A DNA stretch of 63,635 nucleotides, counting the filler, from Folioceros fuciformis (lineage: Eukaryota): assembly GCA_049999805.1 (NCBI GenBank). It is 15 parts of 15 records of this genome, joined end to end, with 100 filler letters (N's around TTAATTAATTAA, not from the genome) between each part and the next. Parts side by side here need not be neighbours in the genome. Positions count along the whole stretch, not along the records: positions 45,888 to 53,807 come from JBNGIO010002204.1; 14 more parts are not named here. The stretch is one strand, 5' to 3'. This document shows positions 1 to 63,635 of the stretch, one piece after another. The position numbers were made by a program, and so were the translations under genes. Position 1 is the stretch's first letter. Each line of letters opens with the position of its first letter. Below the pieces are notes generated by a model. It saw only the letters and a list, made by a program, of their open reading frames with translations, had not been told where the DNA came from and searched no databases.

Positions 1-295
1 GGCCATAGGCCAAGGACAAATTAAGGCTAGGATTGTTGCTCCTGGGCCGAAGGCCAAGGAGATCGCAGGCAGGCGGAAGCTTAGTGACCTAGCTTGGTAG
101 ACAGGCTAGGTAGGCATGCAGCTATGCGGCTACTGCGCGACATCTGCCTACCCTCTTCGATCAGCGTTGCGCTAATCATTTTATTCACTATAACTGATTG
201 AACACCTTGTAAACTACTACCTTATTCCAAGAGTCTCTAAGTTTAGGTAATAAGATTGCCACCACTAACTCTTCTAAAATGCTAATTCCTAGAGC

Positions 296-640
296 TTAAA
301 ATTTCATTGTCCAACTACAAAACATTGTGGCATGGTGGTCAACCTGATCACCCCCAAGCATATGCAAACCAAAGTAATTTTTTATTGCATGTATTGTGTG
401 CATGATATCCTTCGCATCATAAATGTTGTGGAGTTGTTTCCACGCGTCGGTGGCAGTTTTGGTGCTTTGCAATTGTTGCACGTTCTCTTGTCTTATGCCT
501 TCTATGGTAATGTTGTGTGCTTCTTGATTCTTATCTTTACATTCTTCATTTCTTGCAGTTGATCTTCTTGCAAAAAATGAAAATGATGCTAAAGGGTTTT
601 TAGTGCTACATACATAGCCCTACAATTTTCTTTCCTTGAG
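296..640 (-). mobile_element. Degenerate Ty1/Copia gag remnant
   Basis: Minus-strand ORF 296..481 (QLQSTKTATDAWKQLHNIYDAKD...) resembles the UBN2-type gag helix. Flanks are AT-rich and broken by stops. Confidence 0.5.
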
Positions 641-2436
641 AATATTGGTAATTTGGAACTTCCAAACAGCGAAATGTTGTTCTTGGTAGCTGAACCTATC
701 TTCCTTTGACGACGAGAAGTTCGATATTAACATTTTGTATTATAAGGTGAAGGTTGAGTATATGATTGTGTCATTAACTTCTACTTGAAAGATAATTACT
801 ACGATGTGGATTTTGTGGCAGTGTAAAGTTTGGTCTAGGTTCCTAAATTTCTTGTGTTGAAATTGGGTGTGGGAAGTTAAGGTTGTTGTGATAGGATGCC
901 AAGTTGGTTGGCTATTTTGTTATGGTGATAGTATTAATGTATCTATGGAAGTGTAATAAGAATTGGTGTATCATTGTGGCTTGTCAAGGGAAGAAATTTG
1001 GATGTAACTCCAATAATAATTAATAGATTTTAGGTATCCCCTCACGCTTAATTCGCCTATGAATATAATATGGGATATCATTTGATCCACAAGTATTTCC
1101 AAATATATTCATTGGCTTTTCGTTAGGTATCTTAGTTCATTGTGCATTCTTTGCCATTTTAATTGTTCAGGTTTCTATCAACACATCTTTGTAGATATTG
1201 GTGTCGCTAATAGTTCGACATGTATGTGTGTTATGTAGAGCATAATTGCTAAGTGCAATTGATGGCAAGGACCACAATTATTGCTCTCGTACAATGTATA
1301 AATCACGATAGATGAGGCAGTTATGCCTTGTTGCTTAATGTAGAATGTGCAGCGTAATAATAGTTATGCCTTATTGCTTAATTTAGAACATGAAGTGTAA
1401 TAACAATTATACCTTGTTGCTTAATTTAGAACGTGAAGCGTAATAATACATAAAAGAATGATGCCCAAAAGTCATGTTTATTTTGTGAATGAGTTAAGAA
1501 TAGTCATATCTACTTAATTACGAAGTGTGCCATAAGAGTTGGTTGATAACTAGCTCAATATGTAGTAGACCTCAAGTAGCAGGCATAAAAGTCTAGCTTA
1601 ATGGTGTTCACTACTACAAGCTCGTAATCTCTTGTAGTCTTTTGAGTGCATCTTTTGAAGTTGCATTCTCTTGCTAGAAATCCCATTGAGGTGTGCGTGT
1701 ACATAGTGTGCAAGACCACATGACCCGATTGTAGATTTGAGAAGTCAAGTTATAGCTTCGAGAAATGTGCATGTAGGTGGTGTACATTTTTTAATGTGTA
1801 AAGAAAGCAAACACTTTACTTTTATGTGGCGCTATAGCACGAATAATGCAGTGATTAAGATGTGTCTCTGTGTGTGTCTGGCGTGAATAATTAGGGCGTG
1901 AATAATTATTAACTAATAAACCATATACAAGTACTATGTTCAGTGTCTCATAACTACCTTAGTTAAATGAATGAAGAATTAACTAGAGAAAATCGAACCT
2001 TTAAGAGTATTGAAGGATTGTCATTTTTACTCTCAAGATATAAAACTCCATTATATAAATAAAATTATAGAAATAATCATATCAAAAAATATTTATTAAA
2101 ATTTAATATATTTCCACCTAAGCTATTCCAACTTAGACTAGATCTTGTCATGCCTTGAACATAGACACAAGGCATTATCCTCGGACTTAAGTTTATTTTG
2201 ATATCAAATATAAGTATATAAATTATGTAATTTTAAATCCCATTAATTAAAATTCTTTACAAGCATAATGGATGGTGGTTGAATTGATTGACCAAGCAAT
2301 TGTCACAAATGTGATTGAATTATTGAGCAATCATTGAATGTTTGGATTACGTAAACACTCCTCTAATTTAAGAGGGTTTATTTGCACAATGAGAAACCCT
2401 CTTATTGGAGGACGATTTAGGGTCGATTTTTGGTTG

Positions 2437-5150
2437 TCAATTCCTGTCCCCACATGAGCAAAAGCCATCCACGAAATGATGCACTCGGTGCCCGTCTCGC
2501 ACAATAATATCTCGCCGTTCAATCCTCGACATGATTTTGGTGCCGGTGTGACAGTCATTACACATGCGCAGATTTTTGGTAACCAGCAATGTTGTGCCAT
2601 CTGGTGTGTTCAGGAGACCATACGCCAACGCTAGCTTCTCAGCATGTCCACACAACGTATCCTCCTTCCCTGAGCCAGGCACTGGCTCCAGCACCGAGCT
2701 TGTCGGCGAACTCTGACCTCTTTTCCTCGATAATTGTTGATTCGCATTCCTCAACTTGGAATGGATGTCATCCCTTCCTTCCCCTACAACGAACATGTGA
2801 ACCTTGCTGTCTACCTCGATCCAGGACCTTGCAGCTTTCTTACACGCGCCTGCAGACTTTCTAAGATTGTCTATCCTGTCCACATCCCTCCACCTACCTG
2901 CTTTAGCATAGATATTTGCCAAGAGTGCATAAGGAGCAGCATCCTGAGGATCTAGTCTGACGAGATGGTCAAAACATCGCCTTCCACGCTCCATATCACC
3001 ATGTGTGCTGCAGGCGCTCAGCAAGGATTTCCATCCTGCAGTGTCTTTGTTGGAGGGTAAATTTCGAAGCATACTTTCTGCTTCTGCGAGATGGCCTGAC
3101 CGGCCAAGAAGATCGGCCATGCAGTTATAGTGCTGTATTCTTGGTGTTATGGCATGGTCCTCCTTCATCATCCTAAGAAACTGCTCACCTTCAGTCACCA
3201 GGCCCTCGTGACTGCATGCTAACATTAGACACAGAAAAGTTGCATCATCCGGCACAACCATTTGGTGTAGCATCTCCTGGAAACACTGTATTGCCTTTCG
3301 TGCCAGATTATGCTGGGCATATCCATGCAGCAGAGCATTCCATGTGCAAACATTTGTTGTGGCCAGTCTGTTCAACACTGTGCGTGCGTCGTCAAGGCTT
3401 CCACACTTTGCATACATGTCTACTAGGCTGCAGCTAACAACAGGATCATCTTCTAACCCTCGTGCTTGTATTTGACAGTGAAGCAGCCTCCCCTGATGTA
3501 AGGCTCCAATGCTGGTACAAGCTTTCAGAAGGCAAGCGAATGTGGCACTATTGGCAGGAGTTCTAGCCTCTTCTTGCATTCTAGCATAGAGACTGAGAGC
3601 CTCTTGACCGAGCCCACGCTGGGCGTATCCTGCCATCAAGGCAGTCCATGTCACGACATCTTTAGCAGGCAGCCTGTCAAATACTCTGCAAGCATCGTCC
3701 AAGCTCTCACACTTCACATACATGTCCACCAGACTGTTTCCTACAGCCACGTCATTTTGCAGGCCTGTTTCCTGAATCAGAAGATGAAGCTTCCTGCCCT
3801 CGTGCAGAGCTCCAACACTGGCACATGCCTTGAGGAGGCTTGAAAACGTATAATTGTCTGCGTGACTGATGCCTTCCCGTTGCATACTTTTGTACAGGGA
3901 GAGGGCTTGCTCACCTAGCCCACGCTGAGAATATCCTGTGATCATTGTATTCCATGTCACCACATTCTTTTCCAGCAATCTGTCAAAGACTCGGCGAGCA
4001 GCCTCTAAGCAACCACATTTTAGGTACATGTCCACCAGGCTGGTGCCAACATAAGTATCAGTTTCAAGTCCTCTTCTGCAAATCTCGGAATGAAGCTGCT
4101 GTCCTTGATGCAAATCTGCAACAGTAGCACATGCATTCACAAGAATCACAAAAGCGGCTTCATGAATCATGCCCCCTTTTAGCCCAGCTGCAAAAAGGGC
4201 AAGGGCCTCTTGCACCAACCCATGTTGAGCATATCCTCCTAACATGGCACTCCAAGTGACAGCATTTTTCGTTGCTAACCCGTCAAACATTCTGCGGGCA
4301 TCCTGTAAGCTGCCACATTTTGCATACATGTCTACAAGGCTGCTTCCAACAAACACGTTAATCTCAGCACCACTCCGACGAATGTCAGCATGAATTTCCC
4401 TCCCAGCATCTGCATCCGCTGTGCTAGCACAAGCCTTGAGTACCGTGACATACATCACCTCGTTCGGCCTCACACCCATCTGCCGCATCTGCTCGTAAAG
4501 CATCAAAACCTCTGTGTACTGTCTATGTTCAGCATATGCGGCAATTATGAATCCCCATAACGAGAGATTTGGAGCATGCACTCCCTTGAAGACCTCCATC
4601 GCTTCTTGCAGACTCCCAGTGCATGAATACATTCGAATCAAGTGGCATGCTAGGAACGAATTTGTCTCGTATCCAATTCTCCGCGCCAGGACATGAACGC
4701 TTCTGCCAGAAGGCAGATCTTTGTGGGAAATGCATGTCTTCAGCACATAATACAGGACAGACACGGGTAAGCGGAATTGATGAGAGTTCAGCAGCTCCAA
4801 AGCCTCCACGGCTTCACTGAGCCGTCCTTCGTTACAAAGATGGTAACAGGCCTGAACGTCCGGCTCGCTGGACCGCCTGTTGTTGCCCCAGATGACCTCC
4901 CGGGTCCATGGCTCCACTGCAAGGCCAGATAACATGCGACTTTTAGCTTCGTAGGTACAGGGCACAGAAAGAGATCAAGGGGACGGCACTCACAAAATTT
5001 TCGTTGCTGTTCAGTAGTTTGCACCGATGAGCGATATCTCCACCAATGCTCTACAGGCTCCAACTGACTTGCCAGACAAGAAACTTGTCTGCGAAAGCTC
5101 CACTTGTTTGCCAACACAAGCTGAGCACCCAAAGCTGAGCATTTCCTCAT
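2437..5150 (-). CDS. PLS-class PPR protein with E and DYW-family deaminase domain, DYW:KP-like variant (organellar RNA-editing factor); 2 exons
   Basis: P/L/S repeats (e.g. VFVGSSLVDMYAKCGSLQDARRMFD, VVTWTALMAGYAQRG), E domain, and deaminase motifs HAEKLA...NLRMCNDCH...HHFVDGFCSCGDRN. Predicted exon 1 is 5150..4994 (targeting-peptide-like), followed by a GTGAGT..GCAG intron 4993..4917. Exon 2 (4916..2437) joins in frame (KF-L-EPWTR). Confidence 0.95.
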
Positions 5151-7203
5151 ATGTTTCTGAAGATCGGAGTCCCGTCCGTGACCATGAACCTGCCAGAGGG
5201 TCTTATACGTATGCTGGCGGCTTACCGAGCAATGGAGCCTCCTCGCGTAATTGTTACCCTGGCCAGGTCACCAATCACTTGTCCTGTGTTTGGTTTCCTT
5301 GACTTGTGAACTTCTGCCTGAACCTGTTTTCTGAGGATTATGCTGGCCTGCGCAGAGATCTCGGTGGTGGATCCCTGGACCATGTGGCCCAGACCGTTTT
5401 CCTAAACAACTGCTGCCTCGATCAAGTGGGTTAGACTGAAAGTCCCTGACTCTCTTTGCTGGCATTTTACTCATGGATTTCTCCTCATAGAACTTTCTCC
5501 GTCATCTTGGTTTGAAGCTCTGCAGAAGGTATCCTCCCAGCAAGGACTACGTGAGACGTGTGCTGAAGGAGTTCATATTGGCTGCTGAGCAAGACGGGCA
5601 TGAGGTTGAAGAAGGACTCTACGAGCAGCATGCAGCCCTCTTACATCTTCCCACGGTAAGGCATGGCATGAGGGAAAGAGAGTTTCTGAGGCACGCCGCC
5701 AAGGTTGAATGTGTTCAGGTCATAGTGAGAACTGTGTTGAATATCAGCATTCACAGATATGCCTCTAAATTTGCTGCCTTCTTGTCAGTTCAGGAGGTCC
5801 TGGACATCGAGACAAAGTGCTACAGAACGTACTCCTATGCTGTACCCGAGGACTCGACCTTGTATCTGGCAGGGGTTCGGGGACTTGACATGGTGCCAGG
5901 ACCAGCTTACGGAGTGGTCACACTAAGGGTGTCCCACAGCATGCTGGAAGCAGATACTGGGTGAGGTCTAGACTCCTGCAATCTCATAATGTCCTGCAAG
6001 ATTTCTTTCTGAAGCCCTTTTTTGTCACTGTGCCTGCTTCAATACATGCTGTGTGTTCTCGTTCAGGTGCTGGTCGTGGACTGCGGGTCTTTATCTGACT
6101 GAGTTTGTGTTAACTTTCCCACAGCTGTTTAACCAGAAATACTGCCTCGAGGTTCTCTTGCAGATTTTTCTTCAGTACTGACCCTGTACGGTCATCTTTC
6201 TTTCATGGTACATGCATCTGCGTGTCTTGTTTCTTCTCACTGTCAGAACTGCCGCCATGTTCACAGCTTGGTTCAGGTGCTGGACTGGCAGGAATCGCCC
6301 TTAGCCGACTATCACCCTCAAAGGTTCGGCTCGTTTGGCAGAACTGTAACCCAATGTCTTATAAGACCTTCCCTTTCCAAGGCTAAGACACTCCTCACTA
6401 AGGATAGCTCTTCCTTCTCATCTCATCTCTTCTCTTCTGTTCTCCTCTCCTCCCCTCGGTGTGAGAGGCTTGGTAACAAGCTGTTCTCATTTTCTGGATA
6501 CTGGCAGGTGGTATTGAGTGACGGTAGTTTACCTGCCTTGGCCAATTTGAAGCAGAACTTGGAGATAAATGGCATCCCACACGCACAGGGGGGGAGGCCT
6601 CCATCCGCAAACAACACTAGCTGCAGCACTGATGTAAGTCCTCCACAAAGTCAGCCTTCGTACTAATCCACAAGATCAGACGTCCTGAGATCTAACTTTT
6701 CTTTGGTCAGGTGTCTTGCCAAAACATTTCTTGGGAAACAGTAGCAGAGGAAGAGCTGGAATCTGTCCACGCCGACATCATGTAAGCACTAGTCGTAACC
6801 CAGCTGGTTGCCAGTGGATGGCTCACGATGTATCCACTTGAAGCAATGGCCTCACCATAACGATGGACTGTAACCCGGTTGCAGCTTAGCAGCAGACGTG
6901 GTGTACGACCCAAAATGCATTCCCCACCTGGTCCGTGTTCTGCAAGTTCTACTGCGAAGGTCAGGCTCAGCAGGCATGGCAGGACTGCACCATGCAAATA
7001 AGAGTGGCAGCTCTTCCAGCCCTGTAGCGTTCATCGCATCTGTGGTGAGAAACGAGAGCACAATGGGCATGTTCCTAGAGGGATTGAAGTCTGCAAACCT
7101 GTGTGCTCTCGATGTCACAGAGGTGATGCGGCCTCAGAAGTGCCTCCTTGAGCTTAGCGCTTTGGATAGATCGCAGGTCACCTTACTTCAAATTCATGCT
7201 TAA
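5151..7203 (+). CDS. Protein-lysine N-methyltransferase, EEF2KMT/FAM86-like (multi-exon)
   Basis: Spliced peptides in order: MLAAYRAMEPPRVIVTLAR / DLGGGSL..NNCCLDQ / RYPPSKDYVRRVLKEFI..EEGLYE (FAM86 N-domain) / MLEADTG-CWSWTAGLYLTEF / LGSGAGLAGI (SAM-binding motif I, ~6267-6323) / VVLSDG..LANLKQNLEING / ADVVYDP / ASVVRNEST. Start is ATG 5151 or the in-frame ATG 5184. Confidence 0.88.
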
Positions 7204-7355
7204 TCCTGTCAAGTCAATCGATCACTCCATGGCTGGAGAAGAGAAAATCCTGGTTTTCCGCACATGGAAACAATGCGAGTCACAGAAAGGTCCAAATCAT
7301 TTATGCTTGGTTTCTACTATTTCTAGACTTTACAATTCCCGGACAAACATTAATG

Positions 7356-9126
7356 TCAATGAGAGTGGGACTTATCGCGCGCCATCAGAAGCTTCAGCGA
7401 CGGGTATCCCAATATGAGGGTTTGTAAGAACCAAGGTACTTGATTTTCGGGCTCTATCCTTCTTGCCACTGTGAAAGCGTACGCTGCTTGCACGCTATGG
7501 AGGAGGAGGGACATAAGGACCGTCAATTGCATAGCTTCATATGACCTGAAAACCGTGAGAGCGGCGGACTGCACAGGCTGCAGGGGACCGAGCGTCTCTG
7601 CTGACAAGAATCCCGACAAGGACAACCAGATAACGCTCGCCACGATGGATATCCAGATGGAAGCAGGCGGCGATTCCACTGTTTGCACCGTGCGTCTCTT
7701 CCAGAATGCGAGTGTGCGCGTCATGCCTACCTCTTTTCCCACAATCGGCACGTATTGAAGATCACGTTCCGCCCTTGAGTTTGAGAAGAAGTGAGTGACA
7801 CCCGCCTGCCATGCCGTGAAGCCGAGCATCATCGATTAGAGGATGCGGAATCCATGGCAGCCATGGCACAGGCCTGCATGCTTCAAACTACGCATTTCAA
7901 AGTGAAAGGAGCTGCAGAAAACAGAAGCGTACCTCGTGGACGTCTGCTGGAAGAATGAAGGGTTCGGGGAGCCAAGATAATCCCAGCACCGAATTCAAAA
8001 CTTTGTACAAGCCAAATGTAAAAGACCCCATGCGCATAGCGGTGTTCACACTCAGTTCACGATCCGGATACTTGTAGCCCAGGCCTTCCACAAGGGGCCG
8101 CAGAAACTCGAACGTGTTGACGGGAGCACCTGTGCAGGAGAAATCCAAGCGGTTTAGCGAGAACGTAACGGTGAAGTGCTAAAATCGTCTTCAGATGGAA
8201 GACCCTGTTAGGCTCTTTACCGTCAGAGATGAAGTACACTTGGCCGCATGGCGGGGCATTCGAGTCCACAGCCTCCAGAAGGGCCCGGCTTGCCAGCAGA
8301 TGCGCGTGCACAAGATTGTCAAGGTACACCCAGTCCGTCTGCACGTCAGTTCCTCCCACCCTGAACTTGAGAAGGCCCCATTTCGCATACTTCAGAAGGC
8401 GGGGAATGTGATGCCCTTCGCCGGGGCCGTACAGAGCAGCGGGCCGGATCACACAAGTCCGCAACACTCCCTTGCTCGTCCTGCAACACATTTACATTCC
8501 AGGCCATCGGAAACGCGCACAGCCAGACTCCGCAGTCCGCCATCATACCGAGCAAGTCATGCGGTTGCGAACAAGTGTGCACAAAGCAAGAATGACTCAA
8601 AATCTCTGGATCGCACAACTACACACCGGAGCGCAGTGTTGTTAGCCCTGCGGACAAGCTGCTCAGCAGCCGCCTTGGTGCGGCCAAAATCATCTGCTGA
8701 AAAATAGGGCAAGCTCTCTTCTCCGTCACGGATCTCCTTGCCTCCGAACACAACGTTACTGGTGCTGGTATAGACCAATCTCGGGACGCCGTGCTCGATG
8801 CAGCTGTCCAGGACGACCCGAGTGCCGTCCTCATTCACTTCTTCCATCCGCCGAGCCTGCAGCATTTCCTTGCCAGTCCTCCCAAAGGACGCCACATGGA
8901 ACACGCAGCTGGCGCCTTTCATGGCCTTCTCCAAATCCTCCTTCCTTCTCACGTCGCCTGCACCATTCCATCCGGCGAACCGAGCTTTGATAAATCACAT
9001 CCATGAAAAACAACACGCATTCAATTTTCCGCCATGGGATTCAAATCTTCCAGCAGCCTACCAGTGACGCTGACCACGCCCCGAGCTTGGAGCTCGGACA
9101 GCCAGGGAGATGACGTAGCCACGTCC
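7356..9126 (-). CDS. SDR42E1-like 3-beta-hydroxysteroid dehydrogenase family protein with C-terminal TMEM254/DUF4499-like membrane domain; 5' end cut by contig edge
   Basis: Exons encode GDVRRKEDLEKAMKGASCVFHVASFG..VNEDGT..RLVYTSTSNVVFGG, LRTCVIRPAALYGPGE, DWVYLDNLVHAH..GQVYFISDG, and a hydrophobic C-terminus ..WFLQTLILGYPSLKLL. Introns are GT-AG. Confidence 0.88.
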
Positions 9127-9226
9127 NNNNNNNNNNNNNNNNNNNNNNNNNNNNNNNNNNNNNNNNNNNNTTAATTAATTAANNNNNNNNNNNNNNNNNN
9201 NNNNNNNNNNNNNNNNNNNNNNNNNN
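9127..9226. other. Artificial contig spacer (N44-TTAATTAATTAA-N44), first of 14
   Basis: Identical 100-nt blocks start at 9127, 14245, 16705, 20259, 30674, 37874, 41061, 45788, 53808, 55440, 56939, 58731, 60175 and 62504. The core gives stops in all six frames. Confidence 0.98.
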
Positions 9227-9516
9227 CACTCTCATTTCGTGCCCAATATGGGATAAATGACCCCAAACCCTACAATACTTTTTTGCCTAACATAGCAAAG
9301 TCTAATAAGCTATATATATATATATTAATTGTAACCTTAATCACTCTTACCACTAATTAGTACAAACTCAATAAGTTGGATTAACAGAGCCTGCCCAAAG
9401 GAGGGACGATAAGGAGGCAACCCAGCAAAGGTTGAGCCAGTCTTGCACACCTATGAACTAGAGACCGGAGCGGCACTCAAGGCTGGACACTCACGGGGGA
9501 AGTCTGAGGGAGTATC

Positions 9517-9809
9517 TGAAAGAACACTCTAAGAGCCATATGGTGAAGGAGAGGAGAGGAGGAGGCAAGGAGGAGAGGAGAAAGAGAGGTCACACCCTCA
9601 CAATAGAGTTCCTATACAAGGGAGCTCAAGGGGGTACTTATACCCCATAGAAGAGCTCCCTAGGGAGCTTCACAAGAAGCGCACAGGAAGTTGCGTAAGA
9701 AGCTCCCTACAGATTAGCTTAAGCTAATCTAAACTAATTGTATTTAATTAGACACTAATCTTAGACTGAACACATTAGTCTAAGCACATTGGGCTTTAAT
9801 AACCCTACA
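9517..9809 (-). mobile_element. Solo LTR (Copia family A) with 5-bp target-site duplication
   Basis: TG..CA ends and perfect GTATC on both sides (9512-9516, 9810-9814). Homologous to the 3' LTR at 12738-13187 and to 17235-17528. Confidence 0.9.
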
Positions 9810-10447
9810 GTATCAAAACCCCAAGGCTGGGGAACGCACAAGGCTTAGAGCTAGGCTGGAGTTTGATGAGCGGGTGCCACATCAGGAGGGTGTTGAGGAC
9901 GGCATGAGTATCCCAGACTGCATGCAAGCGCTTGGAGCATAGATTAGTCAGGAATGTTTTGAAGGAGCAGAGGTAAAGGGTGCTCCTACGGCTCAGCAAG
10001 GTGAAGAGAATTCTACAAGGGACGAGTTGCATGAAGGAGGCAAGGTGACTTAGGAAGGCGACACTGGGGTATCACCGGATGTGTGGAGAAACATAGGGAA
10101 GTCGACTCAGGTTGGAGCAGGGCTTAGGCAGTCGCTGGAGAAGTACTCCGTCGGTGTGGAAAGGATGGACAGGCGGGAGATCCTTCAGCTCTGGCGGCAA
10201 CACCAGGCCTCTCAGGAGGGGTTGGGCACCAGTCCTGACAGGGAACGATCAGTCTGTCTTGCTTCCGAGACTGAAGAGGAAGGGAACGGGGAGGTTGTGG
10301 CGGAGATCCAACTTGCTGGAGGAGCCAGAGCCCTGGACCAGACCAAGCGAATCTGGTCAGGGCTTAGGGCTCTGCTGGGTGAAGGACCACGTGACCCAGC
10401 ACTAAGGAACTATTGGAGAAACCTAGGTTTAAGCGCTGCCTGATACC

Positions 10448-11990
10448 CGTTACCGAATTAGGGCACGTTTCATAAACTCACTAGTTAAACACAGCTTAGA
10501 GGTTCGAACAATTAAGTAGGTTACTCAAGTTACTAACTGATCAATCATGGTTATAACTAAATACACTTTGTATTTAAGTCGTATCATTAATGCTCAAATA
10601 ATCAATTCCAAGGGATTGTTGTCCCGCTACATGGTATCAGAGCTTCAGGCTCCTTTCCCCATGGCTTCGCCACTGCTTCCCGTCATTGACAGTGCACATC
10701 TCACAACGATGGGTCAGCAGCAATCGAAGAATCCAGTGGACCAGAGATCCTAATCAGGAAAAAATGCCAAGGTGATGCACCTCCACGACTCTCGCCCCAA
10801 TATGCCGCACTCCGCTCCTGAAGGGAGACGTTTCATCAACATTATAGAGAAGCCAATCCATGACGAGCGACACCACCGTCGGTGGACTACGCCAACTGCC
10901 AGCACACCTATCAGCATTCCAGCCACGGCCGCCCTGATTAGTCCCATCTCTCACCCACACGGACGCACGTACACTGCCTCCTCCCTAGCCAGCGTACTAG
11001 CCACACCTAACTACTTGAGAATTCAATTGGACTGCATAGAGTCACAACTCGAGGCCCTGCACATTGCAATTAATCAGATTTCCTTCTACATACAAATGTA
11101 AATCACACACTCCTCACCTTTTTCGCTAGTCATAATTTGAGGCCCCGCAGCCTTTTATGCCCAAATTCGATCCGCTCTCCCTTCATACCACAAAGCCCCT
11201 TGCAAAGAAACTCGCAATTAAATCAGCCATGACCTATTCCGTCCCTAACCCCACTACTACGGTGATTAACACCACAAAAGTAGAATTTAGAGACCGTGAT
11301 CGCTTCAACGGAAGCGAGTACGATATCTGGCAAATGAGAATCACAACCCTGTTAGAAGAACATGACATAATGTCAATCACAGATAGCACTCTGCCACAGC
11401 CCTCGCTCACCTCTACCACACAAGCTACCCTTGACCATATAGCTGCATGGGACAAGAAAGACAAGAGGGCTCGCAACATCCTGATATCTGCAATTGACAA
11501 AACAATGCTACAGCACACCCAAGGTCAGACGACCTCACATGATGTGTGGAAAGCTTTTAATGACATGTTCCAGGCACAGAGTTCAATGTCTCTAATCAAT
11601 GCCACAAGACAGTTCTACTCACTGAGGATGAAGGACAGTGAGAGCGTATAGCAACATGTAAACATCTTCCGGTCCTTGCGAGCGAAGCTCTCCAACAGTG
11701 GCACCGTCATTACCGAACTTCAGGCAGCAATCGCCCTTCTAACGTCTTTACCTATATCATACAGGAACTTCGTTAGCTCACAAAATGCAGCCCCTAGGCA
11801 AGCAATTCAGGCAGCAAGTGCAAACGCACCACCAGCCTACACCTTTTCATACGTGATTTCAGCACTGCTTGAGGAAGAATCCAGCAGAATCAGCACCTCA
11901 TGCAATAATGTTGGAGTAAGCCACGTCCTCTTCACTTCCAGAGGTCGAGGAAATAGGCGCGGTGGAGGACGAGGAGGTTTTCCTAACTGA
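10448..11990 (+). mobile_element. Ty1/Copia 5' part: LTR, tRNA-Met PBS, leader ORF and gag (premature stop)
   Basis: PBS TGGTATCAGAGC at 10632. gag 11157..11990 (RFNGSEYDIWQMRI..WDKKDKRARNIL..DVWKAF..RGRG) is broken by TAG at 11649-11651. Confidence 0.85.
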
Positions 11991-12073
11991 AGAGGCCCAC
12001 CTTCTCCAAGCTTCTCGGGCTTCCCAAGTCAATAGTTTTCACAAAATAGATCATGTTGTTACCACTCTGGCGG

Positions 12074-12737
12074 CGTTGACAGAAAGGAGCAAGAGAAGTT
12101 TAGGGCATAGTTTAGTTTAGAGTTATACGACTAACTCCAGCAGTTATTAGATATAGTTAAAACGACCAAAACAGTCAAGCAGTTTAGGCGATCCAACCGC
12201 GATGGTTTAACCGCAAACTAGAGCTACTTAAGACAGGCCCTCAACAATAATAATTATACTTTTCTCTCGCCACAGGTTTCTAAATGGTATCAAAGTTGAG
12301 TTGCTCCTCACTGCGCGTTTCCCGCTTCAGCACTCAAGGCCCGAGCCTCTAAGCCTAGGCCCCATGGCGCAAAGCAAGGCACGCCGAATCTCGAGCAACT
12401 AATCTTGAATTCCCCACGAGATGCCACGACGACGTACGCCACCCTCCAGTGCGCTGCGGGTGCCGCAGCCGCACCCAGCATCTGAACCCTGCAACGACCA
12501 AACAAGGCGCTCACCATACAGCGAACTCTCACGACCCCATCTCGAATTCTTCCCTGAGGATTACCTTCGAATCCAAATCGTTCGACTCGAATCTCAGATG
12601 GAAACAATAATCGCCATCATGCGCGACCTGTTCGCAGTCCATTGCCAATAAGACGGACGTCGCACACGCCCGCCTTTGATCCCCTATCGAAACACAATCT
12701 CCAGGGAAGAAAACAAGCTGATGACGACCAATCCAGT
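12074..12737 (+). mobile_element. Second LTR-retrotransposon 5' end (short LTR, PBS, leader ORF) nested after the gag above
   Basis: PBS-like TGGTATCAAAG at 12285. Leader ORF 12421..12651 shares the motif (D/N)YLRIQ...ESQ(L/M)E with ORF 10772..11101. Confidence 0.6.
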
Positions 12738-14244
12738 TGTCAGTACTGAAAGGGTCGATAGAGGAGCATGGTGAAGCAGAGGAGAGAAGAAGAGAGGAGG
12801 AGAGGAGAAAGAGAGGTCTCACAGTGTCTCTCATAGCTCTATTGCAAAGGGAGCTCAAGAGGGTATTTATACCCTCTAGAAAAGCTCCCAAGGAAGATTC
12901 ACAAGAAGCTCACAGGAAGCTTCACAGGAAGCTATGCAGGAAGCTTCCTAAAGATTAGCTTAAGCTAATCTAAACTAATGATACTTAATTAGACACTAAT
13001 CTTAGACAAATCACAGTAATCTAATTAAACTAATCACATTAGTCTAATTAGACTAATCACATTAGTCTAATAAGACTAATCACATTAGTCTAATAAGACT
13101 AATCACATTAGTCTAATAAGACTAATCACATTAGTCTAATAAGACTAATCACATTAGTCTAAGCACATTGGGCTTTAATAACCCTACAACCACCCGCTTA
13201 AAGGCCAATTTACCTTCATAGGGGAGTGGTCTACCTCATGCCCATGAGTGTCCGAGCTTGTGCGAATTGCTCCGAAGAGAGCCCCTTGGTAAGAACATCT
13301 GCAAGGTTCTGACTAGTGTGAACTTTGACAAGTTGTACCCTCTTGTCTTCCAACACCTCTCGAATGAAGTGATACTTCACTTCCACATGTTTGGTCTTCG
13401 CATGAAACACTGGATTCTTTGCCAATTGAATAGCACTCTAGCTATCACAATGCAACACTGGCAGCTCAACCTTGATCCCTAAATCGCCCACTAGACGAGC
13501 AAGTCACATGGCTTCCTTGCATGCCTTAGTTGCTGCAACATACTCGGCCTCTGTAGTAGATAGTGTTATGCATGATTGCAAATGAGATCGCCATGAGATT
13601 GCCCCTCCTGTGCACATGAAGACGTAAGTAACCTGATGTGGACCTCCTTTTGTCCATATCCCCTACATAATCAGCATCCGTAAATCCCACGACAGATGCA
13701 TCTTCACTACCAAAACATAAGCACAAAGCTTTTGTACCATTTAAGTACCTCATAACTCCTTTCACTACCTCCCAATGCTTTCTGCCAGGGTTTGACATAA
13801 ACCTACTAACCACTCCCACTGAAAAGGCAATGTCAGGACGTGTAGCAATCATTGCATACATCAAACTCCCTACAGCTGATGAGTATGGAACCTTCTGCAT
13901 TTCAGCTTTGTCCTCCGCAGAGCTTAGGCAATCCTTGGTCAACAATTTCACATATGGAGGCAACGGAGTACTTAATACCTTTCCCTTCTCCATATTGAAA
14001 CGTTGAAGCACCTTGTTAATGTATTCAGTCTGAGACAAGTACAGCAAACGCTTCTGTCTATCTCGACGAACACGCATGCCAAGCATATGGCTTGCCTCTC
14101 CCAAGTTTGTCATGTGAAAGCGACTATTCAACTTTGACTTCACCGTTGAAATCTCATCACTGTTAGTCCCAGCAATTAGCATATCATGCACATAGAGGAC
14201 CAGAATGAGCAAGCTTCCATCCTTAGCTTGCTTCGTATAGAGGC
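12738..14244 (-). mobile_element. Ty1/Copia 3' part: RT/RNase H, PPT and 3' LTR (12738-13187)
   Basis: LVLYVHDMLI (YVDD variant), YSSAVGSLMYAMIATRPDIAF, KNPVFHAKTKHVEVKYHFIRE..NLADVLTK. A purine tract precedes the LTR start TGTAGGG at 13187 on the minus strand. Confidence 0.92.
13005..13165. repeat. Tandem array of a 23-bp palindromic unit inside the LTR
   Basis: AGACTAAT-CAC-ATTAGTCT(AATA) at period 23 (13051, 13074, 13097, 13120, 13143), plus degenerate units upstream. Confidence 0.9.
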
Positions 14245-14366
14245 NNNNNNNNNNNNNNNNNNNNNNNNNNNNNNNNNNNNNNNNNNNNTTAATTAATTAA
14301 NNNNNNNNNNNNNNNNNNNNNNNNNNNNNNNNNNNNNNNNNNNNACTAACACCACATGAGTTTAGC

Positions 14367-15634
14367 TCATATAGAGCTCGATAACTCAACATTCCATCCT
14401 TTAGCTGCTGCTAATGCTCTGATTGTCCTTACAGTTGTCATCTTGGCTACTGCACTAAAGGTTTCCTCATAATCAAGACCATACTGTTGTGCATATCCCT
14501 TTGCAACCAACCTGGCCTTGTAACGCTCCAGAGTTCCATCTGACTTGAACTTCAGCTTGTACACCCACTTAGAACCAATAGGAACCTTGCCATCAGGCAA
14601 TTGAACCAAATCCCACGTTTCGTTCTCAACTAATGCTGAGTATTTTTCATCCATGGCTTGACACCACTTATCATCTGTCACTGCCTCAGCAAACTTGGTT
14701 GGCTCCTTACAAGCTATGACCCTTGTCATATACGCATAATGTTGCGCATTGTAGCTTCTATAGGTGTACCTGTCAATGGGTTTCGTAACCCTCTCAGATC
14801 TCCTTGGTCTTGGTTCATTTTGAACCTGCCTTGCATATTGTTGCTCCTTAGCACCTGGCGTTTCCACAGACGGAATGCCAAACTCATTGTCAATGCTCTC
14901 ACTACTTGAGGATTCATATCCCTCATTTCCAGTTTTGCTGCTTTCTACTCTCCCCCTCACTGACATATCCAGGTTAGTGGTCTTCGATTTACCATTCCGC
15001 AGTCTTCTAGACCATGGATTCACCGTTGGTGATCCACCATTGGTCACATCCTCACTCTTTGCTGGAGTACTCTTAACAGTACTCTCCCCTGTGGGTTTGT
15101 CATAGGGTAGTGCAACTGAGTTGCTATACCAGGAGGCTAACTCATCAAATACCACATCCCTACTTATCAGGATCTCATGTGTGGATGGCACATAACACTT
15201 ATATGCCTTCCTATTTCGTGCATACCCCAGAAAAACACTCTTCACTGCTTTAGGATCCAACTTCCTACGCTTCTCATCAAGTACATGCACATATGCAATG
15301 CACCCAAACACTTTCAAGTGCCTAATATCCGGCTTATAGCCATACAGTCTCTCTCAATTGGTGTAGCATTATGAATTCCTGCCGTAGGAGTTCGATTCAG
15401 TACATACACTGCTATCATCACTGCTTCTGCCCAATAATCGTTAGGGAAGCACTTCTCATTCAGCATTGCCCTTGCTGTTTCCATGACTACCCTGTTCTTC
15501 TTCTCTGCAACACCATTCTGCTGTGGTGTGGATCTGCAAGTCAGCTGTCTTCGTATACCATGATCTGCAAGATACCTGTCAAACTCATTTGAGACATATT
15601 CTCCCCCTCCATCTGATCTTAGACAAGAGATGGA
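14367..15634 (-). mobile_element. Ty1/Copia integrase core to RT start (decayed)
   Basis: RSDGGGEY..TPQQNGVAE, KVFGCIAYVHV..RRKLDPKA, WVYKLK..RYKARLVAKGY..DYEETF. Confidence 0.92.
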
Positions 15635-16704
15635 TGTGGAGGCAAAACCCCGGGCACTGATTGCCGACGGGTTCCACCTTTAGTGGCCACACTTATCCCA
15701 CTGTCGTTGAGACATTGGGTTTCGTTCCCATGAAGGAGCGATGGGGTTCCTTGCTGCTGTGGATGGAGGGTCGGACTTGATCGACTCGATGACGGATTCG
15801 AGGGCTCCCCTCCAGCTCCGATCAGGCGTAGGACAGGCCTCGCTGTCCGGCGGTCAGCTGCACCTCTCTCGGTGCCCACAAACTCACTCCAGTCACTACA
15901 ACGACTCTAACCTCTCAGATCTGCGTCTTCCTTCACTCACTTCACTCACTCTCTCGCTCCAGCACCAACACCAGCAACTACTAGCAACCAGCAACGACAC
16001 CACTACCTTGTATACTTCCCTACGGACTCCTCCTACCCGGCAAGAGTCACTAGACTAACCCCAAACAAAAGGAAGAAGGGAACACACTCCCCTCTTAGGT
16101 ATCTCCTCCCCACAACCTTACTAGACGCCATGAGACATGGCCGGCCTACAGCACTTGACCAAGCAAGGAACAAGAGTGGACAGGTTGAGAGAAAGACACA
16201 CCCTTTACAATCAAGAGCTAGGGGCAAGCCCCTACACCTTGGTCATTACACCTTGTGATCCTACCAGACACTATACAACCGGCAACACGCTGCCCGCGGT
16301 CCCACCAGACACTGTACAGCCGGCAACACGCTGCCTGCGATCTTACCAGACACTGTACAGCCGGCAACACACGGCTTGCGATCCTACCAGACGTTGCACA
16401 GCCGGCAACACACTACAGGTCCTAGACCAAGCAGGGACAAACCACAAGAGCTCATGAAGAGAGGACCTCCAAGAGCTCACAAAGAGATAGACTGACTCCC
16501 AAAGTGAATGACTCCTTCTTCCTACAGGCTCACCTGATCTTATAGGAGCCTCTCTCTCTCTCTGACTTCACCTCTCTCTAACTTGAGAAATATTATTTTA
16601 ATAGCCTATCCGGCTGTCACCAGCCACTTATTTAGACTTCTAGCACAACCTGCCATCAATGAGCTCCTGGCCCTACCACCACAAGGATCTACCACCTCTT
16701 AGAC
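15635..16704 (+). mobile_element. High-copy LTR family B, copy 1, inserted in the Copia integrase
   Basis: Starts TGTGGAGGCAAAACCCCGGGC and is near-identical to five other copies. Contains four ~41-bp internal repeats (16257-16420). Confidence 0.85.
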
Positions 16705-16804
16705 NNNNNNNNNNNNNNNNNNNNNNNNNNNNNNNNNNNNNNNNNNNNTTAATTAATTAANNNNNNNNNNNNNNNNNNNNNNNNNNNNNNNNNNNNNNNN
16801 NNNN

Positions 16805-17000
16805 TACGCCTGATCGGAGCTGGAGGGGAGCCCTCGAATCCATCATCGAGTTCATCAAGTCCGACCCTCCATCCACAGCAGCAAGGAACCCCATCGCTCC
16901 TTCGTGGGAACGAAACCCAATGTCTCAACGACAGTGGGATAAGTGTGGCCACTAAAGGTGGGACCCGTCGGCAATCAGTGCCCGGGGTTTTGCCTCCACA
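16805..17000 (-). mobile_element. LTR family B, copy 2 (partial)
   Basis: Reverse complement of the same TGTGGAGGC terminus. Runs into the contig edge. Confidence 0.85.
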
Positions 17001-18568
17001 CTGCATTTAGCTCTAGAATGGATGCATCCAGAGTGAACATCCGTCCATTCCTACTACCTTAGCAATCAATTTGCGCCCTCTGTCATATTCTTCAATAAAG
17101 CATCCATCTTTATTGAATCGAACCTGCAGATTTTGTTCAGCCATTTGTCCAACAGACAACTGGTTCTTCGTAATGGTTGGAACATGCAACACATCTTGCA
17201 GACTCTTCTGCTGACCATTCGGCATCCTAAGAGGTGTAGGGTTCTTAAAGCCCAATGTGCTTAGACTAACGTGTTTAGTCTAAGAGTAGTGTCTAATTAA
17301 TTACCATTAGTTTAAATTAGCTTAAGCTAATCTGAAGGAAGCTTCTTGTGCAGCTTCTCGTGGGCTTCTTGTGAAGTTTCCTAGGGAGCTCTTCTAAAGG
17401 GTATAAATACCCTCTTGAGCTCCCTTGTATGTGTGACTCTATTGTGAGAGTGTAACCTCTCTTTCTCCTCTCCTCCTTGCCTCCTCCTCTCCTCTCCTTC
17501 ACCATGTAGCTCCTAGAGCGTTCCTTCAAGAAGAACAATTCCTCTATGCTTTATGTCATGTTGTGTGTCATCTCCTGTACACACATGACCATGGGGACCT
17601 GCATCCATCTTGTTAAACCACTCGCCATGCGGAGTCATGTGGTTTGATGCTTCTGAATCAATGTACCATCTCTCATCATTCTGCCCATCCTGTTCAGAGA
17701 GATGTTGCATGGCAAACAACCTATCCTGGTCATTTCCAGCATTACTAGAGGAGGCATAGTTCTCATGCTGCCTTCCTTTTCCTTTCATGTCAGCTTGCTG
17801 CTTATAGCAGTCCTTAGCAATATGACCAACCTTACCACAGTAGTAACACTCCTTGTCTCTATTGGAATGGTCATGAGATTGAAAAGAACCATCTCTTCCT
17901 CTTGTGGCTCTACCTGCGCCTCTAAAACTTCCAGATTCTCTCTGGCCTTGCGCATTTCCTCCACGCCAATTGTCTTGCTGATTTTGCGTGTTCCGAGCAT
18001 CACCCCGTCCTCGGAATGAACCACGATCTCTGTGGCCTCTCCCACGCTGGTTAGAAAACAAAACAGTGTCTCTCCCTTGAGATATACCTGAACCTGTGTT
18101 CAGACCAAGCTTAACTTCCTCATGCAGCAAAAAAGCAACCAATTCATCCCAACTTGGGAACTCAAGTCTCACAGAGATTGATGTGTCAAAGGACTTGTAC
18201 TCCTTGCCAAGTCCATTCAGAGTAACTGCAACCATGTCATCTTCCGTCACACTTGCACTGATTGTAGCAAGCTGATCAGCTATGGTCTTCACCTCTGTTG
18301 TATACACGAGTATGGATCTGCTACCTCGTGACAAGTTGTTGAACTGTTGCTTCAACTGAATTTTCCTAGCATGTGTGACATTTCCATAGTTCCTCATGAG
18401 TATGTCCCATGCATCCTTCGGAGACTCACATCCCGTGATCTATATGACCATAGCATCTGAAATGCTTCAGGAGAGCCAGTGCAACACTTTACATGCTCTC
18501 TCAGTCCAATGCTTGTGAGCAGTCTTTTGCTCCTGTGATGGAGTACGATCCATCTCTGGTTCACTCTC
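17001..18568 (-). mobile_element. Ty1/Copia gag-protease region, interrupted by a solo LTR
   Basis: UBN2-type gag, zinc knuckle CYYCGKVGHIAKDC, protease WYIDSEASNHMT and VLHVP..NQLSV. Close paralogue at 33591-34696. Confidence 0.92.
17235..17528 (+). mobile_element. Solo LTR (Copia family A) inside Copia pol
   Basis: TGTAGGG..CTTCA flanked by AGAGG/AGAAG (TSD with one mismatch). Removing it restores HRGIV-PLRMPNG. Confidence 0.85.
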
Positions 18569-19006
18569 CGATCAGTACCAAGATGAGGGACCAACCCCAT
18601 GCATTACGTTTTTTTTTATTCTTTTTTCTAAAAAGATTTTTTTTTTTTTGATAGGCATATTCACAGCCAAGACACTATGCTACCTAGACATACTAGGGCA
18701 AGCAATCTTCTAGGCATAATAAACATAGGCCATCAAAGCCGTGGCTCTGATACCAAGTTAGAATTGCTAACGCGGAAGCAGATGCATTGAAAATGATCTA
18801 TTAGCAAATTAATTAGGTGGATACAAAGGTAGGCCTTAAGCAGCAGTTTACGAAGGGGTGTGCCCTTTGATTAACCTGCCAGTTAACTAACTACACGTAT
18901 AACTATGTCTAGTTAGGCTAACCAACGTAATACAAAACCACGTGGTCTGCCTTATATTCCAACTGGCTCATTAGGTAAATTATGAGAAATCTAGTCATTT
19001 AGAACA
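18569..19006 (-). mobile_element. 5' LTR with tRNA-Met PBS of a further nested element
   Basis: Minus-strand TGTTCTA.. start at 19006. PBS TGGTATCAGAGCC at ~18755-18743. Confidence 0.65.
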
Positions 19007-20155
19007 TGTTTTTCATTAAAGATAACTGATCTGGCATGAAACATCTTACATTTGATTGGCTCATATACTTATAGCCGTGAATTCCAGAAGTATACCCTAT
19101 GAATGTGCAAGGTGTTGTCTTAGTCTCCAACTTTCTGCGTAATTGTTGTGGTATATGGGCATATGCAAGACTGCCGAAGATACACAAATGTGATACATCT
19201 GGTTTCCTATTATACCAGGATTGAAAGGGGGTCATCTTAGGAAGAGCTGATGTAGGAAGCAAGTTCTGTAAACAGGCTATTGTTGCCACGGCTTCAGCCC
19301 AAAACTTTAGAGGTAATTTTGCTTGATGAAGCATGCTTAAGGCTGATTCTTGCACAGATCTGTGCTTGCGTTCGGCGCGACCATTCATCTCTAAATTATA
19401 GGGAATTGTTAATTGTCTTGTAATGCTCTTATGTCTACAGAAATCTTCAAACTAATTGGAGAGGTTTTCGCCACCATTATCGGAGCATAATGATTTCAAC
19501 ATCTTGCCTGTATGGTGCTCTGCATAAGATAAGTAGTCCTTAAAAGTTTGAGAGACATCACTCTTTGCCTTCAATACATATGGGATTGTAAAATGTGAGT
19601 AGTCATTTATGTATACTATAAAGTATCTGCCACCTCTTAGGGAAGGAATTGACATGGGGCCACATACGTCAGAGTGCACAAGGGACAAAAGCTCAGTCAT
19701 GGGCTTATCCTTGCCAGTGCCAAAGTGTTGTTTCCTTTGTTTTCCATGGATGCATGCTTCACAAAAATTTTCTGGAATGTGCTTAATTGATTCCATACCA
19801 CTAACCAACTGTTCCTTCACTATCTTGGTCATTATTGCAGATCCAGGATGCCCTAAATGGCAGTGCTATGTGAGAACTGAAGATGTATTAGGCTTTTGAG
19901 AGGAAACTGCATAATTATGAGCTGCAAACGAACTCTCATTCTCGCATAACAATGGAGATATATTCAATTTATATAGGTCATTATGTGCAAGTCCTATAGC
20001 GACAGGAATTTGCATAATTGATTTCCTGTAAATATAACATGCTTCATCTTCTAGCATAGTTCTGTAGAGCTTAGTTCTTCCTAAGCACATGCTACTGACC
20101 AAATTTTTGGCTGTAGCAGGAACATGCAGGGTGTTTATTAAATCGACAATGCAGC
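19007..20155 (-). mobile_element. Ty1/Copia GAG-pre-integrase and integrase (decayed)
   Basis: FCEACIHGKQ, LVHSDVCGPM, SDNGGE, NGRAERKHR, FWAEAV. Confidence 0.92.
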
Positions 20156-20258
20156 TGTGAACCTCCAAAGTTTGGGGTAGTAGTTTGTTTTGGTTGAAAA
20201 AGAGTTAATAGTGGTATGGTTTGGTTTTCTTTTTCTACTTATTTTCCCTAATTTTCCT
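20156..20258 (+). mobile_element. Start of LTR family C (second copy at 55393-55439)
   Basis: TGTGAACCTCCAAAG..GGGGTAGTAGTTTGTTTTGGTTGAAAAAG occurs at both contig ends. Confidence 0.65.
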
Positions 20259-20358
20259 NNNNNNNNNNNNNNNNNNNNNNNNNNNNNNNNNNNNNNNNNN
20301 NNTTAATTAATTAANNNNNNNNNNNNNNNNNNNNNNNNNNNNNNNNNNNNNNNNNNNN

Positions 20359-21720
20359 TTTCCGGATTGGAGACAGGGATCCTCGCAGCAGCTGCGCATG
20401 CGCTTGAATTTGCCAATAGCTGGTCTTTTGCACGAGGTGGCCAGAGGCCGCTTCTGGTGGAAAACGTGGGGGCCGCGCCCGGGGGATGCTGACCGCGCCC
20501 TCAAGCTGGCCAAGGCGGCGCTGCGAAGGGCGCCTCTCCTGCTGCCCATCTACAACCACTGCTACATCCCCTGCTCGCCCAACCTTGCGGGAAATCCCAT
20601 CTTCTTTGTGCACCACAAGGACGTTTTCTACTGCGGCTACGACCTCGCAGACTACTTCCAGCGGGAGGCTTTTATTCCCCGCGACCTCGATCAGCCGCAC
20701 ATGCAGCTGCAATTGCCGCAGCCGGACTCCAAGAAGCCCGATTTCATGAAGGTGCAGCACAGGAAGGAGAGGTCGCAGGCGGCGAGGCTGCGGGTGCGGG
20801 AGGATGACGACGGTGAGGGCAGGAAGCTGCCGTGGATAGAGGAGGGGAACGAGAGCGCGGAGTGCCGAGCTGCCGCGTTGGAGGAGGAGCAGGAGGCGAG
20901 GAGGGTGGCTGCCGGAGCGGAGAGCAGCTCTGGGAGGCCGGAGTCGGAGTCCTGGGGGCGGCATGTGGATTCGCTGGCGCTGGCTTTTGCCAAGGGGTCG
21001 CTAGAGACGGTGCCGGCCAGGAAGTCGGATGCCAGCGAGCCCGTGAGGCAGCCTGATGGCTGGTGGCGGGCGTCTTCCGCCGTTGATTCTCAGGCCAGCC
21101 CCAGGAAGCTGGCGGAGGCGGTGCTTTATGGGCAGACGCTGCTGGCCCACAGCAACCATTTCGTGGAGAAGCGGAAGGACTTGGGGCAGTTCACCATGTC
21201 CGCTCCTCCTTGGGCCGCCAAGTCAGCTCGGAGGATAGAATTTTGGACTGACCTAGTGGAGAAGAAGCATCTCAACGCGGCCCCTGCTGACACTCACTTC
21301 ACGGCATACAAGGTGGAGGGGGATGCCGTGAAGGCGGCCCCAAGGGAGTTGGTGTGGGAGGATCAGCCGCGGAATGAGTTCCGGAGGAAGTTCATGCCCA
21401 TGTGGCTGACTGGCTATCTGGAAGACCTGGGCACCCAATTGAGGAAAGGTGGCTGGAGCGATACCGACGTGGCAGAGATGCTCGAGACGTTGCCGGTGAG
21501 CGGGAGTGAGCCGCTCGGCAAGCAGCTGCTCATGGACAGACTGTCGGTGCAAGTGGAGATGCTGGCCTCGACTTTGAGGAAGTCTGGGTGGAGCATGCAG
21601 GATGTTGCGGAGATTCTCAATTCCAATCCCCTGTGGCAGCAGAGGAGAACCATGCCCAAGATCACTCCCAAGCTTGCCCTCAAGATTGGCAAAATTACAG
21701 AGTATGTTGACAAGGGATAG
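20359..21720 (+). CDS. Conserved uncharacterised plant protein (At3g50340/At5g67020-like); 5' end cut by contig edge
   Basis: Open from the contig edge: FPDWR..LNLPIAG..FWWKTWGPRP..APLLLPIYNHCYIP..LAGNPIFFV..YCGYDLADYF..RRIEFW..LRKGGWS. GC-rich coding bias. Family assigned from recalled motifs, not from a search. Confidence 0.8.
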   Translation, partial: FPDWRQGSSQQLRMRLNLPIAGLLHEVARGRFWWKTWGPRPGDADRALKLAKAALRRAPLLLPIYNHCYIPCSPNLAGNPIFFVHHKDVFYCGYDLADYFQREAFIPRDLDQPHMQLQLPQPDSKKPDFMKVQHRKERSQAARLRVREDDDGEGRKLPWIEEGNESAECRAAALEEEQEARRVAAGAESSSGRPESESWGRHVDSLALAFAKGSLETVPARKSDASEPVRQPDGWWRASSAVDSQASPRKLAEAVLYGQTLLAHSNHFVEKRKDLGQFTMSAPPWAAKSARRIEFWTDLVEKKHLNAAPADTHFTAYKVEGDAVKAAPRELVWEDQPRNEFRRKFMPMWLTGYLEDLGTQLRKGGWSDTDVAEMLETLPVSGSEPLGKQLLMDRLSVQVEMLASTLRKSGWSMQDVAEILNSNPLWQQRRTMPKITPKLALKIGKITEYVDKG

Positions 21721-22602
21721 CCACCTAACGTTCCTGGCTCCTCCTTTTTTCTTTTTTCTCCTTTTTTTTGTGGAATAAGAAGGAGGAGAGAAACTTTGAG
21801 AGGTGAACGACCGTTCTTTGCCGTAAACCATGTGAGGCTTGGTTGTATGTAGTAGATCCAACAACAAAGTGTCCCTTCTTACCTTACCTTCTACCTCCTC
21901 TGCAGGCCTCAGGTCTCACAGCATGTCGTACAGAAATTGTTGCAAAAATGGCACCTGCCTCAAATTATGAAACTGTAGAGAAGAGAACAGGGCAGCAGCA
22001 ACAGCAGCCCTGGAGCCTCAGGAGGGGAGCAGGCAGTGAGCAAAATGGGAAGTCTTGTTGGAAGAGTGGTACTTACAAGATCATGATGGAAGACCAGCGG
22101 TTGTTGAAGAAGGTTGCTGGCTTTGTCTTGAATGTCTGGAAGGTACAGTGTGAAACTGCTTTCCTTTTGAGGCGCTGTATCATAGCAAGCCGTGGTGTAG
22201 CCTGTGGGAGCCACTCCTCCGGAGTCTTTCTTCTTTATTTGGGCAAGTCAGAACTTTGGAGACTTGGCCAACGACGCTTTAGATAGCATTCTGTACAGTT
22301 GTAGCTTGTCTGTAGGAGCTTTCATCAGTCCAGCCTGGTCGTCGGTGCAACCTGATGAAACTCGTCCTACGTCAGGAATACTCAAACTCCTGGACTCTTG
22401 CTGAGAACGCCCCATGGTTTTGCATCTCCTTCTCTGCCCAATCACGTGCGTCTGTCCTTGATTTGCACTTGTAGACAGACAAGAAAACCAACTGGCAACC
22501 AGTAAGTACGGTGTTTCAGATAATGCAGACCAACAACCTGTGCCCCGGTGCGATGCGGTGCTCCCGTTGCTTAACTGATGTAGAGCACCAGCCCGAAACT
22601 GG

Positions 22603-23527
22603 ATGAGAATGGCTGAGCTCGTCTCACCGTCTGTCACTCGTTCTGCCGTCGGGCTTGGCTGCAGCAAGGCATGGCGGGTTGGTACTGTGCCAAGGTCTAC
22701 TCCTGTGCAGAGGACTAACCGGCGGCATACTTCATGTCGCTGTGCCTCAAGCTCAGGCCGGGATGAGCCTGGTTTGCTTTCCAGCAAGCATTCCCGTTCC
22801 ATCGGCAGGTCGGAGAAGTTTGCTCAAGGAGGAGCCTTGGGTCTCGTCATCCTCGGATCGACCCTGGCCTTCCCAGAGTTGGCTTCCGCAGTGGAGCTCT
22901 CTGCCTCCAGCTTTGCCGAGCTGCTGGCAAACGAGCCCCAGAATGCACTCTCTCTGCCTACCTGGACAATACATGTTGCCAGCGTTGCTGAATGGTATTT
23001 GCCTTACAGGCGGCCTCGCTCCGCAGATTTGCCTCTTCTCCCAATTGATGCAATTTACCAAGGAGAGCAGTCTAGTGAGGCAGGCCTTTGTGTGCCGCAG
23101 GGTGACTGCAATGAGCCTCGTGTGGCAATACGGGGGCACACCTGGAAATGCTGCATGGAAGGGGTTGGCCTGGGGAATGGTACGTGACTTTCTCTGACAC
23201 TCACATGCACACACTCGCGCCTCAGGATAACTTGTTGACACTTTTTGGGAGCAGGTTCCATTGCTGGGAGGGGCCATGTGTGCTTGCACATGGCATTTCT
23301 TCTACAACGCGAATTCTTTGGATGTGAGGCGCCAACTTCTCTGCCTGCTCCCGCTGGTGCTACACATCATGCTTGGTGATTTATCTGTCAGCTCATTTAC
23401 CTATTTGTACGCCTTGTGCTAGGTCTTGGTGGTGCTTCAAGGAGCGCTTACTCTCATCGGCAATTTCACTATGTGGATCGCAGCGTTCCGTATTTACATG
23501 GCCTCTCAAGAAAAGTCCTCTTCGTGA
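22603..23527 (+). CDS. Ycf49-like / DUF2499 plastid membrane protein, 4 exons
   Basis: Exons 22603-22994, 23101-23179, 23255-23323 and 23423-23527 give a transit peptide then NALSLPTWTIHVASVAEW-VTAMSLVW..WKGLAWGM-VPLLGGAMCACTWHFFYN-VLVVLQGALTLIGNFTM. Confidence 0.9.
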
Positions 23528-24149
23528 GCTCATCTGCTAGTAGTTCTTGGCTGGCAATGAAGTTTTGACAAAGCAACGTACAAAATGACGAAAGACGTCT
23601 GGCCGTGCGCCACGCTAGACAGTGAATATACCAAATGAAGCAACCTTCCTGTTCAAAACATTGTCGGTGTTCCCGTATTGCACTGTACCGTGCTTGTATC
23701 ATTCCACGGCTGGTTGTTCATCACAATCAAGGTGGAAGGGTACTGCATGATGCATGGCTGTTGGTGGTGGCACATCGGCGCTATCCTTTCTGTAGCTTCA
23801 GTTTTCGAGATATTCCCTAATGTCGAAAAGGAGAACGAAGTAGCCGACACTCGAATCTCAGTAATCTGCTACAGCGCCATTTCAGAGCCCTTGGGATTCG
23901 TCCACAGATTGAATCTTCAACATTGGAGAGAGATGTTTATAAGATTGATTCTTCAACATTGAAGAAAGAGGTTTATACACAGGCTTCTACATTTCTACAA
24001 AATTGGACAGCCACAAGGGTAGTCCACGAAGCACATAGTCTACCGCTGTGGGTGACTGGCTCAATCCTTCTGCAGTTGGCGCTGTAGTGTGCCTACATGT
24101 GTAATGGCTATGGTACACTTATGGTACAGCGTTCATTTAATCTGGCTAG

Positions 24150-26310
24150 AGTCTACACCTGCCGCATGACAAATCCACTGGTTTCACTACAACCCCAGGG
24201 AGATGCCGGCGAAGTTGGAGATAAAATTCCCGATCAAGAATTATGTACATATCCTACATGCCCATGAACCTCGTCCGAGCTTCCCTGCATCTTGTCACCA
24301 TCCCATTTACTGTTGCTCACCTGCAAGCGAAGCAATGAGGCGTGAGCCTATTCGCCAACGCCGGCAGCAACAAAGCATTCACAACCAAGGATGGGACAGG
24401 ACAAACTCTGATAAGACAGCGCAGGGCTGCCAGGTGTTCACGTTGCTCGATCTCAAGATTATCAGCATTCGCTAACAGACTTGTCATCCAGACAATGGAC
24501 GAGTTATCCCTGCAGAGTTCCTGCCTCACAGATGCCTCAGCAGCTGCCATCGAGGCCAACATGCGCACCACCTGCAGAACATGGAAGGATACCATGGCGA
24601 TCACACACATCACAGACACGAAATGAAGACTTGAGATATATACTACTCACTTCCTGTCCAGAGGAGGTATCATGTGAGTAGTCGAGTGTACCTGAACGTT
24701 GAGCTCCATCTCTTCGCTAAGTTGCATAATATTCAACAAGAATGGGATGCCACCACGCTTCACGAACTTGTTGCGGTGTACGAGTCCAGGATCTCCCTGG
24801 CAGGCTTGCTCTAGTATACACAGGCCAGACTGCCGACATGGGGGAACGATACGTTACTACTGTCAAATTTGGTTGAAGCCAGGACGTGTCACGAAAGAAG
24901 AGCGAGCATGAGGGCGACAACATCACACAGTACCAGTAAAAGCTCAGAAGAGGTCTCGTTACTGCGGATTGCATTGAGTACAGGCTTCACCAAGCCAAGC
25001 TCAAGTACGCTGGCGCGAATGTCGGAAGTCTTGGACAACATAGTCTTCAACACGTGAAGAGCCTGAACAAGTTTTAACCACTCAAGTCCTGAGCAGCTAT
25101 TGATAAACCAGTAATCTCTCAACATGCTCAGGGATCAGTCAGTGCCTCACCTTGGTCGTAACTCTCTCTCCAGCATTTCCGCCAGCAACAATTTCAAGAA
25201 CGAGGCCAACGCAACCTGTCCTCATCAGCTCTTCCAGCACGCCTGGAAAGCCATGTGCCACAAAATTTTGCGTGCTCGTCATTAGCGAGGGAAGACTTGA
25301 TCAACCAAGCTTACCCAACCCTGAAGCACAGCCCACTTTACATACCATCCAGATTTGATTGGCAGAGGCAGACCACAGCATCCATACAAACGTTGTGCTG
25401 GCGCTCATCATGCTGCAGCGCAACGGGAGAAAATGAGCAGCCAAAGGTAAGGAAAACGGAAAGCGAAAACCCACGGCGAGATACTGTAAAGACATACCGC
25501 CTGGCTGACCATGACAGCCAATTTCCTTATGCCTCCAAGTCTCAGAAACTCAGGATAAACGGCTTCACAATGGCGGAGAAGGTTTCCCATGGAAAGGAGG
25601 GCATTGCATTTGACTGCCTCACTTTCTGCCGACATCAAAGCTACAAGTCGGATAGTTCCAATACCCTTGACCATCTGCGAAGGCCAGAGACAACCTCAGA
25701 TCTAAGATGGATCACACGCATCAAGAGATTGAGCAGGGCTTGGGACCTCCTCCCTCAATCGTCCAGACCAGGACAATCCACACAGGTACAGGACACACTC
25801 GAGTCATGCACCTTGTTTCGAAGGTTTTCCGCATAGTATGATGAGCCTGCTGTTAAAAGGGCGAGCAAATAGATAGCACCAGCCAACGCAGGGATATCTA
25901 CCGCTGAAGAGCCCAGAATCCGTACGACCAGGTCATAGCAACTATCGTCGTAGAGTGCAGCAAGCTCGCCCTCCAGTTCTTTGCTGCTCTTGTCATCACC
26001 ATGTTCGTCTTCCAGACAAGCGTCCTGAAAAGTGACTACACTCGTCAGATCGATACGGCAGAAAGGTGCTCAACACAAGAAGGGAGATAAATAGGAGAAG
26101 CCTCACCTGAAGCACAGTCAATGCTTTAAACAAGAGCTCATTAACAACAGCGTTGACAGATGAGGGTCGAAATTTGACGCGATTCGACGTGGCATATTGC
26201 ACGAGCTCAGCAGTGGACAGACTCTGAAGTTCAATGTCCATATGGCAGATTTCTTCCTCAGTATGAAACGAAAATCCTCCAACAAGCGGCACTACCACCA
26301 GCCTGCAAAG
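24150..26310 (-). CDS. Probable multi-exon armadillo/HEAT-repeat protein; ends unresolved
   Basis: Successive GT-AG-bounded helical exons: LVALMSAESEAVKCNALLSMGNLL..LGGIRKLAVMV, ALHVLKTML..ELGLVKPVLNAI, VVRMLASMAA..AALRCLIRV. Confidence 0.6.
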
Positions 26311-29300
26311 CGGAAACCATCGTCACGTTCTGACCAACCCCTCAACGCAACCACAGGTCTCCCCACCCACAAAATCAGACCCACGTCCACTTTCCGAGTG
26401 ACACACACCCACGACAGCCAATCTCAACGTGCTACAACAGGAAGAGACGATAACACAAATCAAAAGCAACAGGCAATTTAACACAGCAATCATGCGAGGC
26501 CATGAGCTCCACGGCACCCTCAATGTGGGGCGGGGAGCAGAACCCACATCCACAGATTAAGCAATTGACGCAGTGAAGTCGGGGGTAGTGGCTGGAACAG
26601 CGCAGAGCAGCAACGCGATGAAGGTGGGATGCGCGAAGAAAAGTACGAAGCCCAGGAAATTGGCCATTCCAGAACGGAATTGCACAAAGAACGGGTCAAT
26701 CAGACCGGCAAACGTAGCAGAGAAAGGGGCGGGATACGCGCACTTACTCTGGACGATAATCCTGGCACAGCGATGCTTCAAAGAATAGCCATGGCCGCAG
26801 GCTGTGCTGACGAAACAGACAAACGCTGAGCGAAGCACGGAGTGAGGCAGTGGCGAGTAGTGGACGGAAGCCTTGTGTCAGAGGCTGAAGAAAAGTAATA
26901 AAACGTGAATCGAAGCGCCTGGAAGTTGGAAACAGTAAAGGCGCGGGCGAGACGTCTCCGCAGTTTACCACCCACCGGACCGTTGGCCAGTGCACGGCCC
27001 AGCCCGAGGTTTGCCGTTTGGAAATGCGCGCGCCGTCTGCTTGGCCGTCCCTCCGAGGCCCGTCCGCCAGTCATCTCTTAACGGGATCTACCCTCGTTAT
27101 ATTCGCTTCCTCATCCTTAGCGCCACACGATGATAAAAGCTCCGCGATTTCCGTACTGGAAAATGCGCATCGTTCGTGGCGATACTGCCAGACGACCAAT
27201 CACGGGGCCGTAAGTAACGGTTTATTGCCACCAAACCGTATGGCGGGACAGTGAGCTGTGTACACGAGCTTCGCGGTTTCTTTCGTGCCGATGCCGGCTT
27301 AGTTTGAGGAGGCTCAGCGCATGCAACCAGGAACTGTGATCTCGCAGTGCACTGCGGTGACGAGCTGTACAGCTACGAGCGTTTTTTTCTTCCGTGTGGA
27401 AATGGTGTGCAAGGCCTGCTCCACCCCGTCCTGACGACCCCACTCTTGTCGTTGTCGGTGCGCCCGTGCCCTCCTTGCCGATATGTAGCTTCTTCGTGCT
27501 GTAGTACCTTCTTGGAAACCGATCCCTGTTGTTCTTGGCCCGTAGAAGTGAGATCCCACAATGGGGAGCTGCTTTCGTATGATTCAGCTGAGAGAATCTA
27601 CCGTTTTCAAGAGCTTATGGGAGACCTAATCCGCTGTTTTGCATGTGTAGGAGTGTGGGACCTGGTTGTGTCACGGAAAATCTGTGCCCCGGCTTGACGT
27701 CGCCTACTCCTGTTGCATGAAGGTACTGCGTCCCCCGCCAGCTAACCACCTCCCCGGGCACTGTACACAGTTCTACCGTCTCGACGATTTCTAGCCTCCT
27801 CGTGTTTCTGTTTCCTCTAGTGGTTGACATGAATCTGTTCAGGATTGACTGCGTTAGAACGTTTTCGACGACTTCTCGAGTATCCTATGTTGCAGAGTTG
27901 AAAATTGCAAAGGTTGAGGAGTGCGTACTGAGTTGACATTGCTACCGTTAGGGAGCATTTCAGCATCAGAGTCATCAGCCTGCCGGGAAGCCCGTGTGCA
28001 GAGGGACGAGTCCGGGACGAAAAGTTGAGTGGCGGTCTGAGCGCAGCAGCACGGTGGATACACATCTTTAGCTTTTTCTGTGTGCCCCCGCTCTATTGTG
28101 ATGGAGAGGGCAACGATGTACTTGGCATTGGACAATCAAGTCGTCGTCACCAACTGTATGAAGCGTGCAGCGGCATGGCACCCGGTGGTTGGGGAGATTT
28201 AGGTGATGGGGTGCTCCATATTTTTGTCGAGGATATCCTATGTCGTTGATCCCATCCCGACCTTCTATCCACGGATCTAGCACCATTTGTAGCTCGATTC
28301 CGGAAGACCCATACCTGTTCATTGAAATATGGCACGGAGTACAAATTCTGGAAATCGGGAAGAAGTCTACGTATTAATAGACCGACCGAGACATATGACA
28401 AATCCCTTACGTTCAGACTGGCCAACGACGGAGGGACAAATCGAGAAGATAGTCTTTCAATAGACCCGACCGGAATATACTTTCACTATCCCTTGCTTAA
28501 AGACTACCTAACAAAGGTGGTGGTGGTGCTGATGAGAGTCTATACACATAGAACAAAGGTGGTGGTGCTGATGAGAGTCTATACACAGAGAACGACCACA
28601 GTCCATGGTCATGGTCTTCATTTGCACACTTGGTCTTCATTTGCACACTTCTTTTTGCCTGGATTTCAAACATGGAGGTTGCAGTTAACATTCATGCTTT
28701 TTGCCTGGATTTCAAACATGCTTTTTGCCTGGATTTCAAACATGGAGGTTGCAGTTAACATTCATGTGTGTTCTTTTTAGAACTATGTTTCACATCTATA
28801 TAACACGACATACCAAAGACACAAAGAGTAATATATGATACCATAGATACAAAGAGTAATATATGATAGGTAGCTTGACATACTAGAGACACAAAGAGTG
28901 AAATATAATAGTTACAAACGCTTAAACACTTGATCTTTAACTTGAGGAATGGACTTGTATCGCCCTAGCTTATGATGGATGTCTTCAAGATTTCTAACAA
29001 GAATTCTACAGTAATATTAATGGGATGCAAGAATAAGTTGTTAACAACCTTAATAGATAACACTCTCCAGCAAGACAAATATACGCAATTAACATAAGAG
29101 TTTTTTGAAGTAGGTTTATACACATATATATCATAAGGTAGTTGAGCACTAAATATATATAGAAGAAGGTTGTACATGGCTTCCCATGGGGTCATGTAAA
29201 GATGTTGGTAGGAAAGCACTCGAAAATAAGGGGTTAAGGTTGTATATCTCTACACATATGGATATATGTGTAATGTATCATTTTACATACATAGTGTACG

Positions 29301-31011
29301 AATAGGAGTGTTTGTGCTATAAATGTTTCAAACCAAGATACATCCAAGGACACCCTAGGTGTACTCATGCCAGCCCATGAGCATGTCTGTTATCAGCCCT
29401 AGCATGGGCATGTCTGTTATCAGCCCTAGCATGGGCATGTTTGTTGTCAACCTTAGCATGGGCATGCCTAGGGTACATCCCTTGGGCATGCTCATGCCTA
29501 TGGCCATGGAGCTTGGGACACCAACTTCCCAGGCCGAGAGGCCCAATGTTTAGCCTTGGAATGGTCATACTTGGTCACCTATGAGACGTATCCTCGACCC
29601 AATATTTAGCCTTGGCATGGTCACACTTGGTTACCCTGAGAGGTATCCTCCTCGACATTGCATGTAGCTCCGGCATGGTCATGCTTGAGGCACCCCGAGA
29701 TGTATCCATGGGCAGGCCAATGGGCTAGCGCATTAGACGTTCCAATCCGGACACCCATCCCGGGTGCCTCGAGCATGTCCATGCTCATTCATGGCATGCC
29801 CATGGAACCCTAGGCATTGGACATGTTGTGGAGGATGCTCTTCACAAGTTTAAAAAAAGTCTCTTACAATGGCATCCCATCTAAGGGGATTTACAATATC
29901 GATTGACCCACACTCTATGCATGCAGTAATCGGGAACATTATCTTTACATTGCGATGAAAATCACATAGTTGTTGGTACCTCCCTCAGAAGCCATCAAAG
30001 GGCATTGGGATATAGGAGGGATGTAGTTGGCAATAGGGTTGGATGTAGGTAGGTGGGTGCATCCAATGAAGAAGGTGAAGATCATAGTGCCACTAAGCCA
30101 TATGTACAATGTAATCCATGTGCACCATCCCAATGCATGGGGCCACATTCTTGTCTGACTAATCACATCAGTTAAATTCATTGTACCATCAACAATGCCG
30201 ATAAGGGTTTAGTGCAATGAATCTAAGGGACCAATGGCAGCAAAGATAGTGAATGCAATAGCACACTTGTTTCGCTTGCCATGAACCAACTGCCCACTTG
30301 ATTGCTTTATTGAGTAGCATTAAAGATTGAAGACTCAAACTCCCAAATGAGAATGCCTAAAGACGATTCACTCATAATCTTGTCCAATAACACTACATCA
30401 GAAGGATGCATCAACTGGAAAATGTGTTGCTTTACGTTAGAGGTCCCTAGTTGCAAATGACATAGGTTCTATAAAGCACCGTGCAAGGCTCGGCCACTAA
30501 AAGGCCTTGTGTGGGGCCTCAATCGTGCAAGGCTCGGCCACTAAAAGGCCTTGTGTGGAGCCTCAACCGCATGACTTTCATAGAGGTTCCGATCTGTTAG
30601 AGTTAATTAGTGATTAACCGTATTTAACCTGCTTAGGTTAAATTATATTCAAGGGTCATACCCTTAGGGTTGCNNNNNNNNNNNNNNNNNNNNNNNNNNN
30701 NNNNNNNNNNNNNNNNNTTAATTAATTAANNNNNNNNNNNNNNNNNNNNNNNNNNNNNNNNNNNNNNNNNNNNAGGGTTAGTCTTCCATGGCTGAGGAAC
30801 CATTTCGGCTGGAAGCTGATCCCGCTGAATAAGCTACCGTTTTCAGGCCAGGTTCCGGCTGTTGATCCCATTGCCTCCCACCTCTTCTCTATCTTTCCCA
30901 CTTCTCATACTCCTCCCCTGGAGGCTGGCTCAACCACCAAGGGTGAACAGTTGCAGGGGAAGACTTAGCGGGCAGCCATCCAGCAAGGAAGAGGCGGCGT
31001 CCGCATATCTT

Positions 31012-32069
31012 TGAAGATCAGACATCCTCTAAAGTCTCAGGATAGTCTAAGAGGTGGTAGATCCTTGTGGTGGTAGGGCCAGCTCATTGGTGGCAGGATG
31101 TGCTAGAAGTCTAAATAAGTGGCTGGTGATAGCCGGCTAGGCTAGTGGTCCTATTAAAATAATATTTCTCAAGTTAGAGAGAGGTGAAGTCAGAGAGAGA
31201 GAGAGGCTCCTATAAGATCAGGTGAGCCTGTAGGAGGAGGGAGTCATTCACTTTGGGAGTCAGTCTATCTCTTCGTGAGCTCTTGGAGGTCCTCTCTTCA
31301 TGAGCTCTTGTGGTTTGTCCCTGCTTGGTTTAGGACCTGCAGTGTGTTGCCGGTTGTGCAACGTCTGGTAGGATCGCAAGCCGCATGTTGCCGGCTATAC
31401 AGTGTCTGGTAGGATCGCGGGCAGCGTGTTGCCGGTTGTATAGTGTCTGGTAGGATCACAAGGTGTAATGACCAAGGTGAAGGGGCTTGCCCCTAGCTCT
31501 TGATTCTAAAGGATGTGTCTTTCTCTCGACCTGTCCACTCTTGTTCCTTGCTTGGACAAGTGCTGTAGGCCAGCCATGTCTCATGGCCTCTAGTAAGGTT
31601 GTGGGGAGGAGATATCCAAGAGGGGAGTGTGTTCCCTTCTTTCTTTTCTTTGGGGTTAGTCTAGTGACTCTTGCCGGGTAGGAGGAGTCAGTAGGGAAGT
31701 GTAGAAGGTAGTGGTGTCATTGTTAGTTGCTGGTGTTGGTGCTAGAGTGAGAGAGTGAGTGAAGTGAGTGAGGGAAGTCGCGGATCTAAGAGGTTAGGGT
31801 CGTTGTAGTGACTGGAGTGAATTTGTGGGCACCGAGAGAGGTGCAACTGACCGCCGGACAGCGAGGCCTGTCCTACGTCTGATCAGAGCTGGAGGGGAGC
31901 CCTTGAATCCATCATCAAGTCGATCAAGTCCGAACCTCCATCCACAGCAGCAAGGAACCCCATCGCTCTTTCGTGGGAACGAAACCCAATGTCTCAAGGA
32001 CAGTGGGATAAGTGTGGCCACTAAAGGTGGAATCCGTTGGCAATCAGTGCCCGGGGTTTTGCCTCCACA
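31012..32069 (-). mobile_element. LTR family B, copy 3 (longest, at least 1.06 kb)
   Basis: Same TGTGGAGGC terminus at 32069, colinear with copy 1 over its whole length, with three internal 41-bp units. The 3' end (TCTTCA at 31012) is tentative. Confidence 0.85.
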
Positions 32070-32399
32070 GCCTACCCCATTTCCGTAGGTGGGGTGTCTA
32101 CCGTATAAGTACCTTCCCTACCTACGTAGGTATCTTCCATTTTCCCCACGTAGGTACTCTCTCTGCGTCTGTAGGTAGACATCTTACTATGTAGGTATCT
32201 TCTTATTCAAACCTACCAGAATAGAACTAAAAACTCCATAAAAACCTTCACCAGCCGCTCACTACCTACCATGGGCACTTGCCCAAAAACCTACCTTCCA
32301 CATGCCTCCCTTCGAACTATTATGAACAAAAAGAAACCAAGTTAGACTTTCCTAGACCGATTACCAAACTTTTCCGTTCCACACATGTAGAAGTTGGAC

Positions 32400-35300
32400 T
32401 GAACTCAAGGACTTGCACCTAAATGTGGAGGATCCTTGGAGAACTGATCCGGCTCTGCGGCACCCGGGCTCTCTTGCGTTTAGTCAGTCAAACCAACAGA
32501 GCAGCCCCATCCTGAGGGGACTGGATCGTATCTATATCCAATCCTCTCTGTTTGCCCGTGTGCAAACCTTTGCCATCATTCCTAGTACCGCCTTATCGGA
32601 TCATGCCCCGGTCTTGCTGAGCTTTTGCTGTTCGAAATCAGGTAACACCCCTACTGGCTCTGCAGGGAAGTTCTTCAGGATGAATACCTCTTTGCTCAAA
32701 CGTCCAGGGGTGTAAGAAGACATCAAGGATATCTTCACCAATTCTGCATTAATACCAAATACAATCCGCTGGACAAGTTTCTCAAAGCGTACAGGGAATC
32801 ATCTCAGTACCTCCGCAACCTAGGAACCAAGATCAAGTAGGAGGAAAGACGCGAGGAACAAGAGATTAGGTAGGTACTTGGTTCCTTGCAAAGACGAGCT
32901 AAAACTCAATAGCTCTCCCCAAAAGAATTCCAACAACTACAAGACGCTCTCTTCGCGGTGGATTCGTTTGAGGAACAAAAAGCTCAAGGCTAGTACAAAC
33001 GTGCCAAGGTGAAGTGGGCAGTGGAAGATGATTTGCCGAGACGTTCCTTCTTCAACATGCTGCACCAAAACCGTAGGAAAACCACCATCCCCCCTCTCCC
33101 GGATGCACAGGGCAACAGAATCTATGATCCGCGACTATTAAGACAGTTCATTGCTGGACACTTCAAGGATTTTTTCTCCTCCCTAGGCTCCCCCGATGGC
33201 TGGGAGGATAGGTGGAGTTGCTCCTATGGGAGCTACATGAGGAAAATCTCTAAAGTCCAAAGTCATGAGCTGGAAAGCCCTCTCAGCGTGGAAGAGCTTC
33301 ACCGGGCTCTGTTGGACATGCCGCTAGGTAAATCCCAAGGACCAAACGGAATTCCCAAGGAATTCTTTGTATAGGGCTGCAGATTCATGGAAAGCCCACT
33401 GCAAGCTGCGGTAGGGGACATCTAGGAAAGGAGCTCCATGGGACCGTCTGTAAACAAAAGTCTCATCACCTTGTTACCCAAGGTGCAGGCTTCATAGTCT
33501 ATTCTCAACTGGCGTCCAATCAATCTTCTTAACACACTGTACAAATTGCTTGCTAAGGTCCTCTCTAATCGCATCTCACATCTACTTCATGCATCCATCT
33601 TGTTAAACCACTTGCCATGTGGAGTCATGTGGTTAGATGCTCCTGAATCAATGTACCATCTCTCATCATTTTGCCCATCCTGTTCAGAGAGATGTTGCAT
33701 GGCAAACAACCTATCCTGGTCATTTCCAACATTACTAGAGGAGGCATAGTTCCCATGCTACCTTCCTTTTCCTCTCATGTCTGCTTGTTGCTTATAGCAG
33801 TCCTTAGCAATATGACCAACCTTTCCACAGTAATAACACTCTTTGTCTCTATTGGAATGGTCATGAGATAAAAAAGAACCATCTCTTCCTCTTGTGGCTC
33901 TACCTTCGCCTCTAAAACTTCCAAATCCTCTTTGGCCTTGCGCATTTCCTCCACGCCAATTGTCTTGCTGATTCTGCGTGTTCCGAGCATCACCCCGTCC
34001 TTGGAATGAACCACGACCTCTGTGGCCTCTCCCACGCTGGTTAGAAAACAAAATAGTGTCTCTCCCTTGAGACATATCTGAACCTGTGTTCAGACCAAGC
34101 TTAACTTCCTCATGCAGCAACAAAGCAACCAATTCATCCCAACTTGGGGACTCAGCTCTCACAGAGATTGATGTGTCAAAGAACTTGTATTCCTTGCCAA
34201 GTCCGCTCAGAGTAACTGCAACCATGTCATCTTCCGTCACACTTGCACCGATTGTAGCAAGCTGATTAGCTATGGTCTTCACCTCTGTTGTATACACGAG
34301 TATGGATCTACTACCTCGTGACAAGTTGTTGAACTGCTGCTTCAACTGGATTTTCCTAGCATGTGTGACATTCCCATAGTTCCTCATGAGTATGTCCCAT
34401 GCATCCTTCGGAGACTCACATCCCATGATCTATATGACCATAGCATTTGAAATACTTAAGGAGAGCCAGTGTAACACTTTACATGCTCTCGCAGTCCAAT
34501 GCTTGTGATCAATCTTTTTCTCCTGTGATGGAGTACGATCCATCTTCGCTTCACTCTCATCACCTGTGCAGCAGTCCCAATAGCCTCTACCTACCAAGAA
34601 GTTTTTCATCCTGAACTTCCACAAAGCAAAATTCTTGTTATCCAACTTCTCTCCCACAACCTGAGAGATATTGTCTGATCCCTGCACGTTAGCCATGATT
34701 CAAGCTCCTTTACGCACCAACACTTGTCCTACACCTTAGTTCAGTTGCCTTCTCTTGCTTGCTGTGCCACCAAGTCCCTTGTGGACAGATTGTCAAAACA
34801 CTTTCATGCGTCTTCCAACAGATGTTTTTGACAATCTTGAGTACAACTCCCTGCACTGCTATAGAGCTCCAGCACTCCACAAGCCTCAATCAAATCTCAA
34901 CAATTCCTAAATGTGCAGTTGACTCTTTGCTAAGCAAAAACAGCCTTTGCTCAAGCTTTCAAAAAACAAAAAAAACAGAACATTGTTTGCCAAGTTCAGG
35001 CCTTCCTCCTTGCAAATCCTGGGCCTGCTGTGGCTTCCACGGCCTGGTTGCCTCCAGTAGTTGCTGCTCTTCTTGAGTCTCTCTCCCTCTTGCGCCTCCC
35101 GGGCGCTCTTGCGCCTGTTGCAGCTTCCTACGCGCCTACGTCGCTACGCCTCTCAATGGCTTGCGTTGCGAGCCACCTTCACGCTCATGGCCATAGCCTC
35201 AAACCCCCACTATAGCTACCATGGCCGCCGGCGCTCTCTCTGGCTCTGATACCATGTTGAAATAGCACCACTAGCTTAGATGGACTCCACAGTACATTCC

Positions 35301-37100
35301 TTATGGTGCACAGGATGCTACATATATAGCCTTCAGGCGGGGCAACCCTCGATAAGGTAGCCTTAGTCTCGAGGGTGCAATATCCTGGTATATCCTGATA
35401 ACACTTAGGTGGTAGATAACTACGAGTTCAATATGGGATAATCTACACTATCCTAAGTGTTTTATGCTCTTAATAACAATTCAGTTAGAGCTTGATTTCT
35501 AACACATGATTGGATTGAGCCAGAACAGCAGGGATTTATCAAGAAACGGTGCATACTTGACAAACTTCTTCTAGTCAGGGAGGCGAAGTAGTGGATCCGA
35601 CACTCCAAGATGCCAGCGGTCATTATATCCCTCGACTTTCAAAAGGCGTAGACTCTATTGAATGGAACTTTCTCTGGAAAACCCTCAAGCACTTCGGGTT
35701 CGGGGAGAATTTCTGTCACTGGGTAGTTATTCTGACCGAAGATGCTGGTGCCAAAGTGGCGGTGAATGGTGAAATCTTGGAGCGCTTCTCCATCACCCGG
35801 TCTGTGAGGCAAGGATGCCCTTTGGCCCCAGCTCTTTTCTCCATCCTTACTGATTTACTCATATGGAGAATCAACTCGCACCCTGAAGTAGAAGGTATCA
35901 GAGATCCACTAGGCAAAGAATGCAGGATCTCTTGTTTGGCTGACGACACCATGCTGTTTTCCAAGGCTTATGAAAGATCGTTGCAAGCCATGATGCAGGT
36001 CGTTGAGGAGTTTGGCGTATTATCGGGGTGTAAAGTTAACTGGGCCAAAACGAAGATGATATGCCTAAACACAGGTGACAAAATCCCCATCCTGATGATC
36101 CATATCGAGCGCATTTGTGGAAACTAGTTCCACAAATACCTTGGTATCCCTCTACATGAGGGGGAGGAGGATGGGGAAATCGGGAAGTATATTGTTTCAA
36201 GGTTCATCAAGAAAGCTCAAGCCCTCCAAATATTACAGCTCTCCACAGTGGCCAGGGTAGTTGCCATAAACTACATGCTGACAGCAATGCTGTGGTATTT
36301 CCTATTCGTTTGGTCCCCGTCTCGAGCGGACATTGCCAGGCTGAAACAAACCATCAGAAAATTCTTATGGAGTAGGCCGGTGGAGGGAGAAGGCAACTGC
36401 CAAAAAGTAGCTCGAGATCTCCTGACTCAACCCAAACTTTAGGGTGGCCTAGTCTTAGTCGACCCGGTCCTCAAGACCTAGGCTCTTCATGCGTAGTGGG
36501 TGCTCAAAGCTATGGGTCCTCTGGACTTCCCATGGAAGAACTTCTTCATTGCTAGACTCCATAGTGCCCAACTTAGCAAGACTAGTCAACAGGGCATAGT
36601 GCATGTTCTTGCGGACCGCGTCCGGTTCGCTCAAGGGGAAGGGTCACCGCTATGGCACTCCATTTGGAGTATTTTCCACAAGGCTCTGGCTATGGCCTGC
36701 TGGGTTCCCCCGGATAAACGTTCAGAAGCTCTTGCATTACCTCTGTAGGGTCTACCCCACTGTGGTCACCAGATCAAGCACGTAGGATCAGAAGGTCCCA
36801 ACACTTTTGGAATGTCGGACTAAGGGGCATAGTGTTCCTGCCGGACATTTGGGACTGGTAATAGAAGTCATTAAAGTCTCCCTTCCAACTCCAAATGCAG
36901 TTCGGAATCTCTGCAACTTGTGCAAGAGTCATCTTAGACACTATACGTAGGGATTTGCTGGCTAGTCTAAGAGAAGTGATATCTCAAGCGGCCCCCAGAC
37001 AAGCGGGGGTCTTTGTTATGGTGGAAGCACCCACTAGACTTCCCAGATCCCCGCTCAATAGTATGTCAGTTTTTCAGCTGGGGCCTCCGGGTCTAGAGTT
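32400..37100 (+). mobile_element. L1-type LINE ORF2 (endonuclease C-terminus and RT), decayed and split by a Copia insertion
   Basis: LDRIYI..SDHAPV..FRMNTSLL, KSQGPNGIPKEFF, NWRPINLLNTLYKLLAKVL, EQQGFI, LDFQKA, VRQGCPLAPALF, LADDT. Confidence 0.9.
33591..35504 (-). mobile_element. Truncated Ty1/Copia (5' LTR 35255-35504, PBS, gag, start of protease) inserted into the LINE RT
   Basis: TGTT..AACA LTR, PBS TGGTATCAGAGC at 35254-35243, gag KLDNKNFALWKFRMKNFL..CYYCGKVGHIAKDC. The LINE frame HLLH-DWIEPEQ is restored on removal. Confidence 0.92.
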
Positions 37101-37297
37101 GGAGCAAGCGGATGAAAACCGGATCAAGTCGAGCTTGGGAGACATCAGACTGGTTGCACAGAGGCACGACATCAGGGAGTTCCTTGTCTCCCCTGTCACA
37201 GTTCTCTTTGGCTCTGCGAATGGCAGATGTTGGCAGATGCAGGACGAGATCATGTGCTCCCCCTCGTGTTGGGGAGGGGACACCGTCTGGTGGGGAC

Positions 37298-37873
37298 TGT
37301 GGAGGCAAAACCCCGGGCACTGATTGCCGACGGATTCCACCTTTAGTGGCCACACTTATCCCACTGTCGTTGAGACATTGGGTTTCGTTCCCACGAAGGA
37401 GCGATGGGGTTCCTTGCTGCTGTGGATGGAGGGTCGGACTTGATCAACTCGATGATGGATTCGAGGGCTCCCCTCCAGCTCCGATCAGGCGTAGGACAGG
37501 CCTCGCTGTCCGGTGGTCAGCTGCACCTCTCTCGGTGCCCACAAACTCACTACAACGACTCTAACCTCTCAGATCTGCGACTTCCTTCACTCACTCTCTC
37601 GCTCCAGCACCAACACCAACAACTACTAGCAACCAGCAACGACACCACTACCTTGTACACTTCCCTACGGACTCCTCCTACCCGGCAAGAGTCACTAGAC
37701 TAACCCCAAACAAAAGGAAGAAGGGAACACACTCCCCTCTTGGGTATCTCCTCCCCACAACCTTACCAGACGCCATGAGACATGGCCGGCCTACAGCACT
37801 TGACCAAGCAAGGAACAAGAGTGGACAGGTTGAGAGAAAGACACACCCTTTACAATCAAGAGCTAGGGGCAAG
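37298..37873 (+). mobile_element. LTR family B, copy 4 (partial)
   Basis: TGTGGAGGCAAAACC start, near-identical to copy 1, running to the contig edge. Confidence 0.85.
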
Positions 37874-38486
37874 NNNNNNNNNNNNNNNNNNNNNNNNNNN
37901 NNNNNNNNNNNNNNNNNTTAATTAATTAANNNNNNNNNNNNNNNNNNNNNNNNNNNNNNNNNNNNNNNNNNNNCCCCCTTCCTTTCCCGCCCACTACCTC
38001 CTCTTCCGCCGAGGCTCCTCTTCAATTCCCCTTCTTGCCTGCCCGCCGGCCTGCCCACCTAGCTCGGCAGCTCGCGGGATGAGCATTTCATGCCGGGAGT
38101 GCATTTGATCAAGGGGGCAATTGGGAGCAGCCCCGGCCGACATGTGTGAAGCTGCCCAGCTATGGTCCCCTCCGCTCGCCTGCACATTTGTGCTTTGGCG
38201 CCCGCCGGATGTCACGCCAACCAATTCCCTCTTCGCTCGTTGGCCCCTCGGCGCCCACGCGCGGATCTGACTTCTCCTTCTTGTTGCACTCTTCTCCTCC
38301 TGCCCAATTTCCCTTCTCCCGCCCACCAATTCCAGCACGTTTGGAATTAGACTGTGCAATTCCCCCCTTCCCCTCCCTCCACCTCCCTGTCGCTTCACCT
38401 ACAACCCCCTTTTTTCTCCGCCTCCTCTTCCTCCTCCTCCTGCCCCTGCCTCAATTCATTGCTGCCTGCCATGCTGGCTTCTTCCA

Positions 38487-40713
38487 ATGGCGCTGGGAGA
38501 AGTCATGTCTAAGGAGACGGCCGTTGACGCCGGCACTACGCCTTCTCAGCTTGCGGGACTTCCTCTTCTTCTTCCCACTCTGTCAGCTCCCATGGAGGTA
38601 ATTACTGCCTCGCACCAGCGCGACCACGACGACGACAGCGCGCAAGTCCCTCCTGTTTCGCCTGCCTCCGCCTCAGCCTCTGCCTCTGCTTCTGCTGCGC
38701 CCTCGACCACGCTGGAACCGGTGCCGGAGGTGGAGCCCCCTCCCCACCCTCTGCCTGTGCTTCAGATACTGGCAGACGCGCAAGCGCAAGCGCAAACGGA
38801 GGCGCCGCACTTCGACGCTCAACCACAGGCGGATGCACACAAGGATGCGACACAGCAGGAGCCGCAGCCGCAGCCGCAGCCGGAGCCGGCACCGGAGTCC
38901 CAGCCAGCTGCTGGACCTCACCAAGTCGATGCTCCTACCTATCAGCCTCACGGTGTGCTGTACGATACTGTCTACCTCTCTGACCCCCGCCATGATGCGG
39001 GGGAGCCTTCCACCTCAACTTCCCTTGTGCCTGAGGCTGGCGCTGCCCCAAGGTGGCGCATGAAGGATCGGGTAATCATCTCCACCTTCAATTCTCTTCT
39101 TCACCTCTCTCTCGTTACGATCCTTTGCTCTGCTCCTTTGCCTTGCCTGGCTTTGCATGTCCTTGTCCACCGTGCTGCATTCCACATGCTCCTGCCTCCC
39201 ATTGCTCCTGACTCCCGTCTCTTCAGCTCTCTCCTCACCTCTGCTCCGCTTTCCTCTCTTCCCTCCCCTTCCCTTCAATCGCTCGCTGTTCCCCTGTCTT
39301 CACCAGAGTCTCTTGTGCTCAGGTGACTCCCTTCCCCTCCATACTGCAATGCAAGCCTTGCACTCTTGCAAATCTTGTCGGGCACGCCTCTTTTTTTCCA
39401 CCTCCTCCCTGTCTCCCGTGCTGGCCTTCTTCTTCATCCTCCCCTCCACGCTCCCTCGCCCACTTTTCTTCAGGCATGGCACACCACACCGCCCAGCTCG
39501 TCTGCACCTGTACCTGTACCTGCTCCTGCACCTGCACCTGCCGAGCCTCTAATTCTCACCCCTCCCTTGTCATGCGTTACAGATGAAAACAGGATGTGTA
39601 GCACTGGTTCTCTGCTTGAACATTGGTGTGGATCCTCCCGATGTCATCAAAATATCGCCTTGTGCAAGAATGGAGTGCTGGATAGGTAACTTTTTGTGCC
39701 CGTTTTCTAGCTGCAATAACGCATGAGCATTGAGTAGCATCTAGTGCTCCCTGTCAACGCCACGCCCTGCTGCGGCGATTGCCTGTTTTGCATCACAGAT
39801 CCCTTCTCCATGGCATCCCCTAAGGCTTTGGATGCAATTGGAAAGAGTTTGCAAGCCCAGTATGAAAGGTGGCAGCCACGGGTATGGCCCCATTCAAATA
39901 TTGCTGTGAGTTGCCAACATTCGGCGCCTGTTTTTGCACCAACGGTCACGCTCTCGCTCTAACTCTTTTCCCTTCCCATTGCAGGCTCGTTACAAGCTTC
40001 AGCTGGATCCAACGGTTGAAGAGGTGAAGAAGTTGTGCCAGCAGTGCAGGAAAACTGCAAAGTCTGAAAGGGTGCTGTTTCATTACAATGGTCATGGTGT
40101 GCCTAGGCCCACCATAAATGGGGAGATTTGGCTGTTTAACAAGGTGCCTCCTGCGAGCATATCCATGGTGTTACACAATTAACTTCCAACAGAGTCTTAG
40201 CCCTTCGCTTTCTCATACCTTCCTGTACGGCCGTGCTTTCTTTCATTTAACCTCCTCCTTTTTGTGCAGAGCTACACACAGTATATTCCTCTGTCGGTTT
40301 ATGAGCTCGAGTCCTGGCTTCAGACTCCCTCCATTTATGTTTTCGATTGTTCTGCAGCTGGCATGATTGTCAATGCCTTCTGCGAGGTATAAGTCGTTGT
40401 CGCAGTCACTGCTTTCTGGATTCAACATGTCTGCGATTTCGTTTTCCTCAACTGTGTACCCCGGTTTAGGGTTCGATGGTTGTCATGTGCACGTTTCTCT
40501 CTTGTTTATGCCCTGACCTTGCCCCCCCCCTGACTGTATACTCTTACAGCGCCCAGAATGGGGACCTGGAGGCGGCTCATCAATGGCTGGAATGCGAGAT
40601 TGCATACTGCTAGCTGCCTGTGCGGCAAACGAAAGCCTCCCTCAAAATCACGACCTTCCCGCTGACATATTTACGTCATGCTTAACCACTCCAATCAAGA
40701 TCGCTCTCAAATG
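38487..40713 (+). CDS. RAPTOR: Regulatory-associated protein of TOR, first six exons (3' part beyond this contig)
   Basis: MALGEVM..WRMKDR / [34 protein letters not shown] / [13 protein letters not shown] / [24 protein letters not shown] / [16 protein letters not shown] / [27 protein letters not shown]. Confidence 0.96.
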
Positions 40714-41160
40714 GTATGCTCCATATTACTGTCAGTTGCTTCCTCGTCCAGCAAGTTGCTTGCGTATCTTCGCCGCCTGCAGCTCTTACCCTTGGTACAA
40801 TCAGCAAACTGTTTTCTTGTGCATCTGTTTTGGAAGATTTGCAGCTCACATTCAAATTGCTTGAGTTTGAGAGCACGTTGCTCACATAGTAGATCTGACG
40901 TCTGTAAAGGCATAGAAAAACCAGACATTACTACTACTTCTCGAATGAACGCAATGAGTGAGAGGTGAGACTCGTCGAAATTTCTTTCCTCTTCGGGCCG
41001 GTTTGAGAAGGAACAGTCAAATAGTAGATAGCCCCATCAGGGACCTCAGCTTGGCAGTCANNNNNNNNNNNNNNNNNNNNNNNNNNNNNNNNNNNNNNNN
41101 NNNNTTAATTAATTAANNNNNNNNNNNNNNNNNNNNNNNNNNNNNNNNNNNNNNNNNNNN

Positions 41161-42460
41161 GTGCACCATCACTATATTCGAGATCTGGTATCCAGGGGCA
41201 TCATCAAGGTTAGTCACGTAAGTACAGACTCAAACACGGCAGACATTTTTACAAAGGGTTTGCCCAAGCTCCCCCACTATCTACATATGCAGGGGCTTGG
41301 CCTCAGTGACTATTCTGCCCACATTGACACATGAAAGGGCTGCGTGAATGAGAGGGGGAAACCAGCAAGCTACCTGCGGACGGCTGACCTAGCTGATGCT
41401 GCATATTCCCCCTGCAGCCCCTACAGCCCAGCTTCCACACTCACCTGTCACACGAGCGTGCACGGCTATGCCGATCAACTAAACCTAACCAACGAGATAC
41501 AACCAGGCATCGCTGGTTATCAGTGGTCAAGCCACGATGCCCGCCCGCAACCAAAACTGACTTACCAGATGGATGAAGCTTCAGCGTTGATATAAGCATC
41601 TGGCCTCAGTACCGCTAGGATCCAACAGCATACCATGGCGCCTGCGGCTTGCCAACATACAGATCAAGAGCCAAGACGCAGATCCGATCTTTTCACCACC
41701 TTGCACAAACGAGAGAAAAAGAGCTGCAGTCTCTGGAGCATGCGCGCAAGGGGATACCTGCAGCCTTTACAGCTCGAATGTCTCTCCAGTGCGCGCAGCC
41801 TGCAGAGACACAGCCCAACATCAGGAAACCAGCCACAGACCCGATTCCTCGCCAGCCAGTACGAAAAACGCAGTCTTTGGGGCAAGCGCGCGGGATGAGA
41901 AACCTGCAGCCCTGCAGCGTGGACGTCTTCCCAGCGTTGCGTCGATCCTTGGCCAACCGATCCCCACAACACACTGCAGTCCTTCAGGTGAGCATCGCAC
42001 GCCCGTTCCTATGCCCCCAGCTCCACTTGTTTTCAGCGACATGCGCGGCGGCCCTCTCGAGATAGCATCCATGCTCCACCACCCGTTGTCGCGCGTTCCT
42101 CAGTCCCTGATCTGCAGCGTGTGGCGGCGCGTGCCCTATCCTCTTCTCGTTTCGCATCTGGTTTAAGAGGGGGTGTTAAAATATAATCCCGTTTAGGCAT
42201 AAATACATTATATTAATTAAACCACCCGAAACGATATGGCTGGTGGAACGGCATGGATGGTGGAACGTTGCACGTGACACCCATAGGCAGTTATTTAGTA
42301 AGGGCGGTGGTTGGTATATTGTAATTAATTAATTTGTAAGACATTTTTTTGCATGCAATAAAGCAACTACTTTGCACGCTACTCCTAGTCTCCATCTCTG
42401 ACCACACCTCCCCTTATTGTCGTTGCAGTCTTTTGATTCGCTCTCAAGGGAGTGAACTAG
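41161..42460 (+). mobile_element. Ty1/Copia 3' end: RNase H terminus, ~0.8-kb 3' region, PPT and LTR start
   Basis: HHYIRDLV..VSTDSNTADIFTKGL at 41161-41330. A purine tract (TTTAAGAGGGGG) immediately precedes TGTTAAA at 42174. Confidence 0.7.
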
Positions 42461-45400
42461 TGTCAAGGCACACCTACTGCTATCTACTCACACTTCTACC
42501 TATCAGCCGGTCTATAGGCCTGAACACACACACACAACAAAGAGACCAGAAGCCTAGCCTATCTTCAAATCAGCTCACACCACTCACACTCCAGATCTTC
42601 AGTCCCTCAGCTCTTCATGATTCCCACTTCAGACCTTCCTCCTTCACTTCAGCCCTTCACCCGTCACTTTCAGCTCACACTCCTGCACCTCAACAACTCA
42701 CTCTTCACTTCTATGCACTTCACTCCAACTCTTCCTCTCTTCGCTTCAGCTATCCCCTGGAAATTGGGACACAACGGCTTCACTCCTTGCAGCCTTCAAG
42801 CGTAGTGTGGATACTAGGACTGGATAGCCCTCCTGGCTCACGGTCCTATCACTCCACTTCAGCCAGCCTGCGAATCATTCACCCCTTGCGGATCTGGCCA
42901 CACGGGTCTTGGCAGTCTTGGGATCCTCCATGTTCCCCTAGTGACAAGGGAAATCAGGACTTTGGTTCAGTCTCAACCGGCCCAGCGCCCTAAGCCAGGA
43001 GTTATGCACACAAGATCCAGGGAAATCGCACCGTAGACAGCCCCCCTCTCAATGGCAGGTCTCCCCTCTTATACTGCCTAGCCCTCATCTCTGTCTACTA
43101 GGCTTAACCTGAGTCAACTACCTAACCATCTCTCTCTCTGAGCTTCCCGTAGCCTCCTGGACTTTCCTTGGCTAATCCCTTTATGGGAGCCACCTTCTGC
43201 GACTCCACCCACGACCCCAAGCAACAGGGTATCAACTTCCTGAGAGCTTCCCGGACTTCGCCTCCTACTCCCTACTTGGTTCCGGCCAGCAGATCCGAAA
43301 CATCTTCGGTGCCCGAGACAAGCAACCTTTCCTCCACAGGCCATACTTCGCCAACTTGGAGAACTATTTTGCACACTTTCACTGATAGTGCTTAGTGAAA
43401 CAAGACTCCAATTTTGGCTCGAACGCGAGGATGTGGCTGGTTTCGTTCAGAAGAGGAGGGCCGATGAGTCTCCAGCCAGCTGTCCAGGTCCGATTCGATT
43501 GCTCCTGCTTGATGCACGACTGCCTGCTCCCGAGGATCCAACCAGCCCCCACCTTGATTCGTCTCAGAGAGACCGGGTCCTGCCAATCTGTCCTGCCTTC
43601 TTGCTTGGATGCGCAGTCTGCCTTGGCAATTCGGCTAAGCACCTGCCTGCTTGGATCCGCCTGCAACCCGCCTGCTGGCAGACCTCCTGCCTGCCAGGAT
43701 TTGTCAGCCTATTCATGTCGCGAGGTAGCGCTTGCTCCATGCCTAGTCTCCAGGCCACGATCTAGCTAGCTGGCAGGTTGCGCATCCTCTGCAGCAGCTT
43801 GGCTCCGGCTTGCCAGCCCGCCAGGTCGCCAGCCAGGCTACCTGCCCGGGTCGACCATCCATAAGCGCCCCCTACCCACCATCAGTCCTTCCCTCCCGGC
43901 CTGGACGCTCCCCAGCCAGCCGCCAGGCGGCTGCCTGGCTTCGGGATCCAGCCCTGCTAGCCCGCTGAATCCTCCAGCCACCGGCCTCGCCAGCCCCTGC
44001 TTGCTGTCTATCTGCAGGGTCACCTACTGGTTGCCTGCTGGTTATGTCCGCGCTGCTGGGGCACCTACCTAGCCTTAGCAACCAGGCCGCTGCTGGCCCC
44101 TGCAAGCCGGCCTGCGTGCTAGCAGCTAGACCGGGCTGGGCTGGCCGGTGGTGGCTGGGCTGCCTACGTGCGCCGGAGTAGGCTACCTACCTCCAGCCGT
44201 GACCAGCCACAACCAACCCGGGTGCCCAGTTGGGCTGCCTGCACTCCAGCTGGCCGATTTGCCCAGGTAGGCCACCAGTCCGATCAACCAACTTGCTCGC
44301 CCAGATCCGACTGGCCGCCAGCCTGCTTGGGATCCTACAGCCAGGCCGCTGCCTGGCTTCTGGATGTAGCCCCGGCCGTTTGGAGCCCCTAGCCAGACGT
44401 GATCCAAGCCAGCTAGCCATTGCTACTTGAACCCTACGTCACCCGGCTGTTGCTACCAAGCTGCCCCTTGCGCCTACGGCCAGCCGATCCAGCAATCCAA
44501 CATGGACCCCAGCCGGGATCCGGTCTTGGCCGCCTACTTGCCACCGACCCGGGCTGGGCTGCTGGCTAAGCTCCTCAGCCAGCCAGCAACCCCCCCCCCA
44601 ACCAGCGCCAGCCGGCCCTCTGACTCCGATCCAGCTGCTTGGTTCCTGCTAGCTAGCCGACCTGCCTTTCGAAGCCGTCTAGCTAGCCAACCAACCAGAG
44701 TCGACTGGCCAGCCTTCCCCCGCTTGGCTGACTTGGGTCCATCCCGGCTACCTGCCTGTTGCAGAGCCGGGATGGCTGCTGGCTAGGCTCTTCAGCTGCC
44801 GCCTCCAGCCAGCAAACCCCTCCTGCTAGACCTCAGCTGCCAACCTGCCTGCAGCTAGACTAGATTGCCTGCGTTGCAAGTGCTGGGTCACTCGCCGGAT
44901 GGGTCCGCCTGCCCAAAGGCCGCAAGTTGGCTTGCCTAGATCAAGTCGCCACCGCTGCTTAGCTCCACCCCCTGCTCAGCTCCAGCAGCAGGCCTGGAGC
45001 CTTGCACATCTGCGCTCAGCCATCCCTGTGCTGGCTCTGATCCTGGCGCGCAGGTCTAGCAGCCTGTCTGCCTGCCTGCCTCTTAGATCCGGCTAGATAG
45101 CTAGCCTGCCCAGCCTAATTGCCTCAGATTCGCCAGCCGCTTGCTTGGCTCTAGGATCGGCCAGGCACAACCCGCTTAGTCCGCTCCAACACCATCCGCA
45201 ACCGGCTGATGGCGGCGCCTACCTACAGCCTAGATCATGCCGAGGCCCGCCTAACCTGGATCCACCAGCCTCTGGGCTGCTTGCTCTGCTGGGTCGCTTG
45301 CCAGCTGCCTGCTGCTGTCCACGCTGCTAGACCGCCTGCAGCTCCTTGGCGACCTAGCCTCCAGCAGGCACGCCCTGCTTCGCAACCTTCCCGCAGTCAA

Positions 45401-45787
45401 CGACCTCCCCGAGCTGTCTAGCCTCCATCTGATCGGGACTAGACAGCCACGATCGGCTGGGCTACCGCTGCTGGGTTACCTGCCGCCATGGCCTGCCTCC
45501 TGGATCTGGTGCTACCGCAATCCCGAAGCGCCCTGCCGGCCAGCTGCACCCAACCAGCGAGCCCTGTCCTCAGCCCCCCCGGTCCGCTGATCAGCTAGGC
45601 TTCCTACTCGGCCCGGCCATCTGTCAAACTCGTATGCCCGCCAATCAGCGAGCTAGATGCTTCTACTGCACTTCGGGTTGCCTGCCTGCTGGCGGTCGGG
45701 TCTGCCGACTGCCTGCTTACTAACGGCCCTACTGATCCTTACACCTGCAGCCCTCCGACCCGCCGGATCCAGCCAAGATCCCAGCCC
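42461..45787 (+). mobile_element. Putative LTR (~42461-43400) followed by a long GC-rich non-coding internal region
   Basis: TGTCAAGG start, then ..CTCCA followed by ATTT-TGGCTCGAACG (PBS-like). Downstream is degenerate GCCAGC/GCTGG/GGATCC-rich sequence with no coherent ORF. Confidence 0.35.
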
Positions 45788-45887
45788 NNNNNNNNNNNNN
45801 NNNNNNNNNNNNNNNNNNNNNNNNNNNNNNNTTAATTAATTAANNNNNNNNNNNNNNNNNNNNNNNNNNNNNNNNNNNNNNNNNNNN

Positions 45888-46450
45888 GGAGAAAAAGTGC
45901 AATATTGAGTATGTATAACATTGAGGAAGGAAAACAAGTGCAATATTGAGTATGTATAACATTGAGGAAGGAGAAAAAGTGCAATATTGAGTATGTATAA
46001 CATTGAGGAAGGAAAAAAAAGTGCAATATTGAGTATGTATAACATTGAGGAAGGAGAAAAAGTGCAATATTGAGTATGTATGACATCAAGAAAAAAGGGA
46101 AGAAAAAGGAGGAACATGTGACATAAAGATAAAAGAGGATTGAGGAAAGAGAGAATGTGCAACATAGAGGAAGAAGAGGATTGAGGAGAGAGAGAATGTG
46201 CAACATCAAGGCAAAAGAGGATTGAGGAAAGAGAGAATATGCAACATCAAGGCATAAGAGGATTGAAAAAAGAGAGAATGTGCTACATAGAGAGAGGAAG
46301 AGGAAGTACGACATTCAGGAAGGAGAAGAAATGTGATATCTAGGAAGGAGAGGAAATGTGACATCAAGGAAGGAGAGGAAGTTTGGCATCGAGCAAGGAG
46401 AGAAAGTGCAACATTGAATGGCAAGGAAGAGCAACATTGACGAAGAAGAA
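45888..46450. repeat. Minisatellite: five ~41-bp units decaying into related A/G-rich units
   Basis: GTGCAATATTGAGTATGTATAACATTGAGGAAGG.. at 45897, 45938, 45979, 46021 and 46062. Confidence 0.9.
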
Positions 46451-47879
46451 TTCGTACCCACAATGAGGAAGTGGCCACTTCGCACTGCTAACTACAATTT
46501 GAAGGTGTTGACCTTGACGAAAGTCTTTTTGATATAAACACAAGTTTATATATACCCTAAACACAAGTTAAAATTATATACAACTTTAATTTGACCAAGA
46601 TTCATTATCAAGAAAGTAATCAGACTATGGAGAAGAGAAGTTAGAAGTGATGAGACTATGGAGAAGGGGAATAAGAATCCAAAAGTCAAACTAATACATA
46701 GCTTTGATTTCAACAAGATTCTTGATGAAGAAAGTGATGAGACTATGAAGGATAAGGCTGAGAAGGATCAGGAAGCAAGATCAGGAAGCTTCTAACCAAC
46801 CTCCATGTGTGTTCTCGAGTGGGGAAACTAGCTCCCATTTGGATGGGGAACAATAGCAAGGCGAGATCCGCCAAATGACTTGTAGGCGCAATCCTGAAGG
46901 AGGCCACGAAATCCTATGCTTGGATACTAAACCACCGAATGAAGAGGGGTTGACACCAATTATGCGAGGAGAAAGTCCAAGGATAAACCAAGAAGAGTGG
47001 GATCCTAGGTGTTTGAAGCTCAAGGAAGGGGAATTGGAGGCTCACTACCAGGGGGCCACACTAACCTCTGCAGATATATGGGATGCATCCTGACATGGAA
47101 TCTGCTCACACGCAGATTTCTGGATGTTTTTGTTGGAAGAACTTGATTGACGGGCTGCCTATGCCAGGCAGCTTGGAGTCGGGTAAATCACACCAGGTGC
47201 TGCAGCGAGATATAAAGAATATCAATCCTTACAACTCTTGAGCCCAAATATGGCTCGAACAACAAAAGCAATTGAGTTTCTAAGATAGTAGCAAGCAGTC
47301 GACTTCGACGACTAGCGGTCTCCATCTCCATCTCCAGGGTTTAGCGTGGCAGCCATGGCTGATGTCAGTGATTTTGGTGCGGGCTTGCCTCTTTGAGTCA
47401 TGCTCATTTGGTTGGGCTCACACTCTCGATGTGGGCCCACAGGTTTCAGCAGCAGCTGCAAGCATGCCCTAATCCACGCTCTCTAGTTTTTGGTGTTTTA
47501 CTAATTACCGTTTAGTGTTTGCTAATTGCCAATATTTAAATGGTATTATCCTAAACTAATCCTTATTTAAAGGATAATTGTTTCACTCTGCTTACTCAAC
47601 CTTAAGCTCACCTTTGGTATCGTGACAGCGGTCGTGTGAGGCACACAGCAGACGGTCAAGCTAGTGATAAGTGTGGCAACCTCTACCCAGCAGCATCAAG
47701 CTGAATAGCACAGCACATACCAAAGAAAGTGGTAAGAAGGTTAGCATCACGCAAGGTGGTGAGCACTGGGAAATGTGGAACCCCCATCCCTGCCCCCCCC
47801 AGTTGATGAGAATAGCTGGCAAAACGAAAGGGCTCGTCCACGCCGGGTACCCATGCCCTCAACTAGCTGTAGAAACAAC

Positions 47880-48014
47880 ACACTGGGGGCAATACCATAA
47901 CTGTTCAGGTACCTTAGTCAGCGGCGGATCCAAGCAAAACAAATGGAATCCGCCATTGCATCCATCACAGAGCAGCATGAGCTCTGCATCATCTACCTTG
48001 CGACACACCGGGCA
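47880..48014 (-). pseudogene. PHD finger (C4HC3) at the integrase C-terminus
   Basis: CPVC..LMLLCDGCNGGFHLFCLDPPLTKVPEQLWYCPQC, in the same frame as the integrase. Confidence 0.93.
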
Positions 48015-51000
48015 AGGGTAATCCTCCGGAGGGACCCAATTGGCTGTGAAAATGGCGGGGTCCAAGTTGGGTAGGTGGTAGGGGGCACAATTCTTGGTGT
48101 GATCTGTAATAGTCTTGCCATCTGCCCCCTGTAGCAGCAGCACGCCGTTAGGTCTCACTTCCCTCATTCCCAGCACATGGCGGCTAGTGCTGGTGTCTAG
48201 TGTATCACCAGTCTATCGTTGCAAATACACAAAGTCCACAAATTGGAACTTCTTGAGTTTGGGCCTGAAACTTCCGCTCCTGGTATAGGCATACCTAAGA
48301 GTGTCCCTGTGTTGTGCAATGTGCAAATTTGCCATAGCCATGGGCATGACCTGCCTAAACATCGTAGCCCTCTCCCCAATGACTTTGGCCCATATAGCCG
48401 GACTGTCTAAGTCCGCCACCTACTGCAGTTGCTTGGCGATGGAGCTAGGTGGCATTGGCTCATGGCCAAAAAGTAGGAAATACGGTGAGAAGTGTGCCAA
48501 AGAGGCATGCTTACTCATCTGGTATCCTATTGTGATGTAGGGCAAGGCGAGATCCCACTCGATCTTAGGCATCTATAGACAGAGCTTCCTCAAGCCCTTC
48601 TTGAGTGTCTAGACCATTTACTCTGCAAGACCATCATCCTGAGGATGGTCTATGCTTGTCCTGCAATGATCTATCAACGCTGCATCCAATAGATCTTGGA
48701 ATTCACCCCTAAATTCTGACCCCCGGTCAGTTAAACATTCACCACATCTGCCGAAACGGTTGAGTACATTCTGCAAGAATGCTTGAGAGGTGCTCCTGGA
48801 CGTCTTGTCAGACAGTGCAACAGCCTCCACCCACTTGGAGAAATGCTCCATCGTGACAAGCACGTACACATTCCCACGTGTAGTGCGTGGCAGCTCCCTA
48901 ATCAGGTCACATGACCATCTGAAAAAGAGGCCCATGATAGGCAAAGGATGTAGCTCCGGGTGCCAGATGGTGAAGGAAGTCTTCACCCTGTCGCATGGCT
49001 CGCAGCAGGCAACCCACTCACGCACCTGACCATGCATCCCATGCCAATAAAAATGAGGGGCTAGTAGGTTGTAAGTGCGTTTGACGCCAAAATGACCCAT
49101 ATCATTGTGCACCTTACTAATTAGTGCAGCTCTGTCAGCTAGTGGCGGCACCAAGCGTTCAACTCCATGTGCCAGCTTCCTAATAACATAACCATCACGC
49201 CAGTAATATGTGGCAGCACGATGCTTGACCTGTTCAGCTGTGGTTGGTGGGAACGTCGCATCCAGCTGTCCTGTTTGCAGATACTGCAGTGTGTAAGGAT
49301 CCTCCCAAATGTCCTTAGCCAGTCGGGTTGGTACAGCTGTGCTGCCACAGTCGACACACACCATAGCCACCAGAGCAGCGACCTTGAATGGTTCATAAGG
49401 CTCATAATCCTGCCTTGCCTTGGTGATGTCTTGACAGCTGCTGTCTGGATTCCTAGAGAGAGTGGTTGCATTCTGATGCTTTAGAGCTGGTCTGTGAACC
49501 ACCTGGAAATCATAATCCTGAAGAATCATGGCCCATCGAGCTAGCTTGCTGTTGAGCTTTGTGTTGGCCATGAGCCACTTGAGGGGCAGGTGGTCCGTCA
49601 CCAGCGTATTCGCTTGTCCATAGAGATAAGGCCAGAAGTGGTAAACTGCCCAAACAGCGGCGAGGCATTCACCTTCATAACTGCTGTAATTGGCCTGCGT
49701 CTTGTTGTTGCTACCGGATGCATAGGCTATCACTCTCTCATTCCCTTCTTCATCATGCTGAGCCAAAACTGCCCCAAGGCCCAAGCTGCTCTAGTCTGTG
49801 TGTAGCACAAATGGCTGCTTGAAATCAGGTCTGGCCATCACAGGTGCAGAGGTCAACCTGGATTTCAGGGTATCAAACGCCTCCTGCATAGCCTCAGTCC
49901 AAGTCCATACCACGTCCTTCTTGAGTAGGTTATTGAGAGGCTTGGCAATATGGCTGAAGTTTTGGATATATATCCGATAATTATTGCAAAGGCCAAGGAA
50001 TGCTCGCAAGGCAGAGACTTTAGTGGGCTTCTTGACCTGCAGAATGGCCTGCACTTTAGTTGAGTGTGGCATTACGCTGTTGGGAACCACCCTGTGCCCT
50101 AAATATGCAACTGTATCCATACCAAATTCACATTTGGCTGGATGGCACTTGAGCTAAGCCTTCCTTAGGTGCTGGAAAAGGTCCTCCAAGTGTTCCAAAT
50201 GTGACTCAAAGTCCACACTGTGCACAAGGACATCATCTATGTAGCACAATAGGTTGGCTGACCCGGCCAAAACTGTCCATAACCCTCTGGAAGGTGACTT
50301 GAGCATTCTTGAAACCGAACGGCATCACAAGCCACTCCCACAGTTGCTGTGATCCGTGAAAGGCTGTCTTTTTTATGTCCTCTAGTGCCACTGGCACTTG
50401 GTTGAACCTTTGCCTTAGATCCAGTATGGAGAAGTAGACAGATCTACCGATGCTATTAAAGATCTCCTTCGGTGTAGGCATAGGGTACCTGTCCTGGGCT
50501 GTCACGGCATTGATAGGGCGATAATCGCCACACATTCTCTCCTCCGTCCATAAGGCTTGGCTATCCTTCTTGGGTGGCATGACAGTCGCAGCAGCGTAAT
50601 AAAAAATGGAAGGTCTGATTAGCCCTGCCTCACATAATTCCTTGCACCTTGCATCCACCATTTCTCACTCAAATTGACTCAATCGATACCTTCTGCGATA
50701 TATTGGCTTTGGGCTTGTGAGGTTGATCCTGAAGGTTGTGACGTTGTAGCGTTTCAACTCCTTCATGGAGAACGCGAAGCAATCACTGTACTTGAGAATC
50801 AATGCCCGAATCTGCCTCTGCTATTCATCAGTGAGCTATGGTCCCATGTGCCAGTTGAACGTTTCAGTAGTGAGTGGCACCTTGGTTGATGGCTCTTGCC
50901 TCACATCCACCTTGAAGGTCGATGCAGAAAAAACAAAGTGGTGCCAAGCAGCATACTCCCCCCCCCCCCCCTTGCATCAACCTTGAAAGGTAGGCAAGGA

Positions 51001-51089
51001 TAGCCAGGGAAAGGTAGGTGCACTGCATCTGCTGGACAAGCCATGGCTACAAGGCTTGCAAGGGTGCCTCTGGTTAGCAGTTGCAAAGC

Positions 51090-52045
51090 CAAGCATAAAC
51101 TCACAAGCCAAGTGATGTCGTGCAAGTCCATAGCTCGACCGATAGCAGCACAGCACTGAGAGACTATAACCTGCGGTGCTGCCGTGGCATGTGCTAGAAA
51201 GCCCATGATCTGCTCACGCTCCTCAATGTGGGGCTCTTCCCATTTCTTTGTGGTGGTGTTGTATAGCAATCTAGCGCCGTTGCTGCGATAGGCAAAGGAG
51301 CCAGGAAAGCTCACTAGGGTAGGCAATGTTTTGCGAGGTTGACCAGGTGTGTTGGTTGGATGCCAAGGTGGTCGCTCACTAGCAACCACATGCCTGGGTT
51401 CATGATTTGCATCCAACACATCCTGCAGCTGCAAGGTGGGATCCCGCTTCGTGTTGTGAAGCACAAGTGCCAAGAGTGAATTAGGGATGAGGTTGGTCCA
51501 GTAGTTGCGTAGACAGTGCGCATAACTACCCACCTGGACAACATCCAAAAGAAAGGGAGCACCAAGATGGTGCTCCACGACTGCCATGTCCTATCACACG
51601 GAGTCCCTCTTGTCAAGCTGAGCTGGGGTGTTCTCGAGGAGATAGCCACAATGTGGATTTTCCTGTTGCACCCATGCCAAGATCTTGTGCAGGTCTCGGA
51701 ACAACCCAGTGCGATGGTCCTCCAACCCCGCTCCTGCGCCTGCTTGGGAGAACCCTTGGAATTCCCAGCCAGCTATTAGCACGTCTACGGATCCCAGGGC
51801 CTGGATGTGGCCTTGTTGGATGTACTTGATGTCTTGAGGTAGTGCTGAGAATGTGGCAGCTAAGACTGCCTCCGATAGCTATGTGGGGAACCTGCTGCGG
51901 AGCTCCTGTAAGCGATGAGCAGCTATCTACCGTGCTTCCCCGCTGCTGTCACAATATACATAATGCCTGATAGGGAGGCCTGCCTTAAGCAAAGCCTCTA
52001 GGCCAGTACAAATGCCGCCAAACAGCTCCACGAGAAAAAGGCCGG
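51090..52045 (-). pseudogene. DNMT3-like C5-cytosine DNA methyltransferase domain within the retrotransposon pol
   Basis: Motifs in canonical order: I LVELFGGICTGLEAL; II YVYCD; III QDI; IV VDVLIAGWEFQGFSQAG; GLF; VI YLLENT; VIII AHCLRNYWTNL; IX EEREQIMGF; X IGRAMD. Same frame as the protease, with in-frame stops. Confidence 0.9.
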
Positions 52046-53198
52046 CGGCTGGGATAGGCCAATCAATCACTTGAGACTTGACATCATGCTCTTGCATGGG
52101 ATCCTTGAGTCCTCGCTGCAATAGATCTTGCACTTGCTAGACATGCTCGTAAGCATCTTCTAGCACACCCTCAACCTATGTGGGATGGTCAGCGGCCTTG
52201 ATCAGATTTGTCAATCTACATGTGGCTGTGGTGTTGCTGGAGTAGCTGTCACAATGCTCCTCCTCTTGCTTTGACTCTAGGTGGTCCGCATCCTGCAAAT
52301 GGTTGCTGGCCAAGGGTGTTCCCTCACTGACTAGGACTGTTGTACATGCTTGTCGCTCTACAAGTGTAGCTGTGTCAGCCTCTGAGATGTCATGCAACCA
52401 AAGGGGTAAGTGTGCCACCCTTCTCCCTCCTTGCTTCTAGTCTGGACGATAATACGCCTACTTTGTCCAGTTGTCCACACTTAAACCTGGTGGAAACAGA
52501 AATTCTTGCCCTAACAGCACGTCATAGTTTGTGGCTGTTGTCACTAGGCATGGAAGACTCAGCGTCATGGCATCTGGAGTGCCTGGCTTGAGTGTAATAT
52601 CCACAGGCTTAACAGTCACTTCGGCGACTGGCTCAATGGCTCCTGACGTTGTCCTTATGCTCCAAGGAGAGCTCTTGAGAGCTTAACCATCAAGGTTGAG
52701 CCTAGTAGCTAATGTCTTGCCAATGATCACTGGTTGAGCACCAGTGTCGAGCAATACAACCCTTGGGGCATACCCATTCACCGTAATATGCCCCGCATCA
52801 TTGTCAAAAAGTGCATTGCCGACTCTGACTGCTAGGCAGTTGGTGGGTTGGATCCTAAGAGAGCTAATGGGTTGAGCAGGCTGCCTTCCAACTGCTGCAA
52901 CTTCAAACATGCTTCCAGCTACTGTCTCCTTGGAGCAAGGTGAGATGCTAGCAGGTACCACCCACCCATCTGGAGCTAGTGGCCAGCATGATGCTCCTGA
53001 AGATAATACAGCTACTTGCGCTGGTTGCAATTCCTTGGGCAAATGCTCATGTCCTAGCCCCATGTCTTGCAAGGAAAATAGAGAAATGCCAATCCATTTC
53101 TCAGATAATTGTTCCACAGTGAAGGCCCTGGGCATCAAGTAGACTGGCCCACTGGTTGACACCTGTGGTTGCGGTGGAGGCTTGTTTATTGTCTGTGG

Positions 53199-53807
53199 TG
53201 ATAAAATGGCTTACTATTAGGGCACTGTTCACTAGAGCACCTAGGACTTAATAATTAATTTAATCCTTAGGGCTCTAGGTAGTTTCTTTTAGTAGTTATT
53301 TAATTGGTTAGTTGTTACAACCACTTAGAGGTTACAACAACCTTGCCTACATGAAGGCATGTACTTTTTATTATAAATCAATGCAACACACATTGCTTGA
53401 GCTTGTGTATGATTCTTATCATGGTATCAGAGCACACTTGCTCTTTGTTTTCTTGTGCATCTTCATGCATCTAAATAGCTTATTTAGGAGACACTTTCTA
53501 CTCTAGCATTTGCCTAGATGGATTGTGTTTATCCTAGAATTGTTATCTCTGCATGCATTTCTTTTATGCTAACATTTCTCTTCTAACAATGCTTTTATGC
53601 ACTAATTCTTTGTCCTTCTTCCATGGATTTGTGTTCCCTTAGAAGAAGAAGGCATATAGTTAAGAAGAGAGATAGTCCTGCAAGACAACAAGAACAAATT
53701 AGGAGTCCAACACATAAAAGCAATAGAAGACAACAAGCTATAGAGGGAGAGATAGAAGAAACCTCCTCTTGTATAGCAAATTTCATTGCATCTATTTTAA
53801 TTTCTAA
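53199..53807 (+). mobile_element. 5' LTR (53199-53421) and tRNA-Met PBS of an element inserted into the Gypsy 5' region
   Basis: TGATAA..TTATCA inverted termini, then TGGTATCAGAGC at 53422. Confidence 0.85.
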
Positions 53808-53907
53808 NNNNNNNNNNNNNNNNNNNNNNNNNNNNNNNNNNNNNNNNNNNNTTAATTAATTAANNNNNNNNNNNNNNNNNNNNNNNNNNNNNNNNNNNNN
53901 NNNNNNN

Positions 53908-55392
53908 CACCGTTGTCGAAATGTAAGTTCTTGAGTTTGTGATATGTAAGCCTTTCTGCCCATGCCATGTAATCCTTGAAAAACTAATAAGTTTCACTCT
54001 TTTGGGTGAGGATGTAGGAGAGGTAGAAACGGGAATAGTCGTCGGTGAAAGTGTGGGCAAGCGGGTGTGGTACCCCTACTAGGCACCCGCTCACATGTAT
54101 CGTGGCCACATCAATTCCACGGTCGTTGTAGGCTTCCCCGGAATCGCTCCCCTCTGAGCCTAGTCACTTACGTCTATTGTTCCCCTACAATAGTCAACCC
54201 TCCCAACCACATACCTACCAATCCTGCCACACGTCCAGTCAGTAGGTAGGCACCATTCCTTCACTTGGAAGGGCCCCATTACCTCTCCTACCAATTTCTA
54301 CCTCCCAATCACGTACCTACTATTCGTGCAACACGTCCAGGCAATAGGTAGGCACCATTCCTTCACTTGGAAGCGCCCCAGTACCTCCCCTACCGATTTC
54401 TACCTCCCTACGTTCAATACCTTTTCCTCACAAGGCTCCCTACAACACCTTCCTCTACCCACAATCTAGTTGCTCGTCTCCCTATGACCAACGACCAAGT
54501 TTTCCTCCAAGCCTGCTCCGCTCCCTCCAATTGTGTTTATCGCTCACCTTCGACATTCAACCTTCCCTAGCGCATACCTTCAACACGTCCAGTCGGTAGG
54601 AAGCCACCATTCCTTCACTTGGCACGGCCCCAGTACCTTCCTATGCTCCGCTGAGCATGAGAACTCGCCATGAGAAGAGTGCAGAATAGGGTGGTTGATT
54701 TCTTTGTGTAGCCCCTCCTTATAGGAGAGATCGACACATGAACCCTCTCCTACATGTAGGTGGTGGGCTACCCTTCTCTCACATTAGGCGCCACCAACTT
54801 TAACTGCGCACACTTACCAAGAGGCTAAGTCCTACCAATAATTGCTAGGGCAATGTGCGCGCTGAAGATTAGGACTTTCGGTGCCGCCATAAAAGATTCG
54901 TTGACCCCCTTTTCAAAAAGGTGTGGCTAGGATGGTTCCTGAAGGGAGGTAGAGTCTGAAGGCTGAGCCACTAGGCCCCCCTCCATTATTGGGATTCGTC
55001 TTCTCTTGGATCCATGAACTTCCACCGTACCTTCCTCTGTGTAGATCTCTTAGGCTATCCCCTCACCACTACCTACAGGTTTGGTAGGGGAGGGATCCTC
55101 TTGTTCCTCAACTTGAGGCTCCTTTCCTACTTAGGGTGGGAATGTTCCCTTTGTACGTAGGCTCCCTGTTGCTCCCTTCGTAGGTAGGTTCCCTACCATT
55201 ACTTCCCCTCCCCTCGTAGGTAGGTTGCCTACCCCTCCTCTCGTAGGTAGGTTCCCTACCATTCCCACCCATTGTCGTAGGTAGACAGCCTACCCCATTG
55301 CCGTAGGTGGATGTCTACCGTATTAGTACCTTCCCTACCTACGTAGGTATCTTCCATTTTCCCCACGTAGGTACTCTCTCTACGTATGTAGG
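53908..55392. repeat. Dispersed CCTAC/GTAGG-rich repeat family
   Basis: Internal direct repeats ACACGTCCAG..CACCATTCCTTCACTTGG occur three times. 55288-55392 matches 32070-32175. Confidence 0.6.
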
Positions 55393-55929
55393 TGTGAACC
55401 TCCAAAGTTTGGGGTAGTAGTTTGTTTTGGTTGAAAAAGNNNNNNNNNNNNNNNNNNNNNNNNNNNNNNNNNNNNNNNNNNNNTTAATTAATTAANNNNN
55501 NNNNNNNNNNNNNNNNNNNNNNNNNNNNNNNNNNNNNNNTTAACAAGCAGAATGATGTCCTAGCGCATTTCACGTTAACAAGCAGAACGATGTCCTAGCG
55601 CATTTCACGTCAACAAGCAGAACGTACCTGGATGGAGAACACATGTTAGATAAAAAGGCTTCAACAATAAATACAAGAGTTACCAAAACCTATTATAATT
55701 TGAATGTGGTAACATGCTTCTTCCCAAGTCACATGAAAGCGTAAAAAAAAAAAAAAAACTGCCAAGATAGATAGTTATAGGATTTCCGAGGCTTAAAACC
55801 ATCATAAAATAAGAAAAAATAATGAAAAATAACGCATGAAATAATAAATATTAAACCAAGTTAAAAATAATAATTATTATTTTTTACTTCATACACTCCT
55901 ATATACATAAATACGTACTTACTTCTCTC

Positions 55930-56470
55930 TTGGTCCTCCTTCTCTTGCCTTCTCCTTCTTCTCCCTTGCCTTTTCCCTCCTCCCTCTCTCTCTTGTGCCA
56001 TGTACCCTCTTGCTCCTTGCTCTCTCTTGCTCCTTGCTCCCTCTTGCTCCTTGCTCCCTCTTGCTCTCTCCTTCCACCTTCGTTTAGGCCTCCTTGCTTC
56101 CTTTTGCTCCTTGTTCCCTTGCTCCCCCTTGCTCCTTGTTCCCTCTTGCTCTCTCCTTCCACCTTTGCTTGGGCCTCCTTGCTTCCTCTTGCTCCTTACT
56201 CCCTTGCTCCCTCTTGCTCCTTGCTCCATCTTGCTCCTTGCTCCCTCTTGCTCCTTGCTCCGTCTTGCTCCTTGCTCCCTCTTGCTCCTTGCTCCCTCTT
56301 GTTCTCTCCTTCCACCTTTGCTTAGGCCTCCTTGCTCCCTCCTTCTTCTCTTGCTTTGGGCCCATCCAAGTCCTTTGTGATTGGCCTTCTCTTGCTTTGG
56401 GCCCATCCAAGTCCTACATTGTGATTGGCCTTCTCTTGCTTTGGGCCCATCCAAGTCTCGCATTGTGATT
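55930..56470. repeat. TTGCTCC-based low-complexity satellite ending in GGGCCCATCCAAGTC units
   Basis: The repeated TTGCTCC(CTC) units are directly visible. ORFs here are artefacts of the repeat. Confidence 0.9.
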
Positions 56471-57038
56471 AGATAAATTAGATATTAATATTATCCATAC
56501 TATTTTAAGCATAATATATATTATATAAAAAAATAAAAATAACATTTATAGAATTGGACTATAGCCATTGGGAGTGCCTATTTTCCTAAAATAAGTAACA
56601 TATAACATTTATAGAAAAATTACATTTAGCCTTACTCCCCAACTAGGGAGTACCCAAACCTCTAACATTTATAGAGGTATAACATTTAGCGAGGTCCCAT
56701 TTACAGAGAGCGGACTATAATCTAAAGCCAGCTGACATGACAATGGGTGACCCCCCACTTAATTACCCACCTACCCATATGGAAGTCCTACCTAATTAAA
56801 TGGTCCATAACTTCACCGTTAAAGTTCAACGTTAATTATATATCTTTCCATCATCAGTGCCCAATATTACAATCTAGGTGGGAAATTCTTAAGAGAGTAG
56901 AAGGCCACTAATCTTCTTGTGTGCATACTAATGTATGTNNNNNNNNNNNNNNNNNNNNNNNNNNNNNNNNNNNNNNNNNNNNTTAATTAATTAANNNNNN
57001 NNNNNNNNNNNNNNNNNNNNNNNNNNNNNNNNNNNNNN

Positions 57039-57795
57039 CCGGCCAAGCCCATTGGGTTGCCGTCAAGCGCATTCTTAGATACCTGTAAGATACCAAGCGC
57101 AAGGGCATCAAATATCAAGGTGGGTGTGGAGCCCAAACTAAGCTTACAGGTTGGACGGATGCAGATTATAGAGGAGACCCTGACTCACGTAAATCAACCA
57201 GTGGCTACGTTTTCCTCTTGGCAGGGGGTGCTATTAGCTGGAAAGCTAAGAAACAGACATCCATAGCTCAAAGCTCTGCGGAATCAGAATACATTGCCAC
57301 TGCTGCTGCTGCCAAGGAGGGTCTCTGGTTGGTTCAACTATTAAAGGATCTGGGCTACCCACATAACGGGCCCATCGAAATCCTTTGTAACAATCAGGCA
57401 GCTATTCTACTCTCCAATGATTTCCGTTTTCACGAACGCTCTAAGCACATCGAGATTCGTTATCACTTCCTACGCACAAAGGTGGAGAGTGGGGAACTAT
57501 ATCTCACCTATGTATCTACAGAGGATCAGGTGGCGGATATATTTACCAAGCCACTGTCCAAGGTCAAGCACTCACACTTCACCAGGGCGTTAGGACTCAC
57601 AGATCATTCTTGATGTCCCAATCTCCTCGTTTGCACTTAAGGGGGTGTGTGAACATGTAGAAATACGCGTAGATAAGCTGATTGTAGAATTCAGGACACC
57701 AGTGAACACGTCTGTTCGTGAACGGTTGCGACCCTTCGGGACTCGTCTCCCTCATGCCCCTAGAGCATAAGCCTTGTACAGATATTACAACACAC
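57039..57795 (+). mobile_element. Ty1/Copia RNase H, PPT and 3' LTR start
   Basis: GGAISWKAKKQTSIAQSSAESEY..NNQAAI..HERSKHIEIRYHF..QVADIFTKPL. TTAAGGGGG precedes TG at 57646. Confidence 0.9.
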
Positions 57796-57847
57796 AATAT
57801 ATATGTATATAGAATCCTATCGTCTCACCATTCTTACCATAAGACAA

Positions 57848-58730
57848 TGCAAACCCTAAAATTTGGAATATTCGGCCTAGATCAAGTTGGGAGAATATTA
57901 TGTGAAGATCCAACCCTAAAAAGAGAATATTGTGTGAAAATCATCCAACCCTAGGGAACAGGAAACCTGTATCACAAATTTACAGAGTGTGAACATGAAA
58001 ACGAAGAGTTGTGGCGTTTTTCTATGTCTCTTTGGTGTGGAGTCCGGTTTGGTCGGTTTACCAAAACGGACAGGAAAAATATGGGCATCAAAAGGGAATA
58101 TTTGGGTAGATACGAAAGCATTAAAAAATGTATAGTGAGAGAGTGTCCCCTTTGGTATGTCATATTCGTCATCCCGTTTAGGATTTGCGTGGAGAGGTGG
58201 AACGGATTGGTATTTGGTGTATATACTATTAGGGTGTACTTCGGGGGTGAACAACATAGAAAGACCCTTTCCAAGGATGAGTACACGTATATTCTTCTCC
58301 TCCACACAGCTTGTGGCACTCCGGCAACATACTGTAGTGTCGGTTGTGTTGTCGAATAGATATCGGTATTCAAGTAGCATTTTTGCCTCCCTGTCGCAAG
58401 CTTCGAGGTGAAGGAGTATGGCATACCAAAGGGGACACGCTCTCACTATACTTTTTTTAAGGGTTTCCCATGGGGTATCTACCTGAATATTCCCTTTTGA
58501 TGCTTATATTTTTCCAACCAAAACGGACTCCGCACCAAAGGGGACATAGAAAAAACACCACAACTCTTCGTTTTCATGTTCACACTCTATAAATTTGTCA
58601 TACAGGTTTCCTGTTCCCTAGGGTTGGATCTTCACAGAATATTCTCTTTTTAGGGTTGGATCTTCACAAAATATTCGCTTTTTAGGGTTGGATCCCAAAA
58701 TATTCTTGGGCAGAATATGTAGAGTTTGCA
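57848..58730. mobile_element. Foldback / long-TIR non-autonomous DNA element
   Basis: Arms ~57848-58170 and ~58408-58730 are reverse complements (e.g. CCCTAGGGAACAGGAAACCTGTAT vs ATACAGGTTTCCTGTTCCCTAGGG). Termini are TGCAAAC../..GTTTGCA. Confidence 0.8.
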
Positions 58731-60274
58731 NNNNNNNNNNNNNNNNNNNNNNNNNNNNNNNNNNNNNNNNNNNNTTAATTAATTAANNNNNNNNNNNNNN
58801 NNNNNNNNNNNNNNNNNNNNNNNNNNNNNNCTGCACCCCACCTGAGGATCCAAGATTCAAAACGTCATCATGCATAGAAACGTTTCGAAACGGTGCCGAA
58901 AATACTTCATTAGGGCACCCTTCGCGAATGGGTGCCAAAAATAATTCATTAGGGCATCGTTCGCGAACGGGTGCCCTTAAATTTTTTTTAGGGCACCGCA
59001 TTCGCGTAACGGTGCCGGACAGTTACCAACGCACGCGAGACGCGCGCGGGCATAACCATCCATAGCTCCAGAATCTTCAGCCCCTTCGATCTGGGGCTCA
59101 GGTAATCCAGATGAGAAACCACCAGTCATAGCATTTGCGCCGGAGGAGGGCAACGTTGTCGACCCAGGATTGTAAGAGATGCAACCAAGATCTGCAACTG
59201 TATGGTTATGAAAGACCGGAAAGAGATCTGGAATGAAATTTGCTTCAAGATGCTTCAAATCTTGGATAGAATCAACCGTATCATCTAGGATATGGTCGTC
59301 ATTGAGAGGCGCTGGTGGTGGAGGATAATTGCAGCAGTTTTGTAAAGTTTCTTTTGGAAGATTTGCGGAAGAATGGCTGTTGTGATCTGGCGCCTTTGCT
59401 TGTGAGACCTCTTGAGGTTGACAATGCTCAGCTCTCCTGAATTTTGAAAGGAAATTAGCAGCAGCGGAAATCTCTTCTTGCAAATGCTGATCAATCGATG
59501 CACGGCTTACAGCCTGTAGATTATTGCCTTGAGAGTTGCCCAATTTGTGTTAAGAAGTTTGCTGATCGTGCATACGCTCAAAGCCAGATGCACAATCAAG
59601 ATTAGATGAACATGCAACATTAGCAGGTTTGATAGGAACTTGCTGAGTATTCAAAGAAGGTGTTGTTGTCCCTCCATCAGCATAATACAATCTCTTAGCA
59701 GAAACCTTAGAGTGATGTAGGCCTGATCGATTAGAAGGTCTAGACGATGTATTGCTTTGAATAGGTGTAGTTAAAGAATAATAGGGTGAGATCGTCTTCT
59801 TGTTATATGAATGATAGGAGGAGGACATCAGATTCTCGTCAATTGAAATATCTCCACAATAGCAAAGCAAGTGTGAATTGTAACTAGATGACCTTTGATT
59901 GATAAAAGTCGATAAAGATGGTACTAGGTTATTAGCAAGGAAGAAGTTGGATAGCAAATATGCTATCTTGCTTCCCAAACTATTGAAAATAGATGAATTC
60001 AACCTATTATAGGAATGGGATCGTCTAGTGTGTACTCTACGTCTACTTCTCCTTTCTAGTTCTCCACTTGTCCTAGCATGATAACTCTTGTTATTGTGTC
60101 TTCTTGTCATGTCACAGAGAGTTAACGCGTTAACTGATTTGCCATCAAAGTTTGACTTTCATTTTGGATAGGTANNNNNNNNNNNNNNNNNNNNNNNNNN
60201 NNNNNNNNNNNNNNNNNNTTAATTAATTAANNNNNNNNNNNNNNNNNNNNNNNNNNNNNNNNNNNNNNNNNNNN

Positions 60275-60767
60275 TGTCTCATGGCGTCTGGTAAGGTTGT
60301 GGGGAGGAGATATCCAAGAGGGGAGTGTGTTCCCTTCTTTCTTTTCTTTGGGGTTAGTCTAGTGACTCTTGCCAGGTAGGAGGAGTTAGCAGGGAAGTGT
60401 CGAAGGTAGTGGTGTCATTGTTAGTTGCTGGTGTTGGTGCTGGAGTGAGAGAGTGAGTGAAGCGAGTGAGGTAAGTCGCAGATCTAAGAGGTTAGGGTCG
60501 TTGTAGTGACTGGAGTGAGTTTGTGGGCACCAAGAGAGGTGCAGCTGACTGCCGGACAGCGAGGCCTGTCCTACGCCTGATCGGAGCTGGAGGGGAGGCC
60601 TCGAATCCATCATCGAGTCGATCAAGTCCGACCCTCCATCCACAGCAGCAAGGAACCCCATCGCTCCTTCGTGGGAACGAAACCCAATGTCTCAACGACA
60701 GTGGGATAAGCGTGGCCACTAAAGGTGGAACCCGTTGGCAATCAGTGCTCGGGGTTTTGCCTCCACA
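60275..60767 (-). mobile_element. LTR family B, copy 5 (partial), inserted in a Copia RT
   Basis: TGTGGAGGC terminus at 60767 abuts SKWVFKLK. Confidence 0.85.
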
Positions 60768-61830
60768 GTCCAAATGGGTCTTCAAGTTAAAGCTGCAAGC
60801 AGACAGTAGTATTGATAGATACAAAGCAAGGGTTGTTGCGAAAGGATACACAGAAATTCCTGGAGTGGACTATGACAATACATTTAGTCCAATCGTCAAG
60901 CTAACAACACTCAGATTGTTTGTGGCACTTGTAGTAGTGGGAGACTATGATCTGGAACAGCTAGATGTGACCACTGCATTCCTATATGGGAACCTCCAAG
61001 AGGAAATCTATATGACAGAGCCCTCAAGAGTTGACATTCCACACAACCTGCAAAATCTAGTCTGCAAGCTGCATAAATCCTTGTATGGGCTCAAATAGAG
61101 CCCGAGGGCCTGGTACTCACGTATAGACAACTATCTCAAGTCAATTGGCTATGAAAACATCAATGCTGATAGCAATGTCTATATAAAGCGAGGAGGGAGA
61201 GAGTTTTTAGCACTTGCCATATATGTCGATGATATACTTATAATGAGTAACTCCCTTCGGATGATAGAAGAATTGAGACAGCAGCTAAGCAAGGCAGTGA
61301 AGATTACTACAGGAGGTGCTCTGGAGTTTTGCCTTGGCATGCAGTTGTTACCAAACCTCAAGAATGGAACTATATTCCTACATCAGACAAAATACGCATA
61401 AGAAATCCTTGCTAGATTTGAAATGAGTAACTGCAAACCCATCTCAACACCTATCGAGCAAAACACCAAGTATTATGCACAGGTGGGTGACATACCTGCA
61501 GAGGACGCAAAGAAGGTACAACAATATCCCTCCAGAAATGGAAGCGTTATGCACCTGATGATAGGATCTCGTCCAGACCTTGCATTTAGCTCTAGCCTGA
61601 CCTCAAGGTTTGTTTCAAACCCAAACCTCCACCATAACGCTTTGATGACAAGGCTCTACAGGTATATAGCAGCCACCTACGACTGGGGCATCCTGTACAG
61701 CTCAAAATCCAAAAATGCATTGTAGTTAGTGGCTTACAGTGATGCCAACTAGGCCGCCGACCCTGATAGCAGAAAGAGCGTCTCTAGCTATGTTACCTTG
61801 CTTGCTGGAGGTGTTGTGTCCTGGAGCTAA
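60768..61830 (+). mobile_element. Ty1/Copia RT and start of RNase H (decayed)
   Basis: KWVFKLK..RYKARVVAKGY, QLDVTTAFLYG, LHKSLYGLK, IYVDD, SRPDLAF. Several stops. Confidence 0.92.
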
Positions 61831-61840
61831 CGAAAGTGGA

Positions 61841-62167
61841 TGCCCTAACTAGCCTGTTTCCCGGCGTCAAGTAGTGTTTAGGTCATAACGGGAATATATA
61901 TATAAAAACGAATGGTACTCTATCGAACCGATAGCCGTCAACCGGCGTACCGGTTCACGGGACACGGCCTTGTAGGCCTCACACACACATACACATGTAT
62001 CTTTAATCTAAGCTTCTTCCTCTACACTGTGTGCTACCAATCCTACGCTATGGTATCAGAGCCACGCTGTGGACTCTGCCAAGCCTCCATCGCGTGTGTG
62101 TAAAATCTGCAAGTTCGAGTGCTGCATCAAAAATCTGGCTCACGAGCACTTTAGAGCTGTGATAGCA
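61841..62167 (+). mobile_element. Short LTR with tRNA-Met PBS and leader
   Basis: TGGTATCAGAGCC at 62051. The LTR start is approximate. Confidence 0.55.
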
Positions 62168-62503
62168 TGTGGAGGCAAAACCCCGGGCACTGATTGCCGA
62201 CGGATTCCACCTTTAGTGGCCACACTTATCCCACTGTCGTTGAGACATTGGGTTTCGTTCCCACGAAGGAGCGATGGGGTTCCTTGCTGCTGTGGATGGA
62301 GGGTCGGACTTGATCGACTCGATGACGGATTCGAGGGCTCCCCTCCAGCTCCGATCAGGCGTAGGACAGGCCTCGCTGTCCGGCGGTCAGCTGCACGTCT
62401 TTCGGTGCCCACAAACTCACTCCAGTCACTACAACGACTCTAACCTCTCAGATCTGCGTCTTCCTTCACTCACTTCACTCACTCTCTCGCTCCAGCACCA
62501 ACA
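62168..62503 (+). mobile_element. LTR family B, copy 6 (partial)
   Basis: TGTGGAGGCAAAACC start at 62168, running to the contig edge. Confidence 0.85.
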
Positions 62504-62659
62504 NNNNNNNNNNNNNNNNNNNNNNNNNNNNNNNNNNNNNNNNNNNNTTAATTAATTAANNNNNNNNNNNNNNNNNNNNNNNNNNNNNNNNNNNNNNNNN
62601 NNNCCACATTCAAGGGAGGAAGAAAAAAAAAAAAAAAATCTCCCCCTCACTTTTCAATG

Positions 62660-63629
62660 TAGGTTTTTCGTGAAAAAATGGTTTTTCAAACTTTGAATAT
62701 GTTGAATACGGATGTTACCCACAAGTGTCTTGTAGGCGAGGCATGGTGTCCACTTTTGAACAAGGAACAGGTGCAAAATATTTGCTATTCCAATGAGAGG
62801 CTGATCTTGCATAATTTTATCTTACATCTTCTTGTACTTAAATTATCTTTAGAAAGGTACTTATAAAACTAAAAGGTTAAACCCTAATATTTCTTAATTA
62901 ACCAAATTATGCTCTTCTCCATTTCAAGGGTAGATTAGGTTCAAGAAGCACTTCGACATGTAGCAACACATAGCAACACTAGAGTCTTGACCATTTTGGA
63001 AGTGTTGCAAACAAACGAGACACCACCAACATTATTTTTGACTAACAAATATACTGCACCGTATCAAGGAATAGTGCATGCATATGGGTTAGAGAGAGAA
63101 CTAACCATGAAATTTGTTGCACTCCTAATTTAAATTTATCATCTTAATTATATATTTGACACATAAAATAATGAAATCATACAATTTGGTTTTTTTTTTA
63201 AATAAAATTGTCCTTCAATATGAAACGCAGTGTTGCACGATACCAAGAAGCAAATCCAGCAGTCTTCACCATAGTCACATTTCCCTTCTTCTTTGCTGTA
63301 ATGTTTGGAGACTGTGGACATGGAATAGCTCTATTCTTAGCAGCAATGTGGCTCATCCTTAACGAAGAAAAAATGGGTAGTCAGGTTACATAATAGCCCT
63401 TCTCCTTAGCTTCCTTCACATTGACTATTTTATTATTACACTGTTCTTGATTTCAGTAATATATCCAGAAATTGGGTGATATTATGGACATGGCATTTGG
63501 TGGACGATATATCATTCTCCCAATGGCATTAAGTTCTATTTACACAGGATTCATCTACAACGAGTTTTTTTCCCTTCCGTTCGAGCTATTTGGGAAGAGT
63601 GCATATGTTTGTCGGGTACCAGATTGTAG
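62660..63629 (+). CDS. VHA-a: V-type proton ATPase subunit a, four internal exons (partial, divergent)
   Basis: [21 protein letters not shown] / [17 protein letters not shown] (62939-63087) / [31 protein letters not shown] (63231-63384) / [28 protein letters not shown]. Confidence 0.9.
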
Positions 63630-63635
63630 GTAATG

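Follow-up and report, generated by a model that had tools for sequence, protein, structure and literature searches.

The window analysed here is a stretch of 63,635 nt from the Folioceros fuciformis assembly GCA_049999805.1, in which 15 contigs are joined by 14 spacers of the form N44-TTAATTAATTAA-N44. Physical linkage to the PHD finger that is the subject of this analysis holds only for one 7.9-kb contig (45888-53807). The minus strand of this contig encodes a pol region with the order protease (PR), DNMT3-like methyltransferase, reverse transcriptase (RT), RNase H (RH), integrase (IN) and PHD finger (Table 1). Its PR-RT-RH-IN order and the H2C2 and rve domains of its integrase make the element a Ty3/Gypsy LTR retrotransposon, with the DNMT inserted between PR and RT; the contig end cuts the element inside or before gag. 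The window copy is dead, with 15 in-frame stops and at least one frameshift; the integrase-PHD frame has six internal stops and the DNMT five. The frameshift lies near 50270-50300 in the RT and places the YIDD box (50157-50324) in the other frame; sequencing-run reads reveal an indel polymorphism between copies at 50273.

Table 1. Features of the element and its surroundings, in window coordinates
Feature	Position	Strand	Evidence or remark
Contig with element	45888-53807	.	Bounded by artificial spacers 45788-45887 and 53808-53907
Aspartyl protease of pol	52497-52787	-	PF13975 E 1.2e-8, PF13650 E 1.9e-7; residues 142-238 of read-through translation P0001
DNMT3-like C5 cytosine methyltransferase domain	51111-52136	-	PF00145; inactivated in window copy
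Reverse transcriptase, two frames	50157-50820	-	RVT_1 E 6.7e-13 on 50236-50664
RNase H	49512-49901	-	PF17917 E 3.9e-35, residues 110-214; PF17919, residues 85-181 of P0002
Integrase H2C2 zinc-binding domain	48978-49145	-	PF17921 E 1.6e-16
Integrase rve catalytic core	48651-48920	-	PF00665 E 2.9e-12
Integrase C-terminal region, SH3-like beta domain at its end	48054-48572	-	Homologous in 33/33 nearest polyproteins
C4HC3 PHD finger, last pol domain	47880-48014	-	Pfam PF00628, family alignment, PDB matches, AF2 model
TGA stop, six codons past last zinc ligand	47859-47861	-	Translation
Candidate polypurine tract, purine run GGGGGGGGCAGGGA	47787-47800	-	Adjoins LTR start
3' LTR, about 696 nt, TG...CA	47091-47786	-	Read joints and depth (inferred); TG and CA at its ends
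Low-copy flank beyond LTR	45888-47090	.	41-nt tandem repeats at 45890-46270 (repeat family D2); depth 7-13

The 3' LTR was delimited with the help of read contigs that link 47790/47788 to 47092 ('goes back 699') and of the summed depth, which is 140-420 in the LTR as against 7-13 in the flank; the latter is also matched by a 963-nt read contig with 0 differences. No LTR pair was found among the repeats within the window, since the contig stops short of the 5' LTR. The family is multi-copy in the sequencing runs that contain the window (819 pieces from run X1; depth about 10-40 times that of the flank). Among 80 related loci from metagenomes, no DNA similarity to the window's flanks or LTR was found and the coding parts alone align, at 63-68%, which makes these loci related families rather than members of the window's own family. 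Direct LTR pairs are present in 14 of 16 related loci (176-446 nt, mostly about 270-310 nt, 78-96% identity), and the 3' LTR there starts about 240 nt past the PHD finger.

The PHD finger at the end of the integrase

The final domain of pol lies in a stop-free frame of 117 residues (47862-48212, minus strand), the C-terminal end of which reads ...PPEDYPCPVCRKVDDAELMLLCDGCNGGFHLFCLDPPLTKVPEQLWYCPQCVVSTAS before the TGA. The Pfam PHD model PF00628 matches residues 67-111 with an E-value of 8.3e-14 and 51.8 bits, against a gathering score of 24 bits. All eight zinc ligands are in place and canonically spaced (C67, C70, C82, C85, H90, C93, C108 and C111), and in an alignment of 26 family members they are invariant. 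An earlier note on this DNA had claimed a complete C4HC3 finger at the integrase end, with the details EDYPC, LLCD and GFH, and all of this reads as claimed in the translation. The AF2 model has a pLDDT of 72-90 across the finger and superimposes on the BAZ2A PHD in complex with unmodified H3 (4q6f, 5t8r) with an rmsd of 1.1 Å over 48-51 columns and a TM score of 0.85.

The PHD finger prolongs the integrase frame, following the H2C2 zinc domain, the rve core and, immediately, the SH3-like C-terminal domain, the strands of which occupy residues 15-38 of the 117-residue frame in the AF2 model. Pfam finds no chromodomain at the integrase C-terminus of the window element; the PHD finger stands there instead, at the place where chromoviruses carry their chromodomain, as the same note had it. 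The TGA is probably the native end of pol, and two relatives of the same layout, P0003 and P0054, terminate at the PHD match or within 6 residues of it.

The best sequence matches in the PDB are PHD1 of Lid/KDM5 (4.5e-16) and BAZ2B (8.8e-15), with KDM5D, KMT2D, CHD4, WSTF, BAZ2A, KDM5A/B PHD1, UHRF1/2, PHF21A and AIRE also among the best, whereas the H3K4me3 readers TAF3 and SPP1 match more weakly (about 2e-6). The 50 structural matches listed for the model include no ING, BPTF or TAF3 entry, and the best 60 of the 79 PDB sequence matches include no ADD domain of DNMT3 or ATRX. Sequence and predicted fold both place the finger with KDM5-PHD1, BAZ2A/B, UHRF1 and BHC80, readers of unmodified H3, which bears out the proposal of a KDM5-PHD1/BAZ2-type finger devoid of the cage Trp. 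At the methyl-lysine cage position, which lies two residues ahead of the zinc His, the window has Gly88; Gly is found there in at least 90% of the 26 family members and in 62 of 65 related loci.

In such fingers an acidic-wall Asp or Glu hardly ever occurs together with the cage Trp and is a mark of those that read unmodified, helical H3, the wall residues being E1689 in BAZ2A and E1944 in BAZ2B (PMC5415848). The window finger has an acidic patch of D74, D75 and E77, the last of which aligns with the second Glu of BAZ2B ...NEELLLL; in our reading this Glu is E1944, a correspondence not printed in the available part of PMC5415848. The place of the wall, just before strand 1, is Asp in 53 of 67 related loci, and in most algal relatives the patch reads PDDEA, one place off the VDDAE of the window, with the acid one place earlier. 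KDM5B PHD1 contacts H3K4me0 through D308, Y310, E321, L324-326, D328 and W351, where D328 forms the salt bridge to R2, W351 the pocket for A1, and D308 holds the K4 amine (PMC4225485). The window residues E63/D64, Y65, D74-E77, M79-L81, D83 and W106 align at or beside these contact places. The Asp after Cys3 (D83) recurs in 56 of 67 related loci and the Trp two residues before Cys6 (W106) in 52 of 59, the loci that lack one or the other mostly having Asn or stops there. Before Cys1, the window has E63, four places ahead, and D64; 62 of 65 related loci have Leu or Phe at the former place, that of KDM5B D308, and Asp at -3 (the place of D64; 58/65) is the sole conserved acid in this region.

The DNMT domain and its association with the PHD finger

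In the window copy the methyltransferase barely exceeds the PF00145 cut-off (22.4 bits versus 22); intact relatives match far more strongly. Phe stands in place of the motif IV catalytic Cys (codon 51759-51761) and Cys in place of the first Arg of motif VIII; the best PDB matches are DNMT3C/3A with an E-value of 0.005. For the domain of the relative P0010, the E-values are about 4e-9 against DNMT3B/3C/3A, 3e-5 against HaeIII and between 5e-5 and 0.01 against DRM. Cys occupies the motif IV position in 28 of 28 relatives, which retain all catalytic motifs, with motifs I, IV (Cys), VI (ENV), VIII (RxR) and IX/X in unrearranged order; on these sequence grounds the DNMT of the family is a DNMT3-type C5 methyltransferase. 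Proteins carrying it form 600 clusters at 50% identity.

In a tree of 44 integrase sequences, the window element and 34 relatives form one clade (SH-aLRT 99). Within this monophyletic clade the PHD finger and the DNMT co-occur almost constantly, which upholds the pairing proposed in the earlier note: a C-terminal PHD finger is present in 32 and a DNMT in 29 of the 33 nearest polyproteins, 42 of the 44 DNMT-found representatives that extend beyond the integrase have the PHD finger, and among the 80 metagenome loci, which have the window's layout, 37 of the 41 long enough to judge have the DNMT and 65 of 66 the PHD finger. All 80 of these loci are decayed. Three of the nearest relatives, P0007, P0011 and P0003, keep the PHD finger and no DNMT is seen in them; P0003 was not counted as a case of loss, as under the window layout the protein may be truncated at its start. 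In P0154 and P0158 the DNMT is present and a Tudor-like domain replaces the PHD finger. In the majority of algal relatives the layout is a second one, RH-DNMT-IN-PHD, with the DNMT directly upstream of IN-PHD; a Tudor-like barrel usually comes next and is present in 53 of 77 tails behind the PHD finger. Named hosts of the relatives are Tetrabaena, Hariotina, Monoraphidium and Haematococcus, and the searches retrieved no Klebsormidium sequence among them. P0010 and P0054 are intact predicted proteins, and P0083 exists in ten copies of identical length.

What the PHD finger may read, and for which enzyme

We regard it as fairly probable, from sequence and predicted structure, that the PHD finger reads H3K4me0 and tethers the integrase, biasing insertion away from H3K4me3-marked promoters, with the DNMT as a separate module of pol. 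The finger would bind the unmodified H3 N-terminus (H3K4me0, R2 unmodified) by β-strand pairing on its M-L-L strand, and by contacts from Asp83 after Cys3, the patch D74/D75/E77 and Trp106. The H3-bound finger would tether the complex of integrase and cDNA to nucleosomes without H3K4 methylation and thus take the part, in this clade, that the chromodomain plays in chromoviruses. In intact copies the probable substrate of the DNMT is the new DNA of the element itself, in line with the proposal for KnitGypsy-Dnmt3, and in the window layout, where RT, RH and IN (about 1000 residues) stand between them, DNMT and PHD finger would most likely end up in different mature proteins. It counts against this reading that the E63 place is unconserved, that the acidic patch is shifted in register in most relatives, that PHD fingers of this class with other ligands exist, that the window copy and all 80 related loci are decayed, and that P0007, P0011 and P0003 show the finger without a DNMT while P0154 and P0158 have the DNMT without the finger.

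The tightness of the co-occurrence and the DNMT3-like nature of the methyltransferase also suit a different division of labour, where the PHD finger would mainly serve the methyltransferase, targeting the DNMT3-like domain to H3K4me0 chromatin or switching it on there, a counterpart of ADD-DNMT3 carried by a transposon. In the majority layout, the position of the DNMT directly upstream of IN-PHD makes a single mature DNMT-IN-PHD protein conceivable, and the Tudor-like barrel behind the finger recalls the paired readers of DNMT3. However, normal processing of pol would separate the two domains in the window layout, P0007 and P0011 possess the finger without a DNMT, and a location at the integrase end fits known integrase tethers; moreover, the finger is not an ADD but is matched best by KDM5 and BAZ2, and we consider this alternative unlikely. 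Of the reader-writer pair analogous to ADD-DNMT3 put forward in the earlier note, the co-occurrence has held up, while the finger itself is of another type and the DNMT, between PR and RT, lies far from IN-PHD. The binding of the finger to H3 and a steering of integration or methylation away from H3K4me3 are predictions.

Alternatively, the ligand may be something other than H3K4me0, such as another state of H3, a non-histone N-terminus or DNA, or the finger may be a mere structural zinc module of the integrase. The class does offer precedents, with UHRF1 bound to PAF15 or Stella (both among the structural matches of the model), DPF fingers with H3K14 acylation, and ATXR5, and the variability of the D308-equivalent place points in the same direction. 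Against this, the parts that contact A1, R2 and K4 of H3 in solved complexes persist throughout the family, namely the strand, the Asp that follows Cys3, the Trp that precedes Cys6 and the acidic patch. The cage position is Gly in at least 90% of the members, and the same site is elsewhere taken by chromatin readers, namely the Tudor-like domain of P0154 and P0158 and the chromodomain of chromoviruses. A ligand of another kind, or a purely structural role, appears improbable. That the pairing is an artefact, whether of a chimeric assembly, of contamination by a foreign contig or of a zinc-finger-like frame arisen by chance in decayed DNA, might be suspected of a window stitched from short contigs, of a copy full of stops and of a host assignment based on other contigs, but is scarcely credible given that PHD finger and DNMT share one contig and one continuous pol, that the same order is found in 80 independent metagenome loci with LTRs and in the intact P0010 and P0054, and that runs from two other studies with the same species label contain pieces of the flank and related copies.

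A bolder possibility, which we entertain only tentatively, is that a large clade of Ty3/Gypsy elements of the green lineage, not described hitherto and spanning Chlorophyceae and a land plant, has arrived by convergence at the logic of animal DNMT3, combining a DNMT3-like writer with an H3K4me0-type PHD finger and, in the main algal layout, a Tudor/PWWP-like reader. Insertion into H3K4-unmethylated chromatin would then be coupled with methylation of the element itself or its surroundings.

Significance and comparison with known systems

To our knowledge, DNMT-carrying retrotransposons are known from few lineages only. The clade described here is large, and its DNMT is almost always accompanied by an integrase-borne histone reader of a class predicted to avoid H3K4 methylation; with it, the known range of Gypsy-DNMT3 elements reaches past Klebsormidium to include Chlorophyceae and, it seems, a land plant. 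This provides a testable model in which insertion-site choice and self-methylation would be tuned to the chromatin state that guides host DNMT3, and the intact relatives (P0054, P0010 and the P0083 copies) are usable for experiments. If the two modules are coupled in the tentative way outlined above, the transposon would be a mobile unit of de novo methylation with the capacity to shape the methylomes of its hosts. Gypsy-DNMT3 elements in Klebsormidium and PHD fingers in other transposons are already known, but no description of an integrase PHD finger paired with a DNMT3-like domain was found in the literature searched; nor did 'Selgy', the precedent adduced in the earlier note, appear there together with 'PHD'.

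The closest precedent on the side of the methyltransferase is KnitGypsy-Dnmt3 of Klebsormidium nitens, a Gypsy LTR retrotransposon with a DNMT3-type domain (de Mendoza et al. 2018, PMC5890265). Both families have an intronless, non-rearranged DNMT3-type domain in pol with conserved key catalytic residues. The main text of PMC5890265 has 0 mentions of a PHD finger in KnitGypsy-Dnmt3, although figure 4c or the supplements may show one. The repeats of KnitGypsy-Dnmt3 are said there to be DIRS-like, whereas the window-related loci have plain direct LTRs of about 300 nt, and the hosts differ too, Klebsormidium in the one case and Chlorophyceae and a land-plant assembly in the other. EpiLTRs and DAM-LTRs, which combine Dam, a DNMT4-related DNMT and a chromodomain, are likewise LTR retrotransposons that stack methyltransferases with a histone reader (bioRxiv 10.64898/2026.05.21.726589); in the available text, that preprint gives Gypsy-DNMT3 for streptophytes only, and a text search of it returned no mention of a PHD finger.

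On the side of the reader, REM1 / Gypsy-7a_cRei of Chlamydomonas is, like the window element, a Gypsy element of the green lineage whose pol includes a PHD finger, but its order is RH-PHD-IN and no C5 DNMT is given (PMC9940879, figure legend). Two sequences of this layout, P0036 and P0037, are sister to the window clade on the integrase tree and carry a Dam-like PF05869 domain instead of the C5 DNMT. Chromoviruses are Gypsy elements whose integrase bears a C-terminal chromodomain (Gao et al. 2008, as cited in PMC6673714), and they share with the window element a histone reader after the integrase C-terminal domain, the presumed role of which is to tether integration to a chromatin state. Their chromodomain reads H3K9 methylation, whereas the PHD finger here is of the unmodified-H3 class, and the predicted target chromatin differs accordingly.

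The finger itself is 39-48% identical to those of KDM5 PHD1 and BAZ2A/B and has the same fold. It shares with them the acidic patch ahead of strand 1, the Asp that follows Cys3, the Trp that precedes Cys6 and the lack of a cage Trp, but it sits on a transposon integrase rather than on a demethylase (KDM5) or a remodeller (BAZ2), and the acid that holds K4 in KDM5B, D308, is without a fixed equivalent in the family. The ADD of animal DNMT3 and DNMT3L is a composite of a GATA-like and a PHD finger that is fused to the methyltransferase and exerts allosteric control over the enzyme. The elements described here resemble this system in associating an H3K4me0-type reader with a DNMT3-type catalytic domain, but differ from it in that the reader is a single canonical PHD finger on the integrase, in the window layout about 1000 residues away from the DNMT.

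Anatomy and decay of the element

The window comprises 15 contigs of 1.0–10.3 kb joined by 14 identical spacers, N44-TTAATTAATTAA-N44 (e.g. 45788–45887 and 53808–53907), which are artificial joins of separate contigs, so that neighbourhood across them carries no meaning. The C5 methyltransferase (DNMT) and the PHD finger both lie on the element contig and are therefore physically linked, and the rest of the window is unlinked to either. The complete C4HC3 finger described in the earlier note is indeed present, with a Pfam PHD match of the 117-codon frame at E 8.3e-14 (51.8 bits vs a cut-off of 24), and its residue details hold as well: EDYPC ahead of the first cysteine, LLCD, and GFH ahead of the zinc histidine. 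Upstream of the finger the frame, read with X at the stops, encodes RNase H (RH), the integrase (IN) H2C2 and rve domains and the integrase C-terminal region, and farther upstream lie reverse transcriptase (RT), the C5 methyltransferase (PF00145) and an aspartyl protease (PR). The pol order is therefore PR-DNMT-RT-RH-IN-PHD, and the finger follows the integrase C-terminal domain at the site of the chromodomain in chromoviruses, as the same note had it. Gag and the 5' LTR lie beyond the end of the contig, while the 3' LTR is defined by read contigs from public runs that, aligned to the element contig, join 47790/47788 back to 47092.

Coordinates of the element and of other features in the window
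Feature	Position	Strand	Basis or remark
Element contig	45888–53807		bounded by spacers
41-nt tandem repeats	45890–46270		low-copy flank past the LTR
3' LTR, ~696 nt, TG...CA	47091–47786		read-contig joints
Purine run ahead of 3' LTR	47787–47800		
TGA stop	47859–47861	minus	closes the 117-codon frame
Open frame, 117 codons	47862–48212	minus	translation
Complete C4HC3 PHD finger	47880–48014	minus	end of the 117-codon frame
P-Y-H-L	48072–48083		residues 44–47 of the 117-aa frame
PPR-DYW-type frame, 845 aa, intronless	2440–4974	minus	another contig
Ty1/Copia-looking and LINE-like fragments	13529–15353, 17516–19865, 33761–34429	minus	by eye from translations
Ty1/Copia-looking and LINE-like fragments	35561–36124	plus	by eye from translations
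Inverted repeat, 336 nt, 95% identity	60432–60767 / 62168–62503		within one 2.2-kb contig
Second inverted repeat, 82% identity	57893–58167 / 58414–58676		

The window copy of the element is dead. It contains 15 in-frame stops, 12 of them TAG, and at least one frameshift in RT; the first arginine of DNMT motif VIII has become cysteine, and phenylalanine occupies the motif IV position, at which all 28 relatives compared carry the catalytic cysteine. At this codon (place 51760) the other aligned copies differ from the window and carry the family cysteine. Of the larger contigs in the window, the element contig has the lowest CpG observed/expected ratio, 0.37 (one short 1.4-kb contig has 0.33), and TpG/CpA is in excess (1.35–1.44), as is typical of a methylated repeat in decay. 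The summed depth of public-run contigs is 7–13 in the flank (46152–46943) vs 90–420 within the element. A single sequencing run, X1, contributed 819 aligned pieces (114 at an identity of at least 99%, 255 at 95–99%, 264 at 90–95% and 186 below 90%), and the element family is therefore multi-copy in the organism of that run. Runs of two other studies under the same species label contain the flank at 0–1 differences together with element pieces 80–95% alike, which argues against a one-off contaminant. In a run of another study, guessed to be RNA, short contigs match 46016–46203 with 0–1 differences at a depth of 21–66.

On the other contigs, the best named matches of the PPR-DYW-type frame are lycophyte, fern and liverwort proteins (40–46% identity), which points to a land plant as the source of the assembly, and the Ty1/Copia-looking gag, integrase and RT and the LINE-like RT fragments also have a low CpG ratio (0.39–0.47).

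Classes of the PHD finger and the methyltransferase

In a search of all PDB chains the finger is closest to Drosophila Lid (KDM5) PHD1 (4.5e-16) and BAZ2B (8.8e-15), followed by KDM5D PHD1, KMT2D, CHD4, WSTF, MLL3, BAZ2A and the PHD1 of KDM5A and KDM5B, and further by UHRF1/2, ORC1b, PHF21A/BHC80, KAT6A and AIRE; the H3K4me3 readers TAF3 and SPP1 score no better than ~2e-6. An AlphaFold2 model of the 117-residue frame, built from a 26-row family alignment, resolves into the SH3-like end of the integrase, a linker modelled with low confidence and the PHD finger (pLDDT 72–90). Foldseek places the latter on the BAZ2A PHD with unmodified H3 (4q6f, 5t8r) at an rmsd of 1.1 A over 48–51 columns, with a TM of 0.85 and 45–48% identity, ahead of BAZ2B, UHRF1, BHC80, DPF3, MOZ and ATXR5; no ING, BPTF or TAF3 entries are among the 50 matches listed.

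Fingers that recognize unmodified, helical H3 are distinguished by an 'acidic wall' of Asp/Glu ahead of strand 1, a feature that hardly ever coexists with the cage tryptophan (PMC5415848). In KDM5B PHD1, H3K4me0 is contacted by D308, Y310, E321, the L324–L326 strand, D328 and W351, and K4 methylation lowers binding 4-fold to >15-fold (PMC4225485). By PDB sequence alignment, E63/D64, Y65, D74-D75-A76-E77, M79–L81, D83 and W106 of the window lie at or beside these contact positions. In the 26 family proteins the eight zinc ligands are invariant and the cage position is glycine in at least 90%, and across 67 decayed loci the same PHD residues are the majority state, with departures that are mainly Asp to Asn or Cys to Tyr changes, or a stop in place of Trp or Gln. 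The class assignment has two weak points: the place of KDM5B D308 is Leu/Phe in 62 of 65 loci, with the adjoining aspartate kept in 58 of 65, and the acidic patch of most algal relatives, PDDEA, is one place off the VDDAE of the window. A P-C-H-L motif ~20 residues ahead of the finger is shared by at least 90% of 26 relatives, with P-Y-H-L in its place in the window; the motif may mark where the integrase C-terminal module ends, or may supply a further ligand.

Among PDB matches the window DNMT finds DNMT3C/3A weakly, at E 0.005, and the intact DNMT of the related polyprotein P0010 finds DNMT3B, 3C and 3A at 4e-9 to 2e-8, HaeIII at 3e-5 and plant DRM at 5e-5 to 0.01. DNMT motifs I, IV, VI, VIII and IX/X stand in the normal order and are conserved across 28 relatives.

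Joint retention of PHD and DNMT in two layouts

Co-occurrence was examined from three sides, namely IN-PHD proteins, DNMT proteins and metagenome DNA. The IN-PHD search gave 45 hits, the best 33 of which are Gypsy polyproteins (35–50% identity); a phmmer map locates a PHD after the integrase in 32 of these 33, the exception being P0010, which stops 22 residues past the integrase, and a DNMT in 29. In a profile search P0008 proved to retain a remnant of the DNMT, whereas P0003, P0007 and P0011 showed none. An integrase tree of 44 rows unites the window, the 33 polyproteins and P0054 in a single clade (SH-aLRT 99), and the nested position of P0007 and P0011 within it suggests DNMT loss. With the 229-residue DNMT frame of the window as query, 600 representatives were found at E <=0.001 (339 at <=1e-10); 149 of the matches listed were new, and 44 of these run on for 70 residues or more beyond a complete integrase, 42 of them with a PHD. 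The remaining two, P0154 and P0158, have a weak Tudor-like match at that site (PF21743, below cut-off). A word-index search from the DNMT yielded 38 polyproteins, 31 with a precomputed PHD and the other seven counted regardless of truncation. The metagenome scan confirmed 442 stretches, and among the best 80 loci 37 of the 41 that extend far enough upstream contain a DNMT, and 65 of the 66 that extend far enough downstream contain a PHD. The pairing of PHD and DNMT that had been proposed is borne out from each side, and the counts show retention rather than repeated co-gain, because copies of the same family are not independent events. The best 80 loci are all decayed, with integrase frames of at most 437 codons; direct LTR pairs were found in 14 of 16 loci examined (176–446 nt, mostly ~270–310 nt, 78–96% identity), starting ~230–300 nt past the PHD.

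Within one clade (polyproteins P0003–P0035 and P0054, loci L001–L080) the DNMT occupies two pol sites, PR/RT or RNase H/IN. The first layout, PR-DNMT-RT-RH-IN-PHD-stop, is that of the window, P0010, P0054/P0005, P0032 and all 80 loci, and the second, RT-RH-DNMT-IN-PHD plus a tail, is that of most database relatives, among them named proteins of Tetrabaena, Hariotina, Monoraphidium and Haematococcus. Of 77 tails with 90 or more residues, 53 (e.g. P0059, P0016, P0024 and P0114) contain, ~40 residues past the PHD, a ~60-residue stretch with homology to the Tudor-like segment that replaces the PHD in P0154 (residues 842–921) and P0158 (973–1057). In the P0059 model this stretch is a five-stranded barrel (pLDDT 90–97), and whole-model Foldseek returned Tudor-plus-PHD proteins (PHF1, MTF2, UHRF1) at high rmsd and one PWWP; the barrel is therefore called Tudor/PWWP-like, and no more. 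The integrase would in this way carry a second putative reader, in tandem with the PHD or instead of it, beside a DNMT3-like domain. The P0083 cluster (90%), with ten members all of 2487 aa on ten different contigs of 9.9–14.1 kb, looks like a young RH-DNMT-IN-PHD family and is possibly still active.

Proposed function and relation to known elements

Beyond the anatomy of the element, the classes of PHD and DNMT and their joint retention, all of which are observed, the position and class of the finger suggest that it would tether the integration complex to nucleosomes with an H3 tail free of K4 methylation, and that insertions would in this way avoid H3K4me3 promoters. De Mendoza et al. proposed that the DNMT methylates the new DNA of the element (PMC5890265), and by analogy the DNMT of intact copies probably does so here. 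A reader–writer unit like ADD-DNMT3, as the earlier note envisaged, is possible in the RH-DNMT-IN-PHD layout, where a single mature protein could hold both DNMT and PHD, and less likely in that of the window, in which RT, RNase H and IN intervene; regardless of layout, the finger is not an ADD.

Our literature search, which covered PMC5890265 by its main text, turned up no account of a PHD at the integrase end together with a DNMT, of an H3K4me0-type class for such a finger or of PHD-DNMT Gypsy elements in Chlorophyceae, and no paper in which 'Selgy' and 'PHD' occur together. PHD fingers have also been published in CR1 and Penelope-like elements. Gypsy-DNMT3 has been published for Klebsormidium (PMC5890265), and the DNMT3 assignment of KnitGypsy-Dnmt3 agrees with the DNMT class found here. 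A 2026 preprint (bioRxiv 10.64898/2026.05.21.726589) lists Gypsy-DNMT3 for streptophytes only, and describes retrotransposons stacking Dam, DNMT and chromodomain. The sister elements P0036/P0037, which also carry a Dam-like N6-adenine methyltransferase domain (PF05869), resemble the DAM-LTRs of that preprint and, with their PHD between RNase H and IN, can be likened to REM1/Gypsy-7a_cRei, for which the order RH-PHD-IN has been published (PMC9940879).

What the first reader, a model, noticed from the sequence alone, without database searches (positions are those of the whole stretch)
47786..53198. Gypsy retrotransposon encoding its own DNMT3-like cytosine methyltransferase
Seen: ORF fragments 52683-53162 (protease), 52176-52418, 51927-52133, 51594-51782 and 50901-51587 share one frame, separated only by point stops. 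Together they spell a full C5-MTase (ELFGGICTG; AGWE[F]QGFSQAG; LLENT; AHCLRNYWTNL; EREQIMGF; IGRAMD) between PR and RT, without introns or insertion scars. It is therefore an integral pol domain, not a captured host gene. Motif VIII-X wording resembles DNMT3/DRM (AHRARYFWGNL, E.ER..GF) in unpermuted order. Established: DNMT-carrying retrotransposons were reported in dinoflagellates and the charophyte Klebsormidium (de Mendoza et al. 2018). I know of no characterised case in a vascular plant, nor one combined with a PHD finger. Inference: a protease-released MTase could methylate the new cDNA or the insertion site (camouflage, self-regulation or epigenetic editing of the host).
Basis: partly seen in the sequence, partly recalled or inferred. 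Interest (0 to 1): 0.93.

Follow-up and report, generated by a model that had tools for sequence, protein, structure and literature searches.

The report
Dead gypsy retrotransposon carrying DNMT3 domain
This is a broken copy of a plant-lineage jumping gene that encodes its own DNA-methylating enzyme domain; the family was already described in a green alga, so the find extends a known oddity to a probable land plant.

Summary
Observation confirmed. The window is 15 contigs joined by spacers. On the minus strand of one 7.9-kb contig (45888-53807) lies a degenerate Ty3/gypsy element. It reads PR-DNMT-RT-RNase H-IN-PHD, followed by a polypurine tract and a candidate 696-bp LTR.

The DNMT stretch passes Pfam PF00145. 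A profile of it plus relatives hits DNMT3A/B/C (E 3e-24 to 1e-20), far ahead of DRM, M.HhaI and DNMT2. Its AlphaFold model superposes on DNMT3 catalytic domains.

This copy is dead. It has stops, two frame changes and no gag. It also has private replacements of the catalytic Cys and of a motif VIII Arg, which 148 and 149 of 150 relatives keep. Two DNA runs of the same organism hold many diverged copies, and all contigs that cover the catalytic codon read Cys.

It is not a new kind. A Klebsormidium nitens protein and Closterium proteins show the same gag-PR-DNMT order, and the window falls on their side of the DNMT and RT trees. A commoner second architecture (RT-RH-DNMT-IN-PHD) exists in public data.

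New here are a probable land-plant host and a PHD finger of the unmodified-H3-reader type. Enzyme activity is untested; the Klebsormidium domain showed none in yeast.

The parts
47091..47786 (-). Candidate 3' LTR (696 bp, TG...CA ends)
   Evidence: The sequence starts with TG right after the purine run and ends ...TGTCA. In runs X1/X2 repeat-level depth stops at 47092; below that lies a unique contig at depth about 7-11. There is no second LTR on the contig to confirm it.
47787..47803 (-). Polypurine-tract-like run directly upstream of the LTR candidate
   Evidence: Read directly from the sequence. Its function is inferred.
47880..48014 (-). PHD finger at the C-terminus of pol (ORF 47859-48212, no stop inside)
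   Evidence: Pfam PF00628, E 8.3e-14, 51.8 bits. The nearest solved PHDs are KDM5/Lid, BAZ2B, KDM5D, CHD4, KMT2D, WSTF, UHRF1/2, PHF21A and AIRE.
48279..49316 (-). Integrase (H2C2 zinc finger, rve core, C-terminal part), with 4 stops counted over 48399-49790
   Evidence: Pfam Integrase_H2C2 60 bits and rve 48.7 bits. Collinear with P0102 residues 1514-2181. Stops counted.
49407..50324 (-). C-terminal RT and RNase H
   Evidence: Pfam RT_RNaseH 103.4 bits and RT_RNaseH_2. tblastn with relatives.
50233..50664 (-). RT palm/fingers, in a different frame from the rest (two frame changes)
   Evidence: Pfam RVT_1 49.2 bits. Frame read from ORF coordinates.
50901..52136 (-). DNMT3-like C5 cytosine methyltransferase domain (core about 51000-52109). 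It has 4 internal stops. Phe stands at the catalytic Cys position of motif IV, and Cys at the first Arg of motif VIII.
52137..52457 (-). PR-DNMT linker (3 stops)
   Evidence: Collinear with P0050 and P0090 in one alignment that runs from PR into DNMT.
52458..53210 (-). Aspartyl protease region (LLDTGA), 2 stops
   Evidence: Pfam Asp_protease_2 22.6 bits, below its cut-off. tblastn to the PR of type B relatives, E 2e-10 to 6e-14.
53211..53807 (-). Upstream A+T-rich stretch up to the contig end. It is still at repeat-level depth, with no recognisable gag.
   Evidence: Depth 80-128 in X1. No tblastn match to the gag of P0102, P0131, P0165, P0050, P0090 or P0122.

Best explanation
SHOWN. The stretch is a dead, 5'-truncated copy of a multi-copy Ty3/gypsy LTR retrotransposon. 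Its pol encodes a DNMT3-type cytosine-5 methyltransferase domain between protease and reverse transcriptase, and a PHD finger after integrase. It belongs to the Gypsy-DNMT3 lineage first described in Klebsormidium nitens. It sits on the branch with PR-DNMT-RT order ('type B'), which also occurs in Closterium. The commoner RT-RH-DNMT-IN-PHD order ('type A') is a separate branch.

INFERRED. In intact family members the domain would be made as part of Gag-Pol and packaged with the RNA. It would then methylate the newly made cDNA or the DNA around the integration site. The PHD finger, which resembles readers of the unmodified histone H3 tail, would tether integrase (and the MTase) to chromatin lacking H3K4 methylation.

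My odds: the identity and architecture, about 0.95. DNA cytosine methylation by intact copies, about 0.55.
For: Domain identity:
- PF00145 scores above its gathering cut-off.
- The profile of A1 (window plus 31 relatives) against PDB gives DNMT3A 3e-24, DNMT3B 6e-21, DNMT3C 1e-20, NtDRM 2e-12, M.HhaI 5e-9, DRM2 2e-8 and DNMT2 3e-3. No DNMT1 or CMT chain appears at E <= 0.01. The match has three collinear segments: motif I, motifs IV-VIII and motifs IX-X.
- The AlphaFold2 model has pLDDT 84.5 and pTM 0.83. Its best Foldseek PDB hits are DNMT3B/3A/3C, E about 4e-16, target TM about 0.8.

Integral to pol:
- P0102/P0191 (2188/2327 aa) and P0196 (2138 aa) are single ORFs with CCHC-(PR)-DNA_methylase-RVT_1-RNaseH-Integrase; Pfam finds the PR in P0102/P0191 but not in P0196.
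- P0050 residues 1021-1609 align in one piece to 52766-51081 (E 3e-74).

Family size and constraint:
- phmmer against 1.84 billion representatives gives 1302 hits at E <= 1e-3 and 208 at E <= 1e-30.
- In 150 relatives the motif IV Cys is kept in 148, the motif VI Glu in 150, and the motif VIII Arg residues in 149 and 147.

Lineage:
- DNMT tree, FastTree, 151 rows: all 12 PR-DNMT rows, 11 rows of unknown order and the window stand against all 127 others, support 97.
- IQ-TREE, 52 rows: the same split, SH-aLRT 90.
- RT tree, 65 rows: the window pieces and 4 type B rows form a clade, support 100.
- P0122 is K. nitens GAQ93235.1 with CCHC-PR-DNA_methylase. P0186, P0058 and P0090 are Closterium proteins.

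Many copies in the host:
- In runs X1 and X2, 728 and 571 contigs lay on the contig at 85-100% likeness.
- Summed depth is 80-418 (X1) over 47208-53807, against about 11-13 over the unique flank 46152-46943.
- The DNMT bins (81-306) are as deep as the RT/IN bins (98-251).
- At the catalytic codon, all contigs that cover it (7 in X1, 5 in X2, 3 in X3) read Cys where the window reads Phe (read).

PHD type. That these solved PHDs read unmodified H3 is recalled, not tested.
Against: - No activity has been shown for any Gypsy-DNMT3 domain. KnitGypsy-Dnmt3 gave no de novo methylation in yeast; the authors call this inconclusive because human DNMT3B also failed (PMC5890265, section 10).
- Motif IV reads E-C rather than the canonical P-C in 89 of 150 relatives, so the chemistry may be altered.
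- The window copy itself cannot work: stops, frame changes, two catalytic residues replaced and no gag.
- With the better model the window's DNMT branches at the A/B node rather than deep inside type B. Its best identities (39-40%) are to type A rows.
- The full-length type B relatives P0191, P0196 and P0186 lack a PHD signature, so the window combines features of both groups.
- The trees are unrooted, because no cellular DNMT3 sequence could be added. One acquisition followed by a move therefore cannot be told from two captures.
- The depths are sums over contigs and are not copy numbers (tool caveat).
- The host being a land plant rests on one gene on another contig of the same record.
Confidence: 0.8

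Rival explanations
1. The DNMT domain of this retrotransposon lineage no longer methylates DNA. It would serve another role, such as RNA methylation, DNA or chromatin binding, or a structural part in the particle, while keeping the fold.
For: KnitGypsy-Dnmt3 showed no methylation in yeast. Motif IV is E-C instead of P-C in 89 of 150 relatives.
Against: The catalytic Cys, the motif VI Glu, both motif VIII Arg residues and motifs IX/X are kept in 147-150 of 150 relatives that are only about 35% identical overall. That is the pattern of an active C5-MTase. The yeast negative is inconclusive by the authors' own control.
Confidence: 0.2
2. The contig comes from an alga or other streptophyte that contaminates or accompanies the sequenced plant. 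The element would then not be a land-plant element at all.
For: All named relatives are from streptophyte algae: K. nitens and Closterium. The land-plant marker (a PPR-E-DYW gene) lies on a different contig of a record made of 15 short contigs.
Against: The family gives hundreds of contigs at summed depths 8-40 times the unique flank in two DNA runs labelled with one organism, as expected for a major repeat of the main genome. G+C (0.475) and CpG depletion are within the range of the other contigs. The window is only 32-35% (DNMT) and 45-57% (RT/IN) identical to the algal proteins.
Confidence: 0.12
3. The arrangement is an assembly chimera, or a host DNMT3 pseudogene that lies by chance inside a gypsy element.
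For: The contig is short (7.9 kb) and comes from a fragmented assembly. No listed contig of the runs spans the whole stretch.
Against: One reading frame runs from PR through DNMT to the RT border. Twelve independent relatives, three of them full-length single ORFs, have the same order. DNMT and RT trees agree. The DNMT part is as repeated as the rest.
Confidence: 0.02

Closest known systems
KnitGypsy-Dnmt3 of Klebsormidium nitens (de Mendoza et al. 2018, PMC5890265; passages and sections 9 and 10 read)
   Same: Both have an intronless DNMT3-like domain with unpermuted motifs inside the Pol of a Ty3/gypsy element. A K. nitens protein (GAQ93235.1 = P0122) has CCHC-PR-DNA_methylase, the same order as the window, and lies on the window's side of the DNMT tree.
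   Different: The DNMT is only about 36% identical to the window's. The host here is probably a land plant. The window has a PHD finger after IN; the word PHD does not occur in the paper's main text, the domain order is only in a figure that is not held, and supplements are closed. The paper reports DIRS-like repeats (A-coding-B-A-B); here only one LTR-like repeat is on the contig.
Type A relatives, RT-RH-DNMT-IN-PHD(-extra C-terminal domain); unnamed public proteins such as P0002, P0006 and P0008
   Same: They share the same DNMT lineage (36-40% identity), the same gypsy RT/IN lineage and the same PHD finger after IN.
   Different: The DNMT sits between RNase H and IN rather than between PR and RT. 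This order is clade-specific in both trees. Type A carries about 240 further residues after the PHD that the window lacks.
SymbioDIRS-Dnmt3 of Symbiodinium (same paper)
   Same: It has a DNMT3-type domain inside Pol, and two coexisting domain orders were reported. It is the only retrotransposon DNMT3 with shown de novo CG methylation.
   Different: It is a DIRS element with a tyrosine recombinase and a dinoflagellate host. The authors regard it as an independent acquisition.
Cellular DNMT3A/3B/3C catalytic domains
   Same: They are the best sequence-profile and structure matches, with the same motif order I, IV, VI, VIII, IX, X.
   Different: Identity is about 18-20%. The element has no PWWP or ADD module; a PHD finger sits about 1,000 residues away at the other end of pol. 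Motif IV is often E-C.
Chromoviruses (gypsy elements with a chromodomain after IN), and the EpiLTRs of the 2026 preprint 10.64898/2026.05.21.726589 (section 8 read)
   Same: All carry a chromatin-reader module fused to the C-terminus of integrase. EpiLTRs also carry a DNMT.
   Different: The EpiLTR DNMT is reported as sister to DNMT4 and is appended at the 3' end of pol.

Membership tests
C5 cytosine DNA methyltransferase (Pfam PF00145) | Profile match above the curated cut-off | tested here: met
   27.4 bits (piece) and 23.6 bits (read-through) against a cut-off of 22.
C5 cytosine DNA methyltransferase (Pfam PF00145) | Catalytic Cys of motif IV | tested here: not met
   The window copy has Phe. 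148 of 150 relatives have Cys, as do all run contigs that cover the codon. The loss is private to this copy.
C5 cytosine DNA methyltransferase (Pfam PF00145) | Motif I (FxGxG), motif VI (ENV-type Glu), motif VIII (RxR), motifs IX and X | tested here: inconclusive
   Motifs I, VI, IX and X are present. The first Arg of motif VIII is replaced by Cys in the window, though it is kept in 149 of 150 relatives.
C5 cytosine DNA methyltransferase (Pfam PF00145) | Methyltransferase fold | tested here: met
   Model pLDDT 84.5. Foldseek top hits are DNMT3 catalytic domains at E about 4e-16.
DNMT3 subfamily | Closer to DNMT3 than to DNMT1, CMT, DRM, DNMT2 or bacterial enzymes | tested here: met
   Profile against PDB: DNMT3A/B/C 3e-24 to 1e-20, DRM 2e-12 or weaker, HhaI 5e-9, DNMT2 3e-3, and no DNMT1 or CMT at <= 0.01. 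This is a ranking of scores, not a phylogeny.
DNMT3 subfamily | Unpermuted motif order (unlike DRM) | tested here: met
   Three collinear segments align to DNMT3A residues 9-52, 68-186 and 245-286.
DNMT3 subfamily | Placement inside the DNMT3 clade in a tree with all eukaryotic DNMT families | not tested
Ty3/gypsy LTR retrotransposon | Pol order PR, RT, RNase H, IN with RVT_1 and rve domains | tested here: met
Ty3/gypsy LTR retrotransposon | Two LTRs, PBS, PPT, gag | tested here: inconclusive
   A PPT-like run and one TG...CA repeat-bounded LTR candidate are present. There is no second LTR and no gag on the contig. The 5' end lies beyond the contig.
Gypsy-DNMT3 lineage (KnitGypsy-Dnmt3) | DNMT3-like domain inside the Pol ORF of a gypsy element, shared descent with the K. 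nitens element | tested here: met
   The window lies on the same side of the A|B split as K. nitens GAQ93235.1 (support 97 in FastTree, 90 in IQ-TREE). Both have the PR-DNMT order. That GAQ93235.1 is a KnitGypsy-Dnmt3 copy is inferred from species and architecture.
Gypsy-DNMT3 lineage (KnitGypsy-Dnmt3) | DIRS-like repeat arrangement A-coding-B-A-B | tested here: inconclusive
   In other copies the LTR candidate is followed directly by its own start: joint 47790 to 47092, in 2 contigs of X1 and 1 of X2, with a neighbouring 47788-to-47092 variant, 1-2 letters between. This could be such an arrangement or tandem LTRs.
Gypsy-DNMT3 lineage (KnitGypsy-Dnmt3) | Purifying selection on the DNMT among copies (Ka/Ks < 0.2 in the paper) | not testable with these tools
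   No genome is held, and the reads could be laid only once, as short contigs.
Chromovirus | Chromodomain after integrase | tested here: not met
   The C-terminal module is a PHD finger (PF00628).

The most novel reading that the evidence does not exclude
A land plant, possibly a fern or lycophyte, carries a high-copy and until recently mobile branch of the Gypsy-DNMT3 retrotransposons. On this reading the branch was inherited from streptophyte algae (Klebsormidium, Closterium) into embryophytes. It pairs a transposon-encoded de novo cytosine methyltransferase with an unmodified-H3-reading PHD finger on integrase. It would be one tip of a very large and almost undescribed radiation (over 1,300 sequence clusters, two domain orders). 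Its intact members would write 5mC on their own cDNA or insertion sites, and so add a transposon-borne input to plant methylomes.
Probability: 0.3. Interest if true: 0.7.

Novelty: new member of a known kind. Interest (0 to 1): 0.45.

Why it matters
Retrotransposons that encode the enzyme class normally used to silence them are known from only a few algae, and their purpose is unresolved.

If the host is a land plant, this copy shows that the lineage survived the move to land and reached high copy number. That would be in a group with well-studied methylation pathways (DNMT3, DRM, CMT), where methylomes of young insertions can be compared directly.

The searches also show that the family is far larger than the single published case. 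It comes in two clade-specific domain orders, and it is often coupled to a PHD finger. Together these give concrete material for testing whether such elements methylate their own cDNA and where they integrate.

Tried and rejected
- Whole-genome search for other copies: no genome is held for this window.
- Second DNMT copy inside the window: none found by tblastn.
- LTR pair on the contig: none. The only direct repeats are the spacers and short tandem repeats.
- gag upstream of PR: no match with six type B polyproteins.
- Expression: no RNA holder is listed. The one run guessed to be RNA (X4) gave 8 short, mostly partial pieces. This says nothing either way.
- Host taxon: Rfam and tRNA scans found nothing. 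The protein atlas on a Closterium DNMT part gave only sub-threshold phage MTase clusters (score 0.78). On the PPR gene it gave Streptophyta only.
- Rooting the DNMT tree with cellular DNMT3: not possible. The PDB tool returns no usable sequences, and the 150 listed representatives consist largely or wholly of transposon-type proteins: of the 182 of 187 stored relatives with a hit, 136 carry RT, IN or PR next to the DNMT (or lack it) and 46 show the DNMT alone.
- Repeat structure of the type B loci L005/L006: repeats 12.4 and 14.0 kb apart point to nested or neighbouring elements, and I did not resolve them.
- Earlier notes of this scan: none for this genome or for this sequence.
- Literature on land-plant or Zygnematophyceae cases: searches found no paper. 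Only PMC5890265 and the preprint 10.64898/2026.05.21.726589 use the family's names. The library lacks most subscription journals, and supplements were closed, so a mention in a supplement or a fern genome paper cannot be excluded.
- Rows dropped before the trees:
  - Six near-identical cluster mates were left out of both trees.
  - DNMT hits shorter than 270 residues were left out of the DNMT tree.
  - P0096 was left out of the RT tree by a length filter.
  - For the 52-row tree I kept the window, 21 B-side rows (dropping P0182, a long branch, and P0103, identical to P0100) and 30 of the 81 rows of sure type A order, chosen by hand to span the deep branches. The other 97 of the 127 A-side rows were left out.
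Full report
WHERE IT LIES. The window is not one molecule. It is 15 contigs joined by N44-TTAATTAATTAA-N44 spacers. The finding lies in the contig 45888-53807 (7,920 bp, G+C 0.475). No whole genome is held for the window, so everything about other copies comes from public reads and public proteins.

OBSERVATION. On the minus strand the pieces 52683-53210, 52176-52436, 51927-52136, 51594-51878 and 50901-51590 share one frame and are separated by single stops.
- Pfam finds DNA_methylase above its curated cut-off: 27.4 bits on the 94-aa piece and 23.6 bits on the read-through, against a cut-off of 22.
- Pfam also finds RVT_1, RT_RNaseH, Integrase_H2C2, rve and a strong PHD finger downstream. Upstream is a sub-threshold aspartyl-protease match with an LLDTGA site.
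- The order on the element strand is PR, DNMT, RT, RNase H, IN, PHD.
- After the pol stop come a purine run and a TG...CA stretch (47786 down to 47091). Its lower end coincides with the point where repeat-level read depth stops. This is a candidate 3' LTR, but no second LTR is on the contig.

WHAT THE DOMAIN IS.
- Against solved structures by sequence alone, the window's stretch already ranks DNMT3C/3A first (E 0.005), ahead of M.HhaI (0.12).
- A profile of the stretch plus 31 relatives (A1) gives DNMT3A 3e-24, DNMT3B 6e-21, DNMT3C 1e-20, tobacco DRM 2e-12, M.HhaI 5e-9, DRM2 2e-8 and DNMT2 3e-3. No DNMT1 or chromomethylase appears at E <= 0.01. The match to DNMT3A has three collinear segments: motif I, motifs IV-VIII and motifs IX-X. 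The motif order is therefore unpermuted, unlike DRM.
- The AlphaFold2 model from that alignment is confident (pLDDT 84.5, pTM 0.83). Its best Foldseek matches in the PDB are DNMT3B, 3A and 3C catalytic domains (E about 4e-16, target TM about 0.8).
- 'DNMT3-like' is therefore supported by score ranking and fold.

THIS COPY IS DEAD.
- The main frame 47859-53210 holds 28 stops. Some of these lie in the RT stretch that is out of frame. By region: 2 in PR, 3 in the linker, 5 in the 412-codon DNMT stretch counting the terminal one, 4 in RH-IN and none in the PHD ORF.
- RT 50233-50664 is in another frame, which means two frame changes.
- No gag is detectable.
- Two catalytic positions carry private replacements. 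Phe stands where 148 of 150 relatives have the motif IV Cys. Cys stands where 149 of 150 have the first Arg of motif VIII.
- CpG is depleted (observed/expected 0.37, against GpC 1.2).
- 351 of 487 listed differences between this copy and other copies in run X1 are transitions. This is the usual decay of a methylated plant repeat.

A FAMILY, NOT AN ACCIDENT. One search of public runs found two DNA runs of one coded organism that hold parts of the stretch. Laid on the contig:
- 728 (X1) and 571 (X2) short contigs fit at 85-100% likeness. In X1 these split into 114 at 99% or more, 255 at 95-99%, 264 at 90-95% and 95 below 90%.
- Summed depth is about 11-13 (X1) and 7 (X2) over the unique flank 46152-46943. 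It is 80-418 (X1) and 34-261 (X2) from 47208 to the contig end.
- The DNMT bins (81-306 in X1) are as deep as the RT/IN bins (98-251).
- No listed joint skips the DNMT as a whole.
- The tool warns that such sums are not copy numbers. They do show many diverged copies that include the DNMT part.
- At the catalytic codon, every contig that covers it (7 in X1, 5 in X2, 3 in X3) reads Cys.

RELATIVES AND ARCHITECTURE.
- The word-indexed search for longer proteins gave 16 polyproteins, 33-40% identical over the DNMT.
- The exhaustive phmmer search gave 1302 representative clusters at E <= 1e-3 and 208 at E <= 1e-30.
- In the first seven relatives checked, the order was RT-RH-DNMT-IN(-PHD), not the window's.
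- Of 187 stored relatives, 182 had a domain hit. Of these, 91 have the DNMT after RT/RH ('type A'). A further 25 have the DNMT directly before IN. In 12 the DNMT comes after PR and/or before RT ('type B'). In 46 only the DNMT is seen, and 8 lack it. Some rows are near-identical cluster mates, so these are not independent counts.
- Type B includes full-length single ORFs: P0102/P0191 with CCHC, Asp_protease, DNA_methylase, RVT_1, RNase H and Integrase, and P0196 with the same set except that Pfam finds no protease in it.
- Type B proteins are collinear with the window from PR into the DNMT in one alignment (P0050, E 3e-74), and from RT to IN (P0102). The window's order is thus a natural, recurrent architecture.
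- Two degenerate type B loci with a PHD finger also turned up in long metagenome contigs (L005, L006).

TREES.
- In a FastTree of 151 DNMT rows, all 12 type B rows, 11 rows of unknown order and the window stand on one side of a branch with support 97. All 127 others, including every type A row, stand on the other side.
- IQ-TREE with a site-heterogeneous model on 52 rows keeps that split (SH-aLRT 90). It places the window at the base, next to the A/B node, in line with its best identities being to type A rows.
- In an RT tree of 65 rows, the window's two RT pieces and four type B rows form a clade with support 100.
- The domain order is therefore a lineage trait, and DNMT and RT tell the same story. 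This favours one acquisition followed by a move inside pol over two captures. Without a root this is an inference. The 2018 paper reports a precedent for such shuffling: two domain orders of SymbioDIRS-Dnmt3.

WHO THE RELATIVES ARE. Four type B proteins carry names in NCBI.
- P0122 is GAQ93235.1 of Klebsormidium nitens, with CCHC, protease and DNA_methylase in that order.
- P0186 and P0058 are from Closterium sp. NIES-54, with a cluster mate in NIES-53. P0090 is from Closterium sp. NIES-68. Closterium belongs to the Zygnematophyceae.
- K. nitens is the species in which de Mendoza et al. 2018 described KnitGypsy-Dnmt3: an intronless DNMT3-like domain in the Pol of a gypsy element, with Ka/Ks < 0.2 (PMC5890265, section 9).
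- The window is thus a member of that published lineage, not a new kind. The paper's text does not give the domain order or mention a PHD finger. The figure is not held and the supplements were closed.

HOST.
- Another contig of the record carries an unbroken 845-codon PPR-E-DYW reading frame (2437-4974, minus strand). Its nearest atlas clusters are plant DYW-type PPR proteins, labelled Streptophyta.
- From general knowledge (recalled), such editing factors are typical of land plants and nearly absent from streptophyte algae. I put the host being a land plant at about 0.8.
- Nothing here tells a fern or lycophyte from a bryophyte.

PHD FINGER.
- It is intact in this copy (no stop in 47859-48212).
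- It is closest to the PHD fingers of KDM5/Lid (9e-16), BAZ2B, KDM5D, CHD4, KMT2D, WSTF, UHRF1/2, PHF21A and AIRE. The H3K4me3 reader TAF3 comes far lower, at 1e-6.
- From memory, most of the top hits read the unmodified H3 tail. That is a lead for peptide assays, not a result.
- A PHD after IN is common in type A: 71 of the 182 relatives show IN-PHD. It is absent from the full-length type B proteins P0191, P0196 and P0186. The window therefore combines the type B order with a PHD.
- PHD fingers in retrotransposons in general are known (passage in PMC6673714).

MECHANISM.
- Shown: a DNMT3-fold domain with all catalytic residues is conserved across a very diverse retrotransposon lineage, inside Gag-Pol.
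- Inferred (the hypothesis of the 2018 paper): it travels with the particle and methylates the new cDNA or the insertion site. The PHD would steer integrase to chromatin without H3K4 methylation.
- Against: the K. nitens domain gave no methylation in yeast, although human DNMT3B also failed there. Motif IV reads E-C instead of P-C in 89 of 150 relatives.
- I put DNA methylation by intact copies at about 0.55, and another role for the fold at about 0.2.

NOVELTY.
- Full-text searches for the family's names found only the 2018 paper and a 2026 preprint that cites 'streptophytes (Gypsy-DNMT3)'.
- Searches that combined DNMT3, gypsy, ferns and lycophytes, or Closterium and Zygnematophyceae, found nothing relevant.
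- The probable land-plant host, the size of the radiation, the two clade-specific domain orders and the PHD coupling appear unreported in that library. The kind of element is known, and this copy is a fossil.
- Verdict: new member of a known kind, of moderate interest.

Noticed in passing
window 1-63635: The window is a chain of 15 contigs (1.0-10.3 kb) joined by N44-TTAATTAATTAA-N44 spacers. Neighbouring features on different contigs are therefore not linked.
   Followed up: yes
window 2437-4974 (-): An unbroken 845-codon PPR-E-DYW reading frame (Pfam PPR, E_motif, DYW_deaminase). It is a plant-type organelle RNA-editing factor, and I used it as the marker for a land-plant host.
   Followed up: partly
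window 47092-47790: In other copies the LTR candidate is followed directly by its own start: a 'goes back 699' joint at 47790 to 47092 in 2 contigs of X1 and 1 of X2, plus a neighbouring 47788-to-47092 variant in both runs, with 1-2 purine-strand letters between, each contig at roughly single-copy depth. This could be tandem LTRs, integrated circle junctions, or the DIRS-like A-coding-B-A-B arrangement reported for KnitGypsy-Dnmt3.
   Followed up: no
run X3 laid on window 45888-53807: The differences of X3 (same sample as X1/X2) are mostly C>T (163) and G>A (87), unlike the balanced transitions of X1/X2. Several such changes are seen in X3 only. It looks like a cytosine-conversion (methylome) library. 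If so, it could show the methylation state of this family.
   Followed up: no
relatives P0002, P0006, P0008 (C-terminal about 240 residues; P0024 is that part of P0002): Type A elements carry a further conserved domain after the PHD finger, with a DPWCG-type glycine-rich motif. Pfam gives only a sub-threshold hint to D12-class N6-adenine DNA methyltransferases (E 0.18), and PDB gives 'Methyltransferase' at E 0.11. If real, these would be elements with two methyltransferases, like the EpiLTRs of the 2026 preprint. The window lacks this domain.
   Followed up: partly
alignment of 150 DNMT relatives: The residue before the catalytic Cys is Glu in 89 and Pro in 50 of 150 relatives, on both sides of the A/B split. 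This is an unusual motif IV (E-C-Q) for a C5-MTase.
   Followed up: no
window 13526-15353, 17513-18439, 33758-34429, 60496-61098: Fragments of Ty1/copia elements (RVT_2, Retrotran_gag_2, SH3_retrovirus, zf-CCHC) lie on four other contigs.
   Followed up: no
window 45890-46270: A tandem array of a 41-bp unit lies in the unique flank next to the element. Pieces of it are the only part of the contig well covered in run X4.
   Followed up: no
L005 4536-12411; L006 9311-17183: Two near-identical degenerate type B elements (PR-DNMT-RT-RH-IN-PHD, with about 2.8 kb inserted inside IN) lie in 50-kb and 68-kb metagenome contigs. A second gypsy fragment follows each.
   Followed up: partly
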